A DNA stretch of 63,692 bases, the filler included, from an uncultured Gemmatimonadota bacterium (lineage in GTDB: Bacteria; Blakebacterota; Blakebacteria; Blakebacterales; Blakebacteraceae), in the NCBI GenBank assembly GCA_964576115.1. It is 12 parts of 12 records of this genome, joined end to end, with 100 filler letters (N's around TTAATTAATTAA, not from the genome) between each part and the next. Parts side by side here need not be neighbours in the genome. Positions count along the whole stretch, not along the records: positions 32,517 to 37,484 come from CAZNUA010000105.1; 11 more parts are not named here. One strand, given 5' to 3'. Under the pieces are notes generated by a model. That model was not told the DNA's origin, searched no databases, and worked only from the letters and a program-made list of their open reading frames with translations. How positions within the stretch are numbered: position 1 is the first letter of the stretch; each line of letters starts with the position of its first letter. Below are positions 1-63,692 of the stretch, piece after piece. The translations under genes were made by a program, and so were the position numbers.

Positions 1-1604
1 TCGGGCGAGGTCGAGGGGGCAGTCACCAGGTACCCCTGCGGATCCTCCACCAGGAAATCGAGACAGAAGCGGGCCGCTCCCTTCATCAGCGGCCAGGCAT
101 AATCGCGCAGCCAGGTCTCATCCCGGGTGAAGAGGTAATGCTCCCAGAGGTGCAGGCTGAGCCAGGCTCCGGCCATCGACCAGTTGGCCCAGACCGGGTG
201 CCCGCTGCCGAAGCCGCCCACCGGATTGGTCATCGCCCAAAGATCGGAGTTGTGACTCGCACACCAGCCGCGGGCATCATAGAAGGTGCGGGCAGTCACC
301 GCCCCCGTTTCGGCCAGGCGTCCGATGAAAGCCAGGAGCGGTTCGTGCATCTCGCTTAAGTGGGTCACTTCGGACGGCCAGTAATTCATCTCGACATTGA
401 TGTTCATGGTGTAATTGCTGCTCCAGGGCGGTCGCAGGTGCGGGTTCCAGATTCCCTGGAGATTGGCCGGGATACCGCCGGGGCGCGAGGAAGAGATCAG
501 CAGGTAGCGCCCGAACTGGAAATAGAGCGCTTCGAGATCGGGATCGTCGGCCCCCGCGGCATATGCCCGCAGGCGATCGTCGATCGGTTCGGCCGGGGGG
601 GTGGCGCTGTTCAGCGAGAGGGTGACCCGGTCGAAGTACCTCCCGAAATCCACCTCGTGCCGGGCGAGCAGATCGGCCCACGAATGCTGTGAGGCGGCCG
701 TCAGGTACCCGGCCGCCAGCGCCCGTTCATCGCGACCTTCCAGACCGGGATCTCGGTCGAAACCGTTGTAGCTGGTCGCGATCGAAACCAGAATCAGGGC
801 CTCGCCGGCCCCGCGCACCGCAATTTCGTCTTCGGTGACCGTCATCTCACCGTCGGTCTCGACAACCCGGGCCATGACCCGGAAGCGCATACCCTTGCCG
901 CCGGGATCGTAGACGATCGCATTCTCACGCTCGCCCCGGTAATTGGGTTCAGCATGCACCGGAGCCCGGCCGTCCATGAGCAGGGTGGCCCGATCGGTTG
1001 TCACGGCATGCTCGAGCTGACAGGCAGCACCGATCCGGAAGTCGAGGGTTCCGGGTTCGGAGACCTGCAATCTGATCGCGATGACCTGATCGGGAGCGGA
1101 TACGAAGATCTCGCGGGAAAACCCGATCCTGCCGGCTGTAAATGTGGTCCGGGTCACGGCCCGTCGCAGATCGAGTTCGCGCCGGTACTCCACCGGTGAG
1201 CCGGGAAGAGAACAATCGATCAGAAGATCTCCGAGGGGAGCATACGACTCGCTGAACTTGCCCTGCAGGGCCGTGACCGCTGAGTCCGCTTCGGCCCATC
1301 GCCCGGCGAAGAGCAGCTCGCGAATCCCGGCCAGGTGCTCGTGGGCGTCGGGATTCATCCAGGGATCGACCGGTTCTCCCGCCCAGAGCGTTTCTTCGTT
1401 CAGAATCAGCTTCTCGCGGGAGGGATCACCGTGAACCATAACCCCGATCCGGCCGTTGCCGAGCGGGAACGCCTCCTCGAAATACCGGGCCGGCCCGTCG
1501 AACCAGACGGTCCGCGGCGGCGCCGGCGCCTGACGGCATGAAATCAGACTGCCGATGACACACCCCAGGACCAGCCCGCACAGTACTCTTCGTCCCGTAT
1601 CCAT
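1..1604 (-). CDS. Glycoside hydrolase family 95 (alpha-1,2-L-fucosidase-like), probable lipoprotein; 3' end runs off the window
   Basis: Not in the ORF track because it has no stop in the window. Manual translation from ATG 1604 (alternative 1616): MDTGRRVLCGLVLGCVIGSLISC...WFDGPARYFEEAFPLGNGRIG...LNEETLWAG...YFQFGRYLLISSSRPG..PANLQGIWN..PPWSSNYTMNINVEMNYWP...HLWEHYLFT...LVTAPSTSP. These are GH95 hallmark motifs. Confidence 0.93.
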   Translation of the reverse strand, partial: MDTGRRVLCGLVLGCVIGSLISCRQAPAPPRTVWFDGPARYFEEAFPLGNGRIGVMVHGDPSREKLILNEETLWAGEPVDPWMNPDAHEHLAGIRELLFAGRWAEADSAVTALQGKFSESYAPLGDLLIDCSLPGSPVEYRRELDLRRAVTRTTFTAGRIGFSREIFVSAPDQVIAIRLQVSEPGTLDFRIGAACQLEHAVTTDRATLLMDGRAPVHAEPNYRGERENAIVYDPGGKGMRFRVMARVVETDGEMTVTEDEIAVRGAGEALILVSIATSYNGFDRDPGLEGRDERALAAGYLTAASQHSWADLLARHEVDFGRYFDRVTLSLNSATPPAEPIDDRLRAYAAGADDPDLEALYFQFGRYLLISSSRPGGIPANLQGIWNPHLRPPWSSNYTMNINVEMNYWPSEVTHLSEMHEPLLAFIGRLAETGAVTARTFYDARGWCASHNSDLWAMTNPVGGFGSGHPVWANWSMAGAWLSLHLWEHYLFTRDETWLRDYAWPLMKGAARFCLDFLVEDPQGYLVTAPSTSP

Positions 1605-1665
1605 AGGGCGGATCATATCATGCTTACAGCGCCGGTGCAGGCCGGGAGTGCGGGCTAGGGGACGA

Positions 1666-2925
1666 TCAGTGGACCAGGCGGTACCGTCTCACGGTCGGCA
1701 CGTCATCGGAACCTCTGACGAGAGCGATGATCATATCGGCGTCGATGAACGGCTGAGGATCCGTCTGGAATCCTTCAGGCAGCATCACCTCGCCCAGATA
1801 CCGGCCGGTTTCCTCGAAGACATCCAGGCTGAACGATTCCGCCCAGCAGGGATGGCGTTCGTACTCAGCATACGTGTCCGGTTCCGGGTCGCCCTCCTCG
1901 AGCCGGATCCCCGGGCCCGGCCGGCGGACCCAGATCCACCCGTTCCGGTCGGGGATGAGGGCGTCGAAAGCGGGTTTGCGCGAAGGGATGGCCCGCCCGG
2001 TCCATGCCCAGCCGGGCTGACTCAGGCGGATGGAGGCGATGGTGCGGTTCCGGTACCAGCGCCACTCGTCCGGCTCGAACGGTACCGGTTCTCTGACCCA
2101 CTCAATGACCGTCCTCGAACCGTCGGGGCGATCGACAGTGAATCCGGTCTGATCCGAGATGCCGCTCACCATGGCCCCGGAGGGGCTCATGGCCCAGACC
2201 AGCTCGGGAGCAAACGGCACCCAGGTGGCCAGCAGGCCCTGCCCGGAGTTGAATTCGATGATCCAGGGTTCATGGTCATAAGCGGGTACGCTCAGGGTGT
2301 CGGCGATGATCCCGCCCGGGGTGACCTGCACCATGGCCTGGTACCTGATGCGGTTGGTTCCCCGGTCGGGGAGCCGGGCGATGGTCCAGAGACGGCCGTC
2401 GGTGCACAGAACCGGAGGGTGCAGCGATACCGACCCGGTCCGCAGAGGCCAGCTCTCGATATATTCACCTTCGGATGAGTAGAGATTCATCCGGCTCAGG
2501 GCGGCATCCCGCACATATATCGTCCCGTCGTCCGGGCTGACGACGATCCCGGCAGGCCCCAGATATTCCCCCGGGCCGCTTCCCCGGCGTCCGACAGTGC
2601 GCACGAAACGCCCTGTATAATCGTACACCCGGATGGTGAGCGGTTGCTGATTCAGCACATAGATCAAACCGGCCCGGGCGTAGAGCCCCACGACCCGGCC
2701 CAGCACATATTCTTCGGATCCATCGGCCACACCTATCGAAGCCTCGAGTTCCAGCCGGGACGGCGCGCCCCACACCGAACCGCCCAGTGTGCGGACGGTG
2801 CGTAGGCCATCCTGCTCCTCGATCTCATATCGCCAGGCATTCGCCTCACGGGAGGTACCGGTACAGGCACTGCCGACGAATGCCATCAGCAGGCACCCGG
2901 CCCAGATCATTCGCGTGGACGGCAT
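1666..2925 (-). CDS. 6-bladed beta-propeller (NHL-like) lipoprotein
   Basis: Start taken at MPSTRMIWAGC, with hydrophobic signal and lipobox-like GSAC. Contains YDYTGRFVRTVGRRGSGPGEYLGP and DRNGWIWV..LDVFEETGRYLGEV. Confidence 0.8.
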   Translation of the reverse strand: MPSTRMIWAGCLLMAFVGSACTGTSREANAWRYEIEEQDGLRTVRTLGGSVWGAPSRLELEASIGVADGSEEYVLGRVVGLYARAGLIYVLNQQPLTIRVYDYTGRFVRTVGRRGSGPGEYLGPAGIVVSPDDGTIYVRDAALSRMNLYSSEGEYIESWPLRTGSVSLHPPVLCTDGRLWTIARLPDRGTNRIRYQAMVQVTPGGIIADTLSVPAYDHEPWIIEFNSGQGLLATWVPFAPELVWAMSPSGAMVSGISDQTGFTVDRPDGSRTVIEWVREPVPFEPDEWRWYRNRTIASIRLSQPGWAWTGRAIPSRKPAFDALIPDRNGWIWVRRPGPGIRLEEGDPEPDTYAEYERHPCWAESFSLDVFEETGRYLGEVMLPEGFQTDPQPFIDADMIIALVRGSDDVPTVRRYRLVH

Positions 2926-3034
2926 TGGCGTCTTTCCCTCTGCCGAATGAGGTGAGTTGACCTTCAGAACGTATACACCATCACCGTACCGACAGTTGAG
3001 CAATTCCGATCCGGTTTCGGGAACCGCTCCGACA

Positions 3035-4792
3035 CTACCGCCGATCGGCAGGGCGCTGATAGACGATGCGGTCCCCGGGATTTTCGATTCCGAACACTTC
3101 GCCATCGAAACCCCACTCCCCGATCCATCGGGCGGTAGCGGCAAAGAGATCGGTGCGCCGGGCATTGTCGAGCAGGCAGAGAGCCGCCGGCTGCAGGACC
3201 TCGATCACCAGGCGCAGATCGGAAGCGGCGAGTTCCCCGACGGGATGCGCGGGCAGAAAAGCAAGATCGACCGGTCCGAAGCGTTCCCGCACGACCTCGA
3301 GATCGTGCCGGTACTTCTCTGGTTCATCGGTCGAAAAGTTGGCGTAGTACAGGGTGAGCCCGTCGACCCGGATGATATATGCGACCGTCATGAAGCCGTA
3401 CGTGCACGGCACGCTCTGCAGCTCGAGATCGCCGAAATCGCGGCTCTCTCCCGGAGTCAGATAAACGGTGCTGCAACACCCCCGCCAGGCTTCGCGTTCG
3501 TTGTGGATATAGGTCACATGGGCGAGGGAATCCTCGATCTCGTGGAGGTATTCGGTCATGTCGGGCCAGTGCCAGGTCGTATACAGGACGTACAGATTCT
3601 GATCGCCGACCTCCGAGGCCCGGACGAAACCGTTGGTCAGGCAGGGCCGGGCGGGTTTGGCGACCTGGTGCTCGAAGCTGTTGATCACCAGCATGTGATC
3701 GACGGTGCGGATCGCCCAGCCGCCGGAGTCGAGCCACCAGGCGACGGCCTCGCCCTCGGCCGGAGACAAGGGGGTGAGCGATCGGCGAGCCTCTCGCTCC
3801 ACCGCCCCGGTCAGGGGTGAGGCTCCCCGCGAAAGCAGCAGCCGGGTCGTCGAGGGGTGGGCGTACCTGACGGCATAATAGAGTGGCGTTCTGTGTCGCG
3901 TATCGGTCGGATCCACTTCCGCCCCGGCGGTCAGAAGCAGGATGCAGATATCGTCATACCCCCTGATCGCCGCCAGATGGAGCAGGGTGTGTCCGCTCGC
4001 CGGGTCGACAAAGTCGAAACGGGCTCCGTATTCGAGCAGCAGTTGCACGATATCGGCTACACCGTTCGTCACCACTGTCCGGAGCAGTGGTGCATCCACC
4101 GCATCGGAAGCTGCAACGTCGGCTCCGTGCTCCAGGTAGAGCCGTACGATTTCGACCGAACCGCACCTGACCGCGAACTGCAGTTCGCTCTGTCCCTCGG
4201 CGGTGCTCACTCCGTTGACATCGGCACCGTGCTCGAGTGCAAAGCGGGCCATGTGTAGGTTCCCGAAGGTCGAGGCCAGATTGAGCCACGTCGCTATACC
4301 GCCGTCGGTAGGGTCGTACGGCGTCCCCCGTTCGATGAGGTAGGCAGTTACTCCCGAGAAACCGGTCCGGCATTCGACCCAAAAGGCGATGTCGATCGCC
4401 GGGCCGTACGAGTTGTGGGCGGCGGTACAGTCCGCTCCCCGTTCGGCGAGGATCCGGACCACCGGCAGGTGATTGCCCAGGACCGCTCCGATCAGGGGCG
4501 TCGCTCCGGAGCCGTCGGCGGATTCGATCTCGGCGCCGGCGTCGAGCAGGAAGGTGACGATCTCGACGTGCCCGGTGGCCGCAGCGTGATAGAGGGGCGT
4601 CCGATCCCGATCATCGCGGCTATCCCGCAAGGTCGGGTCTTCCGCCAGGAGGGTCCTGACCCGGTTCAGATCTCCGGCCGCGGCCGCGGTGTGGATCGGT
4701 CCGGCGGTCTGTGAGGCCGGAGCACTCAGGGGAACCTGCACCAGAAGTGCGATGCCGAATACCAGTGCTCTGTCACGCAACAAACGTCGCAT
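3035..4792 (-). CDS. Secreted ankyrin-repeat protein with C-terminal degenerate metallo-beta-lactamase-fold domain
   Basis: Signal peptide, then ~8-9 ankyrin repeats (TPLYHAAATGHVEIVTFLLDAGA, TLLHLAAIRGYDDICILLLTAGA). The C-terminal region WWLDSGGWAIRT..VDGLTLYYA..VDLAFLP resembles an MBL fold. GGAGG RBS upstream. Confidence 0.8.
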   Translation of the reverse strand: MRRLLRDRALVFGIALLVQVPLSAPASQTAGPIHTAAAAGDLNRVRTLLAEDPTLRDSRDDRDRTPLYHAAATGHVEIVTFLLDAGAEIESADGSGATPLIGAVLGNHLPVVRILAERGADCTAAHNSYGPAIDIAFWVECRTGFSGVTAYLIERGTPYDPTDGGIATWLNLASTFGNLHMARFALEHGADVNGVSTAEGQSELQFAVRCGSVEIVRLYLEHGADVAASDAVDAPLLRTVVTNGVADIVQLLLEYGARFDFVDPASGHTLLHLAAIRGYDDICILLLTAGAEVDPTDTRHRTPLYYAVRYAHPSTTRLLLSRGASPLTGAVEREARRSLTPLSPAEGEAVAWWLDSGGWAIRTVDHMLVINSFEHQVAKPARPCLTNGFVRASEVGDQNLYVLYTTWHWPDMTEYLHEIEDSLAHVTYIHNEREAWRGCCSTVYLTPGESRDFGDLELQSVPCTYGFMTVAYIIRVDGLTLYYANFSTDEPEKYRHDLEVVRERFGPVDLAFLPAHPVGELAASDLRLVIEVLQPAALCLLDNARRTDLFAATARWIGEWGFDGEVFGIENPGDRIVYQRPADRR

Positions 4793-6468
4793 TCGAGCGC
4801 CTCCGTATTAATGTGACTTAAATCACACATACAATACGGACATGCCTGCATATTGTTCCCCGCGTATGAAATCAAAGACCCGCGACCTGTCCCCTGTTCA
4901 AAACGCCTGATGAATCCCGGCCGGTTCCCGAGTTCCCGGATGAGGTGATAGACCAGACGTGAAATCGCCTGCATCCGTTCGAAGTCGAGCAGTTCGACAT
5001 CGTCGCTCGGGCGGTGCAGGTCGCGATGGTAACCGGAGAAAAAGAAGACGGCCGGAATCCCGATCCGGCGGAACCACATGTCATCACTCAGGTCGGCTGT
5101 GATACCGTCCTCCAGCTTGAGCGGCCAGTTGACGGTCCGGACATTCACCTCCTGGAGGATCTCGGTCAGTTCGGGATTGATTGTACCGGAGTTGTAGGCG
5201 TAGTGACTGCGATCGTTCGCCGGATCCCGCTCCGCACGTCCGATCATGTCGAGATTGACAGCGGCCTCGAGACTATCGACCGGCACCGGACAGGCATTGA
5301 GAAAGTGCCGCGATCCGAGCATGCCGTATTCTTCGCCGGTAAAGAGGATGAAGATCACCGACCGTTGCGGCGGATCCATGGCCAGGGCTTCGGCTATCTC
5401 GAGCACGCCAGTGCAGCCGCTGGCGTTGTCGTCGGCGCCGTTCATGATCTGCCCGTCCTGCGGCTCCAGGTGATCGAGGTGGGCCATCAGGACGAGATAG
5501 CGGTTCTTCAATACCGGGTGGGTACCTTCGAGACAACCGACCACATTCCACGATTCCTCCGGCTGGTCGGTGATCTCGGCCGATACTGTCAGGGTGACAT
5601 CTTCAAATTCGAAGGTGCGATACCGTCTCAGGTTGATACCCCGTATTGCCAGAGGATCGAAGATCTGGCGGGCGAACATCGCCCGGGCCGCCTCCGGCTT
5701 GATGATCATGAACGGAGGATCCCACACCACGGTCTCCGTCCCACCATAGATTTCCGTATTGCGGGCGAAGGCAGTCGATATCTGATCCCATCCGGGCAGA
5801 ATGTCCTCATCCGCGATGACGAGGTAGCCGGCGGCCCCCTCATCCGCCATGTCCCGCATTTTTTCATACAGGCCGGGAACTCCGTCGTACCGGTCGTGGA
5901 CATCCTCCGGCAGCAGCGGCTTTCCCCTCCGCTGCGGGGCACCGACGAGCAGGACTGCTATCTTCCCGGCCAGATCGAGTCCCTCCAGGTCGTTCCAGCC
6001 GTGTTCGGGCTGTTCGATACCGTAGCCGGCGAAGACCATCCGGCGGGGGACCTGCGGATCGGGGTAGAGTTCCCCCCGCGTCCACACGACATCGGTCCGG
6101 TGGGCAAGCGTGCGCCGACTGTCGGGAGTGTCGAGAATCAGGGTGATCTCCTCACCTATCCTCCGGCGCAGGATCGGCACCGCCTGCAGGAAAGTCGGAT
6201 TCCCCTCGCCGTCGGTCCCCAGCGGCTCGAGTCCTGCCGCAGCGAACTCGGCCGCGCAGTATTCAGCCGCCAGCTCGTATCCCCGCGATCCGAGGTAACG
6301 GCCTTCGAGTTCGTCGGAAGCGAGGTAGGTGACGTGCTCCCGTAACTCGGCGATGGTGATCGAAGCCGCAGGATCCTTTCCACCCTGCTGCGCAGCTCCG
6401 ATCGCCGGCCCGCACAGGACCGCAGCGAACGGGAAGATGCATGCCTGGAGCGTATGTCTCAGAGTCAT
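4726..6468 (-). CDS. M28 family zinc aminopeptidase with PA domain, secreted
   Basis: Signal peptide from MTLRHT. Motifs YLASDELEGR, AHLDHL, NGADDNASG, FTGEEYG, NLDMIGR, SDD, DLHRPSDD; PA insert FAGYGIE..DLAGKI. Confidence 0.93.
   Translation of the reverse strand: MTLRHTLQACIFPFAAVLCGPAIGAAQQGGKDPAASITIAELREHVTYLASDELEGRYLGSRGYELAAEYCAAEFAAAGLEPLGTDGEGNPTFLQAVPILRRRIGEEITLILDTPDSRRTLAHRTDVVWTRGELYPDPQVPRRMVFAGYGIEQPEHGWNDLEGLDLAGKIAVLLVGAPQRRGKPLLPEDVHDRYDGVPGLYEKMRDMADEGAAGYLVIADEDILPGWDQISTAFARNTEIYGGTETVVWDPPFMIIKPEAARAMFARQIFDPLAIRGINLRRYRTFEFEDVTLTVSAEITDQPEESWNVVGCLEGTHPVLKNRYLVLMAHLDHLEPQDGQIMNGADDNASGCTGVLEIAEALAMDPPQRSVIFILFTGEEYGMLGSRHFLNACPVPVDSLEAAVNLDMIGRAERDPANDRSHYAYNSGTINPELTEILQEVNVRTVNWPLKLEDGITADLSDDMWFRRIGIPAVFFFSGYHRDLHRPSDDVELLDFERMQAISRLVYHLIRELGNRPGFIRRFEQGTGRGSLISYAGNNMQACPYCMCDLSHINTEALECDVCCVTEHWYSASHFWCRFP
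4802..4840. promoter_or_regulatory. CRP/FNR-type palindrome TGTGA-N6-TCACA nested in a larger inverted repeat overlapping the ankyrin gene RBS
   Basis: TGTGA(4812-16)-cttaaa-TCACA(4823-27), flanked by TCCGTATT(4802-09) and AATACGGA(4833-40), in an AT-rich patch. Confidence 0.55.
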
Positions 6469-6472
6469 GATG

Positions 6473-6910
6473 TCACAACTTCCGGACACACCGGAACGTT
6501 CCCTCGTCGACCTGGCTGCCCTCCTGATAGACAACGAAAGAACCGGTCATCTCATCACGCTCGACCACGCCGGTGACCATCACATCACCACCAGCAATGG
6601 TGGTCTGGAAACTGAAGGTGTTCCCTTCGGAGGTGAAATCCGTGACCGGCCCGTCAGCGACATCCAGCCCCACCTGCAGTTCCACCGAACCCGTCCATGC
6701 TTCCTCTGTCCGATCCAGCACGAGAGTCATATTCGCTGAGAACTCGTTGCCGTCCAGCGTTCCCTCCCAGGTGCCGGTGTACTGGGTATCACCGCGCGAC
6801 ATCCGGGAACCCTGAAAAATCCCGGCACAACCTGTTGCTGCTATCAGCAGAACCAGCGCGAAGTTGAAGCAGAACCTCCTGTGATGATTCATTGCATTTC
6901 GAGTTGGCAT
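6473..6910 (-). CDS. Small hypothetical lipoprotein (~100 aa all-beta domain)
   Basis: Lipobox-like ATGC, then alternating beta-strand pattern YTGTWEGTL..MTLVL..WTGSV..FSFQ..VTGVV..MTGSF. Ends 4 bp before the M28 start. Confidence 0.75.
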   Translation of the reverse strand: MPTRNAMNHHRRFCFNFALVLLIAATGCAGIFQGSRMSRGDTQYTGTWEGTLDGNEFSANMTLVLDRTEEAWTGSVELQVGLDVADGPVTDFTSEGNTFSFQTTIAGGDVMVTGVVERDEMTGSFVVYQEGSQVDEGTFRCVRKL

Positions 6911-7030
6911 TCTCCGGTGTCCTTTCTCACATCAACTCACCTGACATGTTTCTTTCTCTTCATTCAGCCCGTCATGTCTCGACCGGTACAATCGCGGCCG
7001 CCCGGCGGGCAGCTTCCTGTCAACTATCTA

Positions 7031-7055
7031 TATCAACTCCTACAGAAAGTTGATA
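7031..7055. promoter_or_regulatory. Perfect 8-bp inverted repeat, candidate operator
   Basis: TATCAACT-N9-AGTTGATA in the AT-rich region upstream of the 6910 gene. Confidence 0.45.
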
Positions 7056-7127
7056 CGAAGGCGGTGTCGATCAAGTTTCACACCGGAAATAAAAACAACC
7101 TGAAACCAATTCCCGATCGACGTCGTA

Positions 7128-7182
7128 ATATTTGGCGTCGACTAACATTTGCCGTCATCAAATATTTGCCGACGGCAAGCAA
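7128..7182. repeat. Three tandem imperfect 17-bp repeats; the 55 bp are the exact reverse complement of 59862-59916
   Basis: Units ATATTTGGCGTCGACTA / ACATTTGCCGTCATCAA / ATATTTGCCGACGGCAA. Base-by-base match to the contig 11 end. Confidence 0.9.
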
Positions 7183-7282
7183 NNNNNNNNNNNNNNNNNN
7201 NNNNNNNNNNNNNNNNNNNNNNNNNNTTAATTAATTAANNNNNNNNNNNNNNNNNNNNNNNNNNNNNNNNNNNNNNNNNNNN
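7183..7282. other. Artificial contig linker N44-TTAATTAATTAA-N44 (also at 14277, 20371, 26428, 32417, 37485, 42335, 47168, 51551, 55841, 59917)
   Basis: Identical 100-nt spacer with stops in all six frames. Contig lengths fall monotonically (6994, 5994, 5957, 5889, 4968, 4750, 4733, 4283, 4190, 3976). Confidence 0.98.
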
Positions 7283-7686
7283 ACGGCGGTCACTTCGCGG
7301 CGTCTGGCCCGATTGTCGAAATTGACGATGACAATCTGCTGCCACGTCCCCAGACAGAGTTCACCCTCCACCACCGGCAGACAGAGACTGGGTTTGAGCA
7401 GGGCCGAGCGGATGTGGGAGAAACCGTTCCCATCCCCCCAGCGGGTATTGTGCGCGTAGTCGTCGTTGGCCGGAGCGATGAGGGCGAAGGCCCGCTGCAG
7501 ATCGAGGAGAGCCCCCGATTCGTATTCGATCGTAGTCACTCCGCAGGTGGAACCGGTCATCCCCACTGTGACCGTGCCCGTGGTGATCTGCGACTCTTCG
7601 ACCAGCTCCCGCACCCGCTCCGTGAAATCCGCGTGACCGAATTCCTCTTCGAGGTCGACGGTCCAGCGGCGGAATTGGGCACCCAT
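7283..7686 (-). CDS. yjbQ: YjbQ (UPF0047) family, secondary thiamine-phosphate synthase; last codons lost at contig end
   Basis: GSTCGVTTIEYE, YAHNTRWGDGNGFSHIRSALL, LCLGTWQQIVIVNFDNRARRR. Confidence 0.92.
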
Positions 7687-7801
7687 GGCAGGTCTGTCCT
7701 TTCGTCAGGAGTTCGGTGTTTCCTCTTTTCTGTACGCGTTCTCGCAATCGGGAGTTGTCCATGACTTGTCGCGACGGCCCGCAGGCATTACTCTGTGCTC
7801 C

Positions 7802-8110
7802 ATGACACGCGAACTTCCTGCATCGCATCCGTTCAAAGTCACGGTTCCCCGTCGGCGCGACCGGTTCACGGGTGAAGGCGTGAAATGGTACGATCGCGCG
7901 GTCTGGCTGCGCGGCCGCACCCTCGATATTCCCGCCAACGAGCGAACCCTCTTCCAGACGCGGCTCGACCGGTTCTGGGAAGTTGTGGTGCGCTACGAGA
8001 AGAGCGAGGAAACCGGACTCGATCAAGCGGCCCTGGAACGGAGCTTTGCGGACCTCTTCGAACGCTGGCCGGACGCTCTGGGCGAGACAATTCCCCCCGA
8101 GCTCAGGTAG
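7802..8110 (+). CDS. Hypothetical protein (~102 aa)
   Basis: Fills the gap between yjbQ and ispH with protein-like composition; no family recognised; start uncertain. Confidence 0.55.
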   Translation: MTRELPASHPFKVTVPRRRDRFTGEGVKWYDRAVWLRGRTLDIPANERTLFQTRLDRFWEVVVRYEKSEETGLDQAALERSFADLFERWPDALGETIPPELR

Positions 8111-8146
8111 TGCCCTTCCGGATACTCCGGGCGAACCGCGGCGGCG

Positions 8147-9334
8147 TCATACTTCCGGTATCGTGAGCCCTCGCTCGGCAAGCAGGCGTGCGATCGCTTC
8201 ACCGACCTCCGAATCGGGGGTCGAGGCTCCCGCCGTGATCCCGATCTGCACCGGACCGTCGGGGAGCCAGCCGGCCTGTTCGACCGGTTCTTTCTGATCC
8301 ACCGGTTTGTGACGGATCACGTTGCCCGGTCTGATTCCGGCGGCGGAATCGATATGATAGGTGGTCACCCGGCCAGCCGCGATCTGAGCCAGATTATTGG
8401 TATTGCTCGAATTGTACCCGCCGATCACCAGAACCAGGTCGAGCGGTCGCGTGAGCAGATCGAGGATCGCGTCCTGGCGCTCCTGGGTGGCACTGCAGAT
8501 CGTTTCGAAATTTCTGAACCGGCGTGAGAGTTCGTCACCGCCCCAGCGATCGGCTATGGCGTCGCGCAGGATTCCGGCGATGTGCAGGGACTCGCTCTTG
8601 AGCATGGTGGTCTGATTGGCCAACCCGATCTTTTCGAGGTGGACATCGGGATCGAAACCCGGCGAGAGAGCGAGCCGGAAGCGTTCGAGGAACGCTTCCC
8701 GATCCTGCCCCCAACCCCTGATATAGGCCGCCACTACCGCCGCCTCTTCCCGATCCCGGACGATGAGGTAGTGTCCGCCCTCCCAGGTCGCCCGGCTGGC
8801 GGTGGCCATTGTCTCCTCGTGGTAGAACTTGCCGTGAATGACACTGGTGAAACCGTCGGCGGCGTACTGCCCGACGTTTTTCCAGACCAGCATCACCGAG
8901 CCGCAGGTCGTATCCACCAGTTCGCACCCGATCCGGATCAGGCGTTCCATATCCTCCATCGGGATACCGAAAGCCGGCAGGATGACGATGTCGTCGGCTG
9001 CAACTTCTTCGTATCCCCGCCCGTCGGCGTGCTGTCCGAAGAGAAAGCCGATCCCCATCTCGCGCAGCCGCTCGTTGACCGAGGGGTTATGGATGATCTC
9101 CCCCACCAGCCAGACCCTGTGGTCGGGATGGCGGCGGCGGGTTTCATAGGCGAAGGCCACGGCCCGGTCCACGCCGTAGCAGAACCCGAATTCGCGGGCG
9201 AGATTGATGGTGACCTCGCCGACCCGCAGCTCGCCACCCCCAGCCACGATGCGATCTACCAGGGGACTGGTGTACGGTTCGTGACCTGTACGCTCGCGGC
9301 CGTTACGGGTCCGCGACGATTTGACGTCCGGCAC
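8147..9334 (-). CDS. ispH: 4-hydroxy-3-methylbut-2-enyl diphosphate reductase
   Basis: FGFCYGVDRAV, GEIIHNP, VDTTCGSV, HGKFYHEET, NQTTM, TICSATQERQ, GGYNSSNT, GITAGASTP; the three Fe-S cysteines are present. Confidence 0.97.
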   Translation of the reverse strand: MPDVKSSRTRNGRERTGHEPYTSPLVDRIVAGGGELRVGEVTINLAREFGFCYGVDRAVAFAYETRRRHPDHRVWLVGEIIHNPSVNERLREMGIGFLFGQHADGRGYEEVAADDIVILPAFGIPMEDMERLIRIGCELVDTTCGSVMLVWKNVGQYAADGFTSVIHGKFYHEETMATASRATWEGGHYLIVRDREEAAVVAAYIRGWGQDREAFLERFRLALSPGFDPDVHLEKIGLANQTTMLKSESLHIAGILRDAIADRWGGDELSRRFRNFETICSATQERQDAILDLLTRPLDLVLVIGGYNSSNTNNLAQIAAGRVTTYHIDSAAGIRPGNVIRHKPVDQKEPVEQAGWLPDGPVQIGITAGASTPDSEVGEAIARLLAERGLTIPEV

Positions 9335-9506
9335 TCCTGACCTCCCCGGCCCTCTCCGGCTTCACCCCCGCTCCCGAACCGGCACCGCCTCTTCACACCC
9401 GCCCGGCCGTTCCCGGAGTTCAACCGGGGGCGGTTGCCGGTTCCGTACGCTGAATATAGCACGGGAACCGACCGCGGCGAGGCAGGAGTGTCGTGGGGGG
9501 GGGAAG

Positions 9507-9535
9507 TTGACAGTACCCCGAACGGCATCTACGCT
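9507..9535 (+). promoter_or_regulatory. Sigma70-type promoter for the amidohydrolase operon
   Basis: TTGACA(9507-12)-17 nt-TACGCT(9530-35); AGGAGG RBS before ATG 9582. Confidence 0.6.
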
Positions 9536-9581
9536 CATCGGGCTCGCCCCCCGCTACACACTGTTGCAGGAGGATATTCTC

Positions 9582-11255
9582 ATGCCCAGACCCGCTGTCC
9601 GGCGGGATCGGCCGCTCCTGTGTCGGGTCGGACCTCCGGCGGTCCTGCTCCTGATGCTCGGGTGCCTGCTTCCGCCCCTTCCCGCAGCGGCCCAACCCGA
9701 TCCCGGTGTCTATGCCGTTACGGGGGCACGCCTCGTAACTCTGTCCGGGGCACCGATCGAACGGGGCACCATCGTTCTCCGTGACGGTCTCATCGAGGCT
9801 CTCGGAACCGATCTGGAACCGCCTCCCGATGCGCTGACCGTCGATGGTGACGGCCTGACCGTCTACCCCGGTTTCATCGACGCCTTCTCCCAGGCCGGAA
9901 TCGTTCTGCCCGAGGGACGGGAATACGCCGGCAATCTCGCCGATCGTCCCGCTTCGGAGCATTTTGATCCCGGGGCCCGGAATCTCGAAGACTATCTGAA
10001 GCAGGGTTTCACCACCGCCCTGCTGGTGCGGGACGACGCCGTCTTCGGCGGTGGAGCCGTGCTGATGAACCTGATCGGCGAAGACGTCTCGAGCATGACG
10101 GTCAAAGCTCCGGTGGTGCAGACCCTGGGCTATGCCATGCAGCGCGACTATCCCGGCACGCTGATGGCGGTGGTGGCTTACCAGCGACAGACCCTGATCG
10201 ATGCCGCCTACCAAGACCTGCTCCTGAACCGCTACCGGCGCGAACCGCGGGGGATGGTGCGTCCGCCGGTCGACCGGGCGCTCGAGGCGCTGATCCCGGT
10301 CGCCACCGGGCGGGCTCCCCTGCTCGTCATCGTGCAGAGCGAGAACGATCTGAAGCGCCTGCGCGATCTGGGCCGCGACTACGGCGTGCAGTACTGGATC
10401 GCCGGGGCCCAGGAGGCCTGGCGGGTACCCGAACTGATTCGTTCCGCTGGCGCGCCGGTCATCGTCTCCCTCGATTTTCCCCCGATCGAGAGTGTGACCG
10501 GGTACTGGTACGATCGGGCCTTCCGCCACCTCGAGGAGGCCGAATCGGAAGCTTTCGACGACCGCGACGAAGCCGCCGTACACGGCAATGCCGCCGCGGT
10601 CGCGACCCTGGGGGTGCCGCTGGCCCTGGGCACCGGCGGCATGAGAGATCCCGATTCCTTTCTCGAGAACCTGCGCCTCGCGATTTCCGCCGGCCTGCCG
10701 GCTGCAACCGCGCTCGATGCCCTGACTCGCACCCCGGCCCGCCTGTTCGGTGTCGAAGCCGTACTTGGTAGTCTCGAACCGGGCAAGATCGCCAATCTGA
10801 CGATCACCGGCGGCGGGGACATCTTCAGCGATTCCGAGGCGTATATCGCCCACGTCTTCGTCGACGGCCGGAAGCGGAGTTTCGAGAAACCGCGGCCGCG
10901 CGCGAGCGGCCCCGCAGCCGCAGGACCCGCCGGCGAGTGGGATCTCGAGATCAACGCCGAGGGCATGACCATCGAGATGACACTGACTCTCGAACTCGAG
11001 GGCACCGATGTAACAGCCGTCATCGTCCAGGAAGGCGAGGAGATGCACCTGAGCGGGACCTTCAGCGAAGGCGAGCTCTCCCTGCAGGGAACGATTCCCG
11101 ACGAGAGCGCGGCACCGATCACGCTGACCGCCACCATCGAGGGCAACGAGATGCGGGGCAGCCTCGGCGTGGCCGGCATGGGGACCTTCACCCTGACCGG
11201 CACGAAGAAACCCGGCTCCATCCCGTCGGGGGAAGGAGGGTCAAAGGATGACTGA
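9582..11255 (+). CDS. Secreted amidohydrolase-fold protein lacking metal ligands, with C-terminal ~100 aa beta domain
   Basis: Signal peptide; VYPGFIDAFS (no HxH); YPGTLMAVVAYQRQ; LGSLEPGKIANL; tail GEWDLEINA..GNEMRGSL. Confidence 0.85.
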   Translation: MPRPAVRRDRPLLCRVGPPAVLLLMLGCLLPPLPAAAQPDPGVYAVTGARLVTLSGAPIERGTIVLRDGLIEALGTDLEPPPDALTVDGDGLTVYPGFIDAFSQAGIVLPEGREYAGNLADRPASEHFDPGARNLEDYLKQGFTTALLVRDDAVFGGGAVLMNLIGEDVSSMTVKAPVVQTLGYAMQRDYPGTLMAVVAYQRQTLIDAAYQDLLLNRYRREPRGMVRPPVDRALEALIPVATGRAPLLVIVQSENDLKRLRDLGRDYGVQYWIAGAQEAWRVPELIRSAGAPVIVSLDFPPIESVTGYWYDRAFRHLEEAESEAFDDRDEAAVHGNAAAVATLGVPLALGTGGMRDPDSFLENLRLAISAGLPAATALDALTRTPARLFGVEAVLGSLEPGKIANLTITGGGDIFSDSEAYIAHVFVDGRKRSFEKPRPRASGPAAAGPAGEWDLEINAEGMTIEMTLTLELEGTDVTAVIVQEGEEMHLSGTFSEGELSLQGTIPDESAAPITLTATIEGNEMRGSLGVAGMGTFTLTGTKKPGSIPSGEGGSKDD

Positions 11256-12588
11256 CCAGAGAATGCGAACCGGCCCTGCTCTTGTTCTCGGCCTGGTCGC
11301 GACACTCCTCATCTGTGCGGGAACGTCGACCGTCCGGGCCCAGGACCTGCTCATCAGGGGCGGAACGGTCCTGACCGTGACCGGGGGCGATCTGCCCGAT
11401 ACCGACCTGCTGATCCGGGCCGGGACAATCGAGGCGATCGGTTCGGGGCTCGAGGCCCCGCCCGGGGTAGAGGTCATTGACGCCCGTGGGCTCTTCGTCT
11501 GCCCCGGCATCCTGGACGATCACTCCCACATGGGTATCGACCGCGGCATCAACGAGGGCTCCCGTTCAGTCACGCCCGAAGTGAGCATCACCGACGTGAT
11601 CCGGCACGACGATCCCTCTTTCGTGACCGCGCTGGCCGGCGGGGTGACCACCATCCAGACCCTGCACGGCTCGGCCAACTCGATCGGCGGCGAGTGCGAG
11701 ACGCTCAAACTCAAGTGGGGCCGACCGTGGGAGGAACTGGTGATCGCCGACGCCCCGCGCACGCTCAAGTTCGCGCTGGGAGAAAACGTGCGGCAGTCGC
11801 GTAGCGATAATCCCACCCGCTATCCCCGCAGCCGGTCGGGAGTAGCCGAAGTGATGCGCGAATCCTTCACCCGGGCCCGCAACTACATGGCCGCCTGGGA
11901 GCGCTATGAGGCCGAACGCACCGCCTACGAGCGAACCCCGCGGCGCCAGCGCTCCGCTCTGGCTCCCCTGCCCCCCCGGCGCGATCTGCAGCTCGAGATC
12001 CTGGCCGGGGTGCTCAAGGGGGAGGTCATCATCCGCTGCCATGCCTACCGGGCCGACGAAATGTGCATGATGATGGAGGTCTGCAACGAGTTCGGCATTC
12101 CGGGCGGGGTTTTCGAACACGCTCTGGACGGGTACAAGATCGCTCCGGAACTGGCCCGCAACGGCTGGGCCGTGAGTGTCTTCGCCGACTCCTGGGCCTA
12201 CAAGATCGAGGCCTATGACGCCAATCCTTACAAGATGGTGATTTATTACGAAGAGGGCGTACGTACCGCAATCAACTCCGATTCGGCCGAGCGGGTCCGC
12301 CGGCTGTACCAGGAGGCGGCCCGGGCCTGCCGCTTCGGCGGCGTGCCCGAGAACGAGGCCCTGAAGATGATCACCATCAATCCGGCCGCCAACCTGGGTA
12401 TCGACCACCGGGTCGGCAGCCTCGAAGTCGGCAAGGACGGCGATGTCTCTATTTTCACCGCCCATCCGATACAGACCGAGGCGCGCTGCGAGATGACGAT
12501 CATCGAAGGGGTGGTCTACTTCGATCGCAGCCAGATCGATACCCTCGCCACCTGGCCCCCGGACGGGGGCGGTGAGGGCTCACGCTGA
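11248..12588 (+). CDS. Secreted metal-dependent amidohydrolase with intact ligands
   Basis: PGILDDHSHMG, LKFALGENV, IRCHAYRADE, FEHALDG, INSDS, VGSLEVGKDGD. Overlaps the previous gene by 8 bp. Confidence 0.92.
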   Translation: MTDQRMRTGPALVLGLVATLLICAGTSTVRAQDLLIRGGTVLTVTGGDLPDTDLLIRAGTIEAIGSGLEAPPGVEVIDARGLFVCPGILDDHSHMGIDRGINEGSRSVTPEVSITDVIRHDDPSFVTALAGGVTTIQTLHGSANSIGGECETLKLKWGRPWEELVIADAPRTLKFALGENVRQSRSDNPTRYPRSRSGVAEVMRESFTRARNYMAAWERYEAERTAYERTPRRQRSALAPLPPRRDLQLEILAGVLKGEVIIRCHAYRADEMCMMMEVCNEFGIPGGVFEHALDGYKIAPELARNGWAVSVFADSWAYKIEAYDANPYKMVIYYEEGVRTAINSDSAERVRRLYQEAARACRFGGVPENEALKMITINPAANLGIDHRVGSLEVGKDGDVSIFTAHPIQTEARCEMTIIEGVVYFDRSQIDTLATWPPDGGGEGSR

Positions 12589-12615
12589 ACCCCGGAAAGG
12601 AAAGGAGACGTGACC

Positions 12616-13893
12616 ATGTCAAAGAACTGGACACGCCGGACCGCCGGGGCCCTGGTGCTCGCGGCGACCATCATCGCGCTCTGCCCACGAGTGCAGGCGC
12701 AGCAGAACGACTGGGCGGTGACCGGAGGCACGGTGGTGACCGTGACCGGCGCCGTCATCGAAAACGGCACCGTCCTGATAGAGGACGGCATCATTACCGC
12801 CGTGGGACGTGAGGTGACGATCCCCGCCGGAGTGGAGCGGTTCGATGCCCGAGGTCTGTTCGTCTATCCCGGCCTGATCGACGCCGGTACCGGAGTCGGT
12901 CTGTCGGAGGCCGGCGGCATGGACGGAGCGGTCGACAATTTCGAACTGGGATCCTACAACCCGCAGGTCGAGGCCTACATCGCCGTCCATCAGGCAAGCG
13001 AGATCCTGGGCGTGCAACGGGTCGGCGGTTTCACCAGTGTAGTGACCGGCCTGCACGGCAACGGCGCTCCGATCCCCGGCTGGGACAGCCTCATCAATCT
13101 CTGGGGCTGGACGCCGCAGGCCATGACCGTCGAGCAACGGATCGGCCTGCGCGTCAACTGGCCGGGGGGAAGCCGGCGGGGCGGTCCGAGCGGAGCCGTG
13201 GAGGCTCTGCGGACCTGGTTCGAACAGGCCCGGGCCTACGCCGAACGGGAAGCGATGTTCGCCGCGGGCCAGCTGGCCTGCTTCGATTATGACCAGAAAC
13301 TCGAGGGTCTGGCGCCGGCGGCGACCGGCGATTATCCGGTCATCTTCGAAGCGGCTACCGAAGAAGCGATCGAAGGGGCCGTCGCCTTCGCCGAGGAACT
13401 CGGTCTGGAGTACATCATCCGCGGGGGCCGCGACGCCTGGAAAATGTGCGATTTCCTGATCGAGCACTGCGTCCCGCTCATTTTCCAGGGCATCCAGGCC
13501 ACTCCGGCCCGCGACGAACCCTACGACGTGCACTACGCCACCCCGGCCCGGCTGCACGCCGCGGGGCTGGAGTTCGCGATCTCTTCGGGTTCTTCCTCGG
13601 ATGTCTTCACCCTGACCTACCAGGCCGGGATCGCGGTCTCCTTCGGTCTACCGAAAGAGGAAGCCCTGAAGGCGCTGACCATTTACCCGGCCCGGATTCT
13701 GGGGGTCGACGACCGGCTGGGCAGTATCGAGAGGGGCAAGATCGCCAACCTCGTCATCGCCACCGGCAATCCCGTGGATTACACGAGCCAGATCCGCCAG
13801 CTCTTCATCCGCGGCGAGAAAGTCCCGTGGGACGACAAGTTCAACCGGCTCTACCGCCTGTACCGGGGCCGACCGGGAGAAATCACACCTTGA
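12616..13893 (+). CDS. Secreted amidohydrolase-fold protein lacking metal ligands
   Basis: AGGAG RBS; signal peptide; VYPGLIDAGT (no HxH); EEALKALTIYPARILG, LGSIERGKIANL. Confidence 0.88.
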   Translation: MSKNWTRRTAGALVLAATIIALCPRVQAQQNDWAVTGGTVVTVTGAVIENGTVLIEDGIITAVGREVTIPAGVERFDARGLFVYPGLIDAGTGVGLSEAGGMDGAVDNFELGSYNPQVEAYIAVHQASEILGVQRVGGFTSVVTGLHGNGAPIPGWDSLINLWGWTPQAMTVEQRIGLRVNWPGGSRRGGPSGAVEALRTWFEQARAYAEREAMFAAGQLACFDYDQKLEGLAPAATGDYPVIFEAATEEAIEGAVAFAEELGLEYIIRGGRDAWKMCDFLIEHCVPLIFQGIQATPARDEPYDVHYATPARLHAAGLEFAISSGSSSDVFTLTYQAGIAVSFGLPKEEALKALTIYPARILGVDDRLGSIERGKIANLVIATGNPVDYTSQIRQLFIRGEKVPWDDKFNRLYRLYRGRPGEITP

Positions 13894-13989
13894 GGGACAC
13901 TTGTGTTACCGGTCGGCACGGGTGTAAGCTCCGGAGGACGGAGGCAGTTACCGTAGAGGAAGACGGACACCATCAGGGATTGAGAATCT

Positions 13990-14276
13990 TTGAGCCGGTC
14001 TGTTTGCCAGCTTCCCGTCCTCCGGGTGTCATTCCTGTGCCTGCTCTGTTTCGGTTCCCTGTCCTGCGCCCGGCCGGTCGGTGAACCGGCCGGAGCGGAC
14101 CGGACCGAAGGGGTTGCATCCGGTTCGCATGTTCACCTGCCCGGACCCGATCCCGGGCGGGCGATGGATCAGTATGCGTTGCGTTCCTGGGACACCAGCA
14201 CGGGGCTGCCGCAGAACTCCATTCAGGACATCGTCCAGCAGGCCGATGGCGCCCTCTGGATAGCCACCCAGGAGGG
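13990..14276 (+). CDS. N-terminal fragment of a two-component-regulator propeller (Reg_prop) sensor protein
   Basis: WDTSTGLPQNSIQDIVQQADGALWIATQEG is the typical first Reg_prop repeat. Truncated by the contig end; TTG start uncertain. Confidence 0.8.
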
Positions 14277-14376
14277 NNNNNNNNNNNNNNNNNNNNNNNN
14301 NNNNNNNNNNNNNNNNNNNNTTAATTAATTAANNNNNNNNNNNNNNNNNNNNNNNNNNNNNNNNNNNNNNNNNNNN

Positions 14377-14754
14377 TTCACCTTCGAGCGGGGCCAGGGG
14401 GGCGATGATCTCCGACTCGGGCTCGCCGGCGCGGATGTAATCGGAGAAAAAGGTACCCAGCATGCCCAGGTCGTGCTCGCCCTCGTGAGCGTGCCGGGTG
14501 AAGAAGACCGGAGCGCCGTCCGAGCGCCAGGCCGCGAGCAGGGCGGCGATCCGGGGCACGGCCGGTTCGCTCCAGGGCAGGTAGCAGCGCCCGGCCGGAT
14601 CGGCGAAGTAGCGGAGCATATCGATCACGAGCAGGGCGCAGCGACCCCGCCGGGGGCGCAGGTGGGGCCGGGGGGGTGTGTGGGAGCGAATGTGCTCGAG
14701 CCACCCTGCCGCCCGGGTTTCGAAATCCCCGGGATCTGACGTATCGACACGCAC
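14377..14754 (-). CDS. Isochorismatase-family cysteine hydrolase, N-terminal part
   Basis: ALLVIDMLRYF...PVFFTRHAH...GEPESEIIAPLAP. Truncated at contig end; start is either GTG 14754 or ATG 14820. Confidence 0.82.
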
Positions 14755-14834
14755 GAGTCCGATATCCTCCCTTCCGGCTGGGATGATATCATAATTGTTC
14801 GATCGACTCGAACCTCTCATCCCGGAGGTACCCG

Positions 14835-16094
14835 ATGCGTTTCTCGACCGCCATCCGCCAGCCCGTCCGCCGCCGGATCGAGCGGATGGAACGGGCCGAC
14901 ATCCTGGTCGGCATCCCCTGTTTCAACAACGACTCCACCATCGCCCATGTCGTCGAGGCCGTCGAGGAGGGTCTGCACGCCCGTTTCGGCGACCGACGCG
15001 GTGTGGTCATGGTGGCCGACGGAGGTTCGGTCGACGATTCTCGCGAAGAAGCCGAGAATCTCGAACCGCGCCCCTGGATCGAGCGGGTGGTCCATATCTA
15101 CCGCGGAGTGCCGGGCAAGGGGAGCGCGGTACGGGCCATCTTCGAAGCTGCCGACCTGCTCGAGGCGAAAGCCTGCGTGCTCTTCGACTCCGATCTGCGG
15201 TCGATCACGCCCGATTGGGTGGCCCACATGGCCGGAGGCATCCTGGACGACGGGTACGATTACATCGCACCCTTTTACAAGCGGTATAAGTACGACGGCA
15301 CCATCACCAACAACATCGTCTACAATCTCACCCGGGCTCTATACGGCTACCGCGTGCGCCAGCCGATCGGCGGCGATTTCGCCCTCTCCCTGCCGCTGGT
15401 GCGCAAGCTCCTGCTGCAGGATGTCTGGGAGAGCGACATCGCCCGCTTCGGCATCGACATCTGGCTTACCTCTACCGCCATGGTCGAGCAGACGGCCATC
15501 GCCCAGGCCAACCTGGGGGTGAAGATCCACGACGCGAAGGATCCGGCCGAGGCTCTCGGACCGATGTTCCGGCAGGTGGTCAGTACCCTTTTCATCCTGA
15601 TGGAGCGGCACGAGAACGTGTGGATGCGGGTCGAGGGGAGCAGTGAGGTACCGGTGATCGGTCCCCCGGTCGAGATCGAACCGGTTCCCTTCACCATCAA
15701 CGTCGAGAAACTGGTCGGGGATTTCAGAACGGGGTATGCCAACTACAACGAGGTCTGGAAGAAGATCATCGCCGCCGAGGATTTCGCCGTCATCACCGCC
15801 CTGACCCAGGAACCGGTCGAGGCCTTTCTCTTCCCGGTCGAATCATGGTGCCGCATCCTCTACGACCTGTCCGTGGCCTATCACACCTGGGAGGGGAACC
15901 GCGAGTTACTGGTCAGCCTCATGACCCCGCTCTACTTCGCCCGGATCGCCTCGTTCGTGAACCGAACCCGGGAGATGTCCAACGACGAGGCCGAGGAGGT
16001 CGTCGAGGAACAGGCCCGGGTTTTCGAGGAAATGAAGGCTTATCTGCTCGAACGTTGGCTCGACGCTTCCGGGAGAGACGACGAGCGGTCATGA
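14835..16094 (+). CDS. GT2 glycosyltransferase, glucosylglycerate synthase / mannosylglycerate synthase-like
   Basis: ILVGIPCFNN, DGGSVD, PGKGSAVRAIFE, FDSDLRSITPDW, KYDGTITNNIVY, RQPIGGDF, RFGIDIW, KIHDAKDP. GGAGG RBS. Confidence 0.82.
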   Translation: MRFSTAIRQPVRRRIERMERADILVGIPCFNNDSTIAHVVEAVEEGLHARFGDRRGVVMVADGGSVDDSREEAENLEPRPWIERVVHIYRGVPGKGSAVRAIFEAADLLEAKACVLFDSDLRSITPDWVAHMAGGILDDGYDYIAPFYKRYKYDGTITNNIVYNLTRALYGYRVRQPIGGDFALSLPLVRKLLLQDVWESDIARFGIDIWLTSTAMVEQTAIAQANLGVKIHDAKDPAEALGPMFRQVVSTLFILMERHENVWMRVEGSSEVPVIGPPVEIEPVPFTINVEKLVGDFRTGYANYNEVWKKIIAAEDFAVITALTQEPVEAFLFPVESWCRILYDLSVAYHTWEGNRELLVSLMTPLYFARIASFVNRTREMSNDEAEEVVEEQARVFEEMKAYLLERWLDASGRDDERS

Positions 16095-17089
16095 TCACCC
16101 TGCTGCTCCTGAGCGGTCTGGCGGTGCTCATACTCGGCGGCGAGCTATTGGTGCGGGGATCCTCCCGGCTGGCCCGGCGCCTGGGCACCTCCCACCTGGT
16201 GATCGGCCTTACCGTGGTTGCCTTCGGGACCAGCGCCCCCGAGCTGGCGGTCAGCACCGTGGCCACGTTGCGCGGCGCTCCGGCAATCGCCCTGGGCAAT
16301 GTGGTAGGGAGCAATATCGTCAACATCCTGCTCATCCTGGGATTCTCAGCCGTGCTGGCTCCCCTGGCGGTCTCGCACCGGCTGGTGCGGATCGAGGTAC
16401 CGCTCGTCATCGTCATCTCCGGCCTGGTCTTCCTGCTCGCCCTCGATTCCGTCCTCGGCCGCCTCGAGGGGCTGCTCCTGCTGGCCGGGCTCATCCTTTA
16501 CCTCGTTGTGTTCATCCGTCTGGCGCTGGCAGGGCGGACCAGCCGGGCTGGATCGGCGGAGTCGGCCGAACCGTTTATCGACCCGGCTTCTCGCTCACCG
16601 GTACCCTCTCCCGGCTCCGGATCTTCCCCGCTCCTGCTCCATCTTGCCCTCATCGCTGCAGGACTGATCCTGCTCATCATCGGTTCGAGGTGGCTGGTCC
16701 TGGGAGCGGTCGAACTGGCGGCGCTGGTGGGAATCAGCAGCCTCGTGGTGGGACTCACCGTCGTGGCGGTGGGTACCTCCCTGCCCGAGCTGGCCACATC
16801 GGTCATCGCCGTGCTGCGGGGGGAGCGGGAGATTGCGGTCGGCAATATCCTCGGAAGCAACCTCTTCAATCTGCTGGCTGTCCTCGGCTGCTCTGCTGCC
16901 CTCGCGCCGCAGGGGATCCCGGTCCCGCGACCCGCCCTGACGTTCGACCTGCCGGTCATGCTCATTGCAGCAGCCGTCTGTCTACCGGTTTTCATCACCG
17001 GCCGGGTCGTCAGCCGCCGGGAGGGGCTCCTCTTCCTGGCCGGGTATGCTGCATATCTGATGGGGCTTTTTCTCGGATCGACGGGGTAG
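16091..17089 (+). CDS. Ca2+/Na+ antiporter (CaCA, YrbG-like)
   Basis: Two alpha repeats: GTSAPELAVS..GNVVGSNIVN and GTSLPELATS..GNILGSNLFN. ATGA overlap with the upstream stop. Confidence 0.93.
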   Translation: MITLLLLSGLAVLILGGELLVRGSSRLARRLGTSHLVIGLTVVAFGTSAPELAVSTVATLRGAPAIALGNVVGSNIVNILLILGFSAVLAPLAVSHRLVRIEVPLVIVISGLVFLLALDSVLGRLEGLLLLAGLILYLVVFIRLALAGRTSRAGSAESAEPFIDPASRSPVPSPGSGSSPLLLHLALIAAGLILLIIGSRWLVLGAVELAALVGISSLVVGLTVVAVGTSLPELATSVIAVLRGEREIAVGNILGSNLFNLLAVLGCSAALAPQGIPVPRPALTFDLPVMLIAAAVCLPVFITGRVVSRREGLLFLAGYAAYLMGLFLGSTG

Positions 17090-17095
17090 TGTCGG

Positions 17096-17965
17096 TCAGC
17101 GCACGATCCCGACCGTGATGGTAGCGACACCGTCGAGTTCGACCACCGCTGCCGCGGCTTCGACCTCGATCCCTCCGCTCGATTTCTCATGCTCCTCGTA
17201 CGAGAGAACGAGACCGGTGGCAGCCTCCACGAGAATCGTGGCGGTGCGGGTGCCGGTCATCGCCATGACGGCCGGATAACCCGAAAGCTCTCCTTCACCG
17301 GTGAACCTGACCCCGGCGGTGACCTCGATCTGCAGCGCCTCTACCCCATTGACAGTGGTGCGCCCGGTACACCGGAAAGAATCGGTGACGGCATATTCCA
17401 GGTCGAAGGTGGAGCGGGCGGCCGGCCAGGAGCGCTCCCGGGTCCATTCGGTACCGGGGGTCAGTTCGCCCTCGGGATGGTAGAGAAAGAGGCGCTGGAG
17501 TTCGGATATGAACCAGCCGGTCCCACCCAGTTCGCGAATGGCCACATTCCAGCTCAGACCGTCGGCCGAAGCGATGCCGCCGCGGGGATCGAAGTGAACC
17601 ACGGCCTGGATCTGGTTGGCCTCGGTTATCCAGACAGGCGAGCTACCCGGATCGCGGTGCAGGGCGGCCTCGCTGACGGTGATCCGGCATGACGAAGCAT
17701 CGAGCGGTTCGATCGTCCAGGTCATCTGCAGCCGGGATCGGTTTTCAGTGGGTTGCTGACCGGGCAACGCGGTGCTCTGGGTCTTGTCCGCCCGGTAGGT
17801 ATAGGTCCGGGTATCACCGGCCTGATCCCCGTCTGCCGCAGCCTGCCCCGCAACCGTTCCGGTCGGGCCCACCAGGAGAACCAGGCCCAGACCGAGAGCC
17901 ACAACGATCAGGCCCGGCCGCCTGCGATCAATATCTTTGTCCGTGCTGTAGAAACCGCTCATCAT
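17096..17965 (-). CDS. Exported beta-rich hypothetical protein
   Basis: GAGGT RBS; hydrophobic signal LIVVALGLGLVLLVG; beta-rich with PEGELTPGTEW and ILVEAATGLV. Confidence 0.7.
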   Translation of the reverse strand: MMSGFYSTDKDIDRRRPGLIVVALGLGLVLLVGPTGTVAGQAAADGDQAGDTRTYTYRADKTQSTALPGQQPTENRSRLQMTWTIEPLDASSCRITVSEAALHRDPGSSPVWITEANQIQAVVHFDPRGGIASADGLSWNVAIRELGGTGWFISELQRLFLYHPEGELTPGTEWTRERSWPAARSTFDLEYAVTDSFRCTGRTTVNGVEALQIEVTAGVRFTGEGELSGYPAVMAMTGTRTATILVEAATGLVLSYEEHEKSSGGIEVEAAAAVVELDGVATITVGIVR

Positions 17966-18200
17966 TGCCACCCACCTCGTTCGATCGTGATGTTTTCGAT
18001 GGTGTCGTCTTCTGGTACGCACTCCTTTAGACGGCCTAAAAGAAGAAAAGGTTTCAGCCCTCTGTCGGAGATCCGATCCTGCCTCACCGGAATCGGCCGG
18101 TGCACGGAACCTCATCGGTGGTGAGCCGTACATTGTGGTAACGACAGGGACGGAAGCATCCAGACGATCATGAGGCTTTAACCGTAACCGGGCGGTCCAC

Positions 18201-20216
18201 GTGCGCCGGCAGCCAATCCCCCTCATCAGAGCCTTCAACCGGACCACGGCCGCTATGCTTCTGGTGGCGGTTTTCAGTCTTTTGGTGATGAGTACGCCTG
18301 TGTACGCCGAGCAGGCCCCTCCGCCTGAACCGGCCGCCGCCGAACCGGTCACCGGGTTCTCCTCCGCCGACTGCCCGACCCAATTATCCCTGGTCCCGGT
18401 CACCTGGCTGGATACCACGCCTCGGATCGACGGTCGTCTCGATCCCGAACTGGAGCACCTGCCGATCCGCACTTTCCCGGTCATAGAGAACCTCTCTCGA
18501 GAGCCGGAGGTTCCCGGGGCGCGCTGGCGGATCGGCTACGGGATCGATTTCCTCTACCTCTATCTCGAAGCCGACGCCGATGAGTTCACCTTCCGCGACC
18601 GGGCGTATCAGAACGGTGACGGCTTCCACCTGCTGATCGCCGACCCCCGCGCCGATGAGGCCCCGACCGACGAGTTCTACCTGCTGGCCTGCTCGGCTGT
18701 GAACGACCGGCGCCTGGAGTGGTCGCGCCGGATCTTCTGGTACTACAACGTCGATACCATCTTCCGGCGCACGAGCGAGGCCACCCGGCTGGAGTCCGCC
18801 GCCCAGGGGGGCACGATCGGTTTCGAACTCCTCCTGCCCTGGTCCGATGTACCCCCCTACCATCCCTGGCTCTCCGACGGTATCGGCTTCAATCTCTGCT
18901 TCGTCAAGGCCCTGCCCGACGGTGGCCGGAGCCGGTATTCGGTTCTGGACGATCCCGACCTGCGGGCCGAGTACCGGCCGCGCCGCTATGCCCGGCTGAC
19001 TTTCTCCGAGCCGGCTCCCGGATCCGAGGCCCGGACCTTCGTGCGCCCCGACGTGCGCCATGTCGTCCGCGGCCGACCGGCGCAGGTCTCGGCAGCCACC
19101 CTCTCCGCCGGGCCTTTCGTGGAAAGCATCGACATTTTCATCGAATCGCCCGACCGCACCGGTCCCTCGGTCTGGACCCGGATGGAGTACACCCTTTCGG
19201 CCGGTGTCGGCCGCTACACCTGGACCACTCCCGACCTGAACCTGCCCCCCGGCAACTATGTCCTGCGCTATGAATCGGCCCAGAGCGGTATCAGCGGCCA
19301 GACCGATCTGACCGTCCGGCGCGCCTTCGATCCGGTCGCCCTGCTCTCACGCCTGGCCGAAGTGGACGGAACTCTGGCCGAGTCCAGCCGCACCACCCTG
19401 GCCCTGCATATCTACGAAACGGCCGAGGGACTCGATGGGCTCAAATCCTACGAGACCGGCGGAGCGCTCCTGACCGCCGTCGAGGATATCCTCCTGACGA
19501 TCGAAGCCGCCGAAGCCGGCCGCGATCTGATCGCAGAACGGACCGGCTACGTGCGTCGGGCCTACCACTCAACACTCGACGGTTCACTGCAGCCTTATCT
19601 GGTCAAGATCCCCCGCCGGCTCGAAGAGGAACGCACCTATCCTCTCATCGTCTACCTGCATGGCAGCGCTTCGACCGAGCAGGACCTGCGCGGCTTCGAT
19701 TTCCTCGTACCCGACGAAGCCTTCGGATTGGCTCCGTTCGGGCGCGGACCCTCGACGGGCTGGTGTACCGGGAACGCCCAGACCGACATCGCCGAGGCGA
19801 TCGCGGCCGTGAGGGCCGCATTTCCGATCGATCCCGATCGGATCGTCCTGACCGGATTTTCGATGGGGGGGTACGGCGTGCTGCGGACCTGGCTCGACTC
19901 GCCCGCCGCATTCAGGGGCCTGGCGGTATTGAGCGGCGAGCCCTATCCCCTGCGCTCGCTCCAGCCTGCCGACGGCTGTCCCGATCTGCGCACCGCAGAC
20001 CACGCCGCCCGCTTTGCCGGAGTACCCCTGTTCATCTATCACGGCGAGGCGGACCAAAACTGTCCCTACGACGACATGCAGGCCTTCACGGCCGAACTGG
20101 AAGCGGCCGGAGCCCGGGTCACCTTCGTCACCGGCGCCGGTCAGGGACACGGCCAGCCCGACCGGGCCGCCCAGCGCCGCTATCTGACCTGGCTGCGCGA
20201 GATTCTGGAACGCTGA
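18201..20216 (+). CDS. Secreted CBM9/DOMON-like domain fused to an alpha/beta hydrolase (esterase/peptidase)
   Basis: N-terminal PRIDGRLD..LYLYLEA..FELLLPWS..IGFNL. C-terminal DGSLQPY, YPLIVYLHGS, nucleophile GFSMGG, YHGEADQN, GQGHG (Ser-Asp-His triad). Confidence 0.85.
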   Translation: MRRQPIPLIRAFNRTTAAMLLVAVFSLLVMSTPVYAEQAPPPEPAAAEPVTGFSSADCPTQLSLVPVTWLDTTPRIDGRLDPELEHLPIRTFPVIENLSREPEVPGARWRIGYGIDFLYLYLEADADEFTFRDRAYQNGDGFHLLIADPRADEAPTDEFYLLACSAVNDRRLEWSRRIFWYYNVDTIFRRTSEATRLESAAQGGTIGFELLLPWSDVPPYHPWLSDGIGFNLCFVKALPDGGRSRYSVLDDPDLRAEYRPRRYARLTFSEPAPGSEARTFVRPDVRHVVRGRPAQVSAATLSAGPFVESIDIFIESPDRTGPSVWTRMEYTLSAGVGRYTWTTPDLNLPPGNYVLRYESAQSGISGQTDLTVRRAFDPVALLSRLAEVDGTLAESSRTTLALHIYETAEGLDGLKSYETGGALLTAVEDILLTIEAAEAGRDLIAERTGYVRRAYHSTLDGSLQPYLVKIPRRLEEERTYPLIVYLHGSASTEQDLRGFDFLVPDEAFGLAPFGRGPSTGWCTGNAQTDIAEAIAAVRAAFPIDPDRIVLTGFSMGGYGVLRTWLDSPAAFRGLAVLSGEPYPLRSLQPADGCPDLRTADHAARFAGVPLFIYHGEADQNCPYDDMQAFTAELEAAGARVTFVTGAGQGHGQPDRAAQRRYLTWLREILER

Positions 20217-20269
20217 TCATCCCATGGGCAACTGCACTTGGAGCCGGTTCGGGACCGGATAAGAAGATC

Positions 20270-20356
20270 TGGCGGAGGGCCGGGGACTCGAACCCCGAAG
20301 GGCTTGCGCCCGGCGGTTTTCAAGACCGCTGCCTTACCAGTTAGGTCTAGCCCTCC
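20270..20356 (-). tRNA. tRNA-Ser (anticodon TGA), CCA encoded
   Basis: GGAGGGC acceptor stem pairs with GCCCTCC-G-CCA. Anticodon arm GCGGT-CTTGAAA-ACCGC; long variable arm GGGC-GCAA-GCCC; T-arm CGGGG-TTCGAGT-CCCCG. Confidence 0.96.
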
Positions 20357-20518
20357 GCGCCAATGTTCATNNNNNNNNNNNNNNNNNNNNNNNNNNNNNN
20401 NNNNNNNNNNNNNNTTAATTAATTAANNNNNNNNNNNNNNNNNNNNNNNNNNNNNNNNNNNNNNNNNNNNGGCATGAATGGTACTCCTGTTCACAGTCCA
20501 TAACTTATGAATATTGCA

Positions 20519-20672
20519 TATACATAATATATGATGTATACAAATCGCACGCAATGGACCTTCCTCCATCCCCCACCTCTACGCTGCCGGCGGATATCAC
20601 CGGCAGAGCGAGAATTCCCCGTAACCTTTTCCTCATATTCACGTTTTACATATAAGTACAATACATATATGT
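20519..20672. promoter_or_regulatory. AT-rich divergent promoter region with palindromes upstream of PadR
   Basis: TATACAT-N8-ATGTATA at 20519-40; ACATATAAGT (20648-57) and ACATATATGT (20663-72). A minus-strand AGGAG..ATG at 20475 marks a divergent gene lost at the contig edge. Confidence 0.55.
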
Positions 20673-20711
20673 CCCAGGATCAGCCTCCCTCCAGATGGAA
20701 GGTCGGATGTG

Positions 20712-21083
20712 ATGACGGACACGTCGCACCGCAGTCCGGGGAATTTCCTCCCTATGAGCCCCACCGATTTCCAGGTCCTGCTCGCCCTGGCTCGCGAGCC
20801 GCTGCACGGCTACGCCATCATGAAGGTCGTGGAGGAAACATCGGGCGGCCGCCTGAATATCGAGATTGGTTCTCTGTACCGGATCATCGCCCGGCTCTCG
20901 AGTTCGGGTCTGATCGAAGAGAACGGTGAATCCAATTCCGAGCCCCGGCCCGGTCGCAAGCGCCGCATCTATACGCTGACACCGCTGGGACGCGCTGTGG
21001 CCCGGGCCGAAGCCCGCCGGCTGAGCGATACCCTCGCACTGGCCCGATCCGAAAAGCTGCTCACCGATCCAGAGGCTCTGTGA
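20712..21083 (+). CDS. PadR-family transcriptional regulator
   Basis: LPMSPTDFQVLLALAREPLHGYAIMK..GSLYRIIARL..GLIEE..RRIYTLTPLGR. Confidence 0.93.
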   Translation: MTDTSHRSPGNFLPMSPTDFQVLLALAREPLHGYAIMKVVEETSGGRLNIEIGSLYRIIARLSSSGLIEENGESNSEPRPGRKRRIYTLTPLGRAVARAEARRLSDTLALARSEKLLTDPEAL

Positions 21084-23833
21084 TGAACGTGGACGCAGAT
21101 TCCCAGACGGTGACCGGATCGGGGGCAGATGGCATTCCGCTCGCCCTGCGCTTCTACCGTACCCTGCTCGGTCTCTATCCCCGGGATTTCCGGGAGGCCT
21201 ACGGCGCTGACATGTGCGCGGCTTTTCGGGACCGGTATGAGGACCGTCTTACCGGAGAGCAAGAAGGAGGGGGGGCTCGAATCCGAACGGCTCTGGTCAT
21301 GCTCTGCTCAGCCGGTTCCGACACGGTCCGCAACGCGATCTCCGAACGCCTGAACAGTTCGCTCAGACCGCCCGACGGCGGTCCGATCAAAGGCCGGGCC
21401 TCCCGGCCCTCCCGGGGCCGGTGGCTGACCTGGTTCGGGGAGGATCTGCGGCAGGCGCTGCGGAGAGCGCTCCGGCAGCCGGGCTTCACGCTGGTCGTGG
21501 CTTTGACTCTGGCCCTCGGGATCGGGGCCAATACGGCCCTGTTCAGCGTGCTGCACGGTGTTCTCCTCAGCCCCCTGCCCTACCCCGAACCTGATCAGAT
21601 CGTGCTCCTCTTCGAACGCGAAGTCGATCTCGGCTGGGAGCGCAACGCCTTCCCGCCGGGGAACATCCGGGCCTATCAGCAACAGAACACGACCTTCGAG
21701 ACGATCGGTGCGTATTTCAACACCTCCGCGACACTGACCGGTGACGGTGACCCGGAACGGGTGGCCGTACAGGGTGTGACGTCCGAGGTGCTGGCCGCCC
21801 TGCGGGTACGCCCCCATCTGGGCCGGCTGCTGCAGCCCGGTGATGAGGTGCCCGGTCATGATCGGGTGGTGGTGCTCAGTTACCGTTTCTGGCAGAACCG
21901 CTTCGGCGCCGATCCCGACGCGGTCGGGCGCAGCCTGATCGTGGATGGTCAGGCCCATACCGTGGTCGGAATCCTGCCCGAGGACTTTCGCTTCCCGAAT
22001 GGAGCCCCTGAACTCTGGTTGCCCCTGGCCCTGGGCGAAGCGGGCTGGGCGGAGCGGCGGAACCACTTCCTGTCGGGTATCGGGCGCCTGCGCTCCGGAG
22101 TCGGGATCGATGACGGGCTGGCGGATCTGACCGCGATCGCGCACCGGCGTGAAGAGGAGTATCCCAATACCAACCCGGGGAGTCTGGTGAATGTGTTCGG
22201 GCTGCGCGACGTCATGGTCGGCGACGTCGAACAGCCTCTTTGGCTGATGATGGCCGCCGCGGCCTTCGTCCTGCTGATCGCCTGCGCCAATGTGGCCAAT
22301 CTCTTCCTGGCCCGGGGGCTGGCCCGGGAACGTGAATTCGCCGTCCGGGGCGCCCTGGGCGCCGGCCGCCGGCGCCTGCTCCATCTGCTGACAACCGAGA
22401 GCCTGCTGCTGGCTGTGATCGGCGGGGCCGCGGGTATTTTCCTGGCCTGGCTGGGGCTTGAAACCGTGCGGGTACTCAATCCAGGGAACCTGCCGCGGAT
22501 CGAAACCATCGGCATCAACGGCCCGGTGCTCCTTTTCTGCGCTCTTGTCACCCTCCTGACCAGTCTGCTGTTCGGGATCGCCCCGGCTTTTCTGATCGCC
22601 CGTTCCAAACTGGTCAATTCGCTGCGGGCGGGCTCGGCCCGGCTGACCCAGAGCACCGCCTCACGACGGGCGAAGAACATCCTGGCTGTGATCCAGATAG
22701 CGGCCGCGGTCGTGCTCCTGGCCGGAGCCGGACTGCTGATCCGCAGCTTCGTCCGTCTGCAGCGGGTCGATCCCGGCTTTACGAGCGAGAGTGTGCTGCA
22801 GGCCACGATCTCTCTAGCGGGTGAGAGGTACCGGACCACAACCGCCGTTCACAACTTCCAGCAGGAACTGACGAACGGACTCGTGCGGGCACCGGCTATC
22901 GAGCAGGCGGGCGAGGTGTCGAACCCGCCCATGTCCATGGCTCCCCAGATATTTCTGCGTATCGAGGGTCGGGAGCCGGAGGGTGATCAGCCGCCCGTGG
23001 TCAGCCGTATTTACGCCTCCTCCAGGTACTTCGCAGTTCTCGACCTGACTCTTCTCGAGGGTCGTCTGTTCGATGACCTAGATCACATCGAAGCCCCCGG
23101 CGTGGTGGTCATCACGCAATCGATGGCCGAACGGCACTGGCCCGATGAGAGTCCTCTTGGTCGGATCGTTCGGATCGGTCCGCGTGAAACCCCGCCTCTG
23201 GAAGTGATCGGCGTGGTCTCCGACCTGCGCCAGTACGGCCTGCGCTACGGGGCTTTCCCCACCGCCTTCCTGTCCCTGTCTCAGGTTCGGATCAGCAGCT
23301 TCACCGTCATGATGAAGGTCAGCGTGGACCCGTCCGCAGCTCTCACCCATCTGCGCGCCACGGTACGGGATCTCGATCCCAACCTTCCTCTGACCGGCGT
23401 CAGCACCCTCGACGATGTCCTCTCGGCCAATGTCGCCCGGCCCCGCTTCACCATGTTCCTGGCCGCCGCCTTTGCGGCCGTGGCCCTGGTACTGGCGGTG
23501 GTGGGGATCTACAGCGTGCTGGCCTACGCCGTGTCCCAGCGCACCCACGAGCTGGGGATCCGCCTGGCCCTGGGCGCGGAGCGGGCCCGGATCATCTCGC
23601 TGGTGCTGCGCCAGGGGCTGGCGCTCACCGGTCTGTCTCTGGCGCTGGGACTGCCCCTGGCCTGGCTGTTCACCCGGACGATGGAGAGTCTGCTCTACCA
23701 GATCACGACCACCGATCCCGTCACCTTTGTTGGCCTGGCTCTCGTGATCGCGGTTTCCGCGCTGGCGGCCTGCCTGATACCGGCGGTCCGGGCGGCAGGA
23801 GTGAATCCGCTCGGGGCCATGCGGCAGGAGTAA
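21083..23833 (+). CDS. Duplicated orphan ABC permease (ADOP; 2x MacB_PCD + FtsX)
   Basis: PGFTLVVALTLALGIGANTALFSV, LLIACANVANL, REFAVRGALGAGR, RTHELGIRLALGA. TGATG coupling to PadR; no ATPase gene nearby. Confidence 0.95.
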   Translation: MNVDADSQTVTGSGADGIPLALRFYRTLLGLYPRDFREAYGADMCAAFRDRYEDRLTGEQEGGGARIRTALVMLCSAGSDTVRNAISERLNSSLRPPDGGPIKGRASRPSRGRWLTWFGEDLRQALRRALRQPGFTLVVALTLALGIGANTALFSVLHGVLLSPLPYPEPDQIVLLFEREVDLGWERNAFPPGNIRAYQQQNTTFETIGAYFNTSATLTGDGDPERVAVQGVTSEVLAALRVRPHLGRLLQPGDEVPGHDRVVVLSYRFWQNRFGADPDAVGRSLIVDGQAHTVVGILPEDFRFPNGAPELWLPLALGEAGWAERRNHFLSGIGRLRSGVGIDDGLADLTAIAHRREEEYPNTNPGSLVNVFGLRDVMVGDVEQPLWLMMAAAAFVLLIACANVANLFLARGLAREREFAVRGALGAGRRRLLHLLTTESLLLAVIGGAAGIFLAWLGLETVRVLNPGNLPRIETIGINGPVLLFCALVTLLTSLLFGIAPAFLIARSKLVNSLRAGSARLTQSTASRRAKNILAVIQIAAAVVLLAGAGLLIRSFVRLQRVDPGFTSESVLQATISLAGERYRTTTAVHNFQQELTNGLVRAPAIEQAGEVSNPPMSMAPQIFLRIEGREPEGDQPPVVSRIYASSRYFAVLDLTLLEGRLFDDLDHIEAPGVVVITQSMAERHWPDESPLGRIVRIGPRETPPLEVIGVVSDLRQYGLRYGAFPTAFLSLSQVRISSFTVMMKVSVDPSAALTHLRATVRDLDPNLPLTGVSTLDDVLSANVARPRFTMFLAAAFAAVALVLAVVGIYSVLAYAVSQRTHELGIRLALGAERARIISLVLRQGLALTGLSLALGLPLAWLFTRTMESLLYQITTTDPVTFVGLALVIAVSALAACLIPAVRAAGVNPLGAMRQE

Positions 23834-23935
23834 CTCCGAACCGGGATCGACACGGCAGTCTGTATCAACAAATCGGTGGGTGGATGAACTGTCCTCAATT
23901 TCTGTTTCCGTCAGGTGCTTGAAATGCACACGTAT

Positions 23936-23968
23936 CGGCTGATTTGAAAGGCTGTCACAAATCAGCCG
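23936..23968. terminator. Hairpin between convergent genes
   Basis: CGGCTGATTTG-N11-CAAATCAGCCG, a perfect 11-bp stem; no clear U tract. Confidence 0.5.
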
Positions 23969-24022
23969 CTATGCTCATAAACGGTACGTTGCCGGAAACG
24001 ATGCGATAAACCGAGGATTTGC

Positions 24023-26427
24023 TTACTTGATATAGGTCAATTTCTTCGACAGCCGGTGCCGGCCGGCCTGGATCAGGTAGATATAGATCCCCGAAGCGAC
24101 CTGGCGACTGTCGTCGCTTTTGCCCTCCCAGGTGATACGGTGATAGCCCGGCTCCATCTGCTGATCAAGCAGGGTGGCCACCCGCTGACCGCGAACGTTG
24201 TAGATATACATCCGCACCCGCTGCCTGGTTGGGAGCTGGAAGCGGATCGTGGTCTGCCCGTTGAACGGATTGGGGTAGTTCTGCAGCAGGGCGAACTCAT
24301 CGGGGATACGGACAGCGGTGACATTCGTGGTATAGATCCCTGCAGTGAGTACCTCTGCCCGGCTGGTTCTGAGATCGTATTCGATGCTGACTTCTGAATT
24401 CTCGCGCGAGAGCTTCTCGAACTGCAGTGTCGCCAGCCGGCCCCCGCCCGATACGTCGGGCTCATCCGGATCGATCCGCCCGAACATGAGTTCGATCAGA
24501 CCGGCTTCTTCATCGACCCGTTCCACGAAGAGCAAGTTCGGATCGCTGCCCCCCGTTCGTCCCAGGAAGGTTCCTGGCTGAACATCACTGAAACTGAGGT
24601 GGCGGGTGTCATAGTGCAGCGTGATACCCGCCGAGATGAGCCCTGTCACATTGTGCGCTTCGAGATAGAGGTCCAGAAAACCGCTGTCGGGTGCCCAGAC
24701 ATCTTCCGGCTCGGGTTGTTCGAGCATAATCGGATGCTGACGCTGGAACTGAACGACACGAGTCTGATCGGGTTCGGCGACTGCGAACCGCCCGGATGAA
24801 ACAGCCGAGTTGGAACCTGCTGAAGCGAGATTGACAGTCGACCAGGTCCACATCTGCAGGTAGACCGTGAAATCCTCGAAGTCGATCTGACCGTCACACG
24901 TTGGCACGAGATCTGGCACCGTCCCCGTGGCCGGGCCGATGTCGCAGTAGGTATCCTGTTCGTTCCAGGCGGTGACCAGGGTAGCGAAATCGGCAAAATC
25001 AACACAGACATCCCCGGTGAAATCCCCGACGTAGTTTGCCACTGTGAAATATCCAGAGGTGACTGCACTTCCTGAATCGTGGTCTGCCGGCGTGAGTTTC
25101 ACCAGCATGCTGTCGGTCTTGCCATATCCGCAGTCATCGAAAGAACGCCAGAGCACCGAAGTGGAGTAGTCTGCCGGCAGCAGGTCACCGAACCCGCTAA
25201 GGAGCGTCATCTCCTGCCAGGTGATTCCCTTGTCGATCGACCACCAGCCGGCGATATCGACCGTATCGCTTTCGCTGTCTGAGATCTCACATGCCAGTGC
25301 GATATCACGGCCAACGACAGTTGTAGGTGACGTTAGAGACAACACCGGCGGTTCGTTGTTATCGATGTGCAGCACAAGGTGTTCGCCGAAACCGGTGTTG
25401 TACGGATCGCTCGGTGTGATGCGGAAGGTCACAACCTCGGCATCGACCCCTGCCAGGTCTGTGCCGGAATGCCAGGTTACGTTGCCGGTATACTCATCCG
25501 GCCCCGAAAGCGCGGCACTTCCCGTGACCGTGGCGGTGTGCCAGCTGCCGGCCGGATAGGCGTATTCGAAAACCAGATCAATCGGATCGGAGTTGATATC
25601 ATCCACGACATACTCTACTGACACATCGCCGCTCAGCTCATCTCCCGGTTCAGTCGTCACCTCGAGCGTCGGCACGCCCAGAGAGTTCACGAACACTGTT
25701 CGTTCAGCGGATGAGCCTTGATCATTGTCAGACGGTGTTATCCGAAAGAGGACTTCCTGGGTGGCATCCGGCAGGTCCCGACCGGCAAACCAGGTCAGGC
25801 TATCGTTATAGGCATCGGCACTGATACCCGCTGATGTCCCCTGGGTGTGTGCCGCGAGCCAGCTCGAACCGTCATCAATGCTGTATTCACCCTGAATCGC
25901 AAGCGTATCCGACTCAGGATCATCGAGCTGGTAGGCAAACCTCCAGGTCGTATCAGCTGGTGTATAGACAGTTTCCGAGATCGAGATAGAGGGAGGTGTA
26001 TTATTGTCGAGATGGAAAGTGATCTCATCGGCGTTGCCGATCTCGATATCATTGTCGATGACTGATATTCTGAACCTGACGTCAGCGAGATCGCAACCCG
26101 GCAGATCGCTTGCCGATTGCCAGAGAAGAGTCCCGGAGTACGAGTCGGCCTCGATCGCAGTCGTATCTGATGAGGTCGTCACGCTCTGCCACGATACGCC
26201 GTCATTGATTGAAAATGCCGGACTCAGATTACAGGGATCACTTTCCACATCGGTGATCGCGTATTCAATCGAAACGTTACCTGTAACTTCTTCACTGATA
26301 TCCGAGATCGAGATCTCAGGATTGCTGTTCGTATCCTCCGGCACGAAATCGACCGAGAGAGTTCCGGCTTCGTTGCCGTAGAGATCCTGGATACCGGTTG
26401 CTTGGAGAGTGATTGGCGCAAAGGGAA
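24023..26427 (-). CDS. C-terminal part of a giant secreted repeat protein: four beta-sandwich modules, dockerin-like, cohesin-like and T9SS/FlgD-Ig CTD
   Basis: Frame is open to the contig edge (PFAPITLQATGIQDLYGNE). Repeats of IEYxIxDxExD..SxDxGxxW..WxS..DL..FRITPxD. Dockerin-like GDFTGDVCVDFADFATL and DGQIDFEDF; cohesin-like LHYDTRHLSFSDVQPG..VSGGGRLATLQF; CTD LLQNYPNPFN..SGIYIY..KKLTYIK. Confidence 0.85.
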
Positions 26428-26527
26428 NNNNNNNNNNNNNNNNNNNNNNNNNNNNNNNNNNNNNNNNNNNNTTAATTAATTAANNNNNNNNNNNNNNNNN
26501 NNNNNNNNNNNNNNNNNNNNNNNNNNN

Positions 26528-26590
26528 CCGAAAGGTACCGAGGATATGAACATCCGCGCCTTCAAGCTGGGACAGGAGCGGGTGGTCTGA
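26528..26590 (+). CDS. C-terminal 20 aa of a probable 2-oxoacid:acceptor oxidoreductase gamma subunit
   Basis: PKGTEDMNIRAFKLGQERVV* resembles the VPKGTEExNxxAFxxG ending of KorC/PorG-type gamma subunits. Only 20 residues are visible. Confidence 0.55.
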   Translation, partial: PKGTEDMNIRAFKLGQERVV

Positions 26591-26595
26591 GCGAC

Positions 26596-29315
26596 GTGGG
26601 CACCGAACCGCTCGAGATCATCGAGCGACGCGTTGCGACGCTCGCCAACCACCACCACAAATACCTCGTTACCATCCGCCGCTTCATCGACTCGCTGACC
26701 GAAACGCTCGAGACCTCGGGCAAGCTCATGCATGCTCACCTCTGGCGGTCGAGTTCCGATCCGGCCGATGAGATGCGGATTATCGCCGGTCTGACCGACG
26801 ATCCCGAGCTGAACGTGCATCACGTGAGCTGCTATTACGCCCTGCAGTTCCTGCACATGAACTTCCGGCACCAGGACATCCTCGCTCTCGGGATCTCCAG
26901 CCGGCAGACGCTGATCGATGTCTATCAGCAGTTCATGATGCAGATTGGAGCCGATTTCCGCACCCTGACCCGGGCTTACCTCGACACCCTGATCGATATC
27001 CACCTGCCCGGTGCGGATCGCGAGGCGTTCTTCATCTGCAGTGTGGGTACCAGGGCCGATCAGGACGACATCGATGTCGGGATCATCACCTCCGAACACA
27101 TCGACGACACCGCCCTGAACCTGGCCCTGAAGAACGTCACGCAGAACATGCTCGTCTATGCCACTCCCCTGCATCTCTATCTCTCCGAGCACGTGGGGCG
27201 GCAGATTTATACCACTACGATCCCCGAATACCACACCCTGCTCACCGAGCAGATCCAGGACGTCGTGATCATCTCCGAACTGCTCGGGGCCAGGCTCATC
27301 CTGGGCAGCGAGGATCTCTTTTCACGCTTTCAGGACGAGATCAGCACCCGCTATTTCTATCACCCCGACCGGGACATCCGCTATCACGAGGGCTTTCTGC
27401 GGGGCATTCTGGGCGAGGCTCGCGCCCTGCTCGTCACCCCCCTGGACACCGAAACCATTTCGCCCAAGGAAGATGCCCTGCGGATCATCAAGTCGGTCCT
27501 CTCGGCCCGCAAGGCGATCCACGGTCTGCCCGAGGTCAATGCCTGGGATATCATCAACGCTCTGATCGAGAAAGAACCCCACCTGCAGTCCGAGTACGAA
27601 CTGCTTTTCAAGGCCCTGACTTTCATCGAGCTGTTCAAGTTCCAGCTCCAGTTCTACATCGTGCAGGAGGATTCCTTCCGCACCGCCGAGATNNNNNNNN
27701 NNNNNNNNNNNNNNNNNNNNNNNNNNNNNNNNNNNNNNNNNNNNNNNNNNNNNNNNNNNNNNNNNNNNNNNNNNNNNNNNNNNNNNNNNNNNAACTGGGG
27801 CAGTGGGAGCAGGAGGACGTCATCGCCGAATACATGGAGTGGGCCCAGCACTCACCGATCACGATCATGCGGCTGATCACGATCATCAGCCAGCGTCTGG
27901 AAAACGAGCTCGGCGAGACGGTCGCCGACCGGATGAGCCGGGCCTTTCTGATCGAGATCGAAGGCCTGCCCTACATGACCGAGCGGTTGTGCAAGATCTT
28001 CAACCGCTATCCCGGCTACCTGCACGCTTTCCTGCAGTACCTGCCGACCCAGCACTTCAGTACGCTCTACCGCATTCTGTCCAAACCGGTCGTCGACGAC
28101 CGCTACGACAGTTTCCGGCTCCGTTTGCGCGAGCTCTGCCGGATCCACGAGTGGAGCAGCAAGTACTTCCACCGCTTCTTCTCCCGTGTCATCGCCCACC
28201 ATCCCGAGTACCTCGATTCCCTGTCGAGCCCGCACCAGCTCAACGAGATCGCCACCGGACAGATGGCCCTGGTCGATGTCCACCCCACCGCGACCGGCAA
28301 GAAAGAGGCTCTGGGCGACTACTACGATCTGGAGTTCGTGCGCATCGGTATCGGAACCATGCACGGCACCGATCTGCGGGTCACCAACCGCGAGTTCACT
28401 GCCTTCTGCGATGCCTATATCACCAAGCTCTTCGACGTCTGCACCGAAGAGGTGGAAAGTGAGCGCTCCGGCTCTGCGCCCGATACCGACAGCTTCGCCT
28501 TCACCGTGGCGGGGGGACACGCCCGGGAACAGGCCTACGACGACGACTGGGACCTGATTGCCATCGTCGACACCGATGACGAGGATGTTATCGCCCACGC
28601 CACCCGGATCGTCACCCGCATGAACCGGGAGATTCTGCGGCGCGGGCTGCTGCCCCACTACCGGCTCGGAGAGATCCTCGGCGGATTCGTCACTCCGCTG
28701 AACCGGCTCGAGGAGTACCTGGATTCAGGGGTCGAAGAGACATTCATCGATCTCTCCCAGCTCCTCGGCGCCCGCCTGCTGGTGGGTTCGGGGGTCATGC
28801 GCGCCCAACTCAACAGGCGCATCCTCGACCGTTTCGTCTTCGACCGCCGGGCCGAATACATCACCCGGATGATCGGCGAGATCAGGAACCGGCAGGATGT
28901 GGTGGAGGACTGCCGCACCGAGACGTGCAATCTGAAAGAAACCATCGGAGGTCTGCGCGATATCGAGGCGGTGGCGCTCATGCTCAAAGCCTGGCTCGGT
29001 ATCCATGCCCCCATCTCGCAGGACTTCTTCCACGAGATCCATCCGCAGGTCCCCGACGTGGCCGACGATCTCGATACCTTGAACCGCTCCCGCTACTATC
29101 TGCGTACGGTTCGAGATCTCTACCGCCTCACCGTGGCGGCCGAAGACAATATCAACCCCGATTACCTCGACCGGGTGGCGGCGATCTTCCAGGAGAGCAA
29201 CCGCCCCGAGTGGAGCAATCCCCAACTGATCATGGCCCAGCTCAGGACCACCCTGCTTCATTCGTCAGAGGCGATCGAGCGGGTGATCGGCTACCTGGAA
29301 ACCACGCTCGACTGA
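26596..29315 (+). CDS. Divergent GlnE/GlnD-like protein with two nucleotidyltransferase units, interrupted by a scaffold gap
   Basis: Unit 1: FFICSVGTRADQDDIDVGII..ELLGARLILG..ISPKEDALRIIK. Unit 2: FTVAGGHAREQAYDDDWDLIAIV..QLLGARLLVG..NLKETIGGLRDIE. Both frames are open up to the 27693-27792 gap. Confidence 0.78.
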
Positions 29316-29368
29316 ACCGGCGGTGACATCGGCAACTCTGTTTGCCGCATTCTCTGGAACGATACCCC

Positions 29369-32179
29369 TCAATTCATACCGGGTGGGATCCGGCGGCGAC
29401 GCCGGCCGCTGTCGTCACCCGGCATCCCGTCGCGCGGATCGGCGGTTTCCTTGTCCAGGAACGGCACTCCCTCGGTCATCCACGTCGGCGCCGACGCGTC
29501 CATCAGGTAGTGGTCGAAGAACTGGCGCATCCGGATCTGGAAGTCGATCTGGTTCTCCTTGCGCCCCAGGTGATGCCCCTCGCCGGGGTAGGAGAGCAGG
29601 ATGACCTCCTTGCCCTGCCGCCGGGCCATGTTGTAGTACTCCAGCCCCTGCATCCAGTCAACCGATCCGTCCTCGGTGCCGTGCAGGATCATGAAAGGGG
29701 TTGTGATGTTGCCGGTGTTGTGGATCGGCGACTGGCTGATGAAGAGTTCGAAGTCCTCGAAGGGGGTGGTGCCCATGCGGACCTGCCCCACTTCGGTGAT
29801 CCCCTGCTGAACGGTTCCGCTGCTCTTGTAGAGAGTGTTGTAGAAACTGACCAGGTTGGTCGGAGGCGCTCCGGTCACCACGCAGGCGAACAGGTCGGTC
29901 TGGGTGACCATGAACGAGGACTGGTACCCGCCCCACGAATGCCCCTGCAGGCCGATGTGGTCGGGATCGGCGTAGCCGAGCTCGATGACCTTGCGGACCG
30001 CCGCTCCGACGCAGTCCATGGCCGAGGAACCGGGACGGCCGGTTTCATACCGGATGTCGGGCTGCAGCACCAGGTAGCCTCCCGAGGCGTAGGTCGACAT
30101 GTGGGGGCGGTCGTCGTAGCGCGGCATCGAGTAGGAGTGGTGGTTCTGCGACATCAGCTCGTAGTGGTAGACCAGCATCGGGTAGCGCTGGCCCTCGCGG
30201 TAGCCGGCCGGCAGGGCCAGGGTGGCCTGCAGGCGCTGGCCTCGCGAGTTCTCGTAATCGATCAGGATACGCCGGCCCCAGGCGTACTCGGCCTGCTGCG
30301 GGTTGGCGTCGGTGATTCGGCGGGGCTCCGAGAAGCTCAGGTCGCTGACCCAGTAGTCGGGGTATTCCACGAAAGTCTGCATGGTGAACATGACCCGGTC
30401 GGCCTCGTCGGCCTTCGAGAGCCGTCCCACGCTCTTGTCCACGAAAATGAGCGGTTCGGGTTCAGACCCGGTTTCGACCTCGAAATACCCCGATTTCTTG
30501 GTCCACTCACCGTAGGCCGACACCAGAATCGGCTCGCGGGTGTCGATCGTATCCTGCTCGCGATCCAGACGCACGATCCGGAAGCGGATCTGATCGCGCT
30601 CGCCCACCCCGGCGGTCAGGTTGACCGCCTCACCGCCGGCCAGGGGCAGACTCCAGATATCGAAGCGGTGGTTCAGCAGCACCGACCGGCCGTCTTCGGA
30701 CCATCCCGCCACACCGTAGGCCGGCAGTTCGTAAGGGTGATCGTCCAGCCGGTTCACGAAATCCACTCCGGCCAGGGCCGAGAGGTTCGTTTCGGCTCCG
30801 CTGGCGATATTGCGCGCGAAGACGGTCTCGTCCTTCAGGTAGAGGAACCATTCCGAGTCGGGAGAGGTGCCCATCGCCCGGCCCAGATTCTCGACCATGA
30901 GGGTGCGCTCGCCGGTGGTGGTATCGACGCGGTAGTAGTCGGCCTTGCCGCCGCCCCAGGTAATCATCCCGGCATAGGGATTGTCGTCGCGCCCGATCCC
31001 CCAGCGCCCATCGTCGGTCAGGCTGACCGATTCCATCGTCTCGTCGGCCAGCCGCAGGAAGCGCAGGCCCTCCAGGTGCAGGACCGAAGTCCAGGTTTGG
31101 CGTCGATCGCGTGAGGCCTGGCGCATCTGTACCGACTGCACCCGTTCGTCCTTGTAGTGCCAGACATCCACGTCGGCCCGTTCCTCATCGCTCTCTTCGA
31201 CCGCCTCGGCCTGCTCCTTGATACCCAGGATCAGCATTGCCGAATTGTCGGTGAACCGCACCCCGGCCAGTTCACTCAGGACCATCCCCTCGGGGAAGCC
31301 GGGGTCGGCGGCGGGATCGAAATGCAGCGCCGCTTCGCGCCGGCCGCCCACGTCGGTCCAGACCCGAATCTCATTGGCCCGCTGCTGCATGCTCTCGGGA
31401 ACCGAACCGCGCAGGACCGCCAGGGCGGTCCCCTCTTCATTCCAGGTCAGCCCGGCGTAGGTGTCCTCACTCGAGTCGAGGGTGCGCAGAATCGTGTCCT
31501 CCAGATCCATGAGGTAGACCCCGTTGCCGACCCCGCCGGCGGCATCCACCGTCCAGGCCAGGAGGGTGCCCTCTTCGTTGAAGGCGTATTCGTTCACATT
31601 GCCGATGTTCTGCACCCGGCCGGTATCGAGTTCGCGCAACACCAGGTCGGTGCCCTCGTGCTCGACCCCCTCGGCCGTCTGGCGCATCTTCATCACCAGC
31701 AGGCGCGAGTCGGGACTGAAGGTGAAGCCGCTGACGTTCTCGACGAAGATCGAGGTGCCGGCTTCCAGGTCGAGGAGCTGCAGCTTACGCTCTCCCCCGC
31801 CGGCTGCCGGCCGCCGGGGCCGCTGCTGCAGATCATCGCTCAAGCGTCCCCTCCGGCCGCCGGTGTCCTCGGCCGGTGTGACCATGAGGGCCATCCAGCG
31901 CGAATCATCGGAAAAACCCGGCCGCGAGCCTCCCGGGATCTCGTGGATGGTCTCTCCGTCGAGGAGTTCCACATAGAGGGTGTCGTCGCCTTCGTTGGGG
32001 GAGTAGGCGTAGGTCATCCAGCGACCGTCGGGACTCATCGCGGTCGAGGTGATACTGCGCCACAGGCTGTAATCGTCGAGGGTGAGTACTTTCCCGTCCT
32101 GGGCCGACAGGGTCGCACCGGAGCCGGCGAACAGGACGAGCAGAAACAGGGTAGCGAGAACACGGGGGCGGCGGGTCAT
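29369..32179 (-). CDS. Secreted S9 family (prolyl oligopeptidase / dipeptidyl aminopeptidase-like) serine peptidase
   Basis: Signal peptide, PD40-like propeller (SPDGRW), GLQGHSWGGY, LHGTEDGSV, YPGEGHH. AGGAG RBS. Confidence 0.95.
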   Translation of the reverse strand: MTRRPRVLATLFLLVLFAGSGATLSAQDGKVLTLDDYSLWRSITSTAMSPDGRWMTYAYSPNEGDDTLYVELLDGETIHEIPGGSRPGFSDDSRWMALMVTPAEDTGGRRGRLSDDLQQRPRRPAAGGGERKLQLLDLEAGTSIFVENVSGFTFSPDSRLLVMKMRQTAEGVEHEGTDLVLRELDTGRVQNIGNVNEYAFNEEGTLLAWTVDAAGGVGNGVYLMDLEDTILRTLDSSEDTYAGLTWNEEGTALAVLRGSVPESMQQRANEIRVWTDVGGRREAALHFDPAADPGFPEGMVLSELAGVRFTDNSAMLILGIKEQAEAVEESDEERADVDVWHYKDERVQSVQMRQASRDRRQTWTSVLHLEGLRFLRLADETMESVSLTDDGRWGIGRDDNPYAGMITWGGGKADYYRVDTTTGERTLMVENLGRAMGTSPDSEWFLYLKDETVFARNIASGAETNLSALAGVDFVNRLDDHPYELPAYGVAGWSEDGRSVLLNHRFDIWSLPLAGGEAVNLTAGVGERDQIRFRIVRLDREQDTIDTREPILVSAYGEWTKKSGYFEVETGSEPEPLIFVDKSVGRLSKADEADRVMFTMQTFVEYPDYWVSDLSFSEPRRITDANPQQAEYAWGRRILIDYENSRGQRLQATLALPAGYREGQRYPMLVYHYELMSQNHHSYSMPRYDDRPHMSTYASGGYLVLQPDIRYETGRPGSSAMDCVGAAVRKVIELGYADPDHIGLQGHSWGGYQSSFMVTQTDLFACVVTGAPPTNLVSFYNTLYKSSGTVQQGITEVGQVRMGTTPFEDFELFISQSPIHNTGNITTPFMILHGTEDGSVDWMQGLEYYNMARRQGKEVILLSYPGEGHHLGRKENQIDFQIRMRQFFDHYLMDASAPTWMTEGVPFLDKETADPRDGMPGDDSGRRRRRIPPGMN

Positions 32180-32288
32180 GGGGATCTGTCTCCTTGAAGC
32201 GAGGGCTTGAAACGAACCGTACCGGGCTCCAGGCGGAGTCTTGGGTCACCTCTTACGTTAGTGGAGTCGGGGGAGAACGGGGAACTCG

Positions 32289-32325
32289 AAAATGCGCCCG
32301 GCGGCTGGAGGTGCCACCGGGCGCA
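32289..32325 (-). terminator. Probable intrinsic terminator of an upstream minus-strand gene
   Basis: Minus strand TGCGCCCGGTGGC-N7-GCCGCCGGGCGCA followed by TTTT. An open frame ending ..IFGYAIQKR* lies just upstream at the contig edge. Confidence 0.6.
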
Positions 32326-32516
32326 CCGGGCGGGGGATGGCTGTCCTTTGTTTTTCCCCGCCAGGCTCTCTTTACCGTTTCTGGATGGCGTATCCGAAGA
32401 TCGTGGAAACACGGACNNNNNNNNNNNNNNNNNNNNNNNNNNNNNNNNNNNNNNNNNNNNTTAATTAATTAANNNNNNNNNNNNNNNNNNNNNNNNNNNN
32501 NNNNNNNNNNNNNNNN

Positions 32517-35500
32517 CCTCAGCGTCGAAAATGGTCCGATGGATGGTGAGATCGCCGCTGCGGGGACCGGCAGGCCCGTCGAGGCGGATCGACGGAGCCT
32601 GCCCCGAAGAGGGCGTGAAGGTGGAATCGAGCGAACCGGCCAGGGTGTTGCCGGCCCAATCGGTGATGTTTGACGCAGTCAGGGTGAGCGTATTCGGTGG
32701 AGGTGGCAGAACCTGACCGCTCGCAAGAGTCAGGTCGTATTTCCCCCGATCCAACCTGTCGAAGACCAGGTAATCGGTCCCCTGGTAGTTGATAAAACGG
32801 CCGTGATAGAACTGAGATCCGACCGCATCGCCCATGTAATCGGTGCGCTGCAGCGGCATGTCGGGCCCGGTGGACCAGCTGCCTGAATCCGGATCGTAGA
32901 TCTCGACCGTGGCGAGGGCACCGCTGGTATTGCCACCTCCCACGACGTAGAACTTGCCGTCAATGGCTCCGCCGACCGCGCAATCTCGCGGGGTCGGCAT
33001 CGAAGCCAGTGTGGTGGTGACACCTGTTGAGGGGTCGTAGGCCCTCAGGGCAGAGGAGTAGTTGTTGGCGCTGTCATCCCACCCCCCGGCGAAATAGAAC
33101 TGCCCGTCGATCACTGCCGTGGCGGGATTGCCCGTTCCCAGGCCGCCGGATTTACTGGTCCAGCTGTCGGTTTCCGGGTCGTAGATGAACATCGTGGCTG
33201 GATCGCTACCTCTCTCACACACGTACAGTCTATCGCCGATACCGCGAGCCTGAGCATCCCACGCGGCAGGATTGCATGGCGGCGAGCCCAGGGCGGTCCA
33301 GGTATCGGTTACAGAATCGTAGACCTCGAAGGCGTTCACGCGCCCGCCGGCGTTCTCACCCGAAAGCAGGTAGATCTTGCCGGCCACGGCGGCCGCTACC
33401 GCACTCGAGCGGGGTGAGAGCAGCGGCGCCAGGCTCGACCAGGAATCGCCGACCGGATCGTAGACCTCGAGTCGGTCCAGATGGTTGCTCCCGTCCCAGC
33501 CGCCGAGGACGTAGAGCCTGCCCCCCATGCCGACGACTGCAGCATCTCCGGCCGGTACGGTATCGAACGTGGCAGACCGTTCCCAGAGGTCATTGACGTC
33601 GATCGAAGCGATCGAGTACGGGCTGGAGAGCGAGAAGTTGCCGGTAGATGTGGCCGAGGCTTCAGTGACCGGTTCGTTGAACCAGAACGGGAAGGTTGAA
33701 TCCCCGCTGGCTCCCTCGGCCCCCATCCAGACCGGAGCCCGGTTGTCCAACTCGAAGATGACCACGTTGGGTGATCCCGGGGTCGTGGCGTTGTCGCTCG
33801 GAGTGATCCGGAACCGGAGCAGGTCCACGTCCTCATCGGACAGGTCGGTAGCCGAGTTCCAGACCAGCGAACCGGAATAGGCGGCGGGATAGATTCCCTC
33901 GGTCGTGCCGGTGACCGTGGCCGGTTGCCAGTTTGATCCGTGGTCGGTGGAGTATTCGGTGGTGAGCGAGACCGGGTTCCCCTCGGCATCGGTGATTTCG
34001 TAAGCCAGCGTGACATCGGCCCGCTGCACGGTGACCGGCCAGGTCACGTCGATCGCCGGCGGCTGACCGGTCTCGGGGTAGAAATCGTTCGACAGGGGCG
34101 AGGACAGGGTATTTCCCTGACGGTCGGTGATATTCGAGGCGGTGATCGTGACGGCGGTTTCGGCCGGCGGCAGGACCTCGCCGCTGCCCAGGGTGATATC
34201 GTACTCCCCCCGCCAGTCGTAGATGTCGAGAGCCGTGATGTACCCGCCGCAGTAACCGCTGGCGATGTAGAGCTGATTCCCGATGACGCCGGCGGTCGTC
34301 TTCCAGCGCTGGTTGGGGATGGTGCCGGCGGTCGACCAGCTGTCCGAAGCCGGATCGTAGACATAGACATCGCTGTTGAAATCGGTGCCGTCGAATCCCC
34401 CGACGACGATGAGCCGGCCCCAGGCCACCCCGGCGGCGGCATAGGCGATCGCCTTCGGCAGCGGGGCTTTTGTCGTCCAGGTATCGGTAACCGGATCGTA
34501 GACCTCGAGGTTGGCATAGTAGGTAGTGCCGTCGATCTCACCGCCGGCCACGTACATCCTGCCGTCGATCACACCGGAGACCGCCCCCCGCCGGGCGGTC
34601 GGCATGCCGGAGACATTCGTCCAGGTATCGGTATCGGGATTGTAGCGGTGGACCGCATGAGACTGGTCACTCCCGCCGGCTATGTAAATGTGGTCTCCGA
34701 TCGCCTCTATGGTTGCCCATGATTGATCGGCAAGGCCGTCACCGGACGGGTATGACCAGGAGTCGGTGGCTGGATCGTAGCGTTCGAAGGCGCTGCTGCA
34801 GACGTAGATGTCGTCATTGAGGACTGTCGCTCGGGCGCCATCCCGCCACTGATTACTGTCCTCTCCCTGAGCCCAGGTGTCGGTAGCGGGATCGTAGATC
34901 CGGACTTCGTGACCGGCCTGGTTCCCGCCGATCACGTACAGCGTGTCGTTGAGTACGGCTGAGGCCGAGCCGGAGCGCCCCGGATCGGGCAGGGGCTGCC
35001 CGCTCGACCAGTTCCGGACGCTGATATCGCTGACCGTCAGGCCCGAGAGAGAGATGTTCCCGGTGTTCGTGGCGGTCGCATCCTCGACGGGCTCGTCGAA
35101 GTGGAAGGTGACGGTGTCGTAACCGCTCAGACCGGTGGCTGTGATCGAGGCCGGGGGACTGTTGTCGAGCCCGAAGATGATCGTGGCCGAGGATCCGTGA
35201 TGGGTGGGACCGTCGTAGGGAGTGACACGGAACAGCACTTCATTAACATGCTGACCCGGCAGATCGGACTGTGACTGCCAGGTGAGGGTGTCGGGGTAGG
35301 ACTCCTTGAAGAGATTATTCACTCCCTCGAGGATCGACGCGGTGAACCAGCTGCCGCCGGCGTCGGCAGAATACTCGCAGACCAGGGTGACCGGGTTGCC
35401 GTCGTGGTCGGTGACGCGGACAGCAATTGGAATGTCGCCGGTGCGGGTGCCGGTCAGCGGGGTCAGGAAGACCCGGGGCGGTGTTCCCGGCTCGGGTTCG

Positions 35501-37008
35501 ACGATCGCCTGCAGGGAAGAGGAGTTGATATTGCCATGGCGATCGGATATCCCGGTCGCGGTGACCGTGATGTCGGTATCGGCAACGAAGGATTGTCCGC
35601 CGGAGAGAGTGAGTTCATATCCCTGGCTGCACCCAATGCTGTGAAGGTCAAGCCGGTCCAGGTATCCGCCGTTGTTTCCGCCGACCAGATAGACCTGACC
35701 GCGAATCAGCCCGGCGGTGGCGGCGTACCGCGCCATCAGCAGATCCTGGCCGAATATGATCCAGGTATCAGTACCGATATCATACGTATAGCTCAGGTTC
35801 GAGAGGCCCGCGCCGGTATCACCGCCCATGACATCGAAAACCATCCCCCTCATCACCCCGGCGGCGTGGCTGATTGCCGCCGGCATGACGGACCCGGTGC
35901 TCCAGCTGTCAGTTACGGGATCGTATATCTCCAGGGTGTTCGATTTATCCCAGCTGCCCTCGTTTTCACCCCCGGCCACATAGAGTTTGCCATCGGCGAC
36001 CCCGTAGGCCGTATACCAGCGAGGCGTCGACATGGCTGTCCTGGTAACGGTCGTTTTGCTGACAGGGTCATATTCGTAGGTGTGATAGTCCTCGGCGAAG
36101 TAGATCTTGTCGCCGATGACACCTCCGGCGCCATAGTGAAAAGACGACCCGAAATTGAGATCGGTCCAGATATCGGTCCGAGGATCGTAGACCTCGAAAC
36201 CGGCTCCGCCACCCACCACATACAGCAGTCCTTTCAGGACGACCGCGACCGCCCCATTGCGAGCGTGATTGAGACTGGCCCTGGCGGTCCAGGCGCCGGT
36301 GTCGGGATCGTAGACTTCGAGGGTATTCTGGCCGCCGTTGCCGCCGATGACATACAACCGGCCGTCGAGCACGGCCGCAGCGGCATACTCCCGGGCGGTC
36401 GGCATCGAGGGCCCCTGGACCCAGTGATCTCTTTCCACGATCGTATCGATGGTCAGACCGCCCGAGAGGCCGATATTGCTCGGATCGAGGGCGGTGGAAT
36501 CGGCCTGCTCATCGAAGACATAGAACAAGGTCTTGTCGCCGCTGGCGGCCCAGGCATTGATCGATTCGGGCGGCTTGTTGTCGAGCGGGAAGGTGATCTG
36601 CCCGGCCGTACCCCAGCCGGAGTCATCGTGGGGAGTGATACGAACCCAGATCACCTCGAAAGCCTGACCGTCCAGATCGCTCTTCGAATTCCAGACCAGG
36701 CTCGAATCGTATCCGGCCGGTTTGATATCGGCGGTGTCGCCGGTGACCGTCGCAGGCAGCCAGGTGGTGCCGGAATCGGTGGAATATTCGACCAGCAGGC
36801 CGACCGAGTCGCTGTCGGCATCCTCGATCAGGTACTCGATGGTGATATCCCCGCTCTGGGTTTCCGAGAGGGGGGTCAGCGTAACCAGGGGGGGCTGCTG
36901 GGCGCGGACCGTCTGGGCCGTCAGGGTGATCAGAAAGCCGACGCATAGACCAATAAATAAAAAGTGCTGAAGTACAAACCCGCGACGTGCGCGGCGGGAG
37001 CTGGTCAT
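32517..37008 (-). CDS. N-terminal part of a giant secreted Kelch/Ig super-repeat protein (3 full units plus start of a 4th)
   Basis: AAGGA RBS and signal peptide ending VRA-QQ. Eighteen Kelch blades (LYVIGG..EVYDPxTxxW..MPTAR). Units start at 36891, 35478, 34059 and 32595; the frame is open at the contig edge. Confidence 0.9.
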
Positions 37009-37020
37009 TTGTATCCTTCC

Positions 37021-37119
37021 GTGCCGATGGTCCCCGAGGCGGGGACAGCAAACCGTCGGCACCCGGTTGCTGCAGTGTTCTTTCTCCAGCATCCCTGCCA
37101 GATCAGCGGCGGGGATGCT
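37021..37119 (-). promoter_or_regulatory. Two strong hairpins in the intercistronic leader of the Kelch gene
   Basis: AGCATCCC..GGGATGCT (37088-37119) and GTGCCGA..GTCCCCG-N3-CGGGGAC..TCGGCAC (37021-37062); the second ends just before the RBS. Confidence 0.5.
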
Positions 37120-37224
37120 CACTCACGCCCCTCCCGTCAGGCGAAGTCGCTTCCGAGGTGTCCTTCTCGCTCTGTCTGTCTGCGCTCTCCCCTCGCGATC
37201 ACACTGTGACCGGAGCCGTTGCGA

Positions 37225-37484
37225 TCACTTGATGATCGTCATCTTCTTCGAGGCCCGGTGCGGACCAGCCTGGATCAGGTAGATGTAAATTCCTGAAGCC
37301 ACCCGCCGGCCGTCATCGGAGCGCCCGTCCCAGCGGATGGTATGGTACCCGGGCTCATACTCGCGATCGGCCAGGGTGGCCACCCGCTGACCCCGTACGT
37401 TGAGCACGTAGAAGCGCACCCGCTGCGCGGTGGGCAGCTGGAAGCGGATCACCGTCTCGGCGTTGAAGGGGTTGGGGTAGTTGG
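37225..37484 (-). CDS. C-terminal T9SS/FlgD-Ig sorting domain of an upstream secreted protein (fragment)
   Basis: NYPNPFNAETVIRFQLP..NVRGQRVATL..WDGRSDDGRRVASGIYIY..KKMTIIK*. By manual count 64/85 residues are identical to the CTD at 24023. Confidence 0.88.
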
Positions 37485-37874
37485 NNNNNNNNNNNNNNNN
37501 NNNNNNNNNNNNNNNNNNNNNNNNNNNNTTAATTAATTAANNNNNNNNNNNNNNNNNNNNNNNNNNNNNNNNNNNNNNNNNNNNGAAGGTGGATTGAACT
37601 CGAAATCAAACTCGCGAAGTTCAGGCGCAGCAGTTCATCCGGTAGGGGGCAGATCGCGAAGAAGCAGGCAAAGGCTGAATAAGGTCTATCTGCATATAAA
37701 ACAAGCAGTTACATGATAACAGAAATTATCGGATCACTCTGTCGAATGGTGGGAAATGTGGGTTGAAACTAGATTAACTATATGTATCAGCGGACATTAT
37801 CCGCTTGCCTTGCTATTAATGTCAGTGGATGTGAGAGAAAGGTGATAATACAACAAAACAGGGAGTGAAAATCA

Positions 37875-38948
37875 ATGGAAACGCTTAGAAAGTGTTTGCC
37901 TCGACGATGTAGACACGCTATTCAAATATCATTAGTTACAGTCATTGTTATCAATATTGCTATTAATGATGTAATATATGCACAAACGCTTGATATGTTT
38001 AGGACTCCTCAAGTCGGAGATACACTGTTTGCAGATCTCGATAAAAATGGATTACGAGAAATTCTACTTCCGCTTCATAGAGACCGTAGACCATATGGCA
38101 GGAATAGGAGCTGGGTTCATAGTCCAGATAGCCTAGTAATTCTCGAACATAATATATCTGAGGGTTCTCGAGTAGTATTATCATATATTCCACCGGGGCC
38201 GGATCCTTCGATTAATGCCATTAAGATTGGTGACCTCGATGGAAATGGGCGGACAGATATCTTGATAGATTATGGTGCAGACATATTGGGTGTAGCACAG
38301 GGGCAGTTTGACGTGATCGAGTTTGAAGATCATACCGAAGAAGGGTGGGTTTTTTCTATAACCCTATCTACACACCCGGTGTCCAGATTCGTGGAGTTGA
38401 ACGACGGTACAGAATGGATGATTATTGTAGACAGACCTTGGTGGGATCCTGGCCACCCTCCATATGACAGCGAGCCGGAAGTCTACCCTGCAGCTATCCT
38501 CAGAACGAACGAAGGTGGAGGATACTGTTTGGCAAATGATTCATTCAATGCAAGCTTGGGAATGAAAGTCTTAAAACACGTAATACTATACGATAGTCTT
38601 GCTGTTGAATTCAATAAAACACCTACACGGGATCTAGCTGAATCACTTATTCAAAGCGCATCTTCTGTCGTTGTGTGGATGTCAACGCTCTTAGATGGTG
38701 AGAAGCTTGATCATTGGATTCAGAAACAGGTACCGCTATTCCAACGTATGGTTCCGTTTTCTGATTCGTTAATGACAACTGATAGGGGATTATATGTATT
38801 TCAAGATCCAGTTGAGGCTCTTGAAGACCTTCATACAAGGGGGCGTGAACGTATCGACTGGATAATAAGGACACAAGGAAAGGCTGGCAATTTCTATGCA
38901 AAGTACCCCAATAGTGAATGGGCGGAGTACATAAAGCCATTACAGTGA
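37875..38948 (+). CDS. Low-GC exported hypothetical protein with two DxDxNG (FG-GAP/VCBS-like) motifs
   Basis: GGGAG RBS; hydrophobic N-terminus; ADLDKNGLREIL and IGDLDGNGRTDIL. A 357-codon frame in AT-rich DNA is unlikely by chance. Confidence 0.8.
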   Translation: METLRKCLPRRCRHAIQISLVTVIVINIAINDVIYAQTLDMFRTPQVGDTLFADLDKNGLREILLPLHRDRRPYGRNRSWVHSPDSLVILEHNISEGSRVVLSYIPPGPDPSINAIKIGDLDGNGRTDILIDYGADILGVAQGQFDVIEFEDHTEEGWVFSITLSTHPVSRFVELNDGTEWMIIVDRPWWDPGHPPYDSEPEVYPAAILRTNEGGGYCLANDSFNASLGMKVLKHVILYDSLAVEFNKTPTRDLAESLIQSASSVVVWMSTLLDGEKLDHWIQKQVPLFQRMVPFSDSLMTTDRGLYVFQDPVEALEDLHTRGRERIDWIIRTQGKAGNFYAKYPNSEWAEYIKPLQ

Positions 38949-39070
38949 CCGACCACGCAAATTGATGATTGGGACACGGCTGTCAGTGTGCTACCTGCCC
39001 CCGCCCTTTGACCGCCTTCGGACCGGCGGGTATACTCGCTGCGCCGCACCGAAACGGGAAGGAGTCGAGG

Positions 39071-39991
39071 GTGCCCGTACAGAGCCAGCCGCCGGCATGT
39101 CCCTTCTGTGGGGCGGCCCGTCACCAGGCCGGGCTGCTGCCCCCCGACCGTCTGGCGCCCGATTCGGCTCCGGTTGCTCTGATCCGCTGCACCGGCTGCG
39201 GTACCTTCGAAAGCCTGAGTGAAGAGCCGGCGGCGGACGTGGTCGCCGACACCTATCTGCCCCATGCCCGCCCCGCCGGCCTGCAGGGCCGGCTGACTGC
39301 GCGAAGTCAGGATCGCAAGGTCGCCCGTTGCCTGCCCTGGGCGGGGGAGGGAGGGCTGGTCGATCTGGGCTGCGGGATCGGGGGCTTTCTCGCGGCCTGG
39401 AAGCGGGCCCGGCCGGCCGATCGCCCGCTCGGCCTCGAAACCGATCCGGGGGCGGTACAACTGGCGCGTTCCCGCGGATTGGATGTCGAGCAGATCGATC
39501 TGGAAGCCGAACTGCCCGAAACGGCCCGGAAGCGGTCCCTCTACACCCTCTGGCATGTTCTCGAGCACCTGAGCGATCCGGCGGCCGTGCTGAGGGCAGT
39601 CCGGGAGGCCATGCTCCGGGACGGGCATATCATCCTGGCCGTTCCCAATGCGGCTGCCCTGGAGCGTTCGGTTTTCCGAACCCGGACGATCGCCTGGGAT
39701 CCCCCCCGCCACCGCTGGCACTTCACCCCGCAGGGTCTGACGGAGCTGGCCCGTCTCTCCGGCTTGACGATCCGCGACCGCTTCAGCCTGCTCAGCGACG
39801 ATATCTATGATGCCGTCGCCTCCCAGCAGTGGGCCCTCTGGCCCCGTTTCTGGGTCGAGGAGCGCGCCCTGCGCCGTCTGCCCGTCACCGGGCTGGCCCT
39901 GCTGGGAGGAATCCCGGCCGGTCTGGCCCTGGCGGCGGTCGCGCCGTGGGGCAGACGAGCCAGCCTGGGAGTTGTTCTCGGCAAAGAGTAG
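39071..39991 (+). CDS. Class I SAM-dependent methyltransferase with N-terminal Zn ribbon
   Basis: AAGGAG RBS + GTG; CPFC..CTGC; VDLGCGIGGF; LWHVLEHLSDP; AVPN; PPRHRWHFTP. Confidence 0.88.
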   Translation: MPVQSQPPACPFCGAARHQAGLLPPDRLAPDSAPVALIRCTGCGTFESLSEEPAADVVADTYLPHARPAGLQGRLTARSQDRKVARCLPWAGEGGLVDLGCGIGGFLAAWKRARPADRPLGLETDPGAVQLARSRGLDVEQIDLEAELPETARKRSLYTLWHVLEHLSDPAAVLRAVREAMLRDGHIILAVPNAAALERSVFRTRTIAWDPPRHRWHFTPQGLTELARLSGLTIRDRFSLLSDDIYDAVASQQWALWPRFWVEERALRRLPVTGLALLGGIPAGLALAAVAPWGRRASLGVVLGKE

Positions 39992-40042
39992 GGCTGATGC
40001 CTATACTTCTTATTCTGTACCGCAATCCGGAGACGATCGCAC

Positions 40043-41080
40043 GTGGCTCTGACCCTGGGACAGGCCGAACTCGGGACGCTCCTGCTTTCGCCGATGGCGG
40101 GGGTGACCAACCGCGTCTTCCGGCGCCTCTGCCGGCGGATGGGGGCGGACACGGTCTATACCGAATTCGTCTCCGGTGACGGACTGATCCGGGAGAGCGA
40201 AACGACGGTCGAACTGATGCGGTTCTCGGCCGATGAACATCCGATCGGGGTGCAGCTCTTCGGTTCCGATCCCGTGGTTCTGGCCGACGCCGCCCGCCGT
40301 GTTGCGGCGACCGGACCCGATCTGATCGACCTCAACTTCGGCTGTCCGGTGCGCAAGGTCGTCCGCAGGCAGGCCGGGGCGGCCCTGCTCACCGATCTCG
40401 GATTGCTGGGCGAGATCGTCCGGGCGGTCGTCGGGGCCGTCGATCTTCCGGTGACGATCAAGGTGCGGGCCGGCTGGGACGAGAGCCGGCTCGTCTATGT
40501 CGAGGCGACCCGGATCGCGGCCGAAGCGGGAGCCCGGGCCGTGACGCTGCATCCCCGCACCCGGGTCCAGGGCTACGCGGGACGAGCCGACTGGTCGCGT
40601 ATCGCTCATCTGGTTTCCGAAAGTCCGATACCGGTCATCGGGAACGGGGATATATTCACCCCCCTGGACGCCCGGCGCATGCTCGAGGAAACCGGCTGTG
40701 CGGCGGTCATGATCGCCCGGGGGGCGATCGGCAATCCCTGGATCTTCAGCCGAACCGGAACGCTGCTCGAGACCGGCGAGATCGAACCCGAACCCGATGC
40801 CGCCCGGCGGCTCGAAACGGCCCTGCTCCACGCCCGTCTCGATATCGAAGAAAAGGGGGAGGCGGGGGCGATCCGGGAAATGCGCCGGCACATGAGCCGG
40901 TACACCAGAGGGCTCTGGAGGGCGGCGGTGCTGCGCCGTTCGGCAATGCAGGTCGAATCGTATGCAGCCATGGAAGCCCTGGTGCAGTACTATCTGAAGG
41001 TTCTGGCCCGGCACGAACGGGGCGAGCGCGTCACTTTCGAACCGCCGGCCCCGGAAGGGGAGGAATCGAACCGTGCGTGA
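40043..41080 (+). CDS. dusB: tRNA-dihydrouridine synthase B
   Basis: LSPMAGVTN, VQLFGS, DLNFGCPVRKV, HPRTR, IGNGDI, MIARGAIGNPW, MRRH. Confidence 0.93.
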   Translation: MALTLGQAELGTLLLSPMAGVTNRVFRRLCRRMGADTVYTEFVSGDGLIRESETTVELMRFSADEHPIGVQLFGSDPVVLADAARRVAATGPDLIDLNFGCPVRKVVRRQAGAALLTDLGLLGEIVRAVVGAVDLPVTIKVRAGWDESRLVYVEATRIAAEAGARAVTLHPRTRVQGYAGRADWSRIAHLVSESPIPVIGNGDIFTPLDARRMLEETGCAAVMIARGAIGNPWIFSRTGTLLETGEIEPEPDAARRLETALLHARLDIEEKGEAGAIREMRRHMSRYTRGLWRAAVLRRSAMQVESYAAMEALVQYYLKVLARHERGERVTFEPPAPEGEESNRA

Positions 41081-41849
41081 ATCCGAGATCCTGGAACTTC
41101 TGAGAGCTGTCGCGGGGGGCGAGACCGATCCCGCCGAGGCTCTCGAGCAGTTGCGCGGGCTTCCCTTCGCGGCGGTCGAAGAATACGCGACGGTCGACAC
41201 CCATCGCGACCTGCGGTGCGGTTTTCCCGAAGTGATCCTCGGGGAATCGAAGACCCCGGAGCAGTGCCGGGCCATCGCTGCCCGCCTGGTCGAAAGCGGC
41301 GCCCCGTTGCTCGCGACCCGGCTCGATGACGAGAAGGCCGCCGCCGTGCTGCAGGCTGTCCCCGGGGCCGAACATTTTCCGGTGGCCCGGCTCGTCCGCT
41401 GGCTGCCCGAAGGAGCCCATGACGGTGTCATCATGCGCGGGCCCGCCGCCGTCGTATCGGCGGGCACCTCCGACCTGGCCGTGGCCGAGGAAGCCGCCCT
41501 GACCGCCGAAACGATGGGGCTGGAGGTGCATCGGATCTACGATGTCGGGGTGGCGGGTCTGCACCGCCTGCTGGCCCGGCGGTCCGAACTCGAAGCCGCC
41601 GCCGTGGTCATTGTCGTGGCGGGCATGGAGGGAGCCCTGCCGAGCGTGGTGGGCGGACTCATCGCCCCGCCCGTCATCGCCGTTCCGACCAGCGTCGGCT
41701 ACGGGGTGGCTCGCGGAGGCTATGCGGCCCTGCTGGGCATGCTGGCCACCTGCGCGTCGGGGGTGACGGTGGTGAATATCGACAACGGTTTCGGGGCGGG
41801 CTGCGCGGCGGCCCGGATGGCACGGTTGCGAAGCGAGGAGACGGCATGA
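41073..41849 (+). CDS. larB: Nickel-pincer cofactor biosynthesis carboxylase LarB
   Basis: DTHRDLRCGFPEVI..KTPEQ, SAGTSDLAVAEEA, DVGVAGLHRL, AGMEGALPSVVGG, PTSVGYG, VVNIDNGFGA. Confidence 0.95.
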   Translation: MRESEILELLRAVAGGETDPAEALEQLRGLPFAAVEEYATVDTHRDLRCGFPEVILGESKTPEQCRAIAARLVESGAPLLATRLDDEKAAAVLQAVPGAEHFPVARLVRWLPEGAHDGVIMRGPAAVVSAGTSDLAVAEEAALTAETMGLEVHRIYDVGVAGLHRLLARRSELEAAAVVIVVAGMEGALPSVVGGLIAPPVIAVPTSVGYGVARGGYAALLGMLATCASGVTVVNIDNGFGAGCAAARMARLRSEETA

Positions 41850-42334
41850 AGACCCTTCTGCTGGAGCCGGTCAGCGGTATCAGCGGTGACATGCTGCTCG
41901 GGACACTCGTCGACCTGGGGGTTGACCTGGACCTGATGCGCGAGCAGGTCGCGGCCCTCGGTCTGACGGAACGGGTTCAGCTCGAGGCCCGATCGGTGCA
42001 GCGGGCCGGACTGGCCGCCACCAAGGTCGATGTGCTGGTCGACGGAGTGCCCGAAGCCGCGGGGGGCCGGCCGGGATCGTCCGGGCCGGATCGTCACGAC
42101 GCTTCGGTGCCGCCCACGAACCCCGACCGGATCCGGTCGATCCTGACCGAATCGGCTCTCGATCCGGCCGTACGGGATGCGGCCACCGAGGTCTTCGAAC
42201 GGCTCACCGCCGCCGAAGCCCGGGTTCACGGCGCCGCCGGCGGTCACGTTCACCTGCACGAGGTCGGGGCTCTCGATGCCGTCGTGGATGTCGTCTGCAG
42301 TGTGGCCGGTCTGCGCGAACTGGGTCCCGAACGG
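41846..42334 (+). CDS. larC: Nickel insertion protein LarC, N-terminal part
   Basis: SGISGDMLLGTLVDLG, AEARVHG..VHLHEVGALDAVVDV. ATGA overlap with larB; truncated. Confidence 0.93.
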
Positions 42335-42434
42335 NNNNNNNNNNNNNNNNNNNNNNNNNNNNNNNNNNNNNNNNNNNNTTAATTAATTAANNNNNNNNNN
42401 NNNNNNNNNNNNNNNNNNNNNNNNNNNNNNNNNN

Positions 42435-43443
42435 CATCATGCAGTCCCACGAGACCGGTGAAGTCGGGATCGCGCAGGCGGAAGGCGCTATGACCGCGAA
42501 AGAGGATGCGGCCGTTGAGGAACACACTCACCTCGTCGCTGTACCCGAAGAGCAGTTTTTTCACGGTGCGGGTTCCGGAGGTGATGACGGTTCGGGCCAG
42601 TACGCAGTCGATCTGCTCGCCGTTGCGGGGCACATAGCGGGCGATATTCAGCAGTCCGGTGGGCTCGGGGCTCACCGGACGCCACTGCATATCCCCGAGA
42701 TCGGCCGAGAGCGGCCAGGTGTCCCGATCGAGAACGCTGATCGGCCAGGCACGGGAGAGTTCCCAGTTCATGATCGTTCCCGGCGGGGTTTCGATCTCGG
42801 GCGCCGGATCGAAGACGAGCGTGTCATCGCTTCGCCAGCTGAAATCGGCAAAGCGCAGCAGGCCGCCGGCGGCCCCCTGCAGACCGATCGGGCCATGGCT
42901 GTCACCGTGCTTGAGATCAGTGACGACCAGGGCCGGTTCGGGAGCCCGGTCGATGAAAAGCCGGGCCTGGGTACCCATGACCTCCAGCTTGACATGGACC
43001 CACTCATGATGCGGTATCTCGGCTGCGGCAGTGTACCCGTCCAGGGCATAGAGCTGCCAGCCGCTCTGGCCCCCGAAGACCGGTTGATACTGCAACGCGT
43101 CGTAGTGACCCGGCTTGTGGGGCCGCAGGTAGATGTTTTCGAATTCCTGGCCCGTCTGAACCCGGAAATAAAAGCCGGCGAAGCACCGCTGGCCGGTAAA
43201 GTACATGTCGACTTCGAGAACACCGTTGTGAAAATCGGTCCCGGGCAGCAGAGCCGAACCCGCCAGGGTGGTGCGTCCCTCGAATTCCTCGACCGCACCG
43301 TTGAGGATCTGCCAGGCCTCGGAGGTGAAAGGAACCGGCCCCTCCTGGGCCCGGAGCGAAGCAGGGGGACCTACGAGACCGAGGCAAAATGCAAGAGCGA
43401 GGCCGAGAGCGAGCGGCACAGACAGTCCTGTTCTCTTGATCAT
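42435..43443 (-). CDS. Secreted protein with concanavalin-like (DUF1080/GH16-like) domain; 3' end lost
   Basis: Signal peptide (LRA-QE); FHNGVLEVDM..FAGFYFR..EWVHVKLEV..LFID..GPIGL; C-terminal FGYSDEVSVFLNG. Confidence 0.72.
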
Positions 43444-43683
43444 GGGTCGATTACTCCTCGTCAGTCAGCGGGCCGGATGCCCTTTCCTACGGCTGCGGGA
43501 GCGATACGGTTCACGAGAAAGCGGCGCCCGAGAGGGAACCGGGTCATATCGGAAGCCGAATCATGTGAACAAAAGCAGGGTCCATCAGCGTCTCACTGCC
43601 GGCGGGAGTTCCGGTCCTCCCGCCGCCGGTCGGCCCACACCGGATTGCCCGGGCCGGATCAATCGGGATATCGAGGAAACGAC

Positions 43684-44532
43684 ATGCACCGTCATCGCAG
43701 ACCGAACAGTGCCTGGTTCATCGCCCTCTTCGCGGCCACTCTCCTGGCTGTCGGCGGCTGTGGCGAGGGTTCGTTCTTCCGCACTTTTTCGACCGCCCCC
43801 TCGCAGGCGGACACCGTCCAGGTTCTATTGATCGGCAACAGTCTCTCGGGCTGGGGCGACGTCCACACCCATTTTCAGAAGATGATCGAAGCCGGGAACC
43901 GCCGGGCGATTTTTGATTACTCGATCAAGGGCGGCGCCGCCCTGGTTTCCCACCTTTACGAGTATTACGGAACCAAGAAGAAGATCGACGAGGGCCGCTG
44001 GAACTATGTCATTGCACAGGAAGCGCAGTGGGCTCTGCCCTTCCCGCTTTCAGAGGGCAGAGCTCGCGCGATCGAGGGCTACGCCGGTCTCAGAGAGGCT
44101 GTTCACGCCCGGAATCCGCACACGCGGATGGTCATGTTTCTGGACTGGATGAACCTCGAATCGATCGATGCCATCGAGATCGAGACCGGTGACACCCTGA
44201 CCTTCAGCCGTCACGAGTTTCAGGATATGATGACGACCGAAGCCCTCGACCTGGCCGACAGCCTGAAATACATCGTCGCCCCGATCGGCGAGGCCTGGCG
44301 CCGGGTCATGGACGAACGCCCCGACATCAACATGATGCACCGGGACGAGGCCCACCCCAACGATGTCGGCGGTTACCTGCAGGCCTGCGTCTACTACGCC
44401 ACCATCTTCAAGAAAAGTCCGGAGAACCTGCGTTACTGGTGTCTGGGCATCCCGCACGAGGATTCTGAATATCTGCAGCGGATCGCCGCCGAAACGGTTC
44501 TGCCCCACAAGAAACGCTGGCGCATCCCCTGA
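43684..44532 (+). CDS. SGNH/GDSL-hydrolase-like lipoprotein
   Basis: GAGG RBS; lipobox-like VGGC; VLLIGNSLS, WNYVIAQE, APIGEAW, DEAHPN (DxxH). Confidence 0.82.
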   Translation: MHRHRRPNSAWFIALFAATLLAVGGCGEGSFFRTFSTAPSQADTVQVLLIGNSLSGWGDVHTHFQKMIEAGNRRAIFDYSIKGGAALVSHLYEYYGTKKKIDEGRWNYVIAQEAQWALPFPLSEGRARAIEGYAGLREAVHARNPHTRMVMFLDWMNLESIDAIEIETGDTLTFSRHEFQDMMTTEALDLADSLKYIVAPIGEAWRRVMDERPDINMMHRDEAHPNDVGGYLQACVYYATIFKKSPENLRYWCLGIPHEDSEYLQRIAAETVLPHKKRWRIP

Positions 44533-44547
44533 CCGTTATTCCTTCAA

Positions 44548-45570
44548 TCAGGTGCGGCGCAGAGCCAAGACCGCCAGGATGGCGATGAGACCGGCCAGGA
44601 CGATACCCGCCGCGATGAGCAGAGTCACGTTGGTCGCCCGGGATGTGACCTCGACCGAAAAGGGAAAGTAAAGCAATTCGCCCGGTTCGATCTCCCACCT
44701 GGCCGTGTTCATGTGCACTTCATCGGCATTGGAGTCGATGATGACACCCGGCATGACGACCTGGTGAATATACCCTTCGCCGCTGAACATCTCGTGCCAA
44801 CTGCTGAACTCCCGATACAACCGGTTGAAGTCCTCGATCTCGGGGCGCAGTCCGGCCACGGCAGAGGTGGCGAAGAAGTCGGTACAGGTCGTGAGTAATA
44901 CCTCGACCAATTCATCCTCATCGGCCTCGTCGGCGGCGGCGATGACGGTTTCGAAGAGGGTTTCTTTCTCTTCATCGAGCCGCTCCGGGACCAGGTCGGG
45001 GTCATCGAGCCGGACCGCACCGCGACGCAGGCGGATGAAGAACTGTTCGTACAGGGTCCTGATCTGCCACCGTTCGCCCCGGGCACTCAAGGTCGAATCG
45101 GCCTCGTCGTTCTGGAGCCGGATCAGCTCTTCGGGGGTGAAGTAGTCCTCGGGAGGCGGATCGGCAAAAGGCCAGGCCGAATCGTAGGCTTCGGTCCACG
45201 TCCACCAGGTCACAAACCAGCGGTGCCGCTTCTCGAGCCCGACCCGGCTGCGCACGGCCCACCGGTTTCCCGGCCGGGCCTCGATGTCGGCCTGCAGGTC
45301 GCCGACCCGGCGGAATTCGCGCTCGAACCCGTACCAGATCGTCCCGACCTCTTCGGAATCGGGGCGGGAGGAGGTACGCCACCCGGGAGCCGCCGGCAGA
45401 GCCAGGACCGTTTCTCCAAAACCGCTGCTGTCCCCCTGAACCGCCACGGTGCGCAGAAGGGAACCGTCACGAGCGATTTCGGTCGTGATTTCGAACTCCT
45501 TGCACCCGCCGAGAAAGAGCGGCACCAGGAGGAATCCGGCGACGAGAATCGACTTTCTGGATACGGTCAT
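44548..45570 (-). CDS. Hypothetical lipoprotein with C-terminal transmembrane helix
   Basis: LGGC lipobox-like; C-K-E-F-E-I-T-T-E-I-x-x-D-G-S; VVMPGVIIDSNAD; terminal LLIAAGIVLAGLIAILAVLALRR. Confidence 0.78.
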   Translation of the reverse strand: MTVSRKSILVAGFLLVPLFLGGCKEFEITTEIARDGSLLRTVAVQGDSSGFGETVLALPAAPGWRTSSRPDSEEVGTIWYGFEREFRRVGDLQADIEARPGNRWAVRSRVGLEKRHRWFVTWWTWTEAYDSAWPFADPPPEDYFTPEELIRLQNDEADSTLSARGERWQIRTLYEQFFIRLRRGAVRLDDPDLVPERLDEEKETLFETVIAAADEADEDELVEVLLTTCTDFFATSAVAGLRPEIEDFNRLYREFSSWHEMFSGEGYIHQVVMPGVIIDSNADEVHMNTARWEIEPGELLYFPFSVEVTSRATNVTLLIAAGIVLAGLIAILAVLALRRT

Positions 45571-45589
45571 GGCAGGTATCTCCCGTGGT

Positions 45590-46300
45590 TCAGAGACCGC
45601 GCAGGGCGGTCGCAATCCGCTGGCGCTGCTCGAGAAGCAGCCGGATTTCATCTGAGTCCAGACCATCTTCGAGAGTAATTGCGGTCAGGACGGGCAGTTC
45701 GGCCTTCAGCCGGTTCAGCAGGGACGGGGTGAGGTCGCCCGCCAGCCCCCGGCCCGAAAGCCACCCGAGAAGGTCGTCACGCGACACCGCCGGGCGCGCG
45801 GTCGAACCGGCGGTGAAGAATCCGGCCGTCCGCAGGGCCGGTTCGATGCGTTCCAGGGTGGCGGTCAGCCGGGCGTACTCCCGGGTCTGGGTCGTGACGG
45901 CTTCGGTCCAGGCCGTCATCGCACTCTCCAGCCGGGTGAGCCGATGCCCGAGCAGCACCTCGTGAGCCGTCATCAGAACGAGCAGAACCAGAGCCGCGGC
46001 CGCCAGGGTCGGCACCAGAGCGATCCGCCCCCGACGCCGGGAGGAGAGTGTCGGGAGCGGCGGCGTTTGAGTCTCACCGAGACGCGAGAGGATCCCGGAC
46101 CGTAGATCGGCCGGGACCGGTGCGGCATCATCGGCTGCAGAAAGGTCTGCGATCCAGGTCGCCGAACGGGCGATGGCCTCGGCTTCAGCGGCGCAGGCCG
46201 GGCAGCGTTTCAGGTGCCGCTCCAGCCGCCGGCGCTGGCGGGGGCTGAGCTCGCCCTCGCGGAAGAGATAGAGCTGCTTTTCAAAGGATCGGCACGACAT
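45590..46300 (-). CDS. Zinc-finger (zf-HC2/ZAS) transmembrane anti-sigma factor
   Basis: MSC...GEL..LERHLKRCPAC (HxxxCxxC), single TM IALVPTLAAAALVLLVLM; overlaps the sigma gene end. Confidence 0.88.
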   Translation of the reverse strand: MSCRSFEKQLYLFREGELSPRQRRRLERHLKRCPACAAEAEAIARSATWIADLSAADDAAPVPADLRSGILSRLGETQTPPLPTLSSRRRGRIALVPTLAAAALVLLVLMTAHEVLLGHRLTRLESAMTAWTEAVTTQTREYARLTATLERIEPALRTAGFFTAGSTARPAVSRDDLLGWLSGRGLAGDLTPSLLNRLKAELPVLTAITLEDGLDSDEIRLLLEQRQRIATALRGL

Positions 46301-46895
46301 GCCTTTTTTTCTCCTCTGGATTGGTGCGGATTGACTCCCGGTCCGTCTCGAGCCACTGCCGTAACTTCTTGCGCGCGTGGCTGAGGTTGGTTTTGACCGC
46401 CCCGGGGCTCATTCCGGTGATCCGCGTCACCTCCCGCACGTTGAGTTCGTGCAGATCGCGCAGCACAAAGACGAGCCGCTGACGGGGGGGCAACCGGTCA
46501 CAGAGTTCCTGGATCCGATGCATGAGCCTGCCTCCGGCGACCGGAGGTGCATCGGAGGCGGGATCGACCGGTCCGCCCGCGGCTTCCCGGCCGGTATCGG
46601 GCACCAGATAGCGCCGCTGACGCCGGCGGGCCCGCAGGACATCGCGGCAACGATTGGTGACGACGGAGTAGAGCCAGGTCGTGAAAGCAGTGCGGTCGTC
46701 GTAGCGATCCAGGTGCCGCCAGATACTGATGAAGCTTTCCTGAACCGCATCGCGGGCCTCCTCCTCCGAACCGAGCAGCCGCACCGCCAGCCGCCAGGCG
46801 TAGCCCTGGCAACGCCCGACCAGTTCGCCGAAGGCGTTTTCATCGCCTTCCCGGCTGCGCCGGATCAATTCGCGCGTCTCGGCATCGTTCTTCAT
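46281..46895 (-). CDS. ECF RNA polymerase sigma factor
   Basis: GDENAFGELV, ARDAVQESF..W, FTTWLYSVVTNRCRD, LPPRQRLVFVLR, GAVKTNLSHARKKL. Confidence 0.95.
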   Translation of the reverse strand: MKNDAETRELIRRSREGDENAFGELVGRCQGYAWRLAVRLLGSEEEARDAVQESFISIWRHLDRYDDRTAFTTWLYSVVTNRCRDVLRARRRQRRYLVPDTGREAAGGPVDPASDAPPVAGGRLMHRIQELCDRLPPRQRLVFVLRDLHELNVREVTRITGMSPGAVKTNLSHARKKLRQWLETDRESIRTNPEEKKRHVVPIL

Positions 46896-46990
46896 GCGGT
46901 CAGACTGCCTCCCGGCAGGGGGCTCCCGTCACTGCTTCCCGTAATGCGACCATGATACGCCCGGGATCCGAAAGGGTTAAACCGGGGTCG

Positions 46991-47017
46991 AAGAACGCGG
47001 CCGCTGAAGCGGCCGCG
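46991..47017 (-). terminator. GC-rich hairpin, probable terminator upstream of the ECF operon
   Basis: CGCGGCCGC-N4-GCGGCCGCG perfect 9-bp stem, followed on the minus strand by TTCTT. Confidence 0.55.
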
Positions 47018-47267
47018 ATTCAGAATCGGAAGTGAAGACGGCGGACCGGCGGGCGCCGGTCAGCCGAACGGGAAAGGCCGCGTCAACGGCTTGTGTCGCC
47101 GGGCAGGATCCGGTCGGGGATATCCTGCCGACCCGGAAATTCGTAGTCGGTGTCGATCGAGGAGACCNNNNNNNNNNNNNNNNNNNNNNNNNNNNNNNNN
47201 NNNNNNNNNNNTTAATTAATTAANNNNNNNNNNNNNNNNNNNNNNNNNNNNNNNNNNNNNNNNNNNN

Positions 47268-47297
47268 ACCCACGGTGCGGTCACCATCATTCGCTAG
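47268..47297 (+). CDS. Last 9 codons of an upstream gene, resembling a T9SS-type CTD terminus
   Basis: THGAVTIIR* resembles the GxVTxIR ending of gliding-motility-type CTDs. The stop is 8 bp before the Kelch gene start. Confidence 0.45.
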   Translation, partial: THGAVTIIR

Positions 47298-47305
47298 GTG
47301 AGGAG

Positions 47306-50300
47306 ATGAGAATGACGACCCGTTCCACCGCCATCGTTCGCAGCTCTTCATCGATTCACCGCACCGGCGGTCCCGCCCGGTTCCGGCACAGTTTGCGCCG
47401 ACCCCCGGGATCTCACCGTCGGTCGGGTGCGCTGCCGGCCCTTCTCGCGCTCGCCCTGGTGCTCGTTCCCATCCGGGCCGCAGCCCAGAGTCCTCCCTCG
47501 ATCCATCTCTACCAGCCCACCGGAGTGCAGCAGGGCTATGTCACCATCGAGTACCTGATCTCGGATACCGATTCGAGCGCGGTGGGCCTGCTGGTCGAGG
47601 GGTCGGGCGATTACGGTGTCACCTGGCAGCCGCTGACCTTCACCGGGGATACTTCGGCCATCGCCCCGGCCGATTACGCCGGCAGTATCGTCTGGAACTC
47701 GCTCGCCGACCTGCCCGATGATGAAGCCGAGGATCTGTATTTCCGCATCACCCCCTACGACGCCGGGGGCTGGGGCATCCCCGACACGACCTACGGCGAT
47801 GTCGACAACCGCTACCCGCAGTGGGTCGCAGCTGCGGGAGTCCGGGGCGATTCCAGTTTCACCTTCTGGTTCAACGAACCCGTGGCCGACTCCTCGCTCA
47901 CCAAGACCTGGAACGTCGCACTCTCCACCGCCGCCACCATCGATTCGGTCACCTCCGAGGGGACCTGGAGCGAGGCCGATTCGCTTGCGACCGCCCGGTG
48001 GAACTCAGCCACCGGGGTCATCGACGAAAAAATCTACGTCGCCGGGGGCTACTACGGTTCTGATTCAAACGCTCTCGAAGCCTACGAACCGCTGACCGAC
48101 ACCTGGTCGACCCTGGCTTCGATGACCTATAACCGCCGCGGAGCGGTCGCGGGCGCGATCGACGAGTATCTCTACGTGGCGGGTGGATACCAGCTCGCCA
48201 TGGGGGGACTGGCCTCGGTCGAGATCTATAATGCCATGACCGATACCTGGAGCGCGGGCACGTCCCTTCCAGCTGTCAGGTCTGAAGCGGCCGGCGATGT
48301 GATCGGCGGCCGGCTCTACCTGGTCGGCGGCACCGACGGCGCCACCTACAAGACCGATCTCTACGTCTACGACCCCGGCCTCGATACCTGGAGCACGCTC
48401 CAGGCGGCCACCATCACCCGCGGCGAGGCGGGCGCCGCTGTCATCGACGAAAAACTCTATGTCGCCGGGGGCTGGGACGGGTCGGTCCCCCTCGCGGACG
48501 TCGAAGTCTACGACCCGGCCACCGACATCTGGACCCTCCTGCCCGACATGCCCACCGCACGCCGCCACCCCGAGTGCGCCGCAGTGGGCGGCAAGCTCTA
48601 CATCTTCGGCGGCTACGGTACCACCGGCTACCTCGATGCGGTCGAGGTCTACGATCCGGCCGCCGGAATCTGGTCGATCCCGGCCACGATGCCGATCACG
48701 CGCCGCGGCCCCTTTGTCGAAGAGATCGAAGGTCTGCTCTACGTCGGGGCCGGCTATGACGGCAGCCGCACCTCGCCGACCATGGACATCTTCGATCCGC
48801 AGACCCGCCTGCGCGCTCACATGGCCAGCGGCGAGAGCCTGCCCTCGAGTACGGTCGGGCTCGATGTGTATGAGATGGACGATTATCGAGGGAACACCCT
48901 CAGCTGGGCCGACACGACCTTCACGCCAAGCCCGAACCCGGCTTACCGCCCTACCGTCCACGTTTATCAGCCCGCCAGCATCGTGAGCGGCAGCGTGACG
49001 ATCGAGTACGCGATCTCCGATCCCGACCTGAGTTCGGTCGGCCTGCTGGTCGAAGGTAAGGAAGACATTTACGCCGACTGGACTCCCCTGACCGTCATCG
49101 GCGACACCTCCGCCATCGCCCCGGCCGATTACGACTCGAGCCTGGTCTGGGATTCGGACACCGATGCCGGCGGCGAGGAGCACCTCTACGGCATGTTCCG
49201 GATCACCCCGTATGACGAGATCGGGTGGGGTGAGCCCGACACCACGTATTTCGGTGTCGACAACGCCGTACCGATGTGGATCCAGGCTGAAGGGATCGAG
49301 GGCGATTCGGTCGTCACCTTCTGGTTCAACGAACTGGTAGCCGACACGACGGCGACGAATACGGCCAATATCTCCCTCTCGGGCGGGTACACGATCGACA
49401 GTGTCTCGGTCTACGACAGCTGGTCGACCGACGTGGACAGCCTGGCCACCGGCCGCAACTGGGCGGGCTCGGCCACCATCGGCGAGAAACTCTACGTCGT
49501 CGGCGGCCATGACGGCGGGTACTTCGCCACTCTGCAGGTCTTCGACCGCACAACTGGTGCCTGGACCACCCTGAGCCCGATGCCCACCGCCCGGCGGGCT
49601 CCGGTCGTGGGGGCCATTGACAACAAGCTCTACGTGGTCGGAGGCTATAACGGTTCCTACCTGCCCACGCTCGAGATCTACGACACGGACACCGATACCT
49701 GGTCGACCGGACCGTCGATGCTGACTGCCCGCGGGAGAGCGGCCGGCGGGGTCATCAACGGGCGTCTCTACGTCGTCGGCGGCTATGACGGTTCCTACCT
49801 GGGACTCAACGAGTGTTATGATCCAGCTACCGGCAGCTGGTCGACGAAAACCTCGATCCCGACCCTGATCTCCGAGATGGCTGCGGGGGTGATCAACGGC
49901 AAGCTCTATATCGCCGGCGGCTGGAACGGATCTTTGGTTCAGGACTGTCGTGTCTACAATCCGGAGAGCGACAGCTGGTCGCTGCTCCCGAACCTGCCGG
50001 CAGCGCGGCGCGACGCCCGCGGTGGAGTAATCGGAGGCAGGTTCTACGTAGCCGGCGGTAACAATGTCGGGTTCATCGACACCCTCGAGGTCTACGACCC
50101 GATCGCCGGTACGTGGACGGGACTGACTTCGCCCCCCGTACAACTGGTCGCCCCGACCGTGAGCGTGCTGGACGACACCCTCTACACCATCGGCGGGCAC
50201 GACAACACCAGCTTCCGCGGCCTGGTGATGACGTACACCCCGCAGGACTGCTTCGACGCCCATCTCACCAGCGGCCAGACCCTGCCGGCCGAGGGGACCT

Positions 50301-51550
50301 CGCTGACCATCACCGCCACCGGCATCCCCGACGAGCACGGGAACACCGCCACATCGCTTCAGGACAATTTCCTCACCGATGCCGGCGCCCCCTCGCCCTA
50401 CCAGCCCGACGTCTCGGTCTGCACTCCGTCGGGCACCGAGAGCGGGGACATCATCATGGCTTACCGGATCACCGATACCGACTCGAGTCTGGTTGGTCTG
50501 ATAGCCGAGTACTCGATCGACGGGGGGAGCAGCTGGTCGGCAGCCACGGTATCCGGCGACACATCGGATATCTCCAAGGGCTCATACGACTCCTTCGTGC
50601 TCTGGCACTCGGACTCCGATCTGGCCGATCAGACCTTCTATAACATGCTCTTCAGAATGATCCCGTACGATTCCGGCGGGGAGGGAACACCCGGTCAGGT
50701 ATACCTCAACCTCGACAACACCGATCCCGCCTCGGTCGCGGCTTCGGGGTACAGCGGCTACAACACCCTGCGCTTCTCTTTCAACGAGGCGGTGGCCGAA
50801 TCGAGCGCCACCAATGACGGCAACTTCACCCTGAGCGGCGGCCTGACCCCCGACAGCATCGCCGTCGTGCACGAGATCGACGAAGCCGCGGTCACGGTGC
50901 CGGCCTTCAAGAAGGATGCCGGAGTGGGGGCGGTGAACGGTCTGCTCTATGTCGTGAGCGGAACCCTAACCAATACCTCGGGCTACACCAACACGGTCGA
51001 GGTCTACGACCCTGCCACCAACACCTGGGACACCGCGGCCCCCATCCCCACCGCCCGCCGCAACCCTCTGGTGTTGGGTTTCAACGGCAAACTGTATGTC
51101 GCCGGGGGCGAGGATGGTTCAGGCGGGGTGGCCGTGCTCGAAATCTACGACCCTGCCACCGACTCCTGGAGCACCAGCGGATCAGCCTGCCCCGTCGATC
51201 ACACCACCATCTACTTCAGCGGCGCCGCGACAGGCGACGCCTGGTACGTCAACGAGTGGAACGGCTCCAACGCGTATATCCACAAGTATGATCCGTTCAA
51301 GGATTCCTGGACCACCCTGTCCGTCGGCAAACCCGCCTACCGGGTCTCGACCGCCTATGTCAACGGCAAGATCTACCTGGCCGGGGGGTACTCGGGGACA
51401 GTGAGGTCGGACTGCCTGGTCTTCGATCCGGGTACCGAACTGATCGGCCCGGTGGCAGGGATGAGCCTGCCCCGCTACGATGCCAATGTCGGCGTCATCG
51501 ACGGTCACATGTGGGCCGTCTCGGGCTACAATACCACCACGATCGACGTC
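47306..51550 (+). CDS. N-terminal part of a second giant secreted Kelch/Ig super-repeat protein
   Basis: GAGGAG RBS; signal ending RAAA-QS. Units start at 47495, 48950 and 50405 (1455-nt period), each with six Kelch blades; the third is cut at the contig edge. Confidence 0.9.
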
Positions 51551-51650
51551 NNNNNNNNNNNNNNNNNNNNNNNNNNNNNNNNNNNNNNNNNNNNTTAATT
51601 AATTAANNNNNNNNNNNNNNNNNNNNNNNNNNNNNNNNNNNNNNNNNNNN

Positions 51651-52085
51651 CTGGCCGTCGGCCTGCACGCCGGACCGGCGGTCCTGCTCGGGGCGGGCTG
51701 GCTCACCGGGGCCGAGGGGCTGACCCGGTGGGGTGGGGCCTTGCTGGAGACCGTCCTGCTGGTGGACCTGACGGTGCTGCCGATGAAGATCCTCACGGGG
51801 CGTCCGCGCCCGCGGGCGGGCCCGGCCGACGCTTTCGAACCGATCGGATCCGTCAATGACGCTTTCCCCTCCGGTCACACCGCCTGGGCGGTGGGGATCG
51901 CCCGTATCGTCGAGGGTTCGGAGGCCCCACGCTGGATCAAGGTGCTGGCCTGGGCCGGCGGACTCGGTATCGTCCTGCAGCGGATCGGCGCCGACGAACA
52001 CTGGACGTCGGATGTCGTGGTCGGCGGGCTGTTCGGGCTCTGGGCCGGAGGGCGGGTCGCGGCACGGTACTGGCCGCGGCGGTGA
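51651..52085 (+). CDS. PAP2-family phosphatase, C-terminal part
   Basis: KILTGRPRP, AFPSGHT and QRIGADEHWTSDV are the three PAP2 motifs. Confidence 0.88.
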   Translation: MAVGLHAGPAVLLGAGWLTGAEGLTRWGGALLETVLLVDLTVLPMKILTGRPRPRAGPADAFEPIGSVNDAFPSGHTAWAVGIARIVEGSEAPRWIKVLAWAGGLGIVLQRIGADEHWTSDVVVGGLFGLWAGGRVAARYWPRR

Positions 52086-52227
52086 ATAGGGCGGGACACA
52101 CAGCCGGATGCGGCGGCGAGGAGGCCGGCGTACCGCCGCCTCGCTCGGGAATTGCCACTCCGGTGACCTCCCGGTTATAGTTCCCGCGGTCCCACACTTT
52201 TTAATCTGATCCGAAGGGAGCGCGGCG

Positions 52228-53270
52228 GTGCGATTCAGGACCATCCCCATCTTCGCGGTGTTCTTCATCATGGGCTTCGGCGATGCAGTGGGTACGCTGG
52301 TGGGCTTCGTGCAGGCCGAGTTCAGTATCTCACCCGCCGTGGCGGGCCTGCTGCCCCTGTTCGGTTTTCTGGCCTTCGGGCTCTTTTCGGTCCCCTTCGG
52401 AATTCTGGGGGGCAAGAAGGGCAAGAAATGGGTGCTGCTCTTCGCCCTGATCCTGGTTACTCTGGGCGAGCTGATCCCGGTTATCTCGATCGGCCGCTAC
52501 CTCTATGTTCTCGTGGCGATCTTCCTGATCGGGGTGGGGATGACCGCCCTGCAGGTGGCCGGCAATCCGATCATGCGCGATGTCTCGGCCCCGGGCATGT
52601 TCAGCCGCAACCTGACCTTCGCCCAGTTCATCAAGAGCATCGGCTCCAATACCGCACCCTATGTCGTCCCGCTGGTGGTCGCCCTCGGCTTCGCCTGGAA
52701 CGGTATCTTCAGCATTTATGCCCTGGTGGCCGGGATCACCCTGGTGGTGGTGGCCGTGATGAAGATCGAGGAGAAGCCGGCCGAAGAGGAGGCGGTCCGT
52801 CCGAGCCTGCGTTCCAGCTTCGCCCTGCTGGGCAACCCCTGGGTGCTGGCGATGGTGCTGGGGATCTTCTTTTACGTCGGGGCCGAGGTGGGGCTGAACT
52901 CCTGGATCGCGACCATGCTCCAGGACCGCTTCGGGTTGGACATCGAATCGATGGCCACCCTCGGAATCGGCTTCTTCCTGACTGCTCTGGCGATCGGACG
53001 CCTGCTGGGCTCGATCGTGCTCAATTTCCTTTCCCCGAAGCGCTTCTTCCTGCTCACCGCCCTGCTCGGCGCGATCGGGATAGCGGGGATGTTCGTCCCG
53101 GCCCGGGCGGTGGTGCTCGTCTCGATCTTCCTGGCCGGACTGGCCTTCGGGAACATCTTCCCCCTCATCTTCTCGATCCTGATCGACTCGATGCCCGAGC
53201 GCAGCGACGAACTCTCGGGGTTGATGGTGATGGCCATCGTCGGCGGGGCTCTGGTGCCCTGGATCATGGG
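52228..53270 (+). CDS. MFS sugar transporter (FucP/GluP-like); C-terminus lost in scaffold gap
   Basis: Multiple TM helices; LQVAGNP, GIFFYVGAEVG, IGRLLGS, NIFPLIFS, SGLMVMAIVGGA. Confidence 0.9.
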
Positions 53271-53370
53271 NNNNNNNNNNNNNNNNNNNNNNNNNNNNNN
53301 NNNNNNNNNNNNNNNNNNNNNNNNNNNNNNNNNNNNNNNNNNNNNNNNNNNNNNNNNNNNNNNNNNNNNN

Positions 53371-54063
53371 TTCCGCAACCTGCTCGGGGTGACCCTGGGG
53401 ACCGGTTTCGGCGGCGGGATCGTGACCGACGGACGGCTCCACCTGGGCGACAACTCGGCCGCGGCCGAGATCTGGTGCCTGCGCAACCGGCTCGATCGTG
53501 ACACCACCGCCGAAGAAGGGGTCAGCATCCGGGGGGTACGCCGGGTCTATGCCGAGCGGACCGGAATCGACGTTGAAGACGCCCCCGATCCCGAGGAGAT
53601 CTTCCGGATCAGCAGCGGGGCGGCCGGGGGTGACTCCGCCGCCGCCCGCGAGGCCTTCCGGAGGATGGGACAGGTCCTCGGTGACGCCCTGGCCAATGCC
53701 GTCACCCTGGTGGACGCTCCGATCGTGATCGGCGGGGGACTGGCCGGGGCCCATCCGCTCTTCCTGCCGGCTGTGATCGAGGAGATGAACCGTGCCTATA
53801 TCCCGGCCGGAGGCGGGTCGATCCCGCGCATGGAGATCACGGCCTTCAATCTCGAGGACGAGGTCGTCCGTGAGGCCTTCTGCAGTGCCGCCGCTCTCCA
53901 GCTACCCGTCCCCGGCACCGGCCGCACCGTGGCCTATGATCCCATGAAGCGCACCGGGGTGGGGGTGACTCGCCTGGGCACCAGCCGGGCCACCGCCATC
54001 GGCGCCTGCGCCTATGCCCTGGCCCGGCTCGATGAAGGAGACGGGAAAGTCTCTCAGGGATAA
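53371..54063 (+). CDS. ROK family sugar kinase, C-terminal part (Bacteroides RokA-like)
   Basis: GVTLGTGFGGGIV, GDNSAAAEIW, EEGVSIRG, VIGGGLAGA, YDPMKRTGVG..LGTSRATAIGA. Confidence 0.88.
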   Translation, partial: FRNLLGVTLGTGFGGGIVTDGRLHLGDNSAAAEIWCLRNRLDRDTTAEEGVSIRGVRRVYAERTGIDVEDAPDPEEIFRISSGAAGGDSAAAREAFRRMGQVLGDALANAVTLVDAPIVIGGGLAGAHPLFLPAVIEEMNRAYIPAGGGSIPRMEITAFNLEDEVVREAFCSAAALQLPVPGTGRTVAYDPMKRTGVGVTRLGTSRATAIGACAYALARLDEGDGKVSQG

Positions 54064-54203
54064 CCCGGTAAAATACCGGAAGACAGCGGCATATCGGTGA
54101 ACCTGCCGGCAGAGTATCGCCATCAACTATCAGGCCGGTACTCCTGTTAAACATATGACCGGGGGCTCGATTGACGGGAGCGACCAGAGTGACATCAGAT
54201 CGA

Positions 54204-55448
54204 ATGGGTACATGTCAACCGCACAGCCCGGCCGGGCACGGTGGGAATTCCCTCTCCGGCAAGTGCTGGCACAGAGTCCGTCCGTTTCTCTTTCTCCTGC
54301 TCATCACCGCCTGCGGCCCGGGGCTCGGAGCAGTCGACATGTCCCGTGAGACGCTCGACTCCGGGATCGTGCGTACGACCTGGCACCGGTTGCCACAGAC
54401 GCAGCTCATCCTCGACACCCTGGCCGTCTGGGATATCTGGGATGAGAGAGCGGAGTACGTCTTCGGCGATATCACGGCGATGACCGGCAGTGCCCGGGGT
54501 TTCTACCTGCTCGATGCCGGCAACCGTCAGGTCGTTCTGGTCGATCGTTCAGGTGAGGTGCAACTGACCTTCGGGCGGGAGGGGAGCGGTCCCGGGGAGT
54601 TCCAGTATCCCCTGTCGATCTCTCTGCGGGCCGAGGATATCTGGGTCGGCGACCTGGTGGCGGGGAGGTACTCGGTTTTCGACTTCGAGGGCGACTTTCT
54701 GCGAACTGTCATCTGGCCGTCCCGGGGAGGACGGGCGGTTTCGCAGTCGATCGTCATCACCGCCGATGATCGCGAACTGCGCCGCGCTCCTTCAATCGGA
54801 GGATGGATGGCCCTGATACGCTCTACCCTGGACGGCAGTGCGGTCGATACCATCACGACAATGCGTACCGCGCCGGCCTCCGGCGTGAAGATCAATCTGC
54901 CCGGCCTGGGTGCCACGACCATGTACGATCCGCCGGCCTATTCACCCGAATTACGCTGGGCGCATACTCCGGACGGACGGATTCTGACCGTGACCTCGGG
55001 CAACTATCTGATCGAGGAGCGGGATCCGGATGGTACCGTCCGGGGGGAACTCATGACCCCGACTCCCGATCTGACGGTCACGACCGCCGATCGGGAAGCC
55101 TACCTGGTCCGCCTGGCCCGGATGTTCGATGTTCCGGTCGATGATTTCCGGAAGGATAATCCCCGCTTCGTGACCCAGTACGCCTTCGCCGAACGGCGCG
55201 CGGCTATCGAAGGAATCACCGTCGATCCGCAGGGCCGCCTCTGGGTGCTGGCAAACACTCCGGAGAACACCGGCCAGAGGCTCGACCTCTTCGATGCTGA
55301 CTTCACCTTCCTCGGCAGTCTCCCCGGCCTGCCCCTGCCCGCAGCCTTCCTGCCCGGCGGTGAGACGCTCTTCCGGATCGTCGATCTCGAGGGCGGGGGG
55401 GATACGTTCTTCGTCGGTCGGATCACCGACTCCGGCCGGGGCGGGTGA
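54204..55448 (+). CDS. 6-bladed beta-propeller (NHL-like) lipoprotein
   Basis: Lipobox-like ITAC; FGREGSGPGEFQYP; VDPQGRLWV..LDLFDADFTFLG. Start uncertain (54171 TTG or 54204 ATG). Confidence 0.8.
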   Translation: MGTCQPHSPAGHGGNSLSGKCWHRVRPFLFLLLITACGPGLGAVDMSRETLDSGIVRTTWHRLPQTQLILDTLAVWDIWDERAEYVFGDITAMTGSARGFYLLDAGNRQVVLVDRSGEVQLTFGREGSGPGEFQYPLSISLRAEDIWVGDLVAGRYSVFDFEGDFLRTVIWPSRGGRAVSQSIVITADDRELRRAPSIGGWMALIRSTLDGSAVDTITTMRTAPASGVKINLPGLGATTMYDPPAYSPELRWAHTPDGRILTVTSGNYLIEERDPDGTVRGELMTPTPDLTVTTADREAYLVRLARMFDVPVDDFRKDNPRFVTQYAFAERRAAIEGITVDPQGRLWVLANTPENTGQRLDLFDADFTFLGSLPGLPLPAAFLPGGETLFRIVDLEGGGDTFFVGRITDSGRGG

Positions 55449-55474
55449 TCAGGGAGAACTGCTGACCGCTCCGG

Positions 55475-55840
55475 TCACCATCCAGGGAACGGCCAGACCA
55501 GGTCTGTCGAGGCGTAGGCCGAAGGCCACACGGTTTTGTACTCCCCGCCCTGTATCTGGACCATGATGCTGCCCGCCAGGACGTTCTCGTGTGTGTCGGC
55601 GTCAAATTGAACCCCACCCCACGGCATGATCGTATCCGCCGCCGAGAAATCGGTTGCCAGCAGGGCCTGCTTGATATCTTCCGGTGAGGTCGAGCCGGCC
55701 CTGTTGATGGCCTCGGCGAGGACGATCATGCCGGTGAAAGCGCGGGCCGAATTGCTGTTCATATTCCTGCCGAATCTGGTCACGAAGAGGGCGTTGATGT
55801 CAGTGATGATCGGTTTCCCTGTGGCCAGATCGAGGGCCCA
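55475..55840 (-). CDS. Branched-chain amino acid type ABC substrate-binding protein, C-terminal fragment
   Basis: SARAFTGMIVLAEAINRAGSTSPEDIKQAL..MPWGGVQFD..MVQIQGGEYKTVWP. Confidence 0.85.
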   Translation of the reverse strand, partial: WALDLATGKPIITDINALFVTRFGRNMNSNSARAFTGMIVLAEAINRAGSTSPEDIKQALLATDFSAADTIMPWGGVQFDADTHENVLAGSIMVQIQGGEYKTVWPSAYASTDLVWPFPGW

Positions 55841-55940
55841 NNNNNNNNNNNNNNNNNNNNNNNNNNNNNNNNNNNNNNNNNNNNTTAATTAATTAANNNN
55901 NNNNNNNNNNNNNNNNNNNNNNNNNNNNNNNNNNNNNNNN

Positions 55941-56559
55941 CCCAGGCCTCGGTCGGGTAGGTCACCTGGGTCCGGTAAGCCTCCTCGCGCTCGGCCAGGG
56001 CGCTATACGGTCTCATGAGCTGCCGCTGACCACCCTGGTACCGCCAGGGGAAGCGGTAGCGGATTACGGTCAGGGTATCGATCAGGGTGCCGTCGGCACG
56101 CAGCCAGGTCAGCCGGTCGAGTCCGGCGTCGAAGATCAGCAGAGTGTCTCCCTGAATGGACTGCAGGACCGGCGAGATGTACTCGCCCGGTTTTTCCCCT
56201 TCCTCACCGAAGCTGTCGAGGTATTCACCCTCGCTGTCCCAGATGTAGATCGTGCGGCGTTCCTGGGCGTAATCCACGACGAAATACCGACCGTCGGAAC
56301 CCCGGACGAAAGCCGAGGGCAGGAGAGGCCGGCGGCGTTTCTTCTGATCTTCTGACCGGATGGTGAGCACTTCGGTGTAGGTGAAGAGTTCGTCCTGATA
56401 GCGCGGTCCTCCCCGGGTCACGGCTGTCGGCAGGTTCTCTTCGAGTACGATTTCAAATGAGTGCCCGGTCTGTGTCTGCGCCCGGGCGGGTGCCGGGCCC
56501 GGGACGAGAACGATCGCGATCAGTCCGGTCAAACCGGTCAGACGGAACAGCGGTGTCAT
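55941..56559 (-). CDS. Exported 6-bladed beta-propeller protein, N-terminal part
   Basis: Signal peptide ARA-Q; WDSEGEYLDSFGEEGEKPGEY; GDTLLIFDAG. Truncated. Confidence 0.75.
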
Positions 56560-56655
56560 TGAGATGTCTCCCTGCAGGCAGAGTGCGCCCTGCCGCGTCA
56601 GCGGACCCCTTCGGAGTATAGACAGTCATACACCGCGGTTCTGTTTACAGGCCAA

Positions 56656-56691
56656 CGATTCTGTACTCCGCACCCCGATTCTGTACTCTGC
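56656..56691. repeat. 16-bp direct repeat, 20-bp period
   Basis: CGATTCTGTACTCCGC (56656-71) and CGATTCTGTACTCTGC (56676-91), 15/16 identical, intergenic. Confidence 0.8.
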
Positions 56692-56700
56692 CTGTTTCTG

Positions 56701-59427
56701 CTATTCCTGCCGCAGGACCTCCATCGGATCGGTCGTGGTCGCCTTCCGGGCAGGCAGGTAGGAAGCGGTCAGCGCCACGGCTGTCATGATCAGGGAGACC
56801 AGCACGAATGTCACCGGGTCGGTCACTGTAATGCCGAAGACCATGCTTTCGAGAAAATCAGTGAGAAACCAGGCGCCGGCTGCTCCGACGAGCACTCCGA
56901 TGACGGTGATTATCAAAGTCCGTTTCTGGACCAGGCGGATCAACCGGGAACGATCGGCCCCCAGGGCGGTCCGGATACCCAGTTCGCGCCGCTGTCGCCC
57001 GACACTGTAGAGCACGGCGGCATAGACTCCCCCGGCCGACAGCAGCAGAGCGGTGATGGCGAAGGTGAGGAAGAGGGTCGAGAAGAATCTGGGAACGGCC
57101 AGTGATTCCGCGATCTGATCTTCCAGGAGATAGATGTTATCCAACGGCATATCGGGATCTTCCGACCAGATCGTTTCCCGGATGGCGTCGATCACTGCCG
57201 CTGGATTTCCGTTGACCTTAATCAGCAGTGAGGCGAGCGGATTTTCCGGGCCGTACTGCTCCCAGAGGGGGAAAACGGTCTTTTCGGAACTCTGATCGAG
57301 ACCCCAGCCGTGCAGTCCCGACACAATGCCGATGATCCTGAGTTCGGTCTCGGGCACATCCTGTCGCCAATCACATCCCCAGATGGTCTGCCCCAGGGCA
57401 TCCCGCCCCGGGCAGATCTCGGCGGCGAACGTTTCGGACACGATGACCGGGACCGGCCAGGCGGTCTTATCACCGGGTTGAAAAGTGCGTCCCCGCAGGT
57501 CGGCGCCCAGGAGCGTGAAATAGTCCGCAGTGGCCGGATGCACCATGGTCCAGATCTCGCGGTCCTCGCGCTCGGGTGTCTTCCAGTCCCACCTCAGCCA
57601 GCCCCTCCGCCGCCTGCCCCAACTCTGGAAGGGGACGGTGATGCCGGTCGCGACCCCGGCAATCTCCGGCAGGCTCTCAAGTCGCTGGTCGAGTCTCTGG
57701 ACCAGCTCCAGGCGTCTCTCGGGGGGATAGGCCAGCCCGTTGATATTCAGCTCGACCCCGACCAGGCCATCAGGATCAAAACCGGGATGTACGGCCTGCA
57801 GACGCAGGAAACTGTTGAAGAGCAGGCCGGCCCCGGTGAGCAGGATGAGGGCCAGGGCGATCTCGGCTCCGACCAGGAGCGTGCGCAGGCGGTCGCGATC
57901 TTTCGTTGAACCGGTGCGCAGGCTGTCGTTCATCATGCCGGAGATATCGAGTCGGGCGGCCCGGAGAGCCGGCACGAGCCCGAAGAGCAGACCTGTTACG
58001 AGCGAGATCGCGAGCGCAAAGAGCAGAACCCGCCAGTCGACGGCGATCCGTTCGATGAGAGGGATGTTGCCGGGGTTGAGGATTTCGAAGGCCCGCACGC
58101 CGGCAAACGCAAGGATGACCCCGAAGATCCCCCCGCACAGAGCGAGGGTAGCGCTTTCGGTGAGCAGCTGGGCAGCGATCCGTCCGCGTGACGCTCCCAT
58201 GGCCGCCCGAACTCCGACCTCGCCGATCCGGTCGAGTCCCCGGGCCAGGAAGATGTTGGCAATGTTGGCGGCCGCGATCCCGAGCAGCAGGATGACCGCA
58301 CCCAACAGAAGAAGTAGGGCGGTGCGGGTATCACCCGTCATGGCGACCTGCAGGCTCGACAGCGTGACGTAGCGGGGACCGTCCTCGGGATCTGCATGCA
58401 CGGCTGGTTTTTCTACCGCCAGAACATCGATGATGCGATTGAGTTCGATCTGGGCGGCCGGAATCGTCAGTTCCGGCTTGATCCTGCCATAGACCGCCAG
58501 AATGAGGACGCCGGGATCCCAGAGCGCCCCCCAGCGGGGATCCATGGCCAGCCACACATCTGTTTCCCTGCCGGTCAATCCCTGGGGTGAAGTGAATGAG
58601 GGATCGAGGACTCCCACAATCTCCCGGTCGATACCGTTAAGGGTGATCACGTGACCGATGATGTCGGGATCGGATCCGAACAATCGTTGCCAGGTACCGT
58701 ATCCCAGGACCGCCCGGGTCGGCGGACCGGCGAAATCTTCCGGCAGGAAAAGGCGTCCCAGGGCAGTCCGGGCGCCGAAGATCTCGAAGAAATCGGGGGT
58801 CATGAGACCGGCCGATAACTCGGCCGGTCGATCGCCGCCGATACAGACGATCTCGTTCGTCCACACTCCCGCCAGATACTCGAACGACGTACTCTGTTCT
58901 TTCCAGTCCACGAAGCGGGGTGGGGAGAAGGCCGGATTCTGGAAGAACGCGATCCGCTCAGGTTCATCGTACGGAAGTTGTTTGAGCAGAACCGCGTCCA
59001 CGACGCTGAAGATCGTGGTGGTCGCTCCGATTCCCAGACCGAGGATCAGGACCGTGGTGATCCAGAAGACCGGCTGGGTTCGCACGCTCCGGAAAGTGTG
59101 GCGGACATCCTGCAGCAGGTCGGCCAGCACCGAGGCGATTCGGCCTCGCCGGCGGAGTTTCTCTTCTGAGGCTTCCATCATGACGTCTGCCACAGGGCGC
59201 CGGTTGGAGTGCTCGGCCCGGCTCAGCAGGCGGGAGAACAACTCCCAGTCGGGTACCTGGGAGCGGGTCCATTCCTCGGCTTCTTCCGGCGGGAGACCCC
59301 GTTCCAGGGCTTCGCTGTAGATGTCCTCGAGCTGCAGGGCCAGCTCTTCGGCGATGCGCTCTTCTCTCAAGCCCTCGAGGTCGTTCAGGGTGAGATTGGC
59401 GAGGATGAACTCTTTCCAGTCAGGCAT
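56701..59427 (-). CDS. Duplicated orphan ABC permease (ADOP) with prefix-domain-1-like N-terminus
   Basis: EERIAEELALQLEDIYSEALERGLPPEEA; LGLGIGATTTIFSVV; IAAANIANI; ELGIRTALGA; DPMEVLRQE. Confidence 0.95.
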   Translation of the reverse strand: MPDWKEFILANLTLNDLEGLREERIAEELALQLEDIYSEALERGLPPEEAEEWTRSQVPDWELFSRLLSRAEHSNRRPVADVMMEASEEKLRRRGRIASVLADLLQDVRHTFRSVRTQPVFWITTVLILGLGIGATTTIFSVVDAVLLKQLPYDEPERIAFFQNPAFSPPRFVDWKEQSTSFEYLAGVWTNEIVCIGGDRPAELSAGLMTPDFFEIFGARTALGRLFLPEDFAGPPTRAVLGYGTWQRLFGSDPDIIGHVITLNGIDREIVGVLDPSFTSPQGLTGRETDVWLAMDPRWGALWDPGVLILAVYGRIKPELTIPAAQIELNRIIDVLAVEKPAVHADPEDGPRYVTLSSLQVAMTGDTRTALLLLLGAVILLLGIAAANIANIFLARGLDRIGEVGVRAAMGASRGRIAAQLLTESATLALCGGIFGVILAFAGVRAFEILNPGNIPLIERIAVDWRVLLFALAISLVTGLLFGLVPALRAARLDISGMMNDSLRTGSTKDRDRLRTLLVGAEIALALILLTGAGLLFNSFLRLQAVHPGFDPDGLVGVELNINGLAYPPERRLELVQRLDQRLESLPEIAGVATGITVPFQSWGRRRRGWLRWDWKTPEREDREIWTMVHPATADYFTLLGADLRGRTFQPGDKTAWPVPVIVSETFAAEICPGRDALGQTIWGCDWRQDVPETELRIIGIVSGLHGWGLDQSSEKTVFPLWEQYGPENPLASLLIKVNGNPAAVIDAIRETIWSEDPDMPLDNIYLLEDQIAESLAVPRFFSTLFLTFAITALLLSAGGVYAAVLYSVGRQRRELGIRTALGADRSRLIRLVQKRTLIITVIGVLVGAAGAWFLTDFLESMVFGITVTDPVTFVLVSLIMTAVALTASYLPARKATTTDPMEVLRQE

Positions 59428-59752
59428 GACTGGCTCCGATCACCTCGTTCACCGCGGCGGTGAAGGCCTGCCACTTCTTCCTCTCCCTGGTCAGGATCTT
59501 TTCGCCTTCAGCCGTGAGACTGTAGTAACAGCGCCGGCGCACACCCTCCTTCTCGACCCAGCGTCCCGTGATCCAGCCGCGGTTCTCCATGCGGTAGAGC
59601 ACCGGGTAGAGAGAAGTGACGTGAAACTGGATCTGGCCGCCCGACCGGATCTCGATATGCTTGCCGATGTCATAGCCGTGCCGGGGCTCGTCTTCGATCA
59701 CGCTCAGGACCATCAGCTCCACGCTGCCCTTTTTCAGTTCCGGTGAGAACAT
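59420..59752 (-). CDS. PadR-family transcriptional regulator
   Basis: GGGAG RBS; ELKKGSVELMVLSV..HGYDIGK..SLYPVLYRMENRGWI..RRRCYYSLT..W. Overlaps the permease start by 8 bp. Confidence 0.95.
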   Translation of the reverse strand: MFSPELKKGSVELMVLSVIEDEPRHGYDIGKHIEIRSGGQIQFHVTSLYPVLYRMENRGWITGRWVEKEGVRRRCYYSLTAEGEKILTRERKKWQAFTAAVNEVIGASHA

Positions 59753-59861
59753 GTCCGACTCCCTGTCAGTCGATTGCGCTCCAGATATCATATTCCGGTG
59801 ATCTTGCACCGGAGGTCCCAGGTCGCCATTCCCTTGCACTGCCGACGGTGTCATGACGGTC

Positions 59862-59916
59862 TTGCTTGCCGTCGGCAAATATTTGATGACGGCAAATGTT
59901 AGTCGACGCCAAATAT
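59862..59916. repeat. Reverse-complement copy of 7128-7182 at the contig end
   Basis: TTGCTTGCCGTCGGCAAATATTTGATGACGGCAAATGTTAGTCGACGCCAAATAT, 55/55 match. Confidence 0.92.
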
Positions 59917-60025
59917 NNNNNNNNNNNNNNNNNNNNNNNNNNNNNNNNNNNNNNNNNNNNTTAATTAATTAANNNNNNNNNNNNNNNNNNNNNNNNNNNN
60001 NNNNNNNNNNNNNNNNGCCGACACC

Positions 60026-62731
60026 TCACTCCACCCGAAGCGCTTCCACCGGGTTCACCTTCATGGCCCGCCGGGCCGGAATGATGCCGACCCCGATGCC
60101 GGTGACGATCAGGAGCACCGAAACCGCCAGGAACATGACGGGATCGGTCCCCTCCGTTTCGAAGAGAAGGGGCTGAACGGTCCGGACGAATACCAGAGCG
60201 ATGGCGATACCCGCAGCGACGCCCGCGAGAAGGAGGCGCAGCCCTCTGGCCAGGATGCCTGTCATGATTCTGCCGGTTTCCGCGCCGAGAGCCAGGCGAA
60301 TGCCGATCTCACCTCTTCGCTGTGACACGGCCTGAGCCAGCAGACCGAAGATACCCACCACTGCGAGCAAGGTGGAAAAAAGAGCGAAGGCACCCAGGGT
60401 AATAGTGAGCGTGCGGGGAGTAGCCACCGTTCGGCTGATATCGGCTTCCAGGGGGCGTATGCCGGCGATGGGGATGCCCGGATCGACCGACCGGATGGCA
60501 TCGCGTATGGCACCGATGATGCTGATCGGATCGACAGCAGTCTTGACGATGAAACGATGGTAGGAGGCTCCCGAAAGGGGCAGGTAGACGGCGGGTGGCG
60601 GTTCTGTCTGGAGTCTGCTCCGCGTATCACCCACCACTCCCACCACCCTCAGCCAGGGCGAACTGCTCCCTTTGCCGCCAAGCCTCATCCGCTGCCCCTG
60701 GGGATCCTCCCCGGGCCAGAAAGCCCGGGTCATCGCCTCGTTTACAATCACAACAGGGAGATCGGTTTCGATTTCATCATCTGTAAAGGTGCGGCCGGCC
60801 AGGAGCGGGATCCCCAGGGTTGCGAAGTACGAGGGAGATACCGATTGATTATCGATGGGGGTTTCCACCAGGCCCGACCGGGTTTCCATGGTGCTGCGAT
60901 CTGAAGACATGCCCCTGAAGGGACCAAAACTGGCGGCGGATAAGGCGGTCACTCCCGGCACGGATGCCAGTGCCTCGGAGATTCCCGCGTATGCCTGACT
61001 TCTGGTTTCATCGGATGCATAGCGGGCCCCCCGCATATCGAGACTCACCGTCAGGACTCCCTCCGCGATGAATCCTTTGTCCACGGTCATGAGCCGAGTA
61101 AAGCTCGTGGTGAGAAGTCCTGCTCCCACCAGGAGCACGAAAGTCAGAGCAATCTCGGAAACGAGGAGAAAGGTATGGGCCCGGTTCCGGCGTCTGCTGC
61201 CCATGGCGCCCAGGGCCGTGTCTTTGAGAACCGTCGTGAGCTTCATGCCCGAACTCGCCAGCCCGGGCAGCAGACTCACCACGATTCCGGTGATGACGGA
61301 AAGAACGATTGAGAAGATAAGTACTCCCGGATCCAGGGAGATTTCATCCAACCGTGGCGTATCGGGGGGGAGAAGGTGCAGGAAGGGACCGAGGGAAACC
61401 GCGGCCAGGACCAGGCCCAACCCTCCACCCAGAACCGACAGGGCAATACCTTCGGTGAGAAGTTGGCCCATCAGGCGCCTTCGTCCCGCCCCCAGAGAGA
61501 GACGCACGGCCAGCTCCCGGCGACGTTCCGACGCCCTGAGAAGAAGGAGGCTGGCGATGTTGGCGCACGCGATGAGCAGAACGATCCCTACGGCGTTCAG
61601 GAGCAGCACGAGGGCGGACCGGACGTCGCCGACCACCTCGTCATGGAGGAAGGTGAGGTTGATCCCGTAATCTCTTCCCGGTATGGGGTGCACCTCTTTG
61701 AGATGTTCCGCCAGGGCCTCCATTTCACGCTGGGCGACATCCAGTGAGATCCCGGGCCGGAGACGGGCGATCGGGGTAAAGGTGTTGCTGTTCCGGTGCA
61801 TCTCTCGGTACGCGTCGGAGAAGGTTGCCCATAATCGCCCGGCGGCCGGGAAGTAGAATCCCCGGGGCATGACGCCCGTGATGGTAAAGGGCTGCTCGTT
61901 CAGAATCATTGTCCGGCCGAGAATGTCGGGATCGGATCCGTAGCGTTCCTGCCAGAGCCCGTAGCTCAGAACCACCAGCCGGGGCCCGCCGATCCTGTCC
62001 TCTTCGGGAAGGAAAGTCCGCCCCAGAAGAGGCTCCACCCCGAGAGCCCGGAACACCCCGAAAGTGGCTCGGGTGCCCCGAATCCGTTCCGCCTGTTCGC
62101 TCCCTTCGGCGATGAACACTGTCTCCAGGTGTATGCCTACGTCCTCGAACACCGGGCTCTGCTCGAGCCAGTCTTCATAGACCGGATAGGAGACGGTGAA
62201 GCGATCCCATCGTGCCCGCAGGGTCGCATTGTCGCCGTCGCGCCAGTGGGGGTGGGTCTGCCAGGGGATGGTGAGGCGGTCGGGTTCGGCATAAGGAAGA
62301 GGTTGGAGAAGAACCCCGTTCACCAGGCTGAAGACCAGCGTACTCGTGCCGATTCCCAGCGCGAACACGATGAATATCACCGTGTAGAATCCGGGTTTGC
62401 GGGACCATGACCGGAAGGTGTATCGCAGATCCCGCATGACCGCTCTCATATGCTCCTCCCAGCGTTCATATCCCGACAGGGGCGCCTGGGCCCTTTCCCG
62501 ACGGTATTCCCGCCGGTCGCGGGATCGCACCCGCCGGTCGGTCACCCGTACGGCCCAGGCGATGCGGATCACCGTGAGATACAACCGGACGTTTCCCGCC
62601 ACGCCTCGGGGGCGGGGTTGCAGCGAGCATCCGAGACGCTCTTCCAGATCGCCCAGCGCCTGTTCCCGGTATGATCGTGGAATGAGAAGAACGAGGATCT
62701 GCGGAATCATGGAGTTGTTCGATTTCGCCAT
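60026..62731 (-). CDS. Duplicated orphan ABC permease (ADOP) with prefix-domain-2-like N-terminus
   Basis: LLIPRSYREQALGDLEE; ALGIGTSTLVFSLV; LLIACANIASL; RELAVRLSLGAGR; EIGIRLALGA; NPVEALRVE. Confidence 0.95.
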   Translation of the reverse strand: MAKSNNSMIPQILVLLIPRSYREQALGDLEERLGCSLQPRPRGVAGNVRLYLTVIRIAWAVRVTDRRVRSRDRREYRRERAQAPLSGYERWEEHMRAVMRDLRYTFRSWSRKPGFYTVIFIVFALGIGTSTLVFSLVNGVLLQPLPYAEPDRLTIPWQTHPHWRDGDNATLRARWDRFTVSYPVYEDWLEQSPVFEDVGIHLETVFIAEGSEQAERIRGTRATFGVFRALGVEPLLGRTFLPEEDRIGGPRLVVLSYGLWQERYGSDPDILGRTMILNEQPFTITGVMPRGFYFPAAGRLWATFSDAYREMHRNSNTFTPIARLRPGISLDVAQREMEALAEHLKEVHPIPGRDYGINLTFLHDEVVGDVRSALVLLLNAVGIVLLIACANIASLLLLRASERRRELAVRLSLGAGRRRLMGQLLTEGIALSVLGGGLGLVLAAVSLGPFLHLLPPDTPRLDEISLDPGVLIFSIVLSVITGIVVSLLPGLASSGMKLTTVLKDTALGAMGSRRRNRAHTFLLVSEIALTFVLLVGAGLLTTSFTRLMTVDKGFIAEGVLTVSLDMRGARYASDETRSQAYAGISEALASVPGVTALSAASFGPFRGMSSDRSTMETRSGLVETPIDNQSVSPSYFATLGIPLLAGRTFTDDEIETDLPVVIVNEAMTRAFWPGEDPQGQRMRLGGKGSSSPWLRVVGVVGDTRSRLQTEPPPAVYLPLSGASYHRFIVKTAVDPISIIGAIRDAIRSVDPGIPIAGIRPLEADISRTVATPRTLTITLGAFALFSTLLAVVGIFGLLAQAVSQRRGEIGIRLALGAETGRIMTGILARGLRLLLAGVAAGIAIALVFVRTVQPLLFETEGTDPVMFLAVSVLLIVTGIGVGIIPARRAMKVNPVEALRVE

Positions 62732-62737
62732 GGTTCG

Positions 62738-63073
62738 TCAGACCTTCTCGTCCAGAAGATCCTCGAGGCCGTGCGACATCTCCCGGAAGAGCGCCCGTGT
62801 CGAGCGAAGGCGCTCCAGCCCTGCCGGCTCGATCGTGAAATACCGTTTCGCCCGGCCGCCCCGTTCGTGCGTGACCTCACCGATTTCGGAGCTGACCAGT
62901 CCTTTGCGCTCCAGACGATCGAGTGTCGGGTAGATCGAACCGGGGTTCATGCTGCGACCTGTCCGTTGATCGATATCCTGAAGAATGGGAACACCGTAGG
63001 CCTCGGATCCCAGGCGCAGAATGGCGAGCAGGATCAAGTGCTCCAGCTCGCCCAGCGTATCATGTCGTGACAT
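62738..63073 (-). CDS. PadR-family transcriptional regulator
   Basis: LGELEHLILLAILRL..AYGVPI..GSIYPTLDRLERKGLV..ERGGRAKRYF. Ends 6 bp before the permease start. Confidence 0.95.
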   Translation of the reverse strand: MSRHDTLGELEHLILLAILRLGSEAYGVPILQDIDQRTGRSMNPGSIYPTLDRLERKGLVSSEIGEVTHERGGRAKRYFTIEPAGLERLRSTRALFREMSHGLEDLLDEKV

Positions 63074-63287
63074 AGCGGCAATCCATTTCTTTGTGTGGTT
63101 CAATGATATTAGACGGCGCAATCCCGGAAAAGGTTGCAATGCAGAGTTCGACTATTCCCAGGAATGACGGAACCCGGTTCGGCTTCTTCATATCTTGCCC
63201 ATCAATCTTCAGCGTCGATACGAAGCATGAGAGATTATCGAAGTACTCTGGTAACGACTCAGTAACGCGTACTTTTCCTCACCGCGA

Positions 63288-63692
63288 TCACGGTAACCCG
63301 ACTTCCTTGCAGAAAGTGACGAACGGCAGGATCCTCGTGCCGGCCATCGCGTTGCCAAAGTCCCTGCTGCCCAGGTGCACCTGGTAGAATAACGGAATGT
63401 CTGTCCGCTCCCTGAAGTAGTTGCAGGCAGGAGCAGCGCTTCTCTCGCCGCTCTTGCACTCGACGGCGAACTCGGGGCGGCCGTCACGAAGAACAACGAA
63501 ATCAACCTCGCGCTTGTCCGTATCGCGGATGAAGCGCAGCTCCATTGCGTGTCCTTCCGTATCTTCGACGTAGTGGCAGTATTTGAGCAGATGGCCCGCC
63601 ACCATGTTTTCGAATCGCGGACCGGGTTCCTCGACTCGCGACCAGTCCCAGAAATAGAGCTTCTTCTCCTTGCGGACAGCTCGAATATTCTT
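63288..63692 (-). CDS. AAA+ ATPase with DUF4143 domain, C-terminal part (5' end outside window)
   Basis: Manual extension: RAVRKEKKLYFWDWS..FENMVAGHLLK..LRFIRDTDKREVDFVV..AVECKSG (EVD..ExK motif). Confidence 0.88.
   Translation of the reverse strand, partial: KNIRAVRKEKKLYFWDWSRVEEPGPRFENMVAGHLLKYCHYVEDTEGHAMELRFIRDTDKREVDFVVLRDGRPEFAVECKSGERSAAPACNYFRERTDIPLFYQVHLGSRDFGNAMAGTRILPFVTFCKEVGLP

Follow-up and report, generated by a model that had tools for sequence, protein, structure and literature searches.

A repeat unit with a six-bladed Kelch propeller inside a split Ig-like domain in a giant, predicted secreted protein of an uncultured Gemmatimonadota bacterium

The locus described here raises the question of whether a complete β-propeller can be built into the middle of an Ig-like domain, repeatedly along one chain, and what such a chain would be for. 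It lies in a window (the whole stretch of DNA that was analysed, 63,692 nucleotides including filler, from the assembly GCA_964576115.1) that consists of a series of short MAG contigs, one of which (32517-37484) carries the gene in question, here called gene A. An open reading frame on the minus strand (32461..37122) is uninterrupted over the whole Kelch/Ig region and at its 3' end meets the joint between contigs, N44-TTAATTAATTAA-N44; since the frame enters this joint, it is the end of the contig and not a stop codon that truncates gene A at 32517. Its likely start is the ATG at 37008, with GGAAGGA ahead of it; the N-terminus encoded from there resembles a signal peptide, with a basic stretch, a hydrophobic core, and VRA before QQ (predicted, by eye). 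The features of the contig are as follows, with residue numbers as in P0001:

32517..37008, minus strand: gene A, partial coding sequence (ORF reading) with signal peptide, three full units, and the beginning of a fourth
36901..37008, minus strand: predicted Sec signal peptide (residues 39-74, judged by eye)
36586..36894, minus strand: unit 1, Asp-box β-sandwich module (residues 77-179)
36433..36585, minus strand: unit 1, N-half of the split Ig-like host (residues 180-230)
35623..36432, minus strand: unit 1, six-bladed Kelch propeller, the guest (residues 231-500)
35482..35622, minus strand: unit 1, C-half of the split Ig-like host (residues 501-547)
35170..35481, minus strand: unit 2, Asp-box β-sandwich module (residues 548-651)
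35017..35169, minus strand: unit 2, N-half of the Ig host (residues 652-702; model strands 113-118, 123-128, 143-145, 150-155)
34207..35016, minus strand: unit 2, six-bladed Kelch propeller (residues 703-972; model range about 155-427)
34063..34206, minus strand: unit 2, C-half of the Ig host (residues 973-1020; model strands 426-431, 444-448, 463-467)
33751..34062, minus strand: unit 3, Asp-box β-sandwich module (residues 1021-1124)
33595..33750, minus strand: unit 3, N-half of the Ig host (residues 1125-1176)
32743..33594, minus strand: unit 3, Kelch propeller (residues 1177-1460)
32599..32742, minus strand: unit 3, C-half of the Ig host (residues 1461-1508)
32517..32598, minus strand: start of the fourth β-module, first 27 aa, ended by the contig end
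37228..37482, minus strand: separate gene directly upstream of gene A, last 85 aa, with a T9SS-type C-terminal sorting domain

The three units of P0001 (77-547, 548-1020, and 1021-1508) measure 471, 473, and 488 aa, that is 1413, 1419, and 1464 nt, exactly the periods that an earlier note on this DNA had given for a repeat of about 480 aa; every motif quoted there is present once per unit. Each unit is composed of an Asp-box β-sandwich of about 104 aa, an Ig N-half of about 51 aa, a six-bladed Kelch propeller, and an Ig C-half of about 48 aa, written below as b, N, K, and C. Pairwise identity between the units is 35-41% over 456-466 aligned positions. The repeats are far beyond chance, as a paralogue on another contig is matched by the gene A units in tblastn (E 1e-48 to 1e-85) and as an HMM of the unit finds full-length copies in 14 of the 158 proteins examined. 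Searched by itself against Pfam, the β-module gives nothing meaningful; this Asp-box sandwich of about 100 aa is an uncurated, unnamed family, which is flagged here.

The identity of the guest is clear from Pfam, where Kelch_1 reaches 356.7 bits in gene A (cut-off 20.1) with 12 stretches over the three units. In the AlphaFold model of unit 2, DSSP delineates six four-strand groups between 156 and 425, with the N-terminal strand completing blade 6, so that the guest is predicted to be a closed ring of six four-stranded blades. The six-bladed Kelch domains of Keap1 and the KLHL proteins (6fmp, 6hrl, 2vpj, 5yy8) match it with Z 33.7-34.7 and rmsd 1.3-1.5, Keap1 (6fmp_A) with Z 34.7 and rmsd 1.3 over 243 residues (model range 155-400). 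Those domains are C-terminal, intracellular parts of eukaryotic ubiquitin-ligase adaptors, whereas the Kelch of gene A is bacterial, predicted to be extracellular, and nested in another domain; when the whole unit is searched with Foldseek and VIA-align, only propellers are returned and no solved chain spans the composite (best TMq 0.53). Within the Kelch, variation is concentrated on one face: all inserted alignment columns (40/40) fall in the B-C and D-A loops, as do the highest entropies, while no indels occur in the A-B and C-D turns, which are conserved. The heads had been described as sequence-divergent, and they are so modestly, with a mean identity of 33% against 41-47% for the stalk parts.

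The central claim of the earlier note, that whole propellers are inserted in split Ig-like domains, is borne out by several lines of evidence, among them the existence of the host in uninterrupted form. A profile of the two flanks joined to each other, with the Kelch columns removed, finds six contiguous end-to-end matches in relatives, five of them real domains of about 100 aa (P0047 794-896 with 112.7 bits, P0142, P0100, P0094, and P0146); the sixth, P0008 1156-1253, is spurious and consists of an N-half followed by the first part of a Kelch. The spacing of the halves agrees with this, as the 70 N-half/C-half pairs in the 158 proteins fall into three groups: 60 are spaced 269-293 aa apart (Kelch; 21 proteins), 4 are spaced 150-156 aa apart, and 6 are separated by 7-27 aa, without a guest. 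In P0005 and P0002, a Pfam PA14 stretch lies within the 150-156 aa gap. In P0047 as in P0159, one host domain bears a Kelch and another is unsplit, and P0158 is a stalk without heads, (b-NC)x2-bbbb-cohesin-CTD.

The models point in the same direction. Unit 2 is predicted with pLDDT 92.1 and pTM 0.85, and in it the strands 150-160 and 419-431 run continuously across the Ig domain and the propeller; the unsplit b+NC of P0047 (pLDDT 96.2) has the same strand order as the split unit 2, and its hairpin turn at 157-160 is the Kelch site of the split form. Predicted as separate chains, the two flanks reach an ipSAE of 0.57 (best of 3 controls 0.00), with at least 97% of contacts agreeing between runs and partner pLDDT of at least 81. 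This is weak support: the mark used in the test is reached by 58/80 solved complexes and 2/110 mismatched pairs, and values at or below 0.60 that still reach it comprise 7/80 solved complexes and both of the passing mismatches. Taken from sequence comparison and modelling, the evidence thus supports the flanks of each Kelch as one split Ig-like domain, in which the Kelch takes the place of a single hairpin turn; how the halves pack and how the propeller would sit side-on are read from the DSSP strings, the pTM, and homology.

As for the fold of the host, the earlier note had named the SbsA/Big_5 type, which holds at the level of structure and falls just short at the level of the Pfam cut-off. 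The unsplit host model matches the Ig domains of SbsC (2ra1_A, 4uj6_A) with Z 13.7 and rmsd 1.6 over 93-94 residues at 20% identity, the next structural match after SbsC scoring 10.1, and thus has the same fold. Unlike in SbsC, no S-layer anchoring domain is found in gene A, whose 3' end is missing. In Pfam, Big_5 (PF13205) is the best match of the host, with 21.1 bits in gene A against a cut-off of 23.6, from the C-half only (a sole stretch in unit 3, 1478-1503, aligned to profile positions 80-104 of 105); the unsplit domain of P0047 scores 21.6 bits against the same cut-off, covering positions 15-104 of 105, and N- or C-halves searched in isolation have no Big_5 match. The nearest clusters in the ESM Atlas, taken as no more than a lead, contain Big_5 in 93-100% of their members. 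When the b+NC model with its two domains is searched in the PDB with Foldseek, only low-scoring two-domain matches are returned (TM 0.29-0.41), mostly antibody Fabs.

Gene A belongs to a family of which further sequences lie on two other contigs of the window:

47306..51550, plus strand: gene B, a paralogue that begins with an N-terminus of its own and has two complete units, followed by a third that the contig end cuts within the Kelch
24023..26427, minus strand: fragment C, on a third contig, the 3'-terminal part of a gene that belongs to this family, with a C-half, four β-modules, a dockerin-like module (24845-25024), a cohesin (24401-24655), and a T9SS type A sorting domain (24038-24277)

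In fragment C, the sorting domain scores 29.9 against 23 with TIGR04183 and 31.5 against 27 with Pfam Por_Secre_tail, and Pfam Cohesin also passes its cut-off; the sorting domain of the gene upstream of gene A is 75% identical to it. A metagenome scan with gene A returns no relative, and one with P0009 returns twelve loci (L001-L012); among genome contigs, neither gene A nor an ADOP permease finds any relative. The C-terminal 900 aa that were scanned of the giant protein in L001 contain a sorting domain (PF18962) with 28.2 bits against 27, and L002 has three paralogues side by side. Complete metagenomic relatives read (bNKC)2-8 bbbb, and from these the full-length plan is signal peptide, two to eight units, four sandwiches, cohesin, and T9SS sorting domain. 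Among the public relatives, identity to unit 2 goes up to 62% (P0011). In other proteins the units are joined to enzymes, to a subtilase in P0105 and to a metallophosphoesterase in P0159.

In our reading, gene A is the 5' portion of a gene for a giant surface protein that is secreted and sorted by T9SS, with Kelch heads projecting laterally as a multivalent binding scaffold; we would put the probability of this reading at roughly 0.7. The body would be a rod in which Asp-box modules alternate with SbsC/Big_5-like Ig domains, every Ig domain carrying a complete six-bladed Kelch in place of one β-hairpin turn. Both strands of the hairpin would continue into the propeller, one as its first strand and the other as its last, closing blade 6; because they run on in this way, there would be no linker and the head would sit rigidly at the side of the rod. 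The propeller would be fixed by the face with the conserved turns, directing the variable, indel-rich B-C and D-A loops away from the stalk. With two to eight diverged heads per chain acting as ligand-binding modules, the protein might serve as an adhesin or in the capture of particles or polymers, and it would be anchored to the outer membrane via the C-terminal sorting domain, which for gene A, whose 3' end is missing, is assumed from fragment C and the relatives. The fusions of units to subtilase and metallophosphoesterase count for a role as binding modules.

Three other accounts of the locus have to be weighed against this. That the flanks are two independent small modules, or extensions of the propeller, could be argued from the lack of a Big_5 match in either flank alone and from the weak outcome of the separate-chain prediction, but contiguous homologues span both flanks end to end, the gap sizes fall in three discrete classes, and the strand order is identical in split and unsplit models; the flanks thus do not behave as independently folding domains, and we regard this account as extremely improbable. 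An array of catalytic Kelch domains, for example of the sialic-acid mutarotase or radical copper oxidase type, is suggested by the automatic JGI names of three relatives, by Pfam NANM (85.1 bits, cut-off 45), and by the match of YjhT (2uvk_B) to the model with Z 32.6. The best NANM stretch, however, spans only positions 36-127 of a profile of 350, the NCBIfam mutarotase models reach 31-46 bits in the three units against cut-offs of 243-416, GlxA reaches 32.8 against 800, and the binding propellers of Keap1 and the KLHL proteins match equally well or better; moreover, the loop face varies between units, unlike a conserved active site. Identity with NanM/YjhT or with GlxA is ruled out by these curated cut-offs, and an enzyme array in the wider sense appears very unlikely.

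The same architecture could also be that of a structural surface-layer or matrix scaffold, in which copies or paralogues would associate with one another, or make the contacts of a lattice, through their Kelch heads, and the heads would not bind foreign ligands. The best structural match of the host is after all SbsC, the paralogues adjoin each other (three of them in L002, and a gene with a sorting domain upstream of gene A), and the sorting domain is preceded by dockerin-like and cohesin modules, which are protein-protein connectors. Against this, the heads are the most divergent part and vary on the distal loop face, where diversified recognition fits better than a conserved lattice contact; units are joined to enzymes in relatives; and headless stalks exist (P0158). 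We consider a lattice role unlikely and prefer the reading of the Kelch heads as ligand-binding modules.

The architecture was unfamiliar to the author of the earlier note, and it is not known with this Kelch head, this host, or this number of repeats. In the literature, we find no Kelch in a split Ig-like domain, and no Kelch in connection with T9SS or Gemmatimonadota; surveys of split domains and their supplements may list propeller guests. One such survey is reportedly that of Graham et al. (2024, Proteins 92:933). What does not stand as new is display by split Ig-like domains as such: in two papers (PMC10865825, PMC12077191), RTX adhesins (MpIBP, FrhA of Vibrio cholerae, AhLap of Aeromonas; PDB 9CSE) are described to project ligand-binding domains from split Ig-like domains, with the binding site argued to be on the face farthest from the junction. 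Because this budding from split Ig domains is in print for RTX adhesins, gene A is a variant of display and no new kind.

At the level of architecture, the comparison with the RTX adhesins is close: a stalk domain of the Ig-like type has a complete guest in its midst, and as the N- and C-termini of the guest lie together in both systems, the guest would bud sideways from a long surface protein. PA14 occurs as a guest in RTX adhesins and also in the gene A relatives P0002-P0006, and the distal variable loops of gene A agree with a binding site far from the junction. The differences lie in the setting. RTX adhesins, as described there, are secreted by T1SS, contain RTX repeats, have Ca-dependent BIg domains as extenders, and bear from one to three heads of different kinds close to the C-terminus, whereas the gene A family has T9SS type A sorting, an SbsC/Big_5-like host, a six-bladed Kelch as guest, and a split unit that is iterated two to eight times; HemolysinCabind or other RTX families are not among the Pfam matches of gene A (C-terminus missing), fragment C, or the C-terminal 900 aa in L001.

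Split-domain display, so far described for the T1SS RTX adhesins of Proteobacteria, would thereby extend to T9SS-type giants of a poorly studied phylum, and a β-propeller of about 280 aa would be nestable in an Ig hairpin without a linker, up to eight times per chain. With empty, PA14-filled, and Kelch-filled versions, the host offers a natural system for the origin of domain insertions, and its versions could serve as a template for engineered rigid multivalent display scaffolds. More tentatively, and with the odds somewhat against it in our estimate, one SbsC-like Ig hairpin might be a reusable socket, which takes Kelch, PA14, possibly a ConA-like DUF1080, or stays empty; in Gemmatimonadota-type T9SS giants, a chain might have come to repeat the filled socket as many as eight times, with further duplication into neighboring paralogues, yielding a combinatorial array of heads for particles, polymers, or cells that is convergent with the split domains of RTX adhesins and more extreme.

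Relatives of gene A are in the databases under names that omit both the split host and the repeat unit. Among the 20 NKC proteins looked up, 7 have a taxon label, 6 of them Gemmatimonadota and 1 'archaeon'; it is on such names that the taxonomy is based, as NCBIfam scans of 20 further ORFs of the window yield no phylogenetic marker. The public relatives MFC1628283.1, MFC1529303.1, MFC1530263.1, and others are named only 'Kelch repeat-containing protein [Gemmatimonadota bacterium]', and P0008, P0022, and P0055 bear the automatic JGI name 'N-acetylneuraminic acid mutarotase'; the unit and overall architecture are those of gene A throughout. For very large environmental proteins of this kind, the names 'mutarotase' and plain 'Kelch repeat protein' are corrected by the analysis given here. 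In the cluster of P0073, in which no N-half is visible, all members begin within a DUF1080/3-keto-disaccharide-hydrolase domain, which in P0073 itself stands directly ahead of a C-half and may be a third guest.

Gene A, the partial minus-strand gene at 32517..37008, encodes a secreted protein in which two kinds of small sandwich domain alternate; each SbsC-like Ig domain (the host) bears a rigidly attached six-bladed propeller (the guest). Its units each comprise a ~104-aa Asp-box β module (b), an Ig N-half (N), a Kelch domain (K) and an Ig C-half (C):

Residues 77-547, unit 1, 1413 nt
Residues 548-1020, unit 2, 1419 nt
Residues 1021-1508, unit 3, 1464 nt
35170-35481, minus strand, β module of unit 2, with a counterpart in every unit

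These boundaries and periods are exactly those claimed in the earlier note, and the motifs it quoted occur once each in every unit; pairwise identity among the units is 35-41%. The frame is open from 32461 to 37122 (minus strand), uninterrupted across its contig (32517-37484), and enters a joint at its 3' end; the gene is thus cut at 32517 by the contig end. Its start is probably the ATG at 37008, judging from sequence: GGAAGGA lies five bases 5' of it, and the encoded N-terminus, where basic residues and then a hydrophobic core lead up to VRA|QQ, resembles by eye a Sec signal peptide. The window has eleven N44-TTAATTAATTAA-N44 joints across 7183-60016 and further runs of 100 N at 27693-27792 and 53271-53370; its 63,692 bases are thus a chain of short contigs, presumably of one metagenome-assembled genome, in which gene adjacency across joints is artificial and neighboring contigs are uninformative on gene order.

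In Pfam, gene A matches Kelch_1 (356.7 bits), with nothing over threshold in the flanks; the sole Big_5 trace covers residues 1478-1503 (profile 80-104 of 105; 21.1 bits, cut-off 23.6). A phmmer search of 1.84 billion representatives with unit 2 as the query gave 71,155 matches at E<=0.001, mostly to Kelch; the best 150 of these, together with P0001-P0006 and two family members on other contigs of the window (gene B and fragment C), form a set of 158 proteins, 14 of which contain full-length units by a unit HMM. When the Kelch columns are taken out of the 17-unit alignment A1, the resulting flank-only profile finds six contiguous matches spanning nearly its whole length in this set, five of which are real ~100-aa domains, in P0047 (residues 794-896, 112.7 bits), P0142, P0100, P0094 and P0146. 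The P0008 match, the sixth, is spurious as an unsplit host domain, consisting of an N-half and the start of a Kelch domain. Separate profiles for the four unit parts yield 70 N-half/C-half pairs in total, in three gap classes:

Gaps between N-half and C-half in the 158 proteins
269-293 aa, 60 pairs in 21 proteins, filled by Kelch
150-156 aa, 4 pairs in P0002, P0003, P0005 and P0006, filled by PA14 (in P0002 and P0005, the two scanned, the gap contains Pfam PA14)
7-27 aa, 6 pairs in 5 proteins, no filler (unsplit)

In P0047, as in P0159, a single chain combines one host domain that is filled with one that is empty, and P0158 is a headless stalk of (b-NC)x2, four β modules, a cohesin and a sorting domain. 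The contiguous homologues and gap classes thus identify the flanks as two halves of one domain family, which can be empty, PA14-filled or Kelch-filled, and make it most improbable that the flanks are independent, unsplit domains. P0073 (residues 23-193) departs from this pattern, as do the other members of its cluster, one of them named Candidatus Latescibacterota: a DUF1080/3-keto-disaccharide-hydrolase (ConA-like) domain stands directly before a C-half, all gene calls of the cluster begin inside that domain, and no N-half is visible. This may be a further kind of guest, the third, in a gene whose 5' end is broken or miscalled, or else a counter-example. The 150-156 aa insert sits in the same hairpin of the host Ig domain (e.g. 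P0005 residues 583-825) and is followed by 6-10 β modules.

The AlphaFold2 model of unit 2 (A1 as alignment) has pLDDT 92.1 and pTM 0.85, that of the unsplit β module and host of P0047 has pLDDT 96.2 and pTM 0.82, and the host strand order is equal in both: 113-118, 123-128, a short helix 134-137, 143-145, a hairpin and two more strands. In unsplit P0047 the hairpin is modeled as 151-156, a turn at 157-160, and 161-166; in unit 2 its first strand extends as 150-160 and the return strand is 419-431, with six four-stranded groups between them, the fourth strand of blade 6 being the N-terminal strand 156-160. Both strands are continuous into the propeller, which thus replaces the hairpin turn without a linker. 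Together with the contiguous homologues and gap classes, this matching strand order supports the claim of a whole Kelch propeller inside a split Ig-like domain; the packing of host halves and propeller is inferred from strand assignments, pTM and homology. As an independent check, the two flanks were folded as separate chains, scoring 0.57 against a best of 0.00 among three controls, with at least 97% of contacts agreeing between runs and a partner pLDDT of at least 81. Of 80 solved complexes, 58 attain the mark used, as do 2 of 110 mismatched pairs; between the mark and 0.60 lie only seven of the 80 complexes but both passing mismatches. The verdict is weak support, counted as consistent with a split domain because the contiguous homologues give a strong prior.

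The guest superimposes on Keap1 (6fmp_A) with Z 34.7 and an rmsd of 1.3 over 243 residues, and also matches the six-bladed Kelch domains of KLHL17, KLHL12 and NS1-BP (TMt 0.86-0.89). The best match of the unsplit host is the Ig-like domain of the S-layer protein SbsC (Z 13.7, rmsd 1.6 over 93-94 residues, 20% identity), well clear of those that follow (Z 10.1, 9.5, 9.2). The SbsA/Big_5-type assignment of the earlier note thus holds structurally, whereas in Pfam the unsplit host reaches Big_5, its best family (profile 15-104 of 105), with only 21.6 bits, under the same cut-off as the trace in gene A. The β module, with its Asp-box-like motif and weak BNR and Reelin-subrepeat matches, resembles only generic sandwiches (Z <=9.0); it matches no Pfam family, its nearest Atlas clusters carry none, and it is an uncurated domain. 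It forms tandem arrays of 4-16 copies in P0020, P0023, P0032 and others, many of them unnamed giant proteins, and the nearest Atlas clusters are labeled Planctomycetota and Fermentibacterota. The structure search found no solved chain spanning the whole unit (best query-normalised TM-score 0.53).

Two further contigs of the window bear family members, and the end of another gene precedes gene A:

47306-51550, plus strand, gene B, a paralogue with its own N-terminus and two full units, the third cut inside Kelch by the contig end
24023-26427, minus strand, fragment C, a 3' gene fragment beginning in a C-half, then four β modules, a dockerin-like stretch, a cohesin and a T9SS type A sorting domain
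37228-37482, minus strand, last 85 codons of another gene, a T9SS-type sorting domain directly upstream of gene A on the same strand

The lost 3' part of either gene A or gene B may be fragment C. Its sorting domain scores 29.9 in TIGR04183 (cut-off 23) and 31.5 in Pfam Por_Secre_tail (27), its cohesin 25.1 (24.1), and its dockerin-like stretch 27.8 in NF041540 (29). The sorting domain upstream of gene A is 75% identical to that of fragment C and hints at paralogues in tandem, an arrangement also seen in L002. This is one of 12 loci found by a metagenome scan with P0009 and has three adjoining paralogues, of at least six, then eight, then two units; P0007 has eight units, and L001 carries a 4215-aa gene, (bNKC)x7-bbbb, with a sorting domain at the end of its C-terminal 900 aa. 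Relatives and fragment C thus show a C-terminus of four further sandwiches, a cohesin and a T9SS sorting domain. Directly 5' of the giant gene in L001 and L002 lies a conserved gene pair:

L001 7280-9869, plus strand, a PEGA/CsgG/LpoB-like protein with a ~300-aa partner that matches no family
L002 28925-31322, minus strand, the same pair

The two ~300-aa proteins (35% identity, E 2e-40) may be anchoring or assembly partners; they have a lipoprotein-like N-terminus and, by eye, a cohesin-like stretch.

Variation in the Kelch domain is concentrated in the B-C loops (after the GG doublet) and the D-A loops (between blades), which contain every one of its 40 inserted alignment columns and the columns of highest entropy; the A-B turns and the C-D turns (P-x-T-D) are conserved and lack indels. 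By topology, the strand entering from the Ig domain begins on the C-D-turn face, so that the variable face is the far one. Kelch domains of the Keap1 type bind their ligands through the D-A and B-C loops, on the side facing away from the chain termini. The units share on average 33% identity in Kelch and 41-47% in the stalk parts, a modest difference.

Most likely, the chain would leave through Sec, be sorted and anchored along a T9SS-like route, and project from the cell like a rod; the 2-8 diverged Kelch heads on its sides would bind ligands carried by particles, polymers or other cells. An adhesin or capture function is plausible, and the joining of Kelch-bearing units to a subtilase in P0105 and a metallophosphoesterase in P0159 is what one would expect if the heads serve in targeting or binding. 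A self-associating surface lattice is an unlikely alternative use of such a chain, and an array of enzymes less likely still: unit-bearing relatives are named only 'Kelch repeat-containing protein', 'hypothetical protein' or, by JGI, 'N-acetylneuraminic acid mutarotase', and this last name is unsupported, the NCBIfam mutarotase models scoring 31-46 bits against cut-offs of 243-416.

The design has a precedent in the T1SS RTX adhesins, where split-Ig display of ligand-binding domains is already published. In PMC12077191, projection from split domains served to pick out the ligand-binding domains of AhLap, one split-domain/ligand-binding-domain pair has a crystal structure (9CSE), and the principle is referred to a survey by Graham et al. 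2024 (Proteins 92:933). The gene A family works alike but is not a member, differing in its T9SS-type sorting domain, host Ig type, propeller guest and iterated unit; no RTX repeats occur in the available parts of the family. The PA14 insert of P0002 and P0005 parallels the PA14-in-split-Ig arrangement of MpIBP. The split-domain principle is established and the Kelch-bearing version a variant. The earlier note did not know the architecture from characterised proteins, and the literature search returned no paper on a Kelch domain in a split Ig-like domain, nor on Kelch with T9SS or Gemmatimonadota. For specialists in domain architecture and adhesins, the noteworthy feature is that a propeller sits in an Ig hairpin without a linker and that this recurs as many as eight times.

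A taxon label was present for 7 of the 20 unit-bearing proteins looked up, six Gemmatimonadota and one 'archaeon'. The phosphoesterase of P0159 is calcineurin-like and accompanied by He_PIG/Big_9 domains. Elsewhere in the window lies a further ORF:

56701-59427, minus strand, ADOP-family duplicated permease ORF (TIGR03434, 759 bits)

By eye, the ORF at 21080-23833 (plus strand) resembles a second ADOP-family permease, and the small ORF upstream of it, at 20625-21083, a PadR-type regulator.
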